Assembly (NCBI GenBank): GCA_973895155.1
Contig: OZ316899.1
Coordinates: forward strand, 13,953,934-14,017,933
Length of the DNA: 64,000 bases
Source: Marsupella aquatica
Taxonomy: Eukaryota > Plantae > Marchantiophyta
Reading direction: 5' to 3'
The position numbers were made by a program, and so were the translations under genes. The notes under the pieces are model-generated. The model saw nothing but the letters and a program-made list of their open reading frames with translations, searched no databases and was not told the origin of the DNA. Shown piece after piece: positions 1 to 64,000 of the stretch (within the stretch, counting starts at the first letter, position 1; each line of letters starts with the position of its first letter).

Positions 1-428
1 TCGAGGGGTGGGTGTACCAGTGTTTAGGGTTGTCCAGGAGGCCAGTCGTGGCAAAGTGTGAAGTGACCAAGGCGTTCAATTTTTAGAGTCTTCCTCTAAT
101 CAATCCACGGGGCAACTTGTTGCTACTCGTGAGGCGCAAGAGCCGGAAGGGCTATAGCTAGCAAGAAATAGCCGAGAGATTAGGGTAAACCGCGACTTTG
201 GGGAGCTCCAAACCCTAAAGCTCCGCATATATCCAACTCGATTTTGTGGGGTAAACCACTTATCGATCTGTTGGAAGAGTTGTTGTTTGGCGATGGACAA
301 CTGCAAAGCATGAAGCAAAGCAGCATGTATTGTTGCATGGAGCATGACTGGTATCACACAATGCCATTGTCGAAATGTTTACGGTTGTCGGAGTTGAGGA
401 CTCATAATGTCCAGTAACAATAATAATA

Positions 429-2249
429 ATGAAGACAAACATGGCTCGTGCCGCGGCTGCAACAACAGCGGGGAAGAAACGGGAAGCAGAGAGCACTGAA
501 GTGGGGTCGTCGGAACAGCATGGGAAGAAGACGAGGATGACATCAAACCAAAGTCTAGCGCAAAAGGCGGGGTGTGGTAGGAGGGTTCGGGATTCACAAA
601 GCGGACCAGGTTGACAAGTGTGAAGCCGAGGTCATTGCATCGACAACGCCCAAAAACCTGGAGTGGAATGAGTGGATTGATGCGGTACCCGACAAGCAGT
701 GGCTTTTGTTTCCTCGGGAGGAGGACGATGTGTTCAAGGCATTATGTACAGATAAGCGTGACCCCAGTTTAATGAACAATTCAGGGTTAGAAGATTTTAT
801 CAGATTACCCTGGCTACAAAACAATGCAAGCCAGCGGGAGTTGATGGAGTTCATAGGTAATTGGGATCCTGCCAAAAAAGTGACTCATGTCTATGGCCGG
901 GAATTTGTATTGAACATGCGGGTAGTGTCAGAGGTGTTCGGCTTACGGCAAGGTCAAACTAACAAAATTGAACAACGGGTGGTGGCTAAGATAGAAAAGT
1001 GGGACAACTTTGAAGGGCCACCAAAAGCGAACGGGTTCCTTCAAACTCAGTGCACCAACAAGCAGTTTTTGGAATTGTTGGATTTCCTTAGGGTTACATT
1101 GTGGTTTACCAACAGTCGAACTGAGATAGGTAAGAACCAGGTGCTCTTAGGATAGAATGTAGGTGCGGTTAGAGATTACCGTGGGTTTCTTTATAGGAAA
1201 GTGTTGGACGAGTTAAATTCTAACCGCAAGGTTATAGCGGATGGAGCTCTTTCGAGAGCTGTTTCCAAGCTATCATATCATTTGCCGATGATATGCAAGT
1301 ATGCTCGGAGGGAGATTTTGGGAATAGGTGGTATGGTAGATGAGATAGCAGCCAGCAGATCGCAGACTGCACTAGCTGAGCAAGAGGAGAATACATCTTC
1401 TCCGTTGGTAGCAACAAGCGCCAAGGATTTTAAGAAGCCACTCCTGGAGGTGCTTAGTCCAGATGACTGGGTGCCCGAGAAAGAATTGTGTCCAAGTGGT
1501 AGTTCACCAATGCAAGCTGAAGTGGATGAACCTGTTAGTCGGCGATGTACAAGGGCAAATAAACAGGGGCATGGGCTCAAAGCCAAAGCGAGAGGTGCAA
1601 GAAGAGGCGGCGTTGCTAAGGCAAGTTCCAGGTCACCGATCGATTATGATATCAAGAATTGCACCGGTGAGACGTCAAATGAGGACTTTGGGATATAGGG
1701 AATAAAGGTGCAGAACCAAAGGTGGAGTCCGGCAACGGCATTCAGCCATGTTCGAGCCGACGCTGCAAGAGCCCACTTTTCCTACTAGTGGTAAGGGGTC
1801 CAAAGAAGCGTACCAGGAGTGTTTAGGGTGCCGCTGTGAATTTGGAGGGAGAATGCCAGGGGGTCCATGGCAAGCCAAAATGAAGGTTCCAAACAAGCAC
1901 GTCGAGTTTCCGGCAAGGGTCCGGGATGAGGAGCGAGTAGTTTGTGCAATTCATACCATCCAACCCTCATCGATGGAATACCTTAGGATCGCCAAATTTG
2001 ACATTAATTTGTTTAATAAACTTCAGGAGTCAAAGACAAACACAATATTTGCCCTCAGTGGTGAGGTGGCCAACTTGGTTGCTGCTGTGCTTAAGGAAGA
2101 GCAGGAGTCAAGGCCGAGGATTGTTAAGATGCTGGCCGAGAAGAAATGGGTTGAAGATCAATTGAAGGAAGCCGAGGCCGAGAATAAATGGCTGGAAGAT
2201 CAATTGAAGGAAACTAAGGCTCAATTGAAGGAGACTGAGGCCGAGTTAG
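429..2249 (+). pseudogene. LTR-borne protein family, copy A (globular domain + coiled coil), disrupted by stops/frameshifts
   Basis: ORFs 574-1155 and 1201-1698 align with the LTR ORF at 4898-5992: SGLEDFIRLPWL/SGLEAFVRLPWL, NGFLQTQCTN/NGFFRNTCTN, DFLRVT, EIGKNQV/EIGKAQV, SKLSYHLPMICKYAR/SRLGYHMPLLCRYAR. ORF 1748-2249 is coiled coil. Confidence 0.85.
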
Positions 2250-5200
2250 TGTGGTGCGTCCCATGGCTCCCTAAACCCAAGAAACCCCCCCAGCGCAAGC
2301 CGATTCCCGCAGGTTTCGCGCTTGGCGAGGCCATTTCCGCGGCTTAGCGGCATGGGACGCTGCTAACCTCCTTCTACTACTACTATTAACATTTTACACA
2401 CATATACTGGACAGATCCTTCATCGGGTCATGAGATACGTAGCCGGCCTAATCTAGGCCTTCCCTTGTCTTCCCCTCCGTCTTGTTAGGTATGTTTGGAT
2501 TCCGCCACCGGAATGATCCCCAATAGGCTTGGTTAAGCCGCTAAGACCTCTCTCAGCTCGACACATCCAACTCTCACTCCCCTGCTTACTTTCCTTCCTC
2601 TATTGGTTGATGTGGGCACTCTTCACACAAGTTAATGCGACACACAAATAGCAAAATGACTCCTTCTGACTGAGTCATACCATGCACTTGCCATACAAAC
2701 AATACATCTCATACACAAGCTCTGCGAACTAAGCCGTGAGGCCAACTCTATTCAGCTCTTAGGCATGAGGAAACATGAATATACACAAGGGTCACTGTAT
2801 GACTAACCGAGAGCTTCTCTTACTACTTGATCCCAGCCCGGCTGGTGCAAACTAAAAACTTGCTAAAGAAGAGGCCCTGAGCTCCCCGCTGCCCAGGTAC
2901 TTATCCTGGTAGTGGATCCGCCTAATTCTTTGCAGCGTAAGCCTAATCTACCTAACTGGATCTACCTATGTACAGCGAGGCAGGAGTACAAGTGTTGCTC
3001 TTACCAGTGGAACCGCAATCCCACTAAGCTAAGTGTCAGGGCCGCCTCCTGGTCCTGATCCTAATCCTAAACTTAGAGATCTGAGCCCGCCCTGCCCACT
3101 CATGCCTCCTCCCTCCACGTCTGCCCTCCTTGAAAGGAGCGGCCCTCCACCACCGTCATGGCAGCGGTGGCTGTTCCTCAGTGGACGCCCCCAACGCTTC
3201 CACCTTAGCCACTGCCGTAGGTTCGTTCTCTGACAGATTACCTGCCCTTGACTGAGTCAACTCTCCATCGGCCTGACTGGGTCCACCCCCGGCAACGGCA
3301 TCGGCTTCAACATCAGCCTCGGCTACGGCCTCAGCCTCGGCCACGGCCTCCCTGGCTTGCTCAAGAGGTGGATCTAGGATACCGGCCTCATTACTGAGTA
3401 GTTTGGCTTGGGTCGCGCCATCCCCACCTTTGGTGGTAGCGGAATCTATTGCCGTGTTCATGCCGGAGGTTGGTACCGGTTTGAGTACGGCTTGAGGGGT
3501 CGAATAACCTCCGGACCCTGAAGGTTTCCGCTTCTTCTTCTTCACTATCTCCATAGCCGGTTCCTTCCCCTTGCTGCCAATGTCCGGCACCGGGCCGTGT
3601 GTCACGGCTGGTCCTTCGGCAATTACCACCCCGGGTAACTAGTTTGCCCCAACGGGAGATGGACCTGATGCAGCTAAGCATTTAAATACTGCGGCTTGTT
3701 TCTTCAGCCGCTCTATTTGGTTGTCGGCCCGCCGCTGTAGATTCTCCATCTTCCTCGTGATTTCCTCCAACTCCTCCTGGGTCTCATCCAGGTCCTTACA
3801 CTCCTCCAGCTCGTTTTTGGCTTCCTCCAATTCCCTGTGGGCTTCCTCCAATTCCTTTTTGGTGGTAGCCCTCTCCTCCTGGGTTGCTCTTAGCTCCTTG
3901 TCGAGCTCCGCTACGACCTCAGACTCCATGTTATTCATCTTGGCATAAGTCTGGTCGAGCTGGGCGTCCTTCTCCCGCAGGTCGGCCTTGAAGCTGGCCG
4001 TCAGGGACGCAAGCTCCTGTTGTAGCGCAACAATCCCTTGATAGGATTTCCCTAACTCGGCCTCCTTCTGCTCAAGGGCTCGGCGGATGACCTCAAGCTC
4101 TCCCTTCAGCGCCCTCTCCCTTCTCTGAGTCTCCGCCGCGACCCGGTTGTTGACTACTATATGGGCCTCCTCTGCGTCTCTCAGCTCCTTCTTCCATTTC
4201 TCCCTGTCCTTGATTGCGTCGGCCAATTCTTCCTGGGTCTGAGTCAGTTTATCCTTGATAATCTGATTATCAGCCTGCGCGGTGTCCAACTGCCCCTGCA
4301 TGATGTTCAGTTCATGTCGCTTAATCCGCAGTTCATCTTGGGCTTTCTTGGCCACCCTTAGATCTTCAATCTTGGCTTCCATCCTCCTAAGCCGCCGGAT
4401 GACCTCGTCCTTCTTGTTTCTCTCTAAAGCCACCGCTTCTTCTAACTGGTGCTTCTCCAACTGCTCCCTATGGAAAAAGGGTCCTACCTCCAACTCCTCC
4501 CCAAAGATGCCGAGCGCAAGTTCCCCACATATCTCACCATACTCCATGGCTCTATTCTTAGCGTAGGTGGAGTAAGTAGAAGTGATCGGCATCGCCCATC
4601 GCGGCCTCTGCTCCCAAGCCGTCTTGCGGATCTCTTCAATCGTGGCTAGAAGTTTGCTTCCTTTTTCGGCTAGCCGCCTGATGTCCTCCGGCCAATCTCC
4701 TCCTGGCAAATCCTTTTCCCTAGCCAGGGCTGCCTTTTCTGCTTCCCTAAGTCGCTCCTGGAATTCCTGTGCCGTCTGCTTTATGCCGTCAAAGCTCCGG
4801 AGAGCAACATCTGGTGGGGGAGACTCGGGGCTACTCTGCTGGTTGGGGTCCCCTCGAACTACCCTTGGAAGTGTGGGGATAAACCGGCCACAGGTCCTTA
4901 CTCCTGGAACGTGATGGTCCGACCCATAGTCGGAGTTATCATGGCTGCAGTCCTCCATTGCCTCCTCCAACCCTTGGACTTCCGGCTTCTCCCTCTCGTC
5001 TTCGCCGGTAGGAGCTTCAGGCAATTCTGCCTCAGTTCAGAGCTTGAGACTCCCACGTACATTCGAACACCCGGCTTGGATTCTGGCCTGATTCTCTCCT
5101 TATTTCCGGTAAAGGGGTTTTCCCTTCTAAGTCTGCTTAGGTTGACCTCTGGGGCAGTGTCCTGTATTGGTGCCGCTGTCGAAGCTGGTGCCAGTGCCGT

Positions 5201-6910
5201 CTTTTCCTTCTCCAGCATTTTCAGCAGATTTTGCATGCTTGGTTGCTGCATCGGCAAGTCTTCCTTCCTTGGCCTAAACACCTGCTCAATCGTAGGGCTA
5301 ACAGGTGGTTGAGGCTTCTCTGCTACCGGCCTCGGTGCTGGAGCTTCCTCGGGTGTCCTTACCTGCAGGGGAAGTACTGGGGCAAAGGTCTGACTTCTGG
5401 CATACCGGCACAACAGCGGCATGTGATAGCCAAGCCGCGACACGCTCCCCATGCTGATTACCTGCTGCTCCTCCTTTAAGATCTTCTTCAATTGGTTGAG
5501 GAGGTACCCGTTGTAGTCCCGGCTTGGGTCTCGCCTCTCTGCCAGATAGACCTGTGCCTTGCCGATCTCTGCCCTCGGCAAGTTACAATGCATGGTCACC
5601 CGCAAGAAGTCGATCATCTCTCCTATGTGCGGGTTGGTGCAGGTGTTCCGGAAGAAGCCATTCTTCGTTGATGGCCCGGGGAACGACCGGAACTCCTTGT
5701 CAGGCAAGGTCTTCCTGGTATCAACTTTGGTCTTATTGCCTATCGGCAAGCCAAACACTTTGGCAATCACCTTGGGAGTAAGATAGAAATCCTTCCCATA
5801 TATCCTCGTGGAATTGGTCTCGGGTTCCCATGACCCCACGAATTCTAATAAGTCTGAATCCGGCACCTCCGACTTCAGCCATGGTAATCTTACAAAGGCC
5901 TCTAAGCCGGATCCGGCCATGAAGCCTTGGTACTTCTTGGTCTGCATGGCCGTAAAGCATACATCCTCCTCCCGTGCAAAATGTAGTTGCACCTCCTCTG
6001 GTAGGGTTGCCGCCCAGCCCTTCCAGGTGTCATCCCTGGTTGGAATGGCATTGATGGGATCGTCCTCCTCTTCGGCTTCTCCCTGCCTCCTGCTCTGCTG
6101 CTCAGCTGGCTACTTTGGTGTCGCCGACCTCGTTCTTTTTGCCGGGGTGGCTTCATCGTTGACGGCTCCCTTCCTCTTCATTTCGGCTTCCGTGGATGTC
6201 TCTCCTAGCACGGTTGCCTTTGTCCACCCCTCCGTCCTACCCTTCAACTCCCAGTGTATGTTGTTGCAGCGTTTGATGGCTTCTCGGATGCCGACGACTC
6301 TATCTTCGCAAAACAAAAGATCGTCGAGCTGATTGGAAGTAGGAGTCCACAAGAACTCGGCCTTGATGAGTTCGCCTCCTAAGAAAGCCGTCTTCTGCAG
6401 CTCCCACAATCGAGCAAGCTCCTACGTTCTCGAGCTGCCCTTTCTGATTCTTCGTCCTCGTAAGTCTTGATGTACTCAGTTGCCCGTTCGAACAGGCATC
6501 CCCAGAAATGTGCCGCTTGATTGACGTTGCTCATACCCTCCTTAGGTCGATCGTCTGTATCTACTCTCTCCCCGAGTGCTTGCCTAAGTAGCTGACAGTA
6601 GTTGGCCTCCCGTAGTCGTCTGCCTAGTTCGTGCTCGCAAATGAGCCACCATTCCCTGCAAGCGCTCCTTACCCCTCTCCTCTTCCGGTTCTTCCTCCCG
6701 TTGATCCTTCCTAGCCGCCGACGCTTAGCGCGCCCTAACCCTAATCTTGTTTTCACCCCCAGCGTCCTTACCTCCGGCCTCGGCCCGGGTTCCATAGTCG
6801 CCCCTAATTGTTTATATTTTCCTTGTTTTGTCCCTATACTAAGGTGTTTCTAGGGTGCACTCCTGCTTTACCTACTTAACTGGCCGAGTGATTCCTGGCT
6901 AGGCATCACA
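2250..6910 (-). repeat. 3' LTR (4661 bp)
   Basis: Near-identical direct repeat of 13130-17775; ends TGTGGTGCG...GGCATCACA on the + strand. Confidence 0.96.
3156..6795 (-). pseudogene. LTR(U3)-encoded large protein, 3' LTR copy
   Basis: ORFs 6379-6795, 6110-6409, 4898-5992, 3639-5024 and 3156-3629 join into one frame when 1-bp deletions (~6425, ~5035) and the TAG at 6110 are corrected from the other LTR. The TAG at 3639 is shared by both LTRs. Confidence 0.88.
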
Positions 6911-9655
6911 TAGCTCCCCACTTAATTGTGAAGCATCCTCGCGAACAACTTCATCTTCGTCCATATAGTATTTCTTGAGGCGGTCATAATGGATGCGAAC
7001 TGGATACACTTCTCCCGTAATGTTGGCCAATTGTACGGAGCCATTGGAGAACTTCATGGTTATTCTAAAGGGTCCTAACCAGCGAGTGTAAAGCTTACCT
7101 GGAAACTTACTATACCTACTATCATAAAGTAATACAAGATCACCGGTGTGAATACTAACTGGTTTCAACTTTTTATCATACTGTTGCTTCATGGTTTTTT
7201 TTCTATATTCTATTCTCTCAGCTGAAATCATTCTTGCCTCCTCTAAAGCTTCTAATCTATATTCTCGCTCCTTCAGGCTCTCCTCCGCTGAGGCTCTTTC
7301 CTCAATTGTAACTTGAATTGTAGGGATCTCAAGTTGCATGGGTACCAGGGCTTCTTGTCCAAAGGTTAAGAAGAAGGGTGTATGACCGGTAGTGGTTTTA
7401 TAGGCTAAATTATAAGCAAAAACAGTAGCAAATAATTTATCATCCCAATCGAGTTTGTTCTGAGCTACTGTCTTGTTCAATATCTTTCCTATAATTTCGT
7501 TTGCTCGTTCTGTCAACCCATTTGCCTTTGGATGGTAGGGAGTAGTAGGCCTATGTCTAACTAAATACTGCTCATTTAAACGACTAATTATATCATTCAG
7601 AAAATGGGTTCCTCTATCACTAACTAATTCTAGGGGTGCTCCATACCTGGTGAAGATCTGCTCATACATGAATCTAGCCGTAGTAATTGCATCATCCTTC
7701 GTGGTCGGTCTGGCCTCTACCCATTTAGTTGCATAATCCGTAGCCAGGATTATGTACTTGTTTCGTCGAGGGTGGGTCAGTGGTTTCAGAGGTCCGATGT
7801 AATCAATACCCCACTTCTCGAATGGTGCCAGAGGTAGAATAGGGTGCAGTGGATGTCTTGTAGACGCCCTTGGTCCTCCTGCTCGCTGACAAGGATCACA
7901 TTGTTTGATGAACTGATAGACATCCTTGTGCAAGGTGGGCCACCAGTAACCGGCATTTAATATCTTTTTAGACGTGGTTACTGGGGCAAAATGTCCTCCG
8001 GCCTCCTCTCCATGCATGGCCCGTAGGACTCGTTTTACCTCTCCCTTTTCCAAACACCTTTGAATCGTGCCGTTGATTCCATGCTTGTGCAGTATGCCTT
8101 TAATGCACTGATACTGTCTGACCTTCCGCACAAAGACTGCGGCTTGTTCTCGGCTTAATCCTGGCTGTAATCTAGAAGTGCTGAGAAAATGTAAAATCTC
8201 AGGGTACCATGTATCAGCTATTTCCACAACGAATAGCTCCTCGTCGGGGAATCGATCGTCGATGCAATCCGTGGCAGGTTCACCTGTGATTCTTGAAAAG
8301 AAGTCGGCATTGGCGTGTAACTTTCCTGGCTTGATCCTCAGCTCATAGTCAAACTCCTGTAATAGCAAAATCCATCTTGCTACTCTGCCTGTAAGGTCCG
8401 GCTTATTGACTAGGTACTTCAAACTTTCATGATCGGTATGAAAGATTACCTTGTACCCTAGTAAATAATGCCTAAACTTTTTACAGGAATAAATGACTCC
8501 TAATGCTTCTCTCTCTGTGGTGGAGTAGTTCCGTTCGGCATCGGCAAGTTGGCGGCTTGCAAAGTATATGGGATGATCCCTTCCTTTCTCATCCAACTGA
8601 CTTAGTACTGAGCCGATACAGAAGCCCGAGACATCTACAAAAACATGAAAATCTTTGTTCCAGTCCGGTGCTATCATGACTGGGGCCTCTACTAACATCT
8701 GCTTCAATTCTACCACCGCTGTTACTCGTTCGGGTGTGGGTTCGAAGTCTGCTCCTGCCTTGAGCATGTTGGTTAATGGTAAAGCTAGCTTGGCAAAATC
8801 CTTGATGAACTGGCGATAGTAACCAATGCATCCTAAGAAGGATCTTACATCCTTTATGTTCTTAGGTTGCATGATATCTAGCCATACTGCTAGCTTACCT
8901 TTGTCAATCTCAATGCCCTTCCTTGATACCTTGTGACCTAGTAGCACCCCCTCGGTTACTGCAAAAAAACATTTATCTGGGTGTAACTTGAGACCTACCT
9001 CTCTGCATCTCATGAAAGTTTTCCTGAGGTATTTAGCATGTTTCGATGCCTTCCCGAATACTGCAAAGTCATCAATGAAGATTTCCATGAACTTTCTCAA
9101 GTAATCATGAAAAATGTTCACCATCAATCGTTGGAACATAGCTGGTGCGTTGCAGAGTCCAAACGGCATACGATTGAAGACATAGATCCCCCATTCCGTG
9201 ATGAAGGCCGTCTTGATTTGGTCTTCCTGCCGAATCCTGATTTGGTTATAACCAGAGTACCCATCCATGAATGAATATAGTTCATGACTGGCTACCATGT
9301 CTAGTACCATATCAGTAAAGGGTAAGGGAAAATGGTCTTTTAATGTCGCTTCATTCAGCTTCCTGTAATCCTGACAAACCCGGATCTTGGGTTTACCATC
9401 GGGTCCAGCTTTCTTGGGAACTATCACAATTGGAGACACCCAGTCTGAATGCAGGACTGGAGTGATGAATCCAGCTTCCACTAGTTTGTCGATTTCTGTT
9501 TTGACCATCAGGGAATACTTCGGGTTCATCCTTCGAATTGGTTGTCGAAATGATTTGGCTCCTAACATGAGATCAATTCGATGTTCCCCTAGTGTTGGAT
9601 CTACTCCCTTTAGATCTTGGTGACTCCATGCAAACACATCCTGAAATTCAATCAA
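6899..9655 (-). CDS. pol: Gypsy pol: RT, RNase H, integrase
   Basis: FMDGYSGYNQI and FIDDF (RT); VDVSG..IGSVL (RH); H-x6-H...CDPC, WGIDYIGP, SDRGTHF, NGLTERAN, WLGPF (INT). No chromodomain. The stop codon lies inside the 3' LTR. Confidence 0.97.
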   Translation of the reverse strand: MIEFQDVFAWSHQDLKGVDPTLGEHRIDLMLGAKSFRQPIRRMNPKYSLMVKTEIDKLVEAGFITPVLHSDWVSPIVIVPKKAGPDGKPKIRVCQDYRKLNEATLKDHFPLPFTDMVLDMVASHELYSFMDGYSGYNQIRIRQEDQIKTAFITEWGIYVFNRMPFGLCNAPAMFQRLMVNIFHDYLRKFMEIFIDDFAVFGKASKHAKYLRKTFMRCREVGLKLHPDKCFFAVTEGVLLGHKVSRKGIEIDKGKLAVWLDIMQPKNIKDVRSFLGCIGYYRQFIKDFAKLALPLTNMLKAGADFEPTPERVTAVVELKQMLVEAPVMIAPDWNKDFHVFVDVSGFCIGSVLSQLDEKGRDHPIYFASRQLADAERNYSTTEREALGVIYSCKKFRHYLLGYKVIFHTDHESLKYLVNKPDLTGRVARWILLLQEFDYELRIKPGKLHANADFFSRITGEPATDCIDDRFPDEELFVVEIADTWYPEILHFLSTSRLQPGLSREQAAVFVRKVRQYQCIKGILHKHGINGTIQRCLEKGEVKRVLRAMHGEEAGGHFAPVTTSKKILNAGYWWPTLHKDVYQFIKQCDPCQRAGGPRASTRHPLHPILPLAPFEKWGIDYIGPLKPLTHPRRNKYIILATDYATKWVEARPTTKDDAITTARFMYEQIFTRYGAPLELVSDRGTHFLNDIISRLNEQYLVRHRPTTPYHPKANGLTERANEIIGKILNKTVAQNKLDWDDKLFATVFAYNLAYKTTTGHTPFFLTFGQEALVPMQLEIPTIQVTIEERASAEESLKEREYRLEALEEARMISAERIEYRKKTMKQQYDKKLKPVSIHTGDLVLLYDSRYSKFPGKLYTRWLGPFRITMKFSNGSVQLANITGEVYPVRIHYDRLKKYYMDEDEVVREDASQLSGELCDA
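6911..6925 (-). other. Polypurine tract
   Basis: Minus strand TTAAGTGGGGAGCTA abuts the TG start of the 3' LTR. Confidence 0.75.
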
Positions 9656-9723
9656 TAAGTCACTGATCTCTTTCTCGAGCTCAGGTGCTAGGTTTCTCCC
9701 TAAGTTTCGTTCCCTTCCCTCTC

Positions 9724-11039
9724 CTAAGTCGAGCTTCCGATATTGCCGCGTTGGATCATATTAATCTGCTTCTTCAAATTCGGGTCCAGCTCGGCTTCCA
9801 GTCTCTCCAATCTCATACCTCCATAAACTGGAATCTCGGCTGTACTAGCTGAGTCGGTTTCTTCCTTGTTGTCCACAGATTGTCCCCTTGCCGTTCTACT
9901 CGGTTTTGAATTATTTGTTGGCTTCCCATCCTGACTAGGCTCTGGATTCTGTCTGTGCATCTCATCCACCTCTTCCTCCTGAGGGTCAGCCCGCTGTGCT
10001 CTCCCGGCTTCTAATAGGGCCTCAATTTGTTCTGCCCTCGTAATCGGCTTGTATGTCGATTCCCTGGTATTTAATTCCTTGCCGATGATCGATGGCGTTG
10101 TGGACCCCGTCAGCTCTGCCACAACACCTGCAGAAAATCCACTGTCCCTGCTACTGCTCCCCACTTAGCCGTTTTATCCAATTGGTCTACATCCTTTACT
10201 TCCTCCGGAATTGCAGCTAAAAAGGTGGATTCTATTGTAAAGCAGTCCTCGACCTTTTCGTCCTCTTCTTCCAAGTCACCTTCCAATGGTTCTTGCCATA
10301 ATCCGCTGGGGGGTACCTCCGGTCCAAAGACACTTTCTTCGGTTAGGTCAGTGAGGCATCCTAGCCAACGTACTTCATCGGCTGACTCCAGTCCACTGTC
10401 GTACCCATCTACTTCCCTTATGCTTTTCCTACGGTCATCCTTAGTGTCCCAGGATACCGTGATAGAGGGGGTCCCGAAAGTGAACTGCTTTTTACCCCAA
10501 TCTTCTATTACCTCGGCTAGGTACAGCCATGGCCTGCCAATTAATAGCCGAAACGACGTAGGGTTTACCGGCTTCATTACTACATAGTTAATGCTAAAGA
10601 AGATACCTCCTATCTCTGTCTTGATGCCGGTTAACACTCCCGTGGGAATGACCTGATACCCATTGGCCATGTTCAACACTCTTCCAGTCATTTCCGGTGT
10701 TAGACCCCATCCTTTTGCTGTTGAATCAATCATAATACATACCCCTGATCCTCCATCGATGGGTACCCGTAGTAATAATTCTCCTTGAATCATTAATGGT
10801 AAAGCTGGGGCTCCTTGATCTTCTTCTATCATCAGCACATCGGATTTGGTTGCTACCTTGGGTAATCTCGGCTTGCCGAGAATAGCCTTCCTTAATTGCT
10901 TCCGGAAGTACGGGCTATTTTTCAGTAGTTGACCTACTGTTGTCGAGACTCTAGATTCTAGTACATCTTTAGCCAGGTCATAGGGAACTATCGGTTTCTC
11001 CAGTGGTGTCTCTATCTTGGATTCGGCCTGTTTTTTCAC
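9724..11039 (-). pseudogene. Aspartic protease and PR-RT spacer, frameshifted
   Basis: PIDGGSGVCIM catalytic motif and LLIGRPWL in ORF 10110-11039. Frame changes near 11036, 10150 and 9740. Confidence 0.88.
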
Positions 11040-13060
11040 GCTAGTCCCACAGCCGTTGGATCTTCCGAAGCAAACAATGCTTTTGCTCGTTTCATATCCT
11101 TGGCTATGGCTTCAGTATTCTCCAGGGTTTCTAATTCTTGCAGTTGTTCCTTAACACTAGCCGTAACAGAGGGGTAGAACAACTTAGGATGATCTCGATT
11201 GAAGTCGCTATCTTGTGAAGGATTGGGTTCACTGGTGGGCTCATGGCTTACCTGTATTGCCGGAGCCCTCCCTTCTCCTTCCGTTGATGTTGACGAAGAG
11301 TCGATCTTTTCCTCCGTAACCTTCCCTTTATTTTTGGCCAGCCCATCCCACCTTTCCTTCCTTCTGGTAGATCGAGTAGAGACCCGGTAGCAATCATGAT
11401 CTAAATCCTCTTCTGAGAAGGTTGATAGGGCTTCGGCCTCATCATCAGATGGTACGAACTCTGCCTCGGCATCCGCTTGCCATCCTAGTTCGATGTGGTT
11501 GATTTGAACTCCTCCTGGGGTAGTACCTGGCGGTAAGACCTTAACTGGCAAGAGCTTATGATTTGCGGCCAGGCCTGCCAACCAAGTAGGACATTGTCCT
11601 AGCATGTGACCCTCCTGTCTGCATCCCATACATAGTTGAACTGGTTGTCCATCACCTTGTTTGCGTGCATTCGGGCATTCTCTAGCAAAATGGCCAGGTT
11701 GACCACAATTATAGCATGCCGCAAATCTTTGCACATTCGGCCTAGGAGGTACCGACGGGTTCTGAATAATCTGAGGATACATCTCTCCCGGGTTGTTCCT
11801 TAATCCTGACCACAGAGATGCAGGTCTGTTGGATAGGTCTCGTGCTCCAGTCTCACTGATGCCGAAAACACTATCAGCGGCATCTCCTAGAAAGTACTCT
11901 ACTTCTCCCTGACATGGTCTGATCTCGGCCACATGCCGAACATGATTAGTATTAAGTTTAGGACACGCATCTTTATGGTGTCCGGTTTTATAACATAAGG
12001 CATACCATACAGAGCTATCCTCCTGTACTACCTTCTTCTTCGGCTTTACCTCTGCAATTATAGCCTTAAGTTGCTCGGTAAGGGCCACGATGTTATCTGG
12101 TGGCTTAGCCTCCAGCTTGACTTTCGTCTTCCCTCTCCTTCTGGCCTTTCTTTTCCTAGTTTTTTCTTCTTCAGAACTAGAAGATGACTCACTCTTGCTA
12201 CTTCCACTATCCGAGCTTGAGTTATCACTTCTTGACTTCTTAGAATGTTTCTTCTTCTTATCTTTTTTCTTATGGGGTGATCCCTCCTCTGATGAGGAAC
12301 TCTCAGACTTAAGCTGTTTCTTCCGGCTTGTGATATCTGCATTAATGTATAATTGAATATCCTTAATTGCCTCGGCTAAAGTCTCCGGGTTCTCCTTCCG
12401 TATTGCGAAACTCATCTTCTGTGGCAAAGCATTCACCAACCATTGAAGTTGCATACCTTCAGATGCATTGGTCTTTGTACGTCTTACCAGTTTCTGAAAG
12501 CGTTGCAAGAACTTCCTGAAGGATTTGTTCTCCTTGAACCGAAGTCGTCCCAATTTCAGCACTGCTAGTTCTGAAGTTCCAATGGGTCGAAACTCCTTAA
12601 CAAATAGTGTTTTGAAGATATCCCAGATGGCTTGATCTTCCACATCCAATGCTCTGTACCAAGGCCTAGCCTCACCCTTGAACAGGCCGGGAAGAATCTG
12701 CATCTTGATGGCCGATTCTCCATTTGCTGCAGCGGTTCCCTCGAAATCATCCAACCATTCGTCCGGATCCTCATCTCCTCTCCCATGAAATGCCTTGTAA
12801 TGAATGCGCGACCGTTGGCTCAGTCTGGTCCCTGGCCTCTCGTCTGGCCGTGCCTCTGGTTCCCCCATGTCGGTTGGGTACTCGTTTCTTCCTACCGACT
12901 CTTCTTCTAGTATGTCTTCTTCGACGCCACTTCCAGCTTCGGAGCTACCAGCTCTTTCTGCTCCTCTCAGTCGCCGTGTATCATGCCACCCGGCAAGCTG
13001 CTGTAGACGAGCTCTCTCCCGTTGAATCGCTCTTTCCTCCCTTGGCGTAGATTCAGTCAT
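11036..13060 (-). CDS. gag: Gypsy gag with CCHC zinc knuckles
   Basis: Capsid motif FHGRGDEDPDEWL...FKGEARPWY; knuckles CYNCGQPGHFARECP and CMGCRQEGHMLGQC plus one degenerate knuckle. Confidence 0.93.
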   Translation of the reverse strand: MTESTPREERAIQRERARLQQLAGWHDTRRLRGAERAGSSEAGSGVEEDILEEESVGRNEYPTDMGEPEARPDERPGTRLSQRSRIHYKAFHGRGDEDPDEWLDDFEGTAAANGESAIKMQILPGLFKGEARPWYRALDVEDQAIWDIFKTLFVKEFRPIGTSELAVLKLGRLRFKENKSFRKFLQRFQKLVRRTKTNASEGMQLQWLVNALPQKMSFAIRKENPETLAEAIKDIQLYINADITSRKKQLKSESSSSEEGSPHKKKDKKKKHSKKSRSDNSSSDSGSSKSESSSSSEEEKTRKRKARRRGKTKVKLEAKPPDNIVALTEQLKAIIAEVKPKKKVVQEDSSVWYALCYKTGHHKDACPKLNTNHVRHVAEIRPCQGEVEYFLGDAADSVFGISETGARDLSNRPASLWSGLRNNPGEMYPQIIQNPSVPPRPNVQRFAACYNCGQPGHFARECPNARKQGDGQPVQLCMGCRQEGHMLGQCPTWLAGLAANHKLLPVKVLPPGTTPGGVQINHIELGWQADAEAEFVPSDDEAEALSTFSEEDLDHDCYRVSTRSTRRKERWDGLAKNKGKVTEEKIDSSSTSTEGEGRAPAIQVSHEPTSEPNPSQDSDFNRDHPKLFYPSVTASVKEQLQELETLENTEAIAKDMKRAKALFASEDPTAVGLA

Positions 13061-13106
13061 TACCTACGCTTCTTTCCTAACTTCATATCTCACGGCTTAA
13101 GAAATG

Positions 13107-13125
13107 CCCCCTCCATCTAGCGCCA
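13107..13125 (-). other. Primer-binding site TGGCGCTAGATGGAGGGGG
   Basis: TGG-initiated sequence 4 nt downstream of the 5' LTR. The cognate tRNA was not determined. Confidence 0.75.
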
Positions 13126-13129
13126 AAAA

Positions 13130-16100
13130 TGTGGTGCGTCCCATGGCTCCCTAAACCCAAGAAACCCCACCAGCACAAGCCGATTCCCGCAGGTTTCGTG
13201 CTTGGCGAGGCCGTTTCCGTGGCTTAGCGGCATGGGACGCTGCTAACCTCCTTCTACTACTACTATTAACATTTTACACACATATACTGGACAGATCCTT
13301 CATCGGGTCATGAGATACGTAGCCGGCCTAATCTAGGCCTTCCCTTGTCTTCCCCTCTGTCTTGTTAGGTATGTTTGGATTCCGCCGCCGGAATGATCCC
13401 CAATAGGCTTGGTTAAGCCGCTAAGACCTCTCTCAGCTCGACACATCCAACTCTCACTCCCCTGCTTACTTTCCTTCCTCTATTGGTTGATGTGGACACT
13501 CTTCACACAAGTTAATGCGACACACAAATAGCAAAATGACTCCTTCTTACTGAGTCATACCATGCACTTGCCATACAAACAATACATCTCATACACAAGC
13601 TCTGCGAACTAAGCCGTGAGGCCAACTCTATTCAGCTCTTAGGCATGAGGAAACATGAATATACACAAGGGTCACTGTATGACTAACCAAGAGCTTCTCT
13701 TACTACTTGATCCCAGCCCGGCTGGTGCAAACTAAAAACTTGCTAAAGAAGAGGCCCTGAGCTCCCCGCTGCCCAGGTACTTATCCTGGTAGTGGATCCG
13801 CCTAATTCTTTGCAACGTAAGCCTAATCTACCTAACTGGATCTACCTATGTACAGCGAGGCAGGAGTACAAGTGTTGCTCTTACCAGTGGAACCGCAATC
13901 CCACTAAGCTAAGTGTCAGGGCCGCCTCTTGGTCCTGATCCTAATCCTAAACTTAGAGATCTGAGCCCGCCCTGCCCACTCATGCCTCCTCCCTCCACGT
14001 CCACCCTCCTTGAAAGGAGCGGCCCTCCACCACCGTCATGGCAGCGGTGGCTGTTCCTTAGTGGACGCCCCCAACGCTTCCACCTCAGCCACTGCCGTAG
14101 GTTCGTTCTCTGACAGATTACCTGCCCTTGACTGAGTCAACTCTCCATCGGCCTGACTAGGTCCACCCCCGGCAATGGCATCGGCTTCAACATCAGCCTC
14201 GGCTATGACCTCCCTGGCTTGCTCAAGAGGTGGATCTGGGATACCGGCCTCATTACTGAGTAGTTTGGCTTGGGTCGCGCCATCCCCACCTTTGGTGGTA
14301 GCGGAATCTATTGCCGTGTTCATGCCGGAGGTTGGTACCGGTTTGAGTACGGCTTGAGGGGTTGAATAACCTCCGGACCCCGAAGGTTTCCGCTTCTTCT
14401 TCTTCACTATCTCCATAGCCGGTTCCTTCCCTTGCTGCCAACGTCCGGCACCGGGCCGTGTGTCACGGCTGGTCCTTCGGCAATTACCACCCCGGGTAAC
14501 TAGTTTGCCCCAACGGGAGATGGACCTGATGCAGCTAAGCATTTAAATACTGCGGCTTGTTTCTTCAGCCGCTCTGTTTGGTTGTCGGCCCGCCGCTGTA
14601 GATTCTCCATCTTCCTCGTGATTTCCTCCAACTCCTCCTGGGTCTCATCCAGGTCCTTACGTGCCTCCTCCAGCTCATTTTTGGCTTCCTCCAATTCCCT
14701 GTGGGCTTCCTCCAATTCCTTTTTGGTGGTAGCCCTCTCCTCCTGGGTTGCTCTTAGCTCCTTGTCAAGCTCCGCTACGACCTCAGACTCCATGTTATTC
14801 ATCTTGGCATAAGTCTGGTTGAGCTTGGCGTCCTTCTCCCGCAGGTCGGCCTTGAAGCTGGCCGTCAGGGACGCAAGCTCCTGTTGTAGCGCAACAATCC
14901 CTTGATAGGATTTCCCTAACTCGGCCTCCTTCTGCTCAAGGGCTCGGCGGATGACCTTGAGCTCTCCCTTCAGCGCCCTCTCCCTTCTCTGAGTCTCCGC
15001 CGCGACCCGGTTGTTGACTGCTATATGGGCCTCCTCTGTGTCTCTCAGCTCCTTCTTCCATTTCTCCCTGTCCTTGATTGCGTCGGCCAATTCTTCCTGG
15101 GTCTGAGTCAGTTTATCCTTGATAATCTGATTATCAGCCTGCGCGGTGTCCAACTGCCCCTGCATGATGTTCAGTTCATGCCGCTTAATCTGCAGTTCAT
15201 CTTGGGCTTTCTTGGCCGCCCTTAGATCGTCAATCTCGGCTTCCATCCTCCTAAGCCGCCGGATGACCTCGTCCTTCTTGTTTCTCTCTAAAGCCACCGC
15301 TTCTTCTAACTGGTGCTTCTCCAACTGCTCCCTATGGAAAAAGGGTCCTACATCCAACTCCTCCCCAAAGATGCCGAGCGCAAGTTCCCCACGTATCTCA
15401 CCATACTCCATGGCTCTATTCTTAGCATAGGTGGAGTAAGTAGAAGTGATCGGCATCGCCCATCGCGGCCTCTGCTCCCAAGCCGTCTTGCGGATCTCTT
15501 CAATCATGGCTAGAGGTTTGCTTCCTTTTTCGGCTAGCCGCCTGATGTCCTCCGGCCAATCTCCTCCTGGCAAATCCTTTTCCCTAGCCAGGGCTGTCTT
15601 TTCTGCTTCCCTAAGTCGCTCCTGGAATTCCTATGCCATCTGCTTTATGCCGTCAAAGCTCGGGGAGCAACATCTGGTGGGGGAGACTCGGGGCTACTCT
15701 GCTGGTTGGGGTCCCCTCGAACTACCCTTGGAAGTGTGGGGATAAACCGGCCACAGGTCCTTACTCCTGGAACGTGATGGTCCGACCCATAGCCGGAGTT
15801 ATCATGGCTGCAGTCCTCCACTGCCTCCTCCAACCCTTGGACTTCTGGCTTCTCCCTCTCGTCTTCGCCGGTAGGAACTTCAGGCAATTCTGCCTCAGAT
15901 TCAGAGCTTGAGACTCCCACGTACATTCGAACACCCGGCTTGGATCCTGGCCTGATTCTCTCCTTATTTCCGGTAAAGGGGTTTTCCCTTCTAAGTCTGC
16001 TTAGGTTGACCTCTGGGGCAGTGTCCTGTATTGGTGCCGCTATCGAAGCTGGTGCCAGTGCCGTCTTTTCCTTCTCCAGCATTTTCAGCAGATTCTGCAT

Positions 16101-17775
16101 GCTTGGTTGTTGCATCGGCAAGTCTTCCTTCCTTGGCCTAAACACCTGCTCAATCGTAGGGCTAACAGGTGGTTGAGGCTTCTCTGCTACCGGCCTCGGT
16201 GCTGGAGCTTCCTCGGGTGTCCTTACCTGCAGGGGAAGTACTGGGGCAAAGGTCTGACCTCTGGCATACCGGCACAACAGCGACATGTGATAGCCAAGCC
16301 GCGACACGCTCCCCATGCCGATTACCTGCTGCTCCTCCTTTAAGATCTTCTTCAATTGGTTGAGGAGGTACCCGTTGTAGTCCCGGCTTGGGTCTCGCCT
16401 CTCTGCCAGATAGACCTGTGCCTTGCCGATCTCTGCCCTCGGCAAGTTACAATGCATGGTCACCCGCAAGAAGTCGATCATCTCTCCTATGTGCGGGTTG
16501 GTGCAGGTGTTCCGGAAGAAGCCATTCTTCGTTGATGGCCCGGGGAACGACCGGAACTCCTTGTCAGGCAAGGTCTTCCTGGTATCAACTTTGGTCTTAT
16601 TGCCTATCGGCAAGCCAAACACTTCGGCAATCACCTTGGGAGTAAGATAGAAATCCTTCCCATATATCCTCGTGGAATTGGTCTCGGGTTCCCATGACCC
16701 CACGAATTCTAATAAGTCTGAATCCGGCACCTCCGACTTCAGCCATGGTAATCTTACAAAGGCCTCTAAGCCGGATCCGGCCATGAAGCCTTGGTACTTC
16801 TTGGTCTGCATGGCCGTAAAGCATGCATCCTCCTCCCGTGCAAAATGTAGTTGCACCTCCTCTGGTAGGGTTGCCGCCTAGCCCTTCCAGGTGTCATCCC
16901 TGGTTGGAATGGCATTGATGGGATCGTCCTCCTCTTCGGCTTCTCCCTGCCTCCTGCTCTGCTGCTCGGTTGGCTTCTTTGGTGCCGCCGACCTTGTTCT
17001 TTTTGCCGGGGTGGCTTCATCGTTGACGGCTCCCTTCCTCTTCATTTCGGCTTCCGTGGATGTCTCTCCTAGCACGGTTGCCTTTGTCCACCCCTCCGTG
17101 CTACCCTTCAACTCCTAGTGTATGTTGTTGCAGCGTTTGATGGCTTCTCGGATGCCGATGACTCTATCTTCGCAAAAGAGAAGATCGTCGAGCTGATTGG
17201 AAGTAGGAGTCCACAAGAACTCGGCCTTGATGAGTTCGCCTCCTAAGAAAGCCGTCTTCTACAGCTCCCACAATCGAGCGAGCTCCTGCCGTTCTCGAGC
17301 TGCCATTTCTGATTCTTCGTCCTTGTAAGTCTTGATGTACTCAGTTGCCCGTTCGAACAGGCATCCCCAGAAATGTGCCGCTTGATTGACGTTGCTCATA
17401 CCCTCCTTAGGTCGATCGTTGGTATCTACTCTCTCCCCGAGTGCTTGCCTAAGCAGTTGACAGTAGTTGGCCTCCCGTAGTCGTCTGCCTAGTTTGTGCT
17501 CGCAAATGAGCCACCATTTCCTGCAAGCGCTCCTTACCCCTCTCCTCTTTTGGTTCTTCCTCCCGTTGATCCTTCCTAGCCGCCGACGCTTAGCGCGCCC
17601 TAACCCTAATCTTGTTTTCACCCCCAGCGTCCTTACCTCCGGCCTCGGCCCGGGTTCCATAGTTGCCCCTAATTGTTTATATTTTCCTTGTTTTGTCCCT
17701 ATACTAAGGTGTTTCTAGGGTGCACTCCTGCTTTACCTACTTAACTGGCCGAGTGATTCCTGGCTAGGCATCACA
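13130..17775 (-). repeat. 5' LTR (4646 bp)
   Basis: Direct repeat of 2250-6910. The 15-bp length difference is accounted for by indels of 18, 3 and four of 1 bp. Confidence 0.96.
14036..17660 (-). pseudogene. LTR(U3)-encoded large protein, 5' LTR copy
   Basis: Same protein as 3156-6795 with different lesions: TAGs at 17259, ~17115 and 16878; 1-bp deletions at ~15661 and ~14430. Confidence 0.88.
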
Positions 17776-17780
17776 GTTAG

Positions 17781-17914
17781 CGTGCAGGATGGAAGAGAGA
17801 AACGTGGCAGGGAACAAAGCCGAGAGATTGAGTGGAGATGTCGAACGTCTGAAATCACAGGCGGACACTCAGTTGAAACAACTGCATAAGCTCATCGGTA
17901 GACCCAATGGGTGA
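17781..17914 (+). pseudogene. C-terminal end of copy A coiled-coil ORF
   Basis: Removing 2250-17780 rejoins the frame as ...KETEAELACRMEERNVAGNKAERLSGDVERLKSQADTQLKQLHKLIGRPNG*. Confidence 0.8.
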
Positions 17915-19209
17915 AGTATACAAAGGGGAAGGCACCTTTGGAAGAATATCACCAAGGGATTGGCCGAGTACTTGGGTCAACGTCTGTCAGTCAAGAATAA
18001 TGTGTGAAGCCGGGGTTGAGCTCAGGTCCCCCAAGGAAACTCAGGTCGAAGGGTCGATTGGGTCACCTTGGATGAAGGAGACTCGGAGCTTGATGGAACC
18101 TGTGGAGAGTGTACATCCCCTATTTTGAGATGGATGTATACTTAGGCAAAGAATGTAAAATTAAGCGAAGAAATAAAAGAAAGAATTGAAACAGGTAAAT
18201 CGGATAAGCGTTGCTTGTCGTTAGTGAAAGTGTTTAGTTTGCTTTGATGAGTAATGTCCCACAGAGTAATTATATCGCACATTAGGCGTGACTTGACGGT
18301 AACAAAGAATACACTGCAATGTAGACTTTAGTAGTATTGCTAGTTATATAGGTGAAGAACTCCCCAAGGAGGTTGTTTGTAGTTATATAGGGGAAGAAAT
18401 TTATATATTCCCCGAGGAGCTTGCGGGCAGGTAAGAGTGTCGGAAGAGCCGGTTGGGAATTTAGGGTTTAGAAGACCGCGCGAATTGTGCGAGTGGAGTT
18501 TGGGGTCTTTGGGTGGGATCACCATCTACCTCGGCCACTGGAATGGAATTGTGACATTGGGTAGGAGTAGCATGCTTAGCATGGTCTATTGGTGAAACAG
18601 GGGGGAAGATGAATGTCGGGCAAGTACAGAGAGATTCCTTGGAGGTTAACCCAAATCGTGTATCCACTTGACATCCTCGTTCATTGTGTGCGTACTGTGT
18701 TGTGTGTTATCTATGATTGTAACTTGAGGATTCCACCTTGTGTATGTGAGTTTAATAAATGTGTAGATGAGATTACACACTTGGTCAGTCGCTAAACCAA
18801 ACGAGACACAACCAATGGATAACCTCGGTGTACCCTCCAGACAAGGGATGCTAAGCTGAGTGGTCGAAAGTTAGTGGATCCTTTCCTAGTCTCTAATGAA
18901 TGTCCAAACTTCCGTATTGGGGGAAGTCAAGTGAAATCCTAACCATCTCCACTCTCAGTCCGGTTTGCACAATGAGTGATATAAAATATCTAAGATTAAT
19001 CATATCCACACACCAGCTACCGTAGCTCTAAACTCCGTTGTGTTTTCCTTGTCGACGCAAATTTGTCAATTGCATCACGGATGAAGTGAAGTTGTAACAA
19101 ATGTCAACAATTTTCAGTTTACAAGTTCCTGTTTTCTCTCAATTACGTTGACGACATTGTAAACTGTTCCATTGTAATTGAATTGATCATCATCTTTCAG
19201 CAATATTGT

Positions 19210-19715
19210 GATTCTGTTGAATTCTTATGAATGCTTTATGTAGGACCTCCTTATATCATGCTTTGTTTCATGTGGATGTCATTCATGCTCTGTTTATTTC
19301 TTGTATTTAATATGTTATATATTTCTAAAGTGATGATGAACATGAGGGTTTCTATGTATTGCAATGTCGAGTGCTCTTGAATTGACTATCTCTCCTTATG
19401 AACTCTTACACAATTGCTATAATCCATTACTGGATCAGTCATGGTTACAACTTCCCTAAATTCTTACCCTGTGACTAATTAAAGTCACATTGGAGTCACG
19501 TATCAACAAGGCTGGACTCCATAATGGAGTCACAGATCACTCACAAATGGGTATCATTGAAGCAAGTCGCAATGTCCAGTATCAAAATTGTGACTTTTGT
19601 TTTTTGGTCTCAACTTTTGCAACACCAAGGGTCACAGCCCGGCTCAAGTCGCATTGAGTTACAATGAAGTCACTTGAGCCAAAACAAGTCACATATTGTG
19701 GTCTCAGATGAGCTC
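19210..19715 (+). mobile_element. Relic CACTA terminus related to the end at 40232-40850, inverted
   Basis: Reverse-complement similarity, e.g. GGTCTCAACTTTTGCAAC vs GTTGCAAAAGTTGAGACC, with GTCAC subterminal motifs. The terminal TAGTG is missing. Confidence 0.75.
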
Positions 19716-22494
19716 GGTATAGGGATTATACCCATTAGAATCCCATTGGGGATTTTTTTTCTTATAAGTGTTGATAAATAATTACATTCTTTGCATCCGC
19801 TATTTTCAACCTTTTAGGGTGGGCAAGATGGAATGAAAATGATTTTATGCGCGATGATTCTGGACATCATTTTATGGCCATTCATGCCCGCTCCAATTAA
19901 ACTCAGGCTAGTCAGCAAATGTGTAACACTCGATCACACAATACACCAACGAGATACCACCGATTAAGGAACATAGTGAATGAGAGCATCAATGATGAAT
20001 GAGGAGGAGAGAATGCTCTCGCTCCACCAACCTATACCCCGCCACCCCCACCCCCGCCCCAAGTGGTGTAAGATATGTGGGGGGAAGCTTATCATTCATA
20101 TTACAGTCCTTTAGGGTTTAGGCTATGTTCTGTTCACTTTTGGTGTTATGTCTTTCTGTTTATTGGGTTACTTCTTTTTTATAGCACGTTATAAGAAGGT
20201 ATTCTATGTTTAAAAAAATGGTGACCACTTGGAGAAGGCACATCAACTTCAGATGGTTGTCAATGAGATCCATGAGGTTCTTAATAAGGCATGAGACAAC
20301 AATGAGATCCCCCAGGCTCTTAAACCTTGAAATTAATGATGATGGCTGATGCCCTATCGATGGCTCGTGCCAGGGCTTTTCATGCTGAGTTACTTGCCGC
20401 TTTGTGGTACTTACTTTGGGCTTGCTGCTTTAGGTAGTGACATGGACAGTAGTAGGAGCCTTGAACAGTACTGATGGTACTTGGATCTTGAAAATTGGGA
20501 GGCAGCACCTGAGGAGTAACTTATCCTCGACCGTCATTCATGAGAGATCATACGTGAAGTGGATGGGAAGCGAGGCTTGGCATTAAGAGGGCATTGAGAG
20601 TACGATGGCGATCCACGATAGATGGAGCCTGCAGGGTTGCAGATTGCTAGTCTGTTAGCAATCATCAGGAGCATCCCAGCCTCTGCTGCACGAAAGACCT
20701 AACCGTCGGCCACACTTTACGGTTCGCCCACCCCTAGAGTAAGAAACAACACTACTTAAACAGCATCCTCCGGTGGATTTCCTGTGGCTTGCTCCCTACC
20801 GTGATACCGTCGCCCGTGTCTGTGCTCTCTCTGCACCCTCGCCAGTGAATAGGGAGATCACGCGAATGATTGACGACATCTTTGTTGGCGTCGGATGCTC
20901 TGGCATTGGCAACCAAAGCTTTCATCCAATTGGAAGGTAGGGTCTTAAACCCCATCCGTCATTTACCCTACGCGACTCTCTGGTAGGATATGCGACTTCT
21001 TTTGCAGAGAACCATGGGCGGCGATGCAAATGAGAAGATATACAATGCACGATGTTTTAGGGTTATCAACCTTTCTTTCGGCCCGCTGAGGCAGCTCTCA
21101 CCCATTAGGGTTGTCTATGTCATATTTGCACACTGTATTCCGTTGTGGCGATCGTTGGCAACGGGAATGGCTTTAGGATTTAGGGTTTGAAATGGCTCAT
21201 TTTTGCATTTTTTGCATCTCTGCTATCCTTTAGAGTCCTCAATTTTTCTAGATGGCTTGCCATGTCGAAACACCTTCATCCGTGTTCTTGTGGTGCTAAA
21301 ATCTAAATACTTTGCTTGTTGCTTGATCGTAGGAGTTGAACCGCTTCTCTGCGATTTGAGCCATCTACTGCTATAGACACCTAAAGTGAAGGGATATGCT
21401 CGTATCTCTGAATCAGTTCCATTGTGGCATAGCAACCGAGAAGGAGCAGAAACGCTGGGTCACTTTTGGTGCTGTCGCGGACTGTTGTGTGACTGCCGAT
21501 CCTAAGTGGCGGCCGGGAGAGAGGCAGCTCATCATAACGGTGGAGGATCTTGAAGGTTTGAGTTTCGCACTTGCTGGAAGATTCTGCTGTGCACATTGCC
21601 TCGAAACCGTACAATGTCCGGATGAACATCACATCGCATGGATTCTTTGATCCCACTTGTGAGTTGTTCATGGATGAGGATCGTGACATATGTTGTGATG
21701 ATATACTGTACGGGCTTGGAAGGGTAAATGTCTTATTGAATCATAGGCATGGACTTTTCCTGTCCCGAACCAGAGAGGTGGACACATCATGGCACGTACC
21801 ATAGGTGACGATGAGCTTCGCAAGAGGATAACTATCGACAAAGCTATAATTTTCACAAACGAATTCAGTCGCAATTTTGTAAAAAACTTGGATCCGTAAG
21901 CATCCAGTTCTTCGTCAAGCTGGACGTTTGTCCGAATCAGGGCCAAAAACGAGGAAGCTGGAACCTTGTCATCCATCTCATTCAGGCAGATTTGGGGGTA
22001 ATGAGGGTGTGGAAGGTACATGTAGCGTGCCGGAGGAAATGCTTGAAGTGGTATTACGGCCGGATCAATTCATAAATCTCAAAAAGAGAAATAGGGACGA
22101 TAAACAGTCGATGGTGCCAAGCACGCGGGTTGAAAGGAGCAAAGACAAGGAACCCCAAACAAAGACAGGGTCGGAGAATGAGACGTCTAGGAAAGCAACC
22201 GAAAGAAAGGTCGCCACGAGAGAGAGAGAGCAGCAGCAGCCAAGGAAGAAGGAAAGGAAGCACGAAAAGGGGAGGCATCGGGAAAATAGAAACCTCAGGC
22301 GATGCAAAAAAAATGGGGAAAAGAAGCAAAGGGGAGAACATTGAACAAGCATGTGGAGCAAAAACAAAGACAGAGGAAGGGGACACGACCAGGGTCAAGA
22401 AGAAGAAAAGGGTGTCGATCAACACCGTCAAGCTGAATGTGGATGATAGTTTGACATTGTTGGTCGATCATTCTCGTTAAATGTAGAGAGGACT

Positions 22495-23064
22495 TTGCAG
22501 TTGTACGAGTGTTGGTATTCCTTTGGACTATCTACGCTTTGCGCGGTTCTCGTGGACAATATCCACACTCCGCCAGCCAAGATGAACGAGCGTTTACTGA
22601 ATGACAATCACGTCAATTGCCTCATGGAACTCATGATTACCAACGCTGGTCAGGAGCCACTACCTACAGATCTGGTTGCCTACAGCATCATCGACAGGGA
22701 TTACAAACTCATCGACCTATCTGTTTCCGATTCTGATTCCGACAAGTTGTCCGAATTAAAATATTTTGCAATCAGTGGACAACACTCGGCAATGGCTGCA
22801 AAGAGGATAATTAGGAGTGCGCAAACCCAATCGGCGTTGATGCAAACCGCCAAGTTACTGAAATATTGATGGGCTTGAATCCTGAAGGGTTCGACCCTTG
22901 CCCAAGGTCTGGTGGAGATTTCCCATGCAAACAACATGCAAGCCAAAGCACACAGGTTTTCATCTCCATTCATCGATCAGGTGGAGCACGCCCGGTTGCA
23001 GTACATCGAAATGGGTCGTCCAGCTCGTCCACTTCCTTTTGGGCGGAAGTCTACCGAATTCCAG
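22495..23064 (+). pseudogene. ParB/Srx-like domain exon of a ParB-MTase-Ulp1 gene
   Basis: ERLLNDNHVNCLMELM...P...KYFAISGQHSAMAAKR fits the ParB N-terminal pattern (R-x-L...G-x-H-[RS]). Two in-frame TGA stops near 22867 and 22876 are plausibly CGA>TGA. A GT-AG intron at 23065-23219 joins in frame to the next exon. Confidence 0.6.
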
Positions 23065-23219
23065 GTAGTATATGGAGGATTTGTGTTTATATATATGATG
23101 AGTGGGCAGAAAATCATTACTACATTTTTAAGTGTTTTAGTGAACGGGTATGCAGGGTATGTAGTGTACACGGCGTGTGTAATCCTCCAATTCACACATT
23201 TATGATTGATAATGATCAG

Positions 23220-24800
23220 GAGTACGAGGCGCTTGCAAAACTCACGCTGCAGGTGAGTACCATCAGCGAGTACAACTGGATCCTGTTTGCATCGGAAGAC
23301 CTGTACAAACTGTGGAGAGCAGTTTGCAACAGTTGGTTGAAAGGACATTTGCCCGACAACATTGGAGAGGTTACTTACAAACCAAAGGAAGCAAATAGGT
23401 TAAACGGAAGTATGTTTCGAGTGTTCGAGGGTGCGCGGGAATCCGACATCACCGACATCTTAATGAAAGTCCTTTTGGGTGATGCGCTGTTGATTAGAAA
23501 GAAGCACGCTTTAACTGATATGCCGACCATGTCCAACCTGGCAGCAAAGGCAAAGTATACGGACAAACTGAAAGGCGCAAACTATGACCGATTGTTTTCG
23601 GCCGGTGCTCTCTGGGCAAACGTCGTTTGGACGTTTGATTTTATGAATGACGAACTTGATTGTTGTTGCGCATTGGTCAATGCCGGATATTTCAGGAGCC
23701 TGGTGAAGGTGTCCGAGAGGGCCGACATGCCGGAGCCTTTGAAAAATAGGCTACAAAATCTGTATCTGAAGAAGTTTGGCGGACATATTCGGTCAAGGAT
23801 GGATCCCTACAGAATTTTCTACACTGGAAATTTTCTTGCTTTGGCCGAGCCGCCGTTCAATTGCTCTAGCTGTAGTGAGAGCATTGTGGCATCTCTTGCA
23901 ATCGTGGACTTGACACACACCGGGGGCAATACGTGGACACAATCAAAAATATTGAATTTTCTGAAAATTGTCGTCAATGTTCCGGCCAACGAGTCACTGA
24001 CCCTCGTCTTTTTTGTGCATCCGGGAATACTTCTAGCACGGATCATTGAGGCGGCGCGATGTCTCCCCGATAACTATAATGCCCATCTTGAATATGGCAC
24101 CTATTTCAAGAATGCCTTTGAGCTTCTCCCGCGGCAGCACATGAGAGGTGTGGTGGAAACTGTGATTTTTCTTGGCGTTTCCCAAGACAGGGAACCGGAT
24201 TGGGAAGCGCATTTCAAGAATTTCACCGGCCATTTCAGCTTCAAAGACGGAGACCGAGTGGAGCTCCGCAAGGCAAGCAAGGAACAATTGACGGACCGTC
24301 CCAATGGGGAGATGGCTAGCATCAAACAAGCGGCGATGAAAGTTAGGCTAGAAAATTGGGTTCTGTTCAGATCGCCCAGCGGCTGCTCCTTCATTACCAA
24401 TATCAAGCCCGGCCAAATAATCCGAGCTATAATAGAAGCTTTCTCGAAAAAAGAGGAAATAGTGCTCGATTTCTTTACAGGGGGGCGGATTCTGAAGCAT
24501 GCACTACTCTTGGAACGCAAGTGCTTCTCATTCTACTCCGCCAGGGAGGACGTCATGGACCTCACGACGTATGCCGAGAACATGAAGTCTCTCGACAAGG
24601 TGTCGAGCTTTGCAAAGTCGTTGTGGAGACCACCGGGCTGCTCCACACAAGATTTGAATGCCAGGGCAGCCAGAGGTCACTATCCTGCGAGTATGCAAAT
24701 GGACAGCGCTATGGACGAGGGTCTCCAAGGAGACACAGACATGCGGGGAAGTTTGGCAGCGGTTCTGCCTTTGCTCTTGTGTGCCGTGCAAGCCGGTCAT
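23220..24800 (+). CDS. beta-class DNA N4/N6 (amino) methyltransferase-like domain
   Basis: KPGQIIRAIIEAFSKKEEIVLDFFTGG..LKHALLLERKC matches the N6_N4_Mtase motif X-I region. Upstream SLAIVDLTH occupies the motif IV (DPPY/SPPY) position, and ETVIFLG resembles the following conserved strand. Confidence 0.72.
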
Positions 24801-24826
24801 GAACGCCACTTGCCTCAGTCGTTTGA

Positions 24827-25793
24827 CAGGGCAGTAGTGCCGGTGGGGCTATTATCCGGACAGTCCTTGGTAAGAGACTTGCAAGTATCAATCGTCCGCG
24901 TTATCATCTTTCCAATGATAATAATAATAGCACCCCAGTTCGGGGTCAAAAGTCCGTCATCGCGGCTCATGTTCATCATCCAGGAGGAGTATCGGATAGC
25001 ACTATTGTTGAGCCTGTGATTCAAAGAGGCGCCCGGGTCCAAAAAACTAAATCCATTACTACTGTCAATGAGTCACCAAAAGAAAACCCTCCACTGGACC
25101 AGGTGGACGACGACGGCAACATAGACTTCAGCCTAAGCCCTGGCTTGGATCAAGACGCAGTTTTAGTAAGCACCGCTAATGGTTGCGTCATAACCCGGAA
25201 AGAAATGAGATGCCTCTCTCCAGGAGAATGGATAACTTCCAAGGTTATGAACGCGTATTTTGGTCTCATCAAAGCAATGGAAGACAGATCACGGATGAGA
25301 ATCTTCAAGTGCCATTTCTTTGATACCTGGTTCTACTCGGTACTCACAAAGAATGGTTATAATTATGCGGCGGTGGAGTCATGGACCTCAAAATTGACGT
25401 ATTTCCTACTTGATTGTGATCGTATTTTTGTCCCTATTCACGTCGATGGTGGAAGCCATTGGGCATTGGTCTTCATTGACAAGAATGAGAAATGCCTAGA
25501 GTATCTGGATTCCCTTCACAGTGAAGAGCCGGATGTTCTGAAAAACCTGATGAAATACATGGACGACGAATTGAGAACCAAAAATCAGAAGCACCTTTGG
25601 GCTCGTGAGTGGCCCAGGCACGCACACACGCAAGGACATTCCTCGCCAAACCGACAGCTATAATTGTGGCGTATTTGTCATGAAATTTGCTGAGTACTGT
25701 AGTTTAGACATGGTTTTTGATTTCACGGCTCAGGACATGGATTCCGCTAGGAGAAGAATTGTTGTGAGCCTATTTAGGAAATTGATTGTCTGA
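24827..25793 (+). pseudogene. Ulp1/SENP SUMO protease (peptidase C48), frameshift near 25620
   Basis: GEWITSKVMNAY, FFDTWFY, IFVPIH..GSHWALV, EYLDSL and PRQTDSYNCGVFV give the H-D-Q-C residues. The frame is open back to ~24827, overlapping the MTase ORF. Confidence 0.92.
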
Positions 25794-26382
25794 ATATTGA
25801 TATAGACTTCGACAGTTCGAGTTTTGGGAATTATCATAGTACATTGTGTGGCTTGGATTTGTTCTATGGACCACCGTTTAGAAGAATCGTATTTGCCTTC
25901 CTTCAGCTACCGCGTAGAAGAATCAGAACCACAGGGTTCAAAGCGGGGGAGCAAGCAACTCAGCTCTGGGTTTGCCAATGAGACAGGGGCCAGCTTCCAT
26001 GTAGGAATTAGTTGATGGAACCGAATAGCAGAACATCATCAACCCATTTTAACTTCTCGCACTGTAAGGTTTTCCAATCATCATCCCATGGTAACCTCTG
26101 TAGCAATCTTACAATGCTAGGTTAAGCTCTATTCTCTTTCTAGTATCACTATCAAACGATTCACAATAGAAAATCAGTCTATGCTGTCCAATCCATGTTA
26201 CTGGGCTGTCCCCTCCTGCCTCCATCTGCACAGATACAAACCCATACAAAGGTCTGCCATGAAAACTCCTACATGCTCGTGTGTACATAGGCCAGTCTGA
26301 AAACCTGTCGCCTTCTCCAGTTGGAACAGCTAGCCCTTTCCATACCTGAATATTATCTGGAAAGGTGAAGTTATGTCCTTTC

Positions 26383-26522
26383 TGTTGTAAACAAAGTAGA
26401 TGATTGTAATCTTCCACACACTTCCATTATATCAAGGACTTATATAGTCCTAAGAGGTTAACATATTGGGTTAAGGTTAACCTACTCTAGTCTAGGGTTA
26501 AAGTAAACTATGGTTTATGACA
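26383..26522 (-). repeat. Copia 3' LTR
   Basis: Identical by eye to 32049-32188. Confidence 0.95.
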
Positions 26523-26919
26523 CTTCCCCTTGGTTAATTGGACGGGGTGTCAAGTAACCACACTTTTAACCCTAGTGTAAAATGGAATCCACTTTTGATG
26601 TAGCCTCATTAAAACTTGTTGCTTTCTTCTCAAGGAAGAGTACTACCATCATTAGAATTTGTGGTCCATAAAATGTATGTTCTATATGATGAATTATCCT
26701 ATTAAATTCTAAGGTATGTTAAAATTTAGGGTAACTTTAGAGTAAGAGTAGTTCACTATGTCTAAAAGTATAATGTCTTATGCCCGAACGGTTAATTGAA
26801 TCGAAGTAATGGTGTAAAGTCGGAGGTATATGTGTATAGCTTAGGTCGGGTATTTGGTAAACAGGGAGGTGTTGGGGGGAAAGGTCGAAACCCAAATTCC
26901 GAAGTCCTCGTTTCATTTT

Positions 26920-29900
26920 TCAAGCATTTGCTTGGTGGGGTGGGTCGGCAGTGGGGGAAAGCAGGGTAGAGAGTCGACACATTCCGATGAGTGTAACGTG
27001 CTGTCGATGGGGTCCCGCAGGTAAGGGCTTCGTAAAAAGATCGGCGCAATTGTCTTGTGAACGGATCCACTTCACCTGGATCTGGTTTCCACTCTGTTCG
27101 TGCGTAAAAAAGAATTTTGGATCAATATGTTTGGTCCGATCGGTCTTCATGTATCCTGCAACAATTTGGTCGATGCATGCTTTATTGTCTTCGTAAATAG
27201 TTGTTGGTTTGGTCAATATCGTTTTGCCTGTTTGTTTCAGGATATAGTTGATAATACTGCGGAGCCATATCGCCTCACGACATGCTTCATAGAGAGAGAT
27301 GACTTCTGCGTGATTTGAGGAGGTTGTGGTCATGCTCTGTTTCGTACTCCTCCAGGATATGGCAGTTCTCCCTTGCAGGAAAACGTAGCCAGTCTGTGAC
27401 TTCGAGTCCTGTGGGTCAGAGAGGTACCCCGCATCTGCATAACCGATGAGTTCATCTGGGTTGTCGTTTGGGAAGAAAAGGCCCATATCTATTGAGCCTT
27501 GAAGGTAGCGGAATACCCTTTTCACGCCGTTCCAATGCCGAATAGTTGGATGTGCACTGTGTCGTGCCAGTAAGCTTACTGCGAAGGAGATATCCGGTCT
27601 TGTATTGTTTGCCAGGTAGAGAAGGGCGCCAATGGCTGATAGGTATGGCTTATCCGAGTCAAGGGCTGGTTCATTCTCCTGTCGTCGCCTGAACATGTCC
27701 TTAGCTGTGTCCAATGACCGCATCTCCATGGGTGTGGACACAGGATATGCATTGTGCATATGAAATTGTCGAATGATCTTCTTGGTATAGGTTGATTGAC
27801 TAATAAATGTGCCAGTTTGCAGGTATTCAAATTGTAGTCCTAAGCAGTATGTCGGCTCTCCAATTTCTTTCATCTCAAAAATACTCTTCATTGTATTAAT
27901 AGTTTTGCGTAAGAGTTGTGGAGTACCAAATAAGTTGACATCATCGACGTATAGGGCGAGGATGACGAATTCTGTATCGATGTGTTTGATGAATATGCAC
28001 GGTGCGATATCGTTGTTGATAAATCCAAGGGTTTGCATCTCAGTTTTAAACTTCTGGTACCAGATGCGTCCACTTTGTTTTAACCCGTTGATGGATTTCA
28101 GGACTTGCACAGCAAACGCCTGCTGTCCAGTCCCACTTTTTCTGGGGTGCTGGAGTGGATCTTTATTTGTGTTGCCACTGCGCAACACTAGGCCTTGAGC
28201 TTCTCATCTGGTACAATCTGTCGTATTCCCGACTTCATGTCCTTACTCAAGTTCTGGAAATGTTTCCCTTGGACATGTTCTGTCACTCTTGCGAGTAGTT
28301 CTTTTGGGGCTTTCATGAAAATTTCAGAGTCTAGTACTCCATATAGGTACGCTGTTACAACGTCCATTAGTATATTACAAAGTTGGTGTTTTTGAGAGAA
28401 AGCTATAAGATACCTGAATGTAGTCACATCCATAACAGGTGAATAGGTCAAATCATAATCCCTTCCCGGGATTTGAGTGTAGCCTTTCGCTACTAAGCGT
28501 GCGCGGTATCTAATGACATCTCCTTTGGCATTTCTCTTTCTGACAAATGTGAATCTGCTGTCTGTGTAATCATTGTTAGGTTGGACTTGTTTTAACGGGC
28601 CAAAGACATGCCTACGGATCAATGCATCCATTTCAGTGTTAATGGCCTCTTGCCACTGTGGCCAATCCGACCTCGCTTGTGCTTCTTTAATGGTTAGGGG
28701 GTCCGGAGTGTCAGTTGATATTTGCTGAGCTATGTGATAGGCGAATTGTGCATCAATGATAGTGTTGGGTCTTTTATAGATTTGTCCGGTGTATTGGTAT
28801 GGGATGGCCATTTCTTCATTATCTGGTACGTTAGATCTATCTGGTTCATTTGTAATAGCATGCATCGTGGTTTCAAGTAGTACCTGATGAGGGGGTCTCT
28901 GGCGTGGTCGGGAGTCTCTAGATTCTGGTGGCCTACCTCTTTTTTTCTTTGCCGTGGTCTCCATTGCTGATTTTGTGGCAGGTTGTACTCGAGCTGGTAC
29001 GTTTGCTGCCTCTACATGGGATCTTGTAACGTTGGCTGCATCATTAAAGGCGTTGGGGATCTTGTCCAACATTTCTTGGAGGTGTAGTAGTCTGCGGACT
29101 TCCTCATCCGCTCGCTTCGTTCGCGGGTCCTAGTTGAGTAAGTTTTGACTATTCCAATTTATGCTTTGTGGAGGTGTATCCCTTGTCAATGGTTTTTCTG
29201 TAAGTAACTGGGGGAATGAATCTTCATAGAAGTGACAGTCTGCGTATCTGGCTTTAAATAGGTCTGTAGTGGTCGGTTCCAGGTAACGGATTATGGATGA
29301 GGAGTCGTAGCCAACGTAGATGCCTTCTTGTCTTTGAGGTCCTATTTTAGTGCGCTTTGGCCCAAGGATGGGGACCATCACTTTGCATCCAAAGACGCGC
29401 AGATGTGACAGGTCAGGGGGTAATCCGAACGCTAAGTGGTGTGGAGTTTTGGTATTAAACGCTGAGGGCCTGTACTTCAGCAATGTGGTGGCGTGGAGGA
29501 CTGCATGTCCCCATGCGGAGAGGGGTAACTTGGAGTTCAGTAGGAGTGGTCGAGTAATCATTTGGATACGCTTTATAACGGATTCGGCAATTCCATTTTG
29601 AAAATGGACGTAGGGAACTGAGTATTCTGTGTCAATTCCCGCCGTCCAGCAGAAATCATCAAATGCTTTGGAGATAAATTCCCCTGCTCCATCCACTCTC
29701 AGTTTCCGGATTGGATTTTCTGGGAACTGTGCTTTAAGTTTTAATATATTGGCTAAGATTCGTGCAAAGACTAAGTTTCGACTAGAAAGGAGGGATACTT
29801 GTAACCATTTAGTCGATGAGTCAATTATGGCCAGGAAGTACTTAAACGGTCCACTGGGTGGGTGTATTGGCCCACATACATCTACGTTCAGGTGTTCCAA

Positions 29901-31529
29901 AAAATTCGGGATAGCATGGATCGTCTTCGGTATTGGTGGTCTTGTGATCAGCTTCCCCTGAGAACAGGCTAAGCATTGTTGTTTCATTGTGGATGGGTTG
30001 ACTCCTTGTGGGATTCCTCTGGAGTCCTTGATAATTCTCCGGTACATATTTACTCCTGGGTGTCCCAGTCGGTAGTGCCATAGGTGTGTTATTTCTGATG
30101 ATTCAATTGTAGAATAATTTACAGTAATTTGAGTCGCATAGAGACCGGGGGGTATGAGTGGTAATGTCTCTTTAATATTGGTTCCATCATTGGTAATCTC
30201 CAAAATTTGTAGTGTGTCCTCTTCATCTGTCTTTGCCGTTCGCAGTTGGTATTTATTAGCGACTACGTCCCGAAAGCTTATCAAATTTCGAGTAGCTCGT
30301 GGGGCAAAGATTGCTGCATCAATATCAATAACTGTTCCTTGTGGGAATGTCACTGTTGCGGCTCCCTTACCTTCTTCTATCTGGTTTATACCCGAAATTG
30401 TGGTCATTGATCGTGTAGATGGGGTGATACTGTGGAAGTACTTCTTGTCTTTAAGAATTGTATGTGATGTTCCGCTGTCAATTATCCCAAGGTTGGGGTC
30501 ATCTAATGAGGTGTGTATTGATGCTGGTGTTACCATATGGGTCTCCTGTTCTTCAGGTTGTTGTGTAGGTGTTTCTTCCGGGTCCTGATAGTTAGCTAAG
30601 TCTTCCTCCATCTCCATATAGTTGCCTTCTGGATTTTGCTTTAATTGGGCCCTTGCTTCTGTATGTCGTTTAGCTGCTTGGTCTGATGCCCAGCAGTTCT
30701 TCTTTATGTGTCCTATTTTACCACACCGGTAACACAGCCTATCTTCTCTGATGTTATCAGGTGGGGTGTTTCGTCTGCTGTCTCGGCCGCTTGCTCCTCG
30801 ACCCCGTGAGTTGTATGAAAAACGATTTCCTCGGCCTCTGGGATTTTGATTCCTGCTTCTGTCTTGATATCCGCCTCTGCCTCTTGATCTGCCTCGTCCC
30901 CTTTGGTTTCTCATATTATAATTTGTTTCTGGTTTTTGTGGTGGTGGGGCTGATCCTGCAGGTCGTTTTCTAGCATTCTGCAGGGCAACGGTCTGCTGCT
31001 TCTCTTCTACCAGTAAATGTGCAATGAGGTCTGAGTAGACTGTAAATCTCATATTTCTGTACTGTGTACCGAGGGCTATATTTGCTTCTGGGAATGTGCT
31101 TAGTGTTTTGTCGATCATATCTGCATCAGGGACCGGATGGCCACACAACTCCAATTGGGATGTGATTCTAAATAATGCGCTGTTGTAGCTGGCTATTGAT
31201 GTGTAGTCCATCACTCGCAGGTTATACCAATCACGACGGGCTTCTGGGAGCCAGACTTCGCGCATATGGTCGAATCTTGATTTTAATTTATCCCATAGTA
31301 GGCGTGGGTTGACCTCGTTCATATATTGGGTTTTGAGTGGAGGAGCCAAATGCTGGCATAATAAGAAAACGGCCTTAGCCTTCTGTTGTAGTGTCAGATT
31401 ATTATCAATTATCAAAGTATCTTTGAGTTCCAGTGATGCAAAATATGTTTCTGCATCTACTGACCACGTTAGGTAGTTGCTGCCGTCTACTGAAAGGGCC
31501 TGAAAATGCAATTTCTCCAATGTTGCCAT
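26920..31529 (-). pseudogene. Copia gag-PR-INT-RT-RH polyprotein with one in-frame stop (29130) and one frameshift (~28190)
   Basis: CYRCGKIGHIKKNC, IIDSGTSH, WHYRLGH...CLAC, RVDGAGEF, NGIAE, RARLVAKG, YVDD, GYADA, KHID, ADLFTKPL. Confidence 0.95.
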
Positions 31530-32048
31530 ATTTCTTGCGCTTGTACTCGGGATTGTAATGCTCGGTGTGGTGGTGTATATATATAATACTTGGGTCTATC
31601 CAATTGGTAAATATATGCTTCGGGGAGTTATAGGTGCTGGTTCGAAGCACCTATAAGTCCAATTTCAGGATTTCACCGTAGCATTGTTGTTTCTAATTTG
31701 GCATAACGGCCATTCCCAAATCCTGCATTGGATTCCTTGATGAAATAAGTTGGATGGAACAAAAAATTAGACAAATCCGTCCTTACGGCAATGAAGATTG
31801 AGATCGCTCATGGATGCCTTCCTCATAGCAATCTGATGTCCGGGCTCAATTTTTTTTTTTTGCGTAAACTAGCATCACTTTTTAGGTGGGATTGTACTCA
31901 ATTTTGGGGTAGTTAGGCGGTTACATAGGATTCCGGTGCCAAAAACGCAACATTCTTGGTAATTTTCTATGTAAAAACTACGATCTCTCAATATGTTTGT
32001 TGGGGCAGCCTAGGCAAAAAAATCATTGAGCCAGTCGTGCTAATAACG

Positions 32049-32188
32049 TGTTGTAAACAAAGTAGATGATTGTAATCTTCCACACACTTCCATTATATCA
32101 AGGACTTATATAGTCCTAAGAGGTTAACATATTGGGTTAAGGTTAACCTACTCTAGTCTAGGGTTAAAGTAAACTATGGTTTATGACA
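32049..32188 (-). repeat. Copia 5' LTR
   Basis: Identical by eye to 26383-26522. Confidence 0.95.
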
Positions 32189-33003
32189 CTTTCAAGTGAT
32201 CATCCAATGCATACCTCAAAAGTTGTTGTATTTCTGGCTGGAACCCAAACAGAGATTTAACATCAGCTGGTAATGGATCTTCGCCACAAGTGAACAGATC
32301 CATTCTTGTCCAAGGCAGTCACATCTTCTTGGCGCGCAGGCAAATCTTCCTGCATTTCAACCTCTTTGATTATGTGTCATGACCTGTCCCATGAAATCTC
32401 TCCTATTGCTGTGCCTATATGGAATTTTCATCAGAGCAATATGCAAATGTTCATACATGCTTGTATCGTACTCCAGTGGCAACCCACACCGCTTAGTGCA
32501 ACCTTTCAAATGAATCATAAAATGAATCTTGACAGTACTGAAACCTGATTTCTGCCAGACCATCATGTATTGCTTCATTGATGCAACAGACTTGCGCATC
32601 AACTTCTCCATTTCATTCAGCAAATTCTCAGAATGCTGCTTACTCTGAAATGCTATGAAATACCATTCAATGAAGTCCACAAAGACTTTTATGATATCAT
32701 TTGGGACCACACCTAATAAACAGAATAGCAAAACTTCACTAGTACATATTACTATCTTTTCCGATGCTCAATTTTTGCGAACAATTGACGTCCGATTCTC
32801 CTGAAATCGGAAAATCCCATTCTCATATAATGGCAATATGCCATACTCTTGGCTTTGGATATCTTCTTTTCCGATGTAAATACCAACGGAACCCATTCCG
32901 ATGCCTTAAAAAACGGATCATATCCGTTATAAAGTACATCGGATCCCTCAACAAAAACTTTGTTTAATAGGTCCGATGTTGTTTGTAACATTATATCCGA
33001 TTA

Positions 33004-33165
33004 TGGTAGAATGGGAAAGTCCGATGCTAGTAGAATGGGAAAGTCCGATGCTTGGAGAATGGGAAAGTCCGATGCTGGTAGAATGGGAAAGTCCGATGCT
33101 TGGAGAATGGGAAAGTCCGATATTTGGAGAATGGGAAAGTCCGATGCTGGAAGAATGGGAAAGTT
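33004..33165 (+). repeat. 24-bp subterminal tandem repeat (GAATGGGAAAGTCCGATGCT core), about 7 copies; inverted copies at 34289-34396
   Basis: Read directly from the sequence. Confidence 0.93.
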
Positions 33166-33724
33166 TGACTGTGATAGAATGACAAGTTATGATTGCATGT
33201 GTTAGATGGCCCATGTATGCAGTCACATCCCTCATACTCCCCCCAAAAGAGTACACAATCATTCTTGCATGTATGAATAATTTCATACTTGAGGCCAATA
33301 GATTGCAATGTCCTTTTTGTTCCCTTTCAAGACCCCGACATGTTGTTCCCTTCTGGCAGTATGCACGTACTGATGCAAAGTCCATTGAAATAGATCATCT
33401 GAAAGGAGGTTGCTTGTCCCGTGTAGTCTTTGTTGCAAGTTCATCAACAACATAATTTATAACTTAGGTGAGACAATCGAGAGCCCTTGACGCCAAGGTT
33501 TGGAGGGACTAAAATTTCTTCCATTAGCAAATAAGCCATATCCCATATCAGGTCCAATTAATAAAGGAGGGCTTTGCTATCCACAAATGACCTCAAATTC
33601 CTATTGGTTGCTCCAAGGGAGTGCTAGTCAGAGGGGAATTTGAATAGATCACACAAAAATCAAATGTCATGATACAGCAAAATCCATCAAGAATGGGTCC
33701 AAATTATGGGTCTAAATAAACTCA

Positions 33725-34165
33725 AGAAGTGTATAAAATTCCCAAACACTCCAAGTCAAACATTAGAAGTACTAAGCTTGCATGTACAATGCAAGGAATA
33801 TAAACCACCAAGTTAAGCTCATGCTTGAGGAATAGCCATTGGGATGGGTGACCAATTAGTTGGTAAATGGAAAGTTGAATTCAGAAGTGTATAAAATCCT
33901 CAAACACTCTAAGTCAAACATCAAAAGTACAAGCTTGCATGTACAATGCAAGGGATAGAAACCACCAAGTTAAGCCCATGTTGGAGGAATAGTAATTGGG
34001 ATGGGTGACCAATTGGTAAATGAAGAAGTGTATAAAATACTCAAACACTCTAAGTCAAACATCAAAAGTACTAAGCTTGCATGTACAATGCAAGGGATAG
34101 AAACCACCAAGTTAAGCGCATGCTCGAGGAATAGCAACTGGGATGGGTGACCAATTAATTGGTAA
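33725..34165 (+). repeat. Three tandem ~140-160-bp units inside the small CACTA
   Basis: GAAGTGTATAAAA...AAGCTTGCATGTACAATGCAAGG...GGGATGGGTGACCAATT recurs at ~33726, ~33884 and ~34025. Confidence 0.88.
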
Positions 34166-35429
34166 TAAAAGGAGATGGGGCACCACACTTGTAGTTGAAG
34201 AATGAAGGGTGAAATGTAAAGGGAGAGAGGGGTGACCGTATGCTCCCGCTCCAATAGATATCTTATGCTTATCCCATTTTAATTGTTTTGGATTTTCCCA
34301 TGCTCCCACCATCGGATTTTCCCATGCTCTCACCATTGGACTTTCCCATTCTCCCAGCATCGGACTTTCCCATGCTCTCACCATCGGACTTTCCGATAGC
34401 AGTCCGATTGTCGATATCCGATACTATTAACATGGCATATTACGATGTTGGAAGAATCGGATATATGATTTTTTCAGATTTTATTTTCCAAAGGCGTCCG
34501 ATGCGGCGAGGGTCGGAAAAAGCAGGTAAAATGTACTAGTGCTTGCATAACAAATTAGTGATCAAATCCATGGAAATTGGCATTTGACTGGAAATATCCA
34601 CATTGGTTATTCCCTGGGATCCTGAATTCAGCATAATGACAGTCCTTTTGAATGGCCAGACTTCTTCTATCAAGCTCCTGCAAAGGACGAGCCTCAAGGT
34701 TGAAATAAGATGCAGAAGCCCGCACAATTCCAACTAGAGTTTTGAAAATCCCCAAAATTGATTGATGAAGCCCATGAAGCTGTATACACCTATAGGGTTT
34801 CCCATTTGATAGACTGAGTCTGAAAAGCAACTTACACCTGAGCTTCAGAATATCATTCATAGCGAAGTACCGAGTGAATTTTGAAGGGAGTCGAGTTGGA
34901 CTTGACATTCATGCTACTGCTGAAGTTGCTCCTGATGTTGGTCAACCAGGTGAAGAGCAAGCTCAACCCACTTTTGTTGAGGCTGTGCGCCATCTTGCAA
35001 GGATGAGACACAGGGGACAGGTTGTAGGAGAATTATTCATAGTTGATAGAAGTGAATCAAACAGTTTTTGTTTGCTCAATGTGGTTGAGTACCCCAAAGT
35101 GAACGGCCTCCGCATTGTGCCATTATGTTGTCAAAATTATGTATTATGTATAGAAACAACAGGCACAATTGTTTTTCCTTCCAAGCCTTAACTACCTGTG
35201 CGCTCGGGGGGGAAATCCAGTATACTTGCTGACAATCACATTTCTGTAAAGTACCATGACACATGCAAACCGAGTGACACAATATGGATTACAAACCCTG
35301 CTTGAGCTGAAAGGGGGGGGGGGGACAAAGAGAATCACTTGGCTCATCACATTGCCGGTTGTAAGGCAACAACATATGCAATCCATATCTAGTCTGCATC
35401 CCGGAGACAGAGTCCAGGGTAGAAAGCAA

Positions 35430-36299
35430 TTTCAGTTGATAAGTACGGGAAGGTTCATACCCTTTGTCCTCCTGATGGCAATGCGGGCCAAGTGCTCGGA
35501 GATGGACTTCCTTGCCGGCTTGTCACCGTCGTCAGCCTTTTTAGCAGCAATTGGATATCCTCCTTCTGACTAAGAGGTACATACCTGAGGAACCTAAAGT
35601 AGGAATACAGATCCATGTGGGAATTATGCACAGGTGTGCCGCTCACGCACCATCTATTCCGACTCCGTAGGGTGTAGCACGCTTTGGAACCAATGCTTTC
35701 CGCATTCCAAATTTGGTGGCATTCGTCCAGGACTACTCGAAACCACGGCGGAGAAGCAAAGAGTGGATTTTTGTCCTTTGGACACACGAATCCACCACCG
35801 TCACTAGTAATCTGTGATTCCTGCGTCACCATGCCATATGTCGTAAGGACTACGTCGTGGCTTTGTATGGACATCAGATTTTTGGTCCTCGATTTCCCGT
35901 GGTATACCAGCACAGACAATTTTGCTTTCTCTCTTGTCCGCGTCCGTATCTTTGTTTCCCATTGCTTGAGAATACTCGTGGGGCAAACTATCAAAGTCCC
36001 GCGGAATGTCTTCGTCTGAGGCCGGCAATTTGTCACTATTAGTTGTAGGATCTCGATTGTCTTGCCCATGCCCTGCAGGCGAACGGTTTGGACATCGAGT
36101 TAGCAGGCACTGACATCCGATCGGAATTCATGTTGCACCATGTGGTCATTGAATTGCGAATGTATGAACATACCATGTCATCAGCTAATATCCCCCCAAA
36201 TGGACAATCGGTTCCTGACTCCCTATAAGTCATCCACACAAGAGCTTGCCATTGATGCGGAGGAGTGTCAACTGTCATGGTATCCTTGGGAGGTTGCAT
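35430..36299 (-). pseudogene. RAD5/RAD16-type SNF2 ATPase N-terminal lobe, truncated
   Basis: HQWQAL..GGILADDM|GMGKT across a GT-AG intron at 36073-36173; TLIVCP, DVVLTTY, RVVLDECH, RWCVSGTP; frameshifted IAIRRTK. No helicase C lobe is visible. Confidence 0.9.
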
Positions 36300-36446
36300 G
36301 TTCGCTGTCAGGTCCCTCCCATCAATGTGAGTCTGGCAAAAATGGGTAAATATTGCTTGGCCTCAAAAATTCAACGTAATGCCTTGAACCCAAACATGTC
36401 ACACACACTCGCAATCTCGACACAAACAACACAACAAACTAATGAA

Positions 36447-37866
36447 TCATTTGTAATTTGATTCTATATCCACGAGTTCTTTGTCACATTTGGCTAAAGT
36501 AGTCACCTTTCCATTGTAATCGGGATTAGCTAGCCATTCTAGACCATACTCCATCTCCGGCTCTGACGAATCATCCAATGAACCATCCGATGAACCATCG
36601 TTGTCGGGAGAGGTTAAATCCACAATCTGAATTTTAGGTGCAGCACGGGGAACCTTTGTAGATGCCTGTCTACGATGGGGCATGCTTTGAGTCACACTTC
36701 CTTCCAAGGGATTGGCGGAGACCGGGTGGGTTTGCCGTCGCCTAAACACATCGTCGACCCCAGTACGCGTGGTGCGAATTGAACAGATGCGGGTCAAGTA
36801 CTTCCATAGTTGGCGGATGGAGACCCACCCGGGCCTGCAACATGCACCAACCTTCTCCTCCTCCTTGGGGGGCGCGTACTTCATCTTCTCTTTCTTCCAC
36901 CCTCTTCCAAAGTGGTGATTGCCCGCTCCCTACCACTCCACAATTCTCTACGTCACAGTCACCTCGTGCCACGTTAGAGTCACTTTGAATTCTGGCAGTG
37001 TAGAGCTCCATAGTTTGAGTCAATTCACTCCAATGATTATCTACCTGCCCCGTTGGTATAACGCAAGTGTCATCGACCTCCATTCCTTCCACAATTGATA
37101 TTGTTGGACTAGAATCGACAATTGGCCCTGCTACACTGGGCTCAAAAATTGCGTCACCTGCACAGGCCTCCTCCTGAATTGGCTCTTCTGCACTACTTTC
37201 CACCATTGCTTCGCGGGCCCTACTAAATTGTTGCTGGAAGGCGTTGGTAGAGGCTCCATTTTTTGTGGGAACACTTAGCTCCGATGCCTCGGCCGACAAC
37301 TGTAGTTCTTCGGGTCCTCCCGGTATACCATCATCAGCTGCATTGGACCTCAATGGTAGGAAATCCGCTTTTAGTTCACGATCTCTGTCTGTCCTATGTG
37401 AGTCCACGTGTGGGTCCTCCAAACTATCACAAAACACAAGAGTTTCATTCAGCTCCAGTGTGCATTCCGGTTGCACAGTTGCGATTTGTGCATTTTCTGT
37501 AGAACATTGCAGAGTTGCTTCCGACTCCTTATTAAATTGGGCCTCAACGGAGGCTCCGGCCGTCCAGTGTGCAATTCTAGTCGAAAGAAGACCCACGCAC
37601 AGGACCTCGGCACTGACATGGAACACGGCAGTTTCATTTAGCACCAACTTGCATTCCGCAAGCACATGTCCGACCTCCGCGAGGTTGCTTTGCAAATCTG
37701 CAATCTTTCTTTGTTGCTGCTCCAATTTGAAAGCAAACACTCCACTGCAATCTTGAATTTGTTTTATTTGATCGTAGACAACTCGCATGCAATCTGGCAT
37801 CCTGCTGCCCATTGACAGCAAACTGGCCGCCTGATTGTAGTGAATGGTTTGCGTGGTATGCCCAGA
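36447..37866 (-). pseudogene. Uncharacterised acidic/coiled-coil coding segment, possibly the N-terminus of the SNF2 gene
   Basis: Long ORFs 36742-37914 and 36447-36884 on the same strand directly upstream of SNF2. The 5' end is cut by the LTR at 37867. Confidence 0.4.
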
Positions 37867-40231
37867 TGTCACGCCGTCAGGCCTTAACCCGGGCTTCAAC
37901 TTAGACAGACACATCCTTTGTCAATATGAGGGTTCGGGTAGGGGGGGAGGCACGGAATGCACCTAACTCACATAAACTAACGCTAAGTGCGCCTATTGTC
38001 ATATACGGACACCTCTTAGGTATGGTTTGTGTTCCACCGCCGGAACGTACCTCAGTCGATAACAGGATTGACCCCGGCTTACGGGCTTCTAAGCCTTTGT
38101 GTTGTCCGCCTTTGATCCAGATTTGATGGTATGGATACTCAACCCGGGCTTGCAACCACTTACCCGCAAGCTGCACCCCGTGCACGACTTGGGTAGTGCG
38201 TTCGGCCAAGTGTTGGCACCTATACACGAGATTCACACATATACATACGCACAAGCATACAATCTCGATTTACACGAAGGAAATAATGGGAAAGGATTTT
38301 ACTACATAGGAGACATAAGCGTACACTTAGTTGACCCAAAAGCTCTGGAATGAACAGGTCCGAGGCCGAGGGTGTACACTACAACGGAGCCCGGCTCCGC
38401 ACTCGCCCAACGAGCTTAGTCCTACACCCTCCCCTTGGTACTCTTTCACTCCCAGAGGTCGAGACTCCCCGCACATACCACGAATGTCCAACACTAAGAC
38501 TAAAAATCCCCCTGCCTCTACCGAGGGGTGCACTAAATACTAAGGGCCGAGGAACAAAGTGCCCTCGTGCCCAAAGATTTGCTAACTAAGATCCTAACTA
38601 AGGTGGCTGTCAGGCCAGAAAACGGCTTGTCTTATTAGAAGATCCTAATTTACGCAGGTTGTACAGCATGGCAGTGCAGCTTTAACTAGGGCAGGTGCTT
38701 GTCCCTATAGCCTAATTTAACTACTCCTACTCTATTTTAATTGTACTCTGCCGCTATTGCCTAGCACGCTTGCCAGAGCTGCCTGAGTGGGAGCGGCTAT
38801 CCCGCTGCCTTCTGAGCCTGTCGGCGTCCTGCTTGAGTAGCTGGACCTGGTCTAGCAGAGATCCGTTCTCCGGCTTTGCCGCATCTACCTCTTCCGCGGC
38901 CTCCTAGCATGCTTCCTCCAATTGCTGGGTGTCGCTCGTCAGCTTATCCACCAACTGGGCCTGTTTTGTGACTTCTCCTTGAAGCCGTGCCACCTCTGCC
39001 TTCAGGGTGTCAACCTTGGCTGTGTCCCGCCAAGACTTGGAGTCAGCTTCCTCTAGATCCTTTTGCCAACTGACGGCTTGCCCCTTCAAACCGTCAATCT
39101 TTATCCGGAGCCACGCGATCTTGGCATCCTTTCCAAGCCTGGCCTGTACTACTAATGCTGCTTGGGCCCTAGCCTCGACAACCTGGTCCTCCGTGGCCGT
39201 TACCTGAGGCCGTAGTTGGTGGAGTTCAGCCTCCAGGGTTGCCACTTCGTCCTTCAGGTAGGCAGACTCAACCTGATATTGCTCTATTCTCTGCGCTGTC
39301 TCTGCCTGCGCATGTCCAGCCCTTACTGCCACAACCAACTCCTGGTTGAAGAAGTAGGCCACCCTCCAGGCCATGTATTCCCCGGTGTCCCGAGAGATTT
39401 GTTGCAAGAAATCTCCCAACAACCCGTTCAAAATGTGCCCGGCGCAAAGAGTTCCGGATGCTCTAGACTGTGTCCTTCTGGATTCGGGCACAGGCAGACT
39501 CCAACTCGTGCCGGAGTAGGAGTGAACACATCCAGCCCTTGAGGTAAGTCGATCGAAGGGGCTGGTTCCACTGGAGGTGGGCGGTTCTCCTGCACCACCG
39601 CGGGGGGTGGCAAAATCCCCTCGGCTACCGTGGCATCTGCTTTGGGTACGGCTTCATCCGGCCCGACTTTGATTGCATTGTCCCGATTGATTGCGTCTAA
39701 GGTCGCAATAACGTCAATGGGTATGCCTAGCGGGGCGGCAGCGGCTAGTTGCGGGGCCAGGGTAGCAGGACTTGCAGCTGCCAGACTTTGGGCCTCGGGC
39801 TGCGGTTGCCTCACCTGGGTTGGGAACACCCATTTTGGCGGGGTCAGCTCGGGCTCGTTGAGATGCGGGAGGCTCCGACGGTCAAAATGAACGTACCACT
39901 TGATGATGATTTTGATGTGGCTAGCAAAGTACGCCCTTCTGCCAATGTACAAAGTCTTCCTTCTCCGCTCCATCTCCTCGTGGAACTTCTTGACGAAGAA
40001 GGATTCCCACTTCCTGGGCCGATAGTTCTCCACCTGGATGAACTGAGCGGCCGATATTTCTCCTCTGGGTTCCATCATGTGGAGGGCATACCGCTGGAAC
40101 TCCAGGCGTTTTGCTACCTCCGGGATGAGGCACGTCCTCATTAAGAACCCATTGTCCACTACCCCCTTGGCCGGGAAGCTAGATGACTGGTATTTAGCTC
40201 CCTTGCCCCCAAGAGCTCGCGATTCTACCCG
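37867..40231 (-). mobile_element. LTR fragment (family C) truncated by the CACTA at 40232
   Basis: Begins TGTCACGCC and carries a homolog of the LTR-borne gene. The remainder is expected beyond the CACTA. Confidence 0.6.
38800..40231 (-). pseudogene. LTR-borne protein family, copy C
   Basis: NGFLMRTCLIPEVAKRLEFQRYALHMMEPRGEISAAQ aligns with NGFFRNTCTNPHIGEMIDFLRVTMHCNLPRAEIGKAQ, followed by a Pro-rich linker and coiled coil (38904-39491). Confidence 0.75.
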
Positions 40232-41834
40232 CACTAGAAGAATCCAAGGTGAACTGAGACCGCAATATGTGACTCATTTTGGCTCATGTGACTTAATTGT
40301 GACACAATGTGACTTGACCCACGCTGTGACCCTTGGAGTTGCAAAAGTTGAGACCAAAAAATGGAAGTCACTATTGATACTGGGCTTTGTGACTTGCTTG
40401 ATACCCATTTGTGACTAATCTGTGACTTTATTGTGGAGTCTAGCCTTGTTTCTACGTGACTGCAAATGACTTTGACGAGTCACATGGTAAGTCACACACA
40501 TGACTTACCCGCATTCAACACGACTAGCGTGTGACCATTTAGTGTCACAGGAGAGACCAATGGAGACCCTGGCCCGGGTCACACAATAGAACCATTTGGG
40601 ACTCTATATACTCATGTTTATAACTAATAAGGTTCACATGCAAGTTGTAACCATGACTAATGAACATAGAGGGACAGTTCATAAGGAGAGAGAGCACTCC
40701 ACATTACAATACATAGAAACCTGATGTTCTAACTTTAGAAATATAACACATTGAATACAAGAAATGAACATAGCATGAATGACATTCACATGAAACAAAG
40801 CATCATATAAGGAGATCCTACACAAAACATAAATAAGAATTAAACAGCTTCAAGAAAAATTCTTCAAACATACATACCTGTAGCTCTGCCTATAGATGCC
40901 TGTGCAGGGACTGCACTCTGGAATTGTTGCGACCCTGGACCACCTGTCCAACCTAGTACAGGGGCTGGATGATGTCACTTTCTAGGTATGTGGCTGCAAA
41001 CATATGTACTGAAAACGTAGTACAAACTATAGGAAAACATATGAACATTCACCAACATACCTGGCCCCCTTCTGTGCTGCATCTGCATAGGGGCATTAGT
41101 GAATACTTGAGTCGATGGTTTGACTGTCCAACCTGCACACATACATTTTCTATTATTATACATGTGCAGAATCCCCCCATGTCAATGGACTCCACATATA
41201 ATGAGTTCTTCCATTGTTGACAAGATCAGACATTACCTGCCCCTCTTCCAGCATTTGTAGGTACTGTATTTTGAAATCCCTGCCAATTACCTTTACCACC
41301 TTCCCAACCTTGTTCATTCCACGACCCACCACCATCCTCCCAACCTGGTTCAACCCATGTCTGTCCTTGTGGACATTGGAACTGATCATTACCAGCATTT
41401 GCCCAATCAGGTTGGGCAGAATCTGCATGCAATGGCAGGTGGATAGAATTTCATCTAGTCTGAATCCAATACATCCCAAACAATGTCAAAAATTGATATG
41501 CAGTCTGAAATTCAGGAGTGCCATGCCTTCACAAATAACTGGCATATAGATATATACTCACATCCCCATGGTTGAGGTGGACGTCCATACCCACGAGACT
41601 ATGGGTTTGGACCTGCTCTGCCTCTACCACGGGCATAACCTAGAGCTTGCCCCCTGCCATAGTATTGGGCACCAGCCTCGGATCTACCACTACTACCACC
41701 TTGCCAACCTTGATCAGAGGTCAGGCCCCCCTGTTGGTATGGTGCATGCACAGGCTTTGCAGGCAAAACAGAACTGGCAGGACACTGCATCACATCACCA
41801 ACTACAATGTCAGGAACTAAGCAAGGTACATAGG

Positions 41835-44251
41835 TGTGACGCCAATGACATGGTCCTTATTTTGTAATCTGATTAAGTAGGTTGCTGTATGCAAGGAGTA
41901 GCTATTGATATTACATAACAATTAGCAAGATGGCAAGAATAAGGGCAATCATGGCGTTAAGAGTAGGGAAATAAAAGCTATGTCGCAGGTGATCGGTGAC
42001 CATATCTCTTTCAATATGTCACCAAATCCGGATCTGTAAAGAGCATTGGAAAGATCTGGTCAAGGCGAGTAAAATCGATATAAAACACTCGGGAAACAGA
42101 GGTGTATTAAGAAAGATACGGCCTGATTAGTGTGACGGGTTAACTTGTGGCCGGAATTAGCGGATTCGGCTTCAGTTTCGGGTTAACCCAAGCTCGACCA
42201 CGGCTTAGCTTAGCTCAGGTCAGCACGGCTTCAGCTTAGCTTAGGTAAGCACGGCTTCAGCTTATCTCAGGTAAGAACGGCTTCAGCTTAGCTCAGGTCA
42301 GCACGGCTTCAGCTTAGCTTAGGTCAACACGGCTTCAGCTTAGCTCAGGTTAGCATAGGTAAGCTCGGATTCGGGCTCAGCTTAGGCTAGGTTAGCGGAT
42401 AGCGGATAGCGGGTAGTGGCCTAACCCGAGACCATGGGTTAGCTCTACTCGGGTTAGATAGGATAGCTAGGTTAGCCAAACTCGGGTTAGCTATGTAACT
42501 CGGGTTAGCGCAGCAGTGAGTACCCCCTCTCGGTTGCGGGGGCATAACTCTCTATGTATTTGACCAAATCGGCTATAATTGACCTCGTTGGAAAGAGGAG
42601 CTCAAGCCGCTTCCAACGCTGCTATCCACGCAGAAAATGGTTAAATAGAGAAATCGGGAGAGGAGGCGCAAGCTCGCGAAAACCATGGAGGAGGGCCGAA
42701 TCCGAAGTACATAGCCAATTCGAGATAGAAATAAAGTTGCGAGTTAGGGTTCAGTAGTTAGAGATAGTGGCGGCTCTGTTAGGGCTGGGATGGGGCTCCA
42801 GCAGCGTAGTACCCAGCCATTTGGGCTCAGTATGAGAGTATATAGAGCAGCCCCCCGGTAGAGAGGGGGGGGGACTTCAGTTGTGTGATCTCACTTAGAC
42901 TGAGCAGCGGGGAGGAGCTTTGTGCAAGCAAGGCTGGACTTGGACGCTGCGTGTTGGGGAGAGCTTGGTTGTGCTATTACTCAGGGAGTAATCAGCCAAG
43001 CTTCACAGCAACGGGTTGCTAGGTTTGCGAGCTGGATTGTGGCTCTTTCTAGTGGGCAGCACAACTGGGTTCTTTTCCCCCGATACAGAGCCTTGGTGAT
43101 AGGTGATGTATTGGTGATTGTAAACTGTGGGGAGGATTTCAATTCGATTTGCGGTGGGCACATTAGGGAGGCTGAGGTACTGATTAAGGGGCAGCAGGAG
43201 GAGCATTTACAGTTCAGTCTGGCAAGGCTACGTGATCCATGGGGAGTCCCGGCCTTTGTCTGGTGGAGAGCACTAAGGGATCTATGGCCAGAGCTGAGCT
43301 TGCAGGGCAAGCATGAGGCCGGGCCTCATTGCAGTCTGGGGTAGATCGCCGTTAGGCCTGGTACCAGCTTTGAAGTCGAGTCAACTATGCATGCGTAACT
43401 TGACGTTCTGAATTGGAGGTGTGAGATCTGTATGTGCCCCCAAGAATGAAGTGCAGTGAAGGAGGTTGAGTTCAGGATTGAGTTTGCAAGGCAAGTACGG
43501 GATTGGTTCGAGTCCAATCTGCCGTCGCAATCTGGAGTGAGCCGGGCTCAGGTTCAGGATTGAGCTTGCATGGCAAGCACGGGGCTTGCGGGGCAAGCAC
43601 GTCACAATCTGGAGGAGACAGCCTTCGGCCCTAGTATTCGGATCAAGTGTTCTCAGTGAACTATTGTGCACATCTTTGAATCTAATTGAGTTTTCCTCTC
43701 AGGCCTCATTTCTCTCATGGATGTGTGTGTGTGTGAGGCAATCTGAGTGTATGATGGAACTAGCAGCGCCACTGAGAGGTGTACCGGGTGCATTGAAGCG
43801 GGCTGGGTGAGGACTGTCATAGCTCTGATTGTTGAGAGTGGAATGGCAGAGTGGTGGGGCAATGGCTTAGAAGTCCCTAAGCCGGGAATCAGTCAGGAGT
43901 CACTGGTTTATGGGTACATTCCGGCGGCGGAATAGAAACATACCTATGACAGTAAGCATATGTATAGACCTATGCGCACCGTAGCGCTAGGCCCTGTGTG
44001 TACGGGCCCGATATGAAGACCCCTTCTCACCAGAACTATCATGAGCGCAGATCTGATCCCCAACCTCGGTTCCTTGGGATTGAGCTTGGGTGATGTGTGA
44101 TAGAGTCTTGCTATGATAGTCTGGTGTTAAGGGCATAAACTGGTGTTTACCGGCATTCACAACATCCCTTCGTGATCCTCAGGTACAAGGAGATGGTTTT
44201 GGCACCCATAGTGACGTTTTTGGTGTTAAGACCCATGTCAATCGCGTGACA
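41835..44251. mobile_element. Solo LTR (2417 bp)
   Basis: TGTGACG...CGTGACA ends with TSD ATAGG (41830-41834 and 44252-44256); TATA-like box near 42840. Confidence 0.88.
42199..42353 (+). repeat. 26-bp tandem repeat CACGGCTTCAGCTTAGCTCAGGTCAG, 6 copies
   Basis: Units start at 42199, 42224, 42250, 42276, 42302 and 42328. Confidence 0.93.
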
Positions 44252-44961
44252 ATAGGGTGTAGTACTGAACATATGAAACTTCTCAACAAGAGTTTTTAAC
44301 TCTAAACCTAGCTTGTTGGGAAAACTACTTACCTGTTTCTTTTGGGGCTGCTCTGCAATGTATTCATCTTCATAACCCCCATCTCATCCATTTCCTTTGG
44401 AAAATACTCATCATCTGCATCTTCTTGTCTAGTGTCTGCACCCACTTGCGCAGCATCCATGTCATCTCCACATTTTGCCATTGTAGGTACGACCTTCTTG
44501 CTCAACCTGTCACTCCGACGCACGGGCCCAGAGATAGTGTTGGTCACCCTTCTTGCATACTCCTTCTGTTTCTTTGAAAAACCTGCTGCTCTACGACATT
44601 CCAATATGAGAATACAGTCACAATTTCAGTGCCACATTGAACTATTCATGTCACACAAACTCAGCGGAGGGGTGTAGTTGAGAATCGTTCCCTTACAATT
44701 CAGCCGCATCCTTTTCCAGATCCAGTTCTGCAATTTTGGCTTTCACGTATGCTCGTTGTTCCATAGCTTTCCTTTCATACTCACACATCTCTGTGTCACT
44801 CTGTTCCATCCTACTGGACCACAAAAACATGTCATCTATGGTCACCCCGTATAACACAATGCAACCACAATCACCAGGCATCCATCCATACATCTGTGTT
44901 GCTTCATAATTACTTTATTACACATCCCCTCACTAATGTCCATGCAAACAATTCATATTAC

Positions 44962-46970
44962 TCATGGCACAGGCACACTGTTGGCATCTGCATCTCTGAA
45001 TTTGCCTCCTTCAGCAAATGCATCTACCCTTGTCACAAGAATGAAGTCTCCGCTATCATGAACTACAGGCACTTGGTCTGAATGCCGACGATCAAAGGCA
45101 CTATGAGAGTGTAAATGAAACTCAAGGTTTGATCCTTCCATCCGACGTTGCCTGGCCTGTTTATGACACACTACACGCCAACCTGGGGAGTCTTCCACAT
45201 CCAGGAAGAAAGCTTGCTCCACTTGGCTGGGAAACACAAATGGCTCAGACCATTTGGGCAATTTCCCTCTGAAATTGGCCAGCAAGAAACCATTGTTGTC
45301 TCTCTTCATGGTAGCTCTATTACCAAGCCAATCCTGCCACACCCATGAACCTTTCATAAGAATCATAGGACTGGACACCGCCCCATAGTCCAGAGCCCAT
45401 ATGTCAACTAATTCTCCCACATATCCCATCTCCATCCAAGCCCTGTCATGATTGTGGCTCTGTTGCTCAAATACAGTGATGAGCCCACAATCATTTGTCA
45501 CCCTGTAGGCACTGTCACCATCCTTCACTCGAAAGTGATTCCCATATGCTCTCATCCGTTTGTAAGTCTTCACTTTCAGGCTAGGGGCATTAGACAGTAG
45601 GTAAACGTCTGCATCCATGTCTGGGTGGGTCTCGTGATGCTCTCTAATTGCCACTCTAATCCACTCCATGAAACATGGAAAAGTTGTTCCTGCAGTGGGA
45701 TGGGCCGCCTTCAATGACTCATACTCCTTGAACAAACAACCACACAGCATTAGCTTGGGTAAATATGAACAGGTTGAAGGAGAAAATCACACGCACACAA
45801 CATTTAAGCTCATGAACTGGATTATAGCACATGTATGCACTCACTGTATCCAGGGTTCCATCACCACAGTGTTGTGCAATACAAAGTCATGTGCCAAGTC
45901 TCTCATAGATGTGGTCAGGTTCTTTGTGGTTGCAGCCCCTTCCAGTACTTGACCTATCACCCCTTCCTCCTCATCAGAATTCCACACCCTGGTCTTCACA
46001 TGCTCATATTGTGCTATGTATTCGGTCAGAAATCCCAGAGTCTCATCCTTGATGTAACCTTTAGCCATGCTTGCTTCAGGTTTGTAATATGTTCTCACAT
46101 GACATTTGAGTAGCTTCATGTACTGTTCCAAAGGGTACAACCAACGAGCACTCACAGGCCCAAATTGGTGTAGCTCTTCCACAACATGGACAAGTAGGTG
46201 GGTCATGACATCAAAAAATGCGGGAGGAAAATAAATCTCCAGGTCACACAGCACCTGAGCAACATCTTCTGTTAGTTGTGGGAAGTGTGTTTCATCCCAA
46301 ACCTTCACACAAATACGACGAAACACATCACTGAGTCGCATGATCACATTACGAACAGGCTTCTGCAACAGGCCCCTCAGACATAAAGGCAACACCTGTT
46401 GCATCAACATATGGTAGTCATGGCTTTTCATACTACCAAGCTTTCTAGTCATGATATGCTTCTTGAAAGCACTGCCATAGTTTGAAGGAACCTTCAAAGA
46501 ACTCAACCTTTGCACAAATAGTTGCCACTCTGTGTCTGTCAGAACATAGGGCGCTTGGTACTTCAAGAGCACATCAGCTCTGTGGGCATGTGGCCTCAAC
46601 CAAAGATGGGGTTTCATTCCCCTCTGTTCAAGATCCAATCTCACTGAACCAGTGTCTTTCTCTCCACACAAGAATCTGAGTAGACTCTCACAAATATTCT
46701 TCTCAATGTGCATAACATCAATGTTATGTTTGCTTGGCTCAAACTCCTGCACCGTTGCAATGCAAAAGCGTCAGCAAATGCCTCAAGTTTAGTCTCTCTC
46801 TTCGAAATGAATGCACATGCTCTGAACCAAAACATGTATCCCAATTAGCATCAACTCCAAGAGGCTTACCCTCCAATACTTGAGCTCCAAGTCCAATATG
46901 CTCAGTCTTTTTACACCATATCGCTTTATTGGATCACTCACTCCATCTTCCCTGCCCCCTCGTTTGATAT
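44962..46970 (-). pseudogene. CACTA TnpD 3' part (DUF4218/DUF4216-like)
   Basis: HNIDVMHIEKNICE, MKSHDYH, FPPAFFDVMTHLLVH, GPVSARWLYP.E.YM..LK, EPFVFPSQVEQAF. Confidence 0.93.
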
Positions 46971-47269
46971 CACTAGAAGAAAACTTGTGTTTTACTACTA
47001 TAGGCCTTGCAACTACTTTGCCTAAACAACCCATATATGGTGTCAACCAGTATTTCCTTAATGGGTTGTAATAATCTGCATTTTATGACTATACTTAGAA
47101 CTTTGTTACCTTAATCATTGATTACAACTCTTCTTTTTGCCACTAAAACTTAGATCACTTGAATTAGAGTTGTATATTACACAAATTTACAAATCACTAC
47201 AATCCACCATCCATTACACCGTCGATGTTTACAACTCTATTTTCAACTAAGATTTTACCACTGGCCAAA

Positions 47270-47970
47270 ACCACTACAAATACAAGTACCACCAATATTT
47301 GAATGGTAAAGGTGATTTTTCAATCAACTCCCAATCAAGTCAATCATTTCCAAGTGACCTTAATTACTTGAAATAATGTCATTTGTGAACACACCTTTTG
47401 TTACTATAAATATCACCAATAGTGGAGTCACAAATAAATTTTGGCAAAATCACTTAAAAATATTTGAGTGACAAGGACATTTTTACAAACAACTTAAGAT
47501 TGAGTGGATTAGTTGTCACTGTCCAAAATCTCTTTAAATAAAGTCATTATTATCACAAATTGTACGACTACAAATGCCACTAATATTAGAGTCCAGTAAA
47601 TATTATTTGATGTAACTTCAGACCAAGTGCACATCCTCCATAGTCCAAAATCACTCTAAAGAATGTCATTCTTTTCATACATTTTAGCGACTCCAAATGC
47701 CACTAAGAGTAGAGTGCCAGTGCGGGGCCTTGCAAATGACTTGAAATGAAGTGGATCATTTTCCATTCTCAGAAATCACTATGAATAATGTCATCCTTTA
47801 AATACATTTTGCAACTACAAATGCCACCAACATTAGAGTGTCAAAACAGTTTTGACAAATGATTGAAAATTCAACGGATTATTTTGTCATGTCCAAAACC
47901 TCTCCCAATGAAGTCATTATCAAAAAACATTTTCAGTCAAGATATGAATGTCACCATAATATAGTTGCAA
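47270..47970 (+). repeat. Degenerate ~120-160-bp subterminal repeats (ACTACAAATGCCAC core)
   Basis: Core recurs at ~47275, 47403, 47566, 47689 and 47813. Confidence 0.7.
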
Positions 47971-47994
47971 ATAAATTTTATTTTACAACTTGTA

Positions 47995-50900
47995 CCCAAA
48001 CCACTACAGAACAAGTGGTTTGAGGGTTTGGGGCACCTGTCACTTGAAATACCACCGTGTTTTGAGTTGGGAAAATTATGTGTTTAAACTTGCAATCAAG
48101 TGCATTTGTAACTACCAGCCCAAACCACTTAACATAAGGTCCTTTCGGGCCCTCATCTTCTTGTGACTACAAATTGCACCCATATTTAAGTCATGCAACA
48201 CACATTGGTGCGACCACTTGCCATGAACTAGTGCTAAAAGGAGTGACTTGTGTGGACGCATCACATAAGCTCCATATTTGTAATTTCGTAGAGTCTTGGA
48301 GTGATTTGTGCGGAGTTCATGATGTTCCATCACTTGTGTGCCTCAAATCTCTTCACCTTGGCATTTTATGTGTCACACCCTCATTGTCTTTGCTATAACT
48401 AGTTGGCGCATGTGATGGGGGTGTTCCACGGCTTCACCATGGGGTGGCTAACATGGAGGAATTGTTATGGCGGTGGGCCCAACCCTCCTCCTTTAGTCGT
48501 GGCCATCCATGAATTGCCGCAAGGTGGATCCACTTCTCATTATCCATTGTAAGTTTGTCACTCCCAAAATCACTAAAAACTATGTTCTTCAAAGTCTTCA
48601 TTTCTAGCGACTACCACTATCACTCAAGCTAGGGTGGTACATCACACATCCCTCTAAACAACTTCTCATGAAGTGGTAGTTTGAGGGTGATTGTTGTTCC
48701 CAGATCACTACAAATGAGGTGGTTTTAGAGTTTAGGGCAAAAGCAACTTAAGATACCACCGTTATATGAGTTGAGAAGTAAATTGGGTGTGAACACTTGC
48801 AATGAAGTGATTTATTTTATATGTACCAACCCAAATCACTTGACATAAGGTCATTTCGGGCCCTCGCCTTTTGGTGACTACAAATTGCACCCATATTTGA
48901 GTCATGCAACACACTCTGGTGTGACCACTTGCTCTGAACTAGTGCTAAAAGGAGTGAATTATGTGGACGCATCACATAGGCTCCATATTTGTAATTCCAT
49001 AGAGTCTTGGAGTGATTTGTGTGGAGTTCATGATGTTCCATCACTTGTGTACCTTAAATCTCTTCACCTTGGCATTTTATGCGGCACAACCTCATTGTCG
49101 TTGCTATAACGAGTTGGCCCACGTAATGGGGGTGTTCCACGGCTTCACCATGGGGGGCTAACACGGAGGAATTGTTATTGTGGTGGGCGCAACCCTCCTT
49201 CTTTAGTCATGGCCCTCTGTGAATTGCCGCAAGGTGGATCCACTTCTCATTATCCATTGTAAGTTTGTCACTCCCAAAAATCACTAAAAACTATGTTCTT
49301 CAAAGCCCTCATTTCTAGCGACTAACACTATCACTCAAGCTGGAGTGGTACATCACGCATGGACCCTCTAAACAACTTCTCATGAAGTGGTAGTCCTAGG
49401 GTGATTGTTGTTCCCAAACCACTACAAATGAGGTGGTTTTAGAGTTTAGGGCAAATGCAACTTAAGATACCACTGTTATTTGAGTTGAGAAGTAAATTGG
49501 GTGTGAACACTTGCAATGAACTGTATTTATATATACCAACCCAAACCACTTGACATAAGGTCCTTTCTGGCCCTTGCCTTTTGGCGACTACAAATTGCAC
49601 CCATATTTGAGTCATGCAACACACTTTGGTGCGACCACTTGCCCTGAACTAGTGCTAAAAGGAGTGAATTGTGTGGACACATCACACAAGCTCCATATTT
49701 GTAATTCTGTAGAGTCTTGGAGTGATTTGTGTGGAGTTCATGATGTTCTATCACTTGTTTGCCTCAAATCTCTTCACCTTGGCATTTTTGGCGTCACAAC
49801 CTCATTGTCGTTGCTAGAACTAGTTAGCACACGTGATGGGGGTGTCCCACGGCTTCACCATGGGGGGGGGCTAACATGGAGAAATTGTGATGGTGGCGGG
49901 CCCAACCCTCCTCCTTTAATCGTGGCCCTCCGTGAATTGCCACAAGGTGGATCCACTTCTCATTATCCATTGTAAGTTTGTCACTCCCAAAAATCACTAG
50001 AAACTATGTTCTTCAAAGCCCTCATTTCTAGCGACTAACACTATCACTCAAGCTAGGGTGGTACATCACGCATCCCTCTAAACAACTTCTCATGAAGTGG
50101 TAGTCTAAGGGTGATTGTTGTTCCCAGACCACTACAAATGAGGTGGTTTTAGGTTTTAGGGCATATGCAACTTAAGATACCACCGTTATTTGAGTTGAGA
50201 AGTAAATTGAACACTTGAATGCAATGAAGTGCATTTATATGTACCGGCCCAATTGACTCAGGGAATGAAACTCCCTTCAAGCCCTCACCTTTTGGTGACT
50301 ACAAACTGCACTCGTATTTGAGTGATCAAATGCAAGATACATTGGTGCGATCACTTACCATAAACTAGTGCTAAAAGGAGTGAATTGTGTGGACGCATCA
50401 CACAAGCTCCATTTTTGTAATTCCGTAGAGTCTTGGAGTGATTTGTGTGGAGTTCATGATGTTCCATCACTTGTGTGCCTCAAATCTCTTCACCTTGGCA
50501 TTTTATGCGTCACAACCTCATTATCGTTGCTATAACTAGTTAGCACACATGATGGGGGTGTCCTATGGCTTCACCATGGGGGGCTAACATGGAGAAATTG
50601 TGATGGCAGCGGGCCCAGCCCTCCTCCTTTTATCATGGCCCTCTGAGACTCTCTGCAAGGTGGATCCACTTCCATTAGCCATTGTAAGTTTATCACTGCC
50701 CAAAAATCACTAAAAACTATGTTCTTCAAAGCCCTCATTTCTAGCAACTAACACTATCACTCAAGCTAAGGTGGTACATCATGCATCGCTCTAAACAACT
50801 TCTCATGAAGTGGTAGTCCTAGGGTGATTGTTGTTCCCAAACCACTACAAATGAGGTGGTTTTAGGGTTTAGGGCAAATGCAACTTAAGATACCACCGTT

Positions 50901-51730
50901 ATTTAAGTTGAGAAGTAAATTGGGTGTGAACACTTGAATGCAATGAAGTGCATTTATATGTACCGGCCCAATTGACTGGAATGAAACTCCCTTCAAGCCC
51001 TCACCTTTTGGTGACTACAAAATGCACTTGTATTTGAGTGATGCAAGATACATTGGTGCGACCACTTGCCATAAACTAGTGCTAAAAGGAGTGAATTGTG
51101 TGGATGCATCACATAAGCCTCATCTTTGTAATTCCATATATTCTTGGAGTGATTTGTGTGAAGTTCATGATGTTCTATCACTTGGGTGCCCCAAAGCTCT
51201 CCACCTTTGCATTTTATGTGTCACAAATCCATTGTTGTTGCATGAATGGTTGGCACAATAGATGGGGGTCTCCCATGACTTCACGATGGAGGGGCTAACA
51301 CGGAGGAGTTATTATGGCCACTGGCCCAACACTCTACCTTTTGTTGTGGCCCTCTGAGAATGTCGCAACAAACATCTACTTCTCATTGTACATTATAACT
51401 TTGTGACTCCCAAACGGCCACTCCAAACAATGTCCTTTAAACTCTTATTATGAGTGACTAAAACTACCACTTAACCTTGGGTGCTACATCAGAGAATCTT
51501 GTAAACAACTTCCAATGAAGTTGTGGTTCTTAGCTAACAATTGTGCCAAAACCACTTGGAATGAGGTGATTTTAAACCCCCAACCCTGCCCCCACCACAT
51601 GCAACTTGAAATACCACTATCTTTTGGGTTGGGAAGTAAGCTGTGTACGTGTACCACTTACAATAAAGTGCATTTTTATGCAGCGGCCCAAATGACTAAA
51701 AATGAGGTCCTTCCAAACCCTCATTTTTAT
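47995..51730 (+). repeat. Tandem array of ~710-bp units, about 5 copies
   Basis: Marker ATCAC..AAGCTCCATATTTGTAATT at ~48260, 48971, 49681, 50397 and 51108. Confidence 0.93.
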
Positions 51731-53974
51731 ACAACTGATATATGTGATATATGCAAATGATTCTCAGACAAGTCATTTAATTGTCAATGTCCTTGTTAGT
51801 TAAGCAGAGCACAATATGACTAAATAGGGCCTGTATTTCTGGTCATATCCACCAAATAAAGTACCGGTCATTAATTAAAGATGTATGGGAGTAGTCATTG
51901 CGGTTGGGATTGCGGTCTCATTGGAGATGGTGTTATCTACCCCCTAGCTAGAGTCTTTTACCAACTAAATATTCAAATGTGAATTCCTTAATTTAAATGC
52001 ACACATAAAAGGGAGAAGAGAGGGCATAAAATTTTCTGTCTTTTTCTCCAAACATTAAAAGAAAAATACATGATAGTTTGATTTTTTGCATATTTGACTT
52101 AGTTAATGGAAAACTCACTGAACTGTCAAAACTAAGGGTTTAACTTGAAGTAGTCAGGGTTGATTAAAATGTGGGAAAGGAGTTTAGAGTGTGACTTGGG
52201 GGGAATGACATCGCAATATTGCACTCTTGAGGGGTCCTCATGCTCTGGTGGCACAATGTTTTAACAAGTACCCCAAATCCAAAAATACTCTAATTTGCCC
52301 TAAATCCCGCCCCCCCTCCCCCCTCTTCCAAACGTTTGGCAAGGAATTGGCCATAATTCACATATCTAGTTCAAAACTTTCACCTTCAACTAGCTAATCC
52401 ACCTCATGGTACAAAATTATTACTCGCTTAGGACATTTTAGGGTTTAGTGTCACAAAGCTGCCAGTGCATTAACAGGTCATTTACATGCCACTTACATCT
52501 GTTTACACCTCTTTACAGGGTCCGAAATTAGACTTACACCCTGTCAAATTTCCTCACCTATTGTCTTTTCTAACTCAGCTTGAGTACCCAACCCTGGTCA
52601 TCCAAGTTTGACTTGGGTGTCGACAACAGGGTTCTAAAACGCGGCTTTACAAGCTATATTACACTCTAGTTGTTTCTTACAAGTCTGTAAACCCTACTCA
52701 CTTCCCTCCTTCCTAATTCAAACTCTAGCTCTCTCCACGTAGAAACGTTGCGCGCGCCCACACCACCGCCTTTTTTTCCTAAACTTTCTAGCCATGTGTT
52801 TGTTTCAACTCTATCCTGAACACTCTCCACAAATGTCGTGCTCATGCATCGCCTTGTGTTCTAAGCTTTCTAGCTATGGCTTCCAGCCCTTCAAAACTTA
52901 TAGAGCTCTTCTCTCGACTCAAGTACTCCAGATCAAATGTAATTAAGCTCTCTTTGGAATGTTTCCTGGATCTATTTGTTTCGTCAGTTGTTTCCTTGAA
53001 CAGTGTGTTGCCTTTCTGATTTCTTGAATTTGAATGGCAGATTTTGGAGGAGCCAACTCGCATGGTTTTGATTCTTTTATTAATCGGCTGCTCTTTCCCT
53101 CTTTAATTGAATCTTCAAAGAGAACCAAGCGTGCTGCTATCTATGCTCACCTTATTAAATATTTTTTCAGTTTTGACTTCTACATTGATATTGCCAAACG
53201 TTCGCTCGATCTTCTTCGAATGATTTTCCTCCCCAGTGACCACTTCGCCTCAGTCTTGCTTGTTGTGCTCTGCGCCCAAGCTCCGTTGATGTCATAATGA
53301 GCCAGTGAGTATCAATTTCTTTAATCCACATCTCTCTTGCTAAGTTTCTGCCTCCACGTACCCCGGCTCTTCTGCCCATTTTTCTGCTTCAATTCATTTC
53401 CCAAAAATTCCGCTTTGCCCTTGATTTCTCAAATGCTACTTGCATGGATTGACTGATTCCAATTAACCCCGTTGTTCCTTGCACTCCAGCTAAGTCTTGC
53501 TTTGTGAGTTCAATTTCCAAGATCCGTTGTTGTCTTCTTCTGGATTTTGCACTCCACTGGCCTACCTCTTGAAATGTATATGTGAATTTATTTCTACCAT
53601 CATGAACTGCCCCAATGGACCTTGATTGCATTTTTCACTTCTTGTCTATTGCGCTAATGCTGCCGTCTACTTCTGTGCCTACCAAAAACTCACATCCCCT
53701 GGATCAAAGTGCGTATTGGGCTGACGCGCGGTGCATGACTTGTTCTCATCGGAGCCAATTGCAGTAGTGATTATTGTATTCCTTTTGTTTGGATTCAAAC
53801 TGTCAAGAGGTCTGTATAGGTCAAAACATGGATTGACGTAGATTTTACAACACGCACCTTTTGCCATTTATTGCTTGCCTTTTACAATTTGCATGTTGTT
53901 ACATGATCGTGCTTTTTGTACACATACAAAACACTAATTCTACTTGACACAAGGATTTACGTTTTTCTTTTTAG

Positions 53975-56650
53975 GTGCAATCATTGGCGAATCGAGTCAT
54001 CTGAAAGATCAAATTCATTATTCCTCAAAGTACTTTATGGAGCTACTTCATACCAATTGGTGATCTCGTTAGCAGGTCCAGGTGGGAGTGGCAATGAGGA
54101 ACTTGCAAAAGAATTATTAAGTAGTTCAATATGCATATGACTTGCAAATCTAGGTAGGCACCTAAAGTTTTGATTCCTTTCATTGAACTTTTGATGATTA
54201 TTCTATGCATTATGCCGGCAGCCAATAGAAAAGGAGAATATATGCAGACATTGCTAGCTACAAACAAAAGCCTTTACAAACAAAAGCCTTTTGACCTGTT
54301 ACGTAGACTGAAGCATTTTCTCTGTCCTTCTGTGGCTTTTCTATTCAGGTGAAATCAAATTATATCTATGTCCTTGTCTTTTGTCTCAAGAGAGAAGCAA
54401 GTGGCCGGTACTAGACCTTAAAGCCAGCTTAGACAAACTAAGGGATGCCTACGTACGCCACTTCAGGTAATGCTTTCTGCTAGGTTTACCTCAATTTCCT
54501 TTCTTGCGTATGTTGTTCTGTGTAGATGTGCCATTGCTGGTCACTTAATCAGTTACATGGGAACTTTCTTGAATTATAATATCTGACCCTATTGATGGTG
54601 TAAACCTATTGTGTAACCAGTCTAATGCTTGTTGTCTCCACCTGGTTACTATCTCCCTCTCTCCTAAAGTGGACTAAAAAATGCTGCTTTCAAATCTACC
54701 GTGTTGTATTTAATTACTAAGACATACATCGTGCAATTATTTATGTGTGGAATTCATTTCCTGTAGTATTGGATGAGAGCTCAAATGTTTCTCTGTCCAA
54801 TTCATTTCCCGTAGTATCAAATAAGGGCTCAATTGTTTCTCTGTGCAATTCATTTCCGGTAGTATCAAATAAGAGCTCAATTGTTTCTCTGTGCAATTCC
54901 CTTTCTGTAGTATTTAATTAATAAGAGGTAATGTGTGTTTCAATTATAAGAAAACCTTCATTGAAGATTCAAAGTGTCTTGCACTCATGAAATGTCAGTC
55001 ATTGTGCTTTATTGATATAAATCACAGATGAAACGCACCTGAAAACACTAGAGCTACTTTCTTGGAGATTAGCCACGTTTATCTTCCTAATCCAATCAAG
55101 CTTGATTGGCCTTCATGGTATAAACATCTACAGAAGTATGGTCGATGGATGGCCCACATATGGTATGAAAATGTCATTCAGTTACAAGTATTCTTGTATT
55201 TGAAGCTGAGCTTAGCGCTGTTGACATAGATTCTCTGGGTTTTGAATTTTATCAATGGTCGATGCATCATAAGCAAGGGCTCTTGACTGACTATGACATC
55301 GATGAGCACTTTTTAGATTTTTGGGGTGTGGTAGGGTCTAAGTGAATGTCCTCCCTACATGGAATTTGAAATTTGCATATGATTGAAATGTGTATTGCAT
55401 ATCATATTGTTCTGCTCATTTGAAATTCTTACAAAAGAATGACATGGCCTCTGCAGACGAAGACAAAGAAAGACATAGAGAACAGTTGGGATCCCAACAG
55501 GCAACTTACTTACCCAAAGGGATATTGTCTGTTCACGATACCTTGTCTTACTGTACAGCTTGAGCAATAACATAATACTTTTTGTTGGCGTATTTTTATA
55601 GTTGAATTCAACAATGGCACAAAGGCCAACTACAACGGGTTCTTCAAGAGCACATTTGGGGATTTCATGGATCCAATGGCTTGTATTCACTTCAATACGG
55701 AGGTATACTAATAATTCTAATAAATCTTGCAACCAAAAGACTTCAGCAAGTGTTTGCATGTGCACGGACTGCAATGATTTCTATTCTGACAGATTTTGAT
55801 TCTTATGGTGGCTCATCTTTCCAGCTTTTAGTTCACATGCCCCTGAAACCTGTTGTATTTTTGGGTCTTTTTTTTCAGGGGGAGATTGATTTCAAAAGTC
55901 AGATTCTTTATATTCTAGGGATGGCTCCTTTCAATGTACCAATGATATTTTGAGTCAAAAGTTAAAAAACTTTACATCAAGAGTCTTCATCTCTGACAAG
56001 TGTGATGATTGGGGAACTGGTAAAGACAACTGCCCCTTACTTTATATTTTTCTTTCAGAGTTTCTGTCCTATGTCGCCTAGCTATGTTTTTTGGTTGTAC
56101 TCAGCATCTTTACAGGCAAACATTTTATGGAAGACCTATATCCTGTGGGCAGAGATACCATGAGGACATGTTCATATTACAGATCTATAACTCAGCCAAT
56201 GACTGCCTTGCATGCAAGCTGCATTTTCTCATACTAGACATTTGTACCGGTGATACTAGAAATTAATCAGCTTTGCCTACCTGGAACTAATTACTGAATT
56301 GTGCGTCCATGCAGTTCCCTGGATTTGTAAGGGTTTTGAAAGGAGTGGTTGATTCAAATCATCTTCCATTGAATGTCTCCAGGTAGTAACAATGTATTCA
56401 AATCGTCTCTTTCTGCCAATTTAGGGTTTGGGCCTCCAAAGTTGTTTTTGAATGTACATGCTTCTTGACTTTTCACATCATTCTAGCTTCTAAAGTGATA
56501 ACTGGTTTTCCACTCTTTCTTTCTATACTTGATAGAGATACCATTCTTGAGTCAGGATGTGGTTTGAATCTGGATAGGTACAATGATCTTCTTAAAGAAC
56601 TTTCTGGTCATCCAAACATGCTCGATCCAGGATACATGTCTCCAGGTAGT
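53975..56650 (+). pseudogene. Captured, decayed organellar (plastid-type) HSP90 exons
   Basis: Exons 55602-55702 (NYNGFFKSTFGDFMDPMACIHFNTE), 55879-56019 (GEIDFKS.ILYI.GMAPFN...RVFISD..GEL) and 56315-56382 (FPGFVRVLKGVVDSNHLPLNVSR), all GT-AG bounded. Upstream exons are only weakly recognisable. Confidence 0.85.
54751..54915 (+). repeat. 48-bp tandem repeat, about 3.5 copies (intronic)
   Basis: AATTC(A/C)TTT...GTAGTAT unit starts at 54751, 54799, 54847 and 54895. Confidence 0.88.
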
Positions 56651-57341
56651 CACAGTGTATTCCACATGGGGTGCACTAGATGCGGCTATTTACCCTGCCT
56701 ACTTTGTTTCATATGCTTAAATAATATATCATCTTTCCTGGGTCTGCTGGCATTAACTTACAATTCCCTGGCCCTTGGTAAAATTTACTTGCAGGAGGCA
56801 TGACACAGAGTTTATTTCAAATGTATAGTTCTAACAGAAAGTGGAATATAGAACATCTACCTACCATTGAAGCCAACTATCTCATGGTTTAGCTCTACAT
56901 GCAAACTAAACCATCAGTTATATATAGCATTGAGATTAGACGAAAAGGCATGGATGTGCCCAACTCTAGACTACACTTACTTATCATGTCCCCAAGCTGT
57001 CCAGGATCTGTAATATGAGCCATCTGATCCATGGTGACATTTAACTTGTGGTTTTTTTAGTGTCTTTGTGTTTTAGGCACACATTCTTGAAGGAGAGTTC
57101 ATAGTGATGATTTTCAATGCTTATGGTGAACAAATGTTCTAATTGCCATAGTATGACACAGAGTTAGTGTCTGGATGTACAACATGTGAGTTAATAAATT
57201 GTTTGCATTATTCCATGTGATATGATTGTATGTGTTGGCATTTCCTGTGGATCATTGTTCAGCATAATATTATACTCTTTGAATTCTTGTTCTCTTTGCT
57301 TAATAACAATACATCCTTTGCATATTTGGTATTACTTCAAA

Positions 57342-57520
57342 TCTAGTTGTGTCACCAGTTGTAAAGGTTGTCTGGATACAACTGGGGTTTCTAGTTGTGT
57401 AACCAATTGTAAAGGTTGTCTGGTTACAATCGGGTTTCTAGTTGTGTAACCAGTTGTAAAAGTTATCTGGTTATGACCAGGGTTACAACTTCAATTTTAG
57501 TTATATAACAAGTATTGAAA
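57342..57520 (+). repeat. ~48-bp subterminal tandem repeat (CTAGTTGTGTAACCAGTTGTAAAGG)
   Basis: Three to four copies near the right TIR of the inner CACTA. Confidence 0.85.
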
Positions 57521-58090
57521 GTGTATAACAATGCATCTTTATGACCCCAAATCTAGTCATATAACAAGTAATAAAGATTTGTCTACTTACTACTTTAACT
57601 TTAGTCATAAAAAAAGTTTTAAAGGTGTCAAAAGATATATGGTTGTCACTTCAATTCTAGTTGTTTTAAGGCATCATGTCACCCTCCAACTTTAAAGAAA
57701 CGTACAATGCCCATATCACATTCCAATGTTTCTGGAGAAGGGACATTGACCAGGTGTGACATTTGACACATGTCACCCTCCAATGTTTTTGGAGACTGCC
57801 ACATGTCTAGTGATCATTTGTCATAAAAGTCATGATAGTAGTTGTTTTGGATGAAACCTAAAGAACTGTTTTTTTCTAGTTGTTTAAGACCGTCGGGTTT
57901 GAAAACAACGGTGACATAAACAACTCAATATTTTTTAGTACTTGTTGTAAATAACTCTATGCTCAATATCATTGGTTGTCTAAAGCGACTGACATTAGTG
58001 CACTCAAACCGTTGAGTTGTAAATTGTCCGTTAGTACTCTAAAACAAGTTAATGAGGTAGTGATAAAACACCAATTTCCTTCTAGTGTAT

Positions 58091-59812
58091 AGTCATCCCT
58101 CAGTGCTCCCCACTGCCTGATTTCCTCTTTGGTCACTCGTGCCGGGGGTCCACATTGCTCAATCTCATTGCCAAAGTGTGCAATCAGTGCCTGTCTTTCT
58201 CTGTAAGGGTGATCTGCCTTCAAAAAAGACGATGGCCCATGTATATCACTTTCTGCAAGGCTCTGGAGTGCTCACTGGTGACATTGCGCCCACAGATAGT
58301 ACAAGCACAATATCCTTTTGTTGTTTGGCCTGATATCATCCCATGGGCTGGGTAGTCAGCTATAGTCAGAATGACGATGGCTCTAAGGATGAATGGGTTT
58401 AACCTCCCAAGCCTCTGTAGGAAATCATATGTGAGGACTCCTTCCTCCCAAAGCTTTCTCAATTCCTCCACTAGGGGAGCCAGAAACACATCTATGTTGG
58501 CAGATACAGCACTGTCTGGCCCTGGTATCAGTAGGACCATTAGAACAAAAAATCGCTTTGTAGTCATCCAAGGAGGAAGGTTATAATTCAAAATAGTTAC
58601 AGGCCAACACGAAAATTTGTTGTTCTTGTCTCCAAATGGGTTTACCCCATCCAATGACAGCCCAAGTCTGACATTCCTTGGCTCAGCAGCAAATTTGGGA
58701 TACATCTCATCTATGAGTTTCCATTGCCTTGAATCTGTAGCATGTCGTTGTAGCCCATCATCACTTTTCTTGTCAGTTGCCCAAGTCATCATCTCCGAGA
58801 TGGCATGGCTTCTGAACATCCGCTGAAGTCTGGGAATGAGTGGAAAATGACGAAGTACCTTGGCGGGAACCATAGACTTTCCTGAGTTCCGATACCTGTG
58901 CTTCCCACACTTAGGGCATGTCAACGATTCTTTATACTCTTTTCTGAAAAGAACGTGCCCATTAGGACAGGCATGGATGGAATCATAGTTCAATCCAAGA
59001 TTAGATATGCATCTTTTTGCCTTGTACATGTTCTTGGGCAAAATATTACCATCTGGTAGCACAGTTGTTCGCAAGAATGCCAACAACTCAGAAACCAAAA
59101 CGTTGGGGACATTGTGGTTGCCGCAAATGTCCAGGAACATGATGACAAATCCTAGTTTAGAACATTTGCTACCGGGGTACAAAGACTTTCTGCCTTCTTG
59201 TATTTGCAGGGGAGAGCCAAACATCCCATCATGCCCGGGGGTTTCCTGCCCTATCTCAAACTCATCAAGAGGCTCTTCGACAGGGGGCACACTTGCATCT
59301 GCAGCCGTATCCTCTTTGTTGTCCAGCCCATCGTGAAATGCATCCAAGTCTTGGAAGATGTCTCTCACCATCTCTTCCACATGAATTCCTTCGTCATGTG
59401 GTGCTGCCTGAGCACCATCCCGTTGGAGAGCTGACAACCCACAGAGACCAGCTACAACATTTTCAAATGCACCAGGCAGAACCTCACTTGCCCGTCTTGC
59501 AGCATTGGTAGCATCAAATTCTAACCTCCACTCCTCGTCGGAAGAATCTTCCTCTGTAGGATCATTCCAAACTCGATGTCATGGATCTCTTCCATGAACC
59601 GCGATATGCCGCCAAACCTCATTTAAACCCCTGGTATGGGATCCTTGGCAGATTGCACAAGGGCATCTCATCCTACTGGCTCCTGAAAGTCTGGTTCGTA
59701 ACCTTTCACGCTGCCAAAGCTTATTATCATGGCGTGATATCCTTGTGGGATGATGCAAAGGCAGTGCCTGTGCCCTGGGCTGGGTCTGGGGAGGGTGGTG
59801 ACCAGGGTGCAT
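58091..59812 (-). pseudogene. CACTA TnpD 5' part (transposase-associated Zn domain + Transposase_21)
   Basis: RCPCAIC...VWRHIAVHG; IHACPNGHVLF...CPKCG; LRHFPLIPRLQRMF; RNVRLGLSLDGVNPF; YNLPPW; TIADYPA; GYCACTIC. Confidence 0.93.
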
Positions 59813-60851
59813 TGTAACAGGCTGGGAGCTCTGCAGTCATGGACAGCAGTGAACAAGGATGCCTAATGGTGGTATTTGTGTTCCATATATCCCTGACTGT
59901 ACCTGCCAAAAGAGTTAACATAACGTGTACTAAATTCTCACAAACCCTAAACCACCCCAAAAGAAAAAAACAGGTTCGCGAGTAGTGTACCTATTGTCAA
60001 GTGAATGACACAAAATTCCTAAATGTTGGAGGGTGTCACCACCTCCTCCGCTGTCCTCAAATGTACCACCTCTGCATGTACACCCATGACCATATCAGAG
60101 TCCAATCATGTATAGTCACAGGCACAGGTGTGAGAGCGGTATCACATATCTCACCTTATTACCAGGTGAGATATGAGTACCAACCCTGTTCTCGATGCCA
60201 CTCAGACCTCAGGTACTCAGGCATGTACATTAAATCTATATTTGCAGATATCTTGTGCACAGGATACCACAAGAACCCTCGGCCAGATATGTGAAGGAAC
60301 TATATCATCTGCCAAATCAGGCAACAAGGAACCACCTACAACATCGGGCTTGTCTAACTCATCTGCTGAAAAGTAGATGTCCACTTTGGACTGTGCATCC
60401 TCATTCACGATAGATTCAGCATCTCTTGCATCCTCAGGCGGTGCCAAGAAATGTTTTAGCACCAACCTATGCAGGAGAGTCCTAACTGTGGCCAGCCATA
60501 TGGCAACCCGGAGGAGGAGCCATAATAGTGCCTGTTGATCTAGGAAAGGCAACATACCCACCAAAGTCTGCCGCCGAGATTTGAGCCCACCCAGTACGTT
60601 TACAGTGACAACCCCAGGCAGCAGGAAACAACAATCCGCCAACAGTAAAATAAGCTCAACTGCCACCAACCATAACAAGGTACATTAGTTCAAAGATCAC
60701 ATTTATTTCAATGATCTGATTTATACAAAAAAACTTGTGTCCAAACTGATGCTACTACTCCTCACTCTGATTCAAAATCGCTAATGACCCATTCCTCACT
60801 TGTTGTCTCATAGTCCTCTCTGTAAGGATCCTGACCCTTCCGTGGCCAGGC

Positions 60852-61640
60852 CTAAAAAAGATCATAGTCCATTGGGTTTTGACGCTTCCCAGCTGCTACT
60901 GATTCCACAAGCCAAGCATATGAAACTACAAACACATTATGGGACATGACATAAAAGCGAATGTCTCCCTTCCCAAACTTGCGGCAGGCTTTGGGATATG
61001 ACTTAGTAATGACATGAGTGGTGTCCTCTGTTATATTCTCCTCCACTGTCCCACCTAGGTCAAGCACTGTGGACTTGTACACTTTGCACTTAACCTCTCC
61101 AATTCCCGCCTCCACAAATACCATGCTCAGCCCTTTCAGAATGGGGGTTGGTTGCTTCGTCTCCTCAACCAACATACTCTTCAGCCTTGTAGAGCTCTGT
61201 CCTTTGTTGAGTACAGGTCCATGTTGGAGATCAGCAAGCCGTGCCTTTGCTTCCCAGACTTCTTGTTCAGCCCAAGCTGATGCAATAGCTTCTTCATCCT
61301 CCCACAACTCATATTGCTCAGTATCCTGTACAATCTTATGTGCTATGGAATCTGTGATCCAAGAGGCCTCAACTACTTTTAGGCCTTGCTTAGTAATTGC
61401 AGAATTCATGTAGGACCATGACCACTTGTTTATCACTAATAGCCATGTCCCTACAACAACATGTGTAGTCTTTGGAGTGATGTCCTGAACTACAGTGCCA
61501 TGGAGCTCAGAGAATCGTTTCTGTACAATTGGCCAATGCACTTTGGTCAACCCATGTTGGCCATGAACCAAAATCGCTCTGACCCCTGTAAACACTGCTG
61601 GGTGGTCACACTTTCTACGTTTCCCAGGCTCCATGTACAC
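60852..61640 (-). CDS. Tandem BRCT-domain protein (DNA polymerase lambda-like BRCTs)
   Basis: Two repeats: VFTGV...HGTVVQDITPKTTHVVV...VVEASWITDS...EQYEL and ILKGL..VEAG...LGGTVEENITEDTTHVI...VVSYAWLVESV...MDYDL. Confidence 0.85.
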   Translation of the reverse strand: MYMEPGKRRKCDHPAVFTGVRAILVHGQHGLTKVHWPIVQKRFSELHGTVVQDITPKTTHVVVGTWLLVINKWSWSYMNSAITKQGLKVVEASWITDSIAHKIVQDTEQYELWEDEEAIASAWAEQEVWEAKARLADLQHGPVLNKGQSSTRLKSMLVEETKQPTPILKGLSMVFVEAGIGEVKCKVYKSTVLDLGGTVEENITEDTTHVITKSYPKACRKFGKGDIRFYVMSHNVFVVSYAWLVESVAAGKRQNPMDYDLF

Positions 61641-62229
61641 ACACCCTACGTGATGACAGTGAATTTTGGAAGAATGAATCCACCTGACAATACAAGGACA
61701 ACAAAATTCCTGCTTTTTGAGTTGATCTGGCCCACTGGTGCTCAGGTCCGATTTTGATAGGTACAAGGGATATGTGAACAATACGTACTAGGCACCTGCA
61801 CGGATGTAGGACATTGTTTGAATATATACTACAAAATCCATATCGAAGGTGAAATGAAGTGCAACCAACTTGTCATGGCACATACATATTTTGTTGTAAA
61901 GGAGGATACATTCAATGACAAACTTATAGGGAAATTTGATTAATTGCATGCCTGATAATTTATACGCTTACAACTTAGAAGTCCTGTTTTAATTTAGCAG
62001 TCTGATGAAAGTGTTTATGAAAATGACCACTCAGCCTAAATACTTCCAAGAAGGCTTGTAAGGATAAGTTTTTATAGGCATGTACCCAGCCACTGACGCC
62101 AGAGCAGAAGATAAGTGCTGCCTATATAAACTCGCCTACCCAACTCCTTTTCAAAATTGGAATCTCTGCAATCTCAAAAAATAGTACATCCACATCAGGT
62201 GCACTGTGCATGTACAATGTTTAGCTTCA

Positions 62230-62903
62230 CAGCCAAGATATGTGATCACAGGAGTGCGTGAGGTAGGATCAATGGCATGGCGATGACAATAAAATATCCA
62301 TCGATCAACACCATGTGCAGAGTGATCATAGATTTCTCTGTCACAAGCATAACCCTCTGCTTGATGATCTTTCAGGCAATGATAGTGCCACATAGTGGGA
62401 CACCTAGCACAGTGGACTATGTCAGTCCAGTAGTCATCATCATGCTCACCACATGCCTTGCACCTATGAAGTGGGCAAGCTGTGGCATGAGCAGGCAAAC
62501 ACTCAAAACAGAAAAATCTCACACAAAAACGGTCTGGACATTTCCTAACATTTGCTGCAGCATCAACAGAGCCCTCATAGGACCCCAACTTCCCACACTG
62601 TGCACACTTAGCCTGCTTCTCCAAACAATCAGTGCACATCCAGTCTCCCTGGTGTGTTGACGGGAGGCCCACCCCTGGACAGTTGTTTTCTGCAGCAAGG
62701 TCAGACTCCGGGTTGAGGTGGAAATGCCTCATGCAAGGGCCCTCACAAATGACCAGGCCCCCACCATCGTCACAAATGGCACAACAATGAGCTGCCTTCT
62801 GGAAAATCTGACTTGCAAAGAAGTTAGTAGCATCTGCCCCAAGTACACCTCTGTTTCTCACCTCTGTCACACGCTTTTTGGCTTGAATTTTAGGCCGTGC
62901 CAT
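62230..62903 (-). CDS. Composite PHD-finger protein, EDM2/NSD-like
   Basis: CAICDDGGGLVICEGPCMRHFH...C..C...C..C.KLGS...KC...C.RFF...C...CPLHRC..C...C.RCP..WH..CL follows the EDM2 PHD cassette layout. Confidence 0.85.
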
Positions 62904-62916
62904 GCCTGCGCATGAG

Positions 62917-63060
62917 ATAGACTCTACAATTTAGCAGACTGCACAGAAAGTAAAATATATTTAGCATTTAAGGTACAAAGGCATTTAGATAGACTCTACA
63001 ATTCAGCCGACTGCACAGAAAGTAAAATATATTTAGCATTTAAGGTACAAAGGTATTTGC
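62917..63060 (+). repeat. 72-bp direct duplication just upstream of the PHD ORF
   Basis: ATAGACTCTACAATT... at 62917 and 62989. Confidence 0.9.
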
Positions 63061-63848
63061 TACTGCAATGAATTGGAATGGCCACACAAGGATGCAGAGC
63101 AGACATACATTTGGTATGTTGAGCCCACACACAAAACTGATCCCCTAATACAATTTCTCCACCAACACCTCCATTTTAATTGTGGCTATGATTCACCAAA
63201 GGAGATCTACAACAACATTTCATGCATTTGAATCACATACAATAGTTGTGACATGTAAAACAGGCATTCTTCGAAGAGGATTGGTATGAAGCAGTGTCAT
63301 AAGGGTTGAAATTTATACATCCTAAATAGGCTATGATAGTGGCTGAGACAAATAAGTGAGGCATAAATCACATTTTGCAGGTTATCACATGGCCCATTAA
63401 TTCATTCAACGTTGCAATGTTCACCAGGTTAAAGCAATATTAAAGCAGTCTTTCAATAGAGACTTTTAAGCGAGTTTGCTAGCCTCTTAAATTAGGATAT
63501 TTTGCTTAGTGTAGGCATAATAGGATAAGTTATGTACTGTTGACCCTAAACCCTGGACCCAAAATTGCTCATACATCAAAATTTTAAGTAAATATCCTCT
63601 ATATTGAAGTCAGAGAGTGTTAAGCTATAGGTCAATGGTATCTGGTCTGTGCATGCGGTGTGACAAGTGGTCCTCTAGAGCATGTGATCCAAACATGTGT
63701 AGACACCAAAGCCACCAGTGGTGGGGTCTGGGAGGGCAGGACAAGTGACATCACCAGGCACACTGCAGGATGGCGAGTGGTTCTAGATGATACATTGTGC
63801 TCTGTGCAAAAATTGGCATCCAAGAGAACGGTCATCCAATTTTGGGCC

Positions 63849-64000
63849 TGTGGTGCGTCCCATGGCTCCCTAAACCCAAGAAACCCCCCAGCTCAAGCCG
63901 ATTCCCACAGGTTTTGCGCTTGGCGAGGCCGTTTCCGCGGCTTAACGGCATGGGACGCTGCTAACCTTCTACTACTACTATTAACATTTTACACACATAT
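63849..64000 (-). mobile_element. End of another LTR of the giant-LTR Gypsy family
   Basis: TGTGGTGCGTCCCATGGCTCCCTAAACCC... is near-identical to 2250 and 13130. Predicted TSD is GGGCC. Confidence 0.95.

Follow-up and report, generated by a model that had tools for sequence, protein, structure and literature searches.

A Ty3/gypsy retrotransposon of the liverwort Marsupella aquatica carries a conserved accessory gene in its LTRs. We consider it somewhat probable that the product of this gene, through a VANC21/PMD-like domain, is a sequence-specific DNA-binding anti-silencing factor, which would recognize the hexamer WWGCCG of its own family. This reading builds on the observed LTR anatomy, the occurrence of the gene in each LTR, purifying selection, and a motif excess, together with a predicted fold. 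The DNA examined was a window of 64,000 nucleotides (GCA_973895155.1, OZ316899.1), the term denoting the whole stretch analyzed, and the anatomy was read from one full-length element.

Anatomy of the element and its LTRs

Repeat alignment revealed a direct repeat at positions 2250 to 6910 and 13130 to 17775 (4666 columns, 97.6% identity), which corresponds to the 4.65-kb LTRs of a Ty3/gypsy element on the minus strand. Read on that strand, the 5' LTR (13130 to 17775, 4646 bp) and the 3' LTR (2250 to 6910, 4661 bp) are both of the TG..CA type, start with TGTGATGC, and end with GCACCACA; the termini are near-inverted, agreeing at 7 of 8 bases. The two copies differ by 75 transitions, 11 transversions, and 6 gaps (K2P, 0.0188). 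The element is flanked by a 5-bp TSD (2245 to 2249, GTTAG on the plus strand, and 17776 to 17780). After the 5' LTR lies a PBS-like sequence, TGGCGCTAGA (13108 to 13125, minus strand), which we take to be of the tRNA-Arg type. A PPT-like purine run (6911 to 6923, minus strand) is located just before the 3' LTR, within the 3' coding end of the integrase, and the final codons of pol and its stop (6899 to 6901) fall within the first 12 nucleotides of the 3' LTR. The description of the element in the first-pass annotation, a gypsy element with 4.65-kb LTRs that are mostly coding, is borne out by the LTR ends, TSD, PBS, and PPT and by the ORF in both LTRs.

The only TATAAA on the LTR sense strand is found at LTR positions 95 to 100 (6811 to 6816 in the 3' LTR, 17676 to 17681 in the 5' LTR). 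Its location is compatible either with a U3 promoter of the ORF's own or with an ORF in R/U5. The noncoding 3' part of the LTR (2250 to 3155, minus strand, about 900 bp) is TGTA-rich and presumably comprises the 3'-end processing region and U5. Contigs from other genomes had less depth immediately past the PBS, in the internal region, than across the LTR; this may hint at many solo LTRs but was given no weight, as depth is no copy number.

Gag-pol and lineage placement

Pfam analysis of the minus strand located gag (Retrotrans_gag, zinc knuckles) at 11036 to 13063 and RT, RNase H, and integrase at 6899 to 9760. A protease-like frame (10110 to 11111, minus strand) has no Pfam match and was assigned by an IDGGSG motif read from the sequence. 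In this copy, pol is spread over three frames between gag and RT. The domain order, gag followed by PR-RT-RH-IN, is that of Ty3/gypsy elements, and the best PDB sequence match of pol was Ty3 Gag-Pol (E 1.5e-94).

The Pfam scan of pol revealed no chromodomain, and assignment to the chromoviruses was rejected for want of such a match, with pol ending 12 nucleotides into the LTR. No additional RNase H was detected in pol or in the other scanned frames, a 146-aa frame at 9724 to 10164 lying outside the scan, and the 99 aa between the end of RNase H and the HHCC zinc finger of the integrase leave no room for one. The Tat lineages with an additional RNase H (Ogre, Retand, TatI-III) were rejected because pol has a single RNase H region only. 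The acidic motifs of the native RNase H are intact at pol residues 373, 415, 441, and 484. The lack of an additional RNase H together with an intact native catalytic set is the domain pattern of Tat Z1/Z2; judged from domain content, the element may be Tat Z1/Z2-like, and Athila or another nonchromovirus clade is also possible.

The LTR gene and its product

Each LTR contains one broken copy of a sense ORF of about 1050 codons, intronless as read. The ATG lies at LTR position 116, about 105 nucleotides downstream of the pol stop, and the frame runs for 1052 codons to a stop common to both LTRs (3639 to 3641 and 14500 to 14502). The copy in the 3' LTR (3639 to 6795, minus strand) has two frameshifts and two stops: a frameshift plus stop at LTR positions ~485 to 487, a stop at 799, and a frameshift at ~1875. 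The copy in the 5' LTR (14500 to 17660, minus strand) is interrupted by stops at 515, 659, 896, and 2143 and frameshifts at ~2110 and ~3344, of which the four stops and one frameshift precede the common stop. Apart from that stop, no break coincides between the copies. Beyond it, the 3' LTR has a tail of 160 codons (3156 to 3638, minus strand) with KKKKRK at 3525 to 3542. These values agree closely with the earlier estimates of an ATG 116 bp into the LTR, some 100 nucleotides past the pol stop, and of nonoverlapping lesions with a consensus of ~1050 codons, or ~1210 past a shared TAG.

The protein comprises a central globular domain (5360 to 6034, minus strand, unbroken in the 3' LTR), a Pro-rich linker, and a long coiled-coil-like stretch of about 260 residues (3690 to 4470, minus strand) that is rich in E, K, R, Q, L, and A and has neither proline nor a transmembrane segment. 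No transmembrane segment was found anywhere in the LTR-gene protein (maximum Kyte-Doolittle 19-residue mean, 0.91), which sets it apart from env-like products. It contains basic NLS-like stretches, which also occur at the C termini of the homologues P0032 and P0034. A second in-frame ATG at LTR position 377 (6534 in the 3' LTR), nine codons before an FW motif, resembles the annotated start of P0034. Initiation there may yield a 965-codon protein lacking the basic N terminus; the 87 codons ahead of ATG377 would be open by chance in 1.9% of shuffles only. Thus, of the protein layout proposed earlier, the globular domain, the linker, and the coiled coil stand, KKKKRK lies past the common stop, and the basic N terminus would be lost if ATG377 is used.

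Conservation and selection

Purifying selection acts on the LTR gene within the family. Among 38 listed family variants, a best-supported and partly linked subset, 18 are synonymous versus 10.4 expected (p 0.005), and none creates a stop. The coding changes between the two LTRs (16 synonymous, 39 nonsynonymous, 6 stops) look neutral, and the breaks are the result of decay after insertion. In contigs of other genomes, almost all depth has a sense codon at three of the stops confined to the 5' LTR, and the four stops checked were mostly absent from related genomes. The ORF, which had been claimed to be open at insertion, is accordingly open in the family.

Homology searches yielded 19 proteins at E <= 0.001. 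Those with names come from a liverwort (Calypogeia) and are similarly laid out, and the profile search retrieved four proteins from 7856 candidates, all from Calypogeia. Word-indexed protein searches with a single window protein as the query gave none among 627 and 5573 candidates, and metagenome contig scans gave no locus, as none of 110 and none of 74 pattern matches could be confirmed. A profile built from five homologue N termini ranked LTR-gene residues 94 to 193 first among the six frames of the window, but at E 1 to 2.4, so that homology of the N-terminal domain is no more than suggested. Two further decayed homologues of the gene are present in the window. The element was inserted into an older decayed homologous gene (441 to 2249, plus strand; domain identity, 40%), the coiled coil of which resumes in frame at 17781 to 17916.

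Predicted fold of the central domain

The AlphaFold2 model of the central domain (pLDDT, 87.4; pTM, 0.85) predicts a VANC21/PMD fold. A Foldseek search against the PDB returned VANC21-DNA (9lnj) as the top match (probability 0.72, TMq 0.50, E 0.26), and the next match had a probability of 0.01. VIA-align superposed 209 to 212 residues on VANC21 with an rmsd of 4.4 to 4.5 and a Z score of 8.7, which is modest given the mainly helical domain, at an identity of 7 to 11%; of the 48,161 chains compared, no other reached Z >= 2. Two named families were retrieved from the ESM Atlas, DUF1985 (0.89) and PMD (0.88), the latter through a cluster with 14% PMD members; with scores below 0.9, both are leads only. 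At the sequence level, Pfam DUF1985, DUF287, and PMD (PF10536) had no match at E <= 10 in any of the 25 sequences of the alignment, nor in the window pieces, and a sequence-profile search of the PDB found nothing, VANC21 included. Nothing in the viral structure library matched at E <= 0.001 (best row, E 0.014, rmsd 19.8).

DUF1985 is present in VANC proteins (PMC5735166), and PMD has been reported to resemble the VANC DUF1985 (10.1101/2024.09.27.615353; PMC13547354). The host PMD proteins MAIN and MAIL1 were first described in silencing (PMC5418596). Because of this link to silencing, a VANC-like fold alone leaves the direction of the effect unfixed.

Excess of the hexamer WWGCCG

Across one LTR plus the internal region (2250 to 13129), WWGCCG occurs at 75 dispersed sites, with both strands counted. 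Under synonymous-codon shuffles, 68 sites were observed versus 26.3 ± 4.3 expected (z 9.7). WWGCCG was chosen after inspection of the data; among the 256 WW+4-mers, the second-ranking word reaches z 3.7. The excess is found in gag/pol alone (29 versus 11.3), and in the LTR gene alone (33 versus 13.1); it is seen on either strand and in every frame, and CG is depleted overall in the element (740 versus 874). No excess was seen in five of six control sets, and most neighboring sequences lack the dispersion; the sixth control, the older gene at 441 to 2249, showed a weak excess (8 versus 4.0, p 0.026). WWGCCG is treated here as a candidate target of the LTR-gene protein, which would likely recognize it.

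Motif CGs changed between the LTRs in 6 of 45 cases versus 32 of 189, so that protection from decay is not clear, and 3 of the 38 family variants fall in WWGCCG sites versus about 2 expected. GCCGCC and GCCGAC are AP2/ERF-type sites; the former is read at 5 and the latter at 2 of the 75 sites. A k-mer search of the noncoding LTR parts revealed no significant word (the best, TTAGG/CCTAA, was equaled in 5 of 100 shuffles), and the element's tandem repeats, all of them short, include no WWGCCG arrays.

Proposed role and alternative explanations

An anti-silencing role, called speculative in the first-pass annotation, now gains support from the structural match to VANC21 and from the WWGCCG excess. 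The LTR promoter would drive synthesis of the protein, which would enter the nucleus, oligomerize via its coiled coil, bind WWGCCG, and relax DNA-methylation or Polycomb silencing on copies of the family, also in trans. The gene may have come to lie inside the LTR when plus-strand priming came to start from a purine tract ahead of what had been an extra ORF between pol and the LTR; the end of pol inside the LTR would follow from such a shift. Each insertion would thus carry the gene twice, and a solo LTR would retain gene, promoter, and target motifs.

The fold and selection evidence would also fit a PMD-like chromatin- or DNA-binding protein with another job, such as integration steering, import of the preintegration complex, or activation of the LTR promoter, the last being the activity of foamy-virus Tas. 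The hexamer would then be a host transcription factor site or a by-product, and the motif CGs of this copy, which lack protection, are in keeping with that. However, WWGCCG occurs throughout gag and pol rather than clustered at the promoter, AP2/ERF-type sites are few among its occurrences, and the one structure matched belongs to a protein with demonstrated anti-silencing activity. Although nuclear-import or regulatory roles have been proposed for extra ORFs in reviews (PMC7264820), we regard this explanation as possible but on the whole unlikely. Less probable still is a cytoplasmic or structural accessory protein (particle scaffold, movement, or env-like) that relies on the coiled coil, with the VANC21 match reflecting a chance helical arrangement. 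The length of the coiled-coil-like stretch, the fold match with its weak E value and low identity, and a sense orientation behind pol, like that of env-like ORFs (PMC7264820), speak for it, but the protein has no hydrophobic segment, it shares basic NLS-like stretches with P0032 and P0034, and the fold and language-model searches agree on the DUF1985/PMD group.

The gene might also owe its position to a local or sublineage rearrangement of a short-LTR element in which the extra ORF is normally located after pol, ahead of an LTR of ~0.9 kb, an alternative raised earlier that we consider very improbable. The noncoding part of the LTR has about this length, both decayed homologues end in a noncoding tail of 640 to 890 bp closing in TGACA, one contig of run X2 links 13969 to 13130, 840 bp back, and the long-LTR anatomy is known here from one full-length element. 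Nevertheless, the TSD, PBS, PPT, and near-inverted termini are found at the ends of the long repeat, the junctions at 13130 and 17775 to 17777 recur in other genomes' contigs (runs X1, X2, and X5), and each of the 26 depth bins that lie entirely within the LTR was covered in four of four runs from other genomes, which identifies the long repeat as the integrated unit.

The function of plant gypsy extra ORFs is described as unknown (PMC7264820). For the PMD/VANC type, origins from a transposon or from the host are both presented in PMC5418596, and host capture is favored by PMC13547354. If the anti-silencing reading is true, retrotransposons own a sequence-specific anti-silencing system like that of VANDAL elements, and a gene in the LTR would defeat solo-LTR recombination, the usual host route for deleting retrotransposon genes. 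Tentatively, and short of regarding it as probable, we propose that a bryophyte gypsy LTR can be a self-contained counterdefense cassette of promoter, VANC-like anti-silencing gene, and own target motifs; that solo LTRs supply the factor in trans after loss of gag-pol; and that the VANC/PMD fold is an old retrotransposon anti-silencing device predating dicot VANC and angiosperm MAIN/MAIL. The element supplies a domain unbroken in the window and a candidate target hexamer, so that binding and methylation are directly testable.

Comparison with known systems

MMTV sag and the HIV nef overlap are LTR-encoded genes of retroviruses. They share with the present element coding sequence in the LTR and an upstream gene that overlaps the LTR start, whereas the ORF described here is far larger (about 70 to 80% of the LTR) and encodes an unrelated protein. 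The literature search found no plant case of an extra ORF inside the LTR. Tat Z1/Z2 elements of liverworts are similar in having no additional RNase H, intact native RNase H acidic residues, and no chromodomain (PMC10508981; PMC13468544), and the named homologues of the extra protein are likewise from liverworts; in the accessible text of these two descriptions, an LTR-borne gene does not appear.

Extra PMD-type ORFs are known from angiosperm gypsy elements, and LTR lengths in the Ogre/Retand/Athila group reach about 5 kb (PMC6317226; PMC5418596; PMC7264820). This group resembles the present element in its gypsy accessory protein, PMD-like structural group, and nonchromovirus-like pol. According to the same sources, its ORFs are internal, located ahead of gag or else after pol and before the 3' LTR, with PMD-A in angiosperms, whereas the ORF here fills the LTR and is unmatched by Pfam PMD.

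VANC proteins are encoded by VANDAL (Mutator-like) DNA transposons and are described as dicot specific (PMC13547354), whereas the carrier here is the LTR of a liverwort gypsy element and the gene, which has no sequence-level DUF1985 or DUF287 match, is intronless as read. The VANC21 motifs lie in noncoding tandem repeats (PMC5735166), in contrast to the dispersed WWGCCG sites, which are largely in coding DNA. Both proteins are encoded by a transposable element and share the predicted central-domain fold, a variable linker (VANC21, PDB 9lnj and 9lnk; PMC5735166; PMC13547354), and a coiled coil, which is likewise predicted for VANC21 (PMC13547354). A short motif has accumulated in the VANC-encoding elements, and the WWGCCG excess in the present element would be its candidate counterpart.

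Long repeats form the ends of the element

Analysis of the minus-strand Ty3/gypsy element at 2250-17775 revealed two direct repeats (13130-17775 and 2250-6910) that are 97.6% identical. Both start with TGTGATGC and finish with GCACCACA, and a 5-bp target duplication flanks the pair. In silico excision of the element restored in frame the coiled coil of the older host gene that it interrupts, a decayed homologue of the LTR gene (441-2249 plus 17781-17916, plus strand, 40% identity). The long repeat is an integrated end because element removal rejoins this coiled coil. The termini, the duplication, and the rejoining bear out the first-pass annotation, which had taken the 4.65-kb repeats for true LTRs. 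The 5' LTR is followed by a PBS-like TGGCGCTAGA, presumably of the tRNA-Arg type. The internal region contains gag, a protease-like frame, and RT-RH-IN, with neither a chromodomain nor an additional RNase H. The purine run upstream of the 3' LTR sits within the integrase coding sequence, and the pol stop therefore falls 12 nt inside the LTR.

Junctions in runs from other genomes were found at 13130 (three listed in X2, one loose end in X5) and at 17775-17777 (X1, X2, and X5). One X2 contig jumps from 13969 back to 13130, a step that may stem from nesting of one element in another or from a variant with short LTRs. The recurring end junctions in X1, X2, and X5 speak for long LTRs beyond this copy, with this contig as a qualification. 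A further LTR of the family, 94% identical, contributes the 152 bp of its 3' end at 63849-64000 (minus strand); unrelated DNA with no PBS follows. This piece belongs to a 3' LTR or to a solo LTR that runs off the window.

The LTR gene is open in the family

From the ATG at LTR position 116, one common frame runs through each LTR, and both copies are broken. The 3' LTR copy carries two frameshifts and two stops, and the 5' LTR copy carries four stops and one frameshift upstream of a shared stop; as had been proposed, no lesion occupies a common position. Inter-LTR differences inside the ORF (16 synonymous, 39 nonsynonymous, and 6 stops) and the share of transitions (75/86 inter-LTR substitutions) reflect the neutral, transition-rich decay expected after insertion.

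Contigs from 4 of 10 runs were mapped on the 5' LTR (14,389, 26,223, 74, and 662 contigs). The stops private to the 5' LTR at 17261, 17116, and 16879, three of the four and those among the positions listed, were a sense codon in nearly all depth from other genomes, which supports an ORF that is open in the family. The shared stop was a sense codon in 100% of the depth in X1 and X2, 64% in X3, and 36% in X6. Judged from these contigs, it seems to be retained in a diverged subfamily; therefore, two protein lengths may both exist, a shorter form and a form of ~1210 codons with the KKKKRK tail. Of 53 listed ORF variants, 14 that occur in the 5' LTR alone were excluded, as was the position of the shared stop, leaving 38. 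Among these listed variants, none created a stop and 18 were synonymous versus 10.4 expected, with a p value (0.005) that is indicative only because the variants are a best-supported, partly linked subset. This excess agrees with selection on the family copies.

The sole TATAAA on the LTR sense strand, at LTR 95, suggests a transcript start near LTR 125; the alternative in-frame ATG at 377 would therefore be favored. Telobox-like TTAGGG words at 6733-6807 and 2269 (near both LTR ends) and at 181-220 (upstream of the older host gene) did not reach significance when the noncoding parts of the LTR were shuffled.

The central domain is predicted to resemble VANC21

The central domain (5360-6034) gave no Pfam match. 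Its AlphaFold2 model (25-sequence alignment) reached a pLDDT of 87.4. The best Foldseek match was DNA-bound VANC21 (probability 0.72, TMq 0.50, E 0.26), followed by a second match at probability 0.01. In VIA-align, VANC21 was the sole chain with Z>=2 among 48,161 (Z 8.7, 209-212/225 residues, rmsd 4.4-4.5). ESM Atlas families were DUF1985 (0.89) and PMD (0.88), both under the Atlas 0.9 mark. DUF1985 is present in VANC proteins, which bind short motifs accumulated in their own transposons (PMC5735166), and PMD domains are similar to this DUF1985 (10.1101/2024.09.27.615353; PMC13547354). Because of the structural match, the Atlas families, and this similarity, the modeled domain is best called VANC/PMD-like by fold and a member of neither Pfam family.

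Four of the 10 homologues looked up had a named organism, in each case the liverwort Calypogeia fissa; the unindexed protein search with a 410-aa piece had found 19 proteins at E<=0.001. All four matches of a profile search were also from C. fissa. The plant that carries the element is therefore probably a bryophyte. Homologous proteins P0026 and P0034 share the LTR-gene layout (N-terminal helical region, central domain, Pro-rich linker, helical region, and coiled coil), and P0032 and P0034 have a basic patch at the C terminus. The window contains two further decayed family members, the older host gene and a 5'-truncated third homologue (~38900-40245 within 37866-40245, minus strand, 24% identity). 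The latter comprises the C half of the domain, the Pro linker, the coiled coil, and a noncoding tail with a GTGACA end; its 5' side is cut by a repeat also found at 19214-19707. The noncoding tail of both closes with TGACA, like an LTR end. The region of the older host gene (1-2249/17781-18556, plus strand) has purines at 3-12, then TGT at 13, and closes with TGTGACA at ~18556; these may be the limits of an LTR of ~3 kb that belongs to an older family.

Elsewhere in the window, ~700-bp units (74-86% identical) form a tandem array at 47990-51723, and ORFs at 44962-46770 and 58220-59578 (minus strand) are presumably CACTA/En-Spm transposase-like pieces. Long ORFs at 22450-25663 (plus strand) probably belong to a DNA transposon; the last has what we take to be an Ulp1-like protease motif (HFFDTWFY...H..HW). 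Pieces at 35455-36099 and 60852-62930 (minus strand), which we regard as an SNF2-helicase-like fragment, BRCT-like repeats, and a PHD-like Cys-rich ORF, are possibly transposon-carried genes.

WWGCCG is in excess in the element

AAGCCG occurred 29 times in the element, whereas an order-2 Markov model predicted 7.9 (corrected p 1e-5); the excess was not significant under order 3. WWGCCG, defined from the flanks of GCCG cores, has 75 sites in 10.9 kb. Synonymous-codon shuffles of the coding parts gave 68 sites versus 26.3±4.3 expected (z 9.7; runner-up among 256 WW+4-mers, z 3.7), with CG depleted and SSGCCG under expectation. The excess affected gag/pol (29 versus 11.3) and the LTR gene (33 versus 13.1), both strands, and all frames. 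It was weak in the older host gene (8 versus 4.0, p 0.026) and absent from the third homologue (5 versus 3.6) and from copia, CACTA-like, and other neighboring ORF sets (4/6.8, 2/2.9, 6/5.6, and 5/5.8 observed/expected). The copia-type control element (26383-32191, minus strand) has identical 143-bp LTRs and is a very recent insertion. Outside the element, ~26-bp units at 42167-42350, each with CGGCTT (minus-strand WWGCCG), form a tandem array with no obvious ORF.

On balance, we lean toward an LTR-gene protein that is nuclear, oligomeric, and DNA binding, recognizes the family motif, and counters silencing. Long-term binding at CG-containing sites could have spared them deamination and so built up the excess. 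Several points weigh against a function of the motif: WWGCCG was selected post hoc, CG decay in this dead copy is about equal at motif and other CGs (6/45 versus 32/189), listed family variants do not avoid the sites (3/38), and it is not arrayed, unlike the VANC21 motif, which lies in tandem arrays.

Comparison with known elements

An anti-silencing role has been proposed for TE-encoded PMDs (10.1101/2024.09.27.615353; PMC13547354). PMD in 57% of Ogre elements, other extra ORFs, and LTRs of ~5 kb are known (PMC6317226; PMC6431247). The literature searched, without most subscription papers, yielded no plant LTR-internal gene (REXdb position lists may include such cases), no paper combining PMD, gypsy, and bryophyte, and, in the text available, no VANC-like system in a retrotransposon. 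The positions of the pol stop and purine tract suggest that plus-strand priming moved to another site and that a former pol-to-LTR extra ORF was thereby drawn into the LTR. In domain content, the element fits the liverwort Tat Z1/Z2 elements, which lack the additional RNase H (PMC10508981; PMC13468544). In contrast to plant extra ORFs, placed in the internal region by a review (PMC7264820), the gene described here lies inside the LTR.
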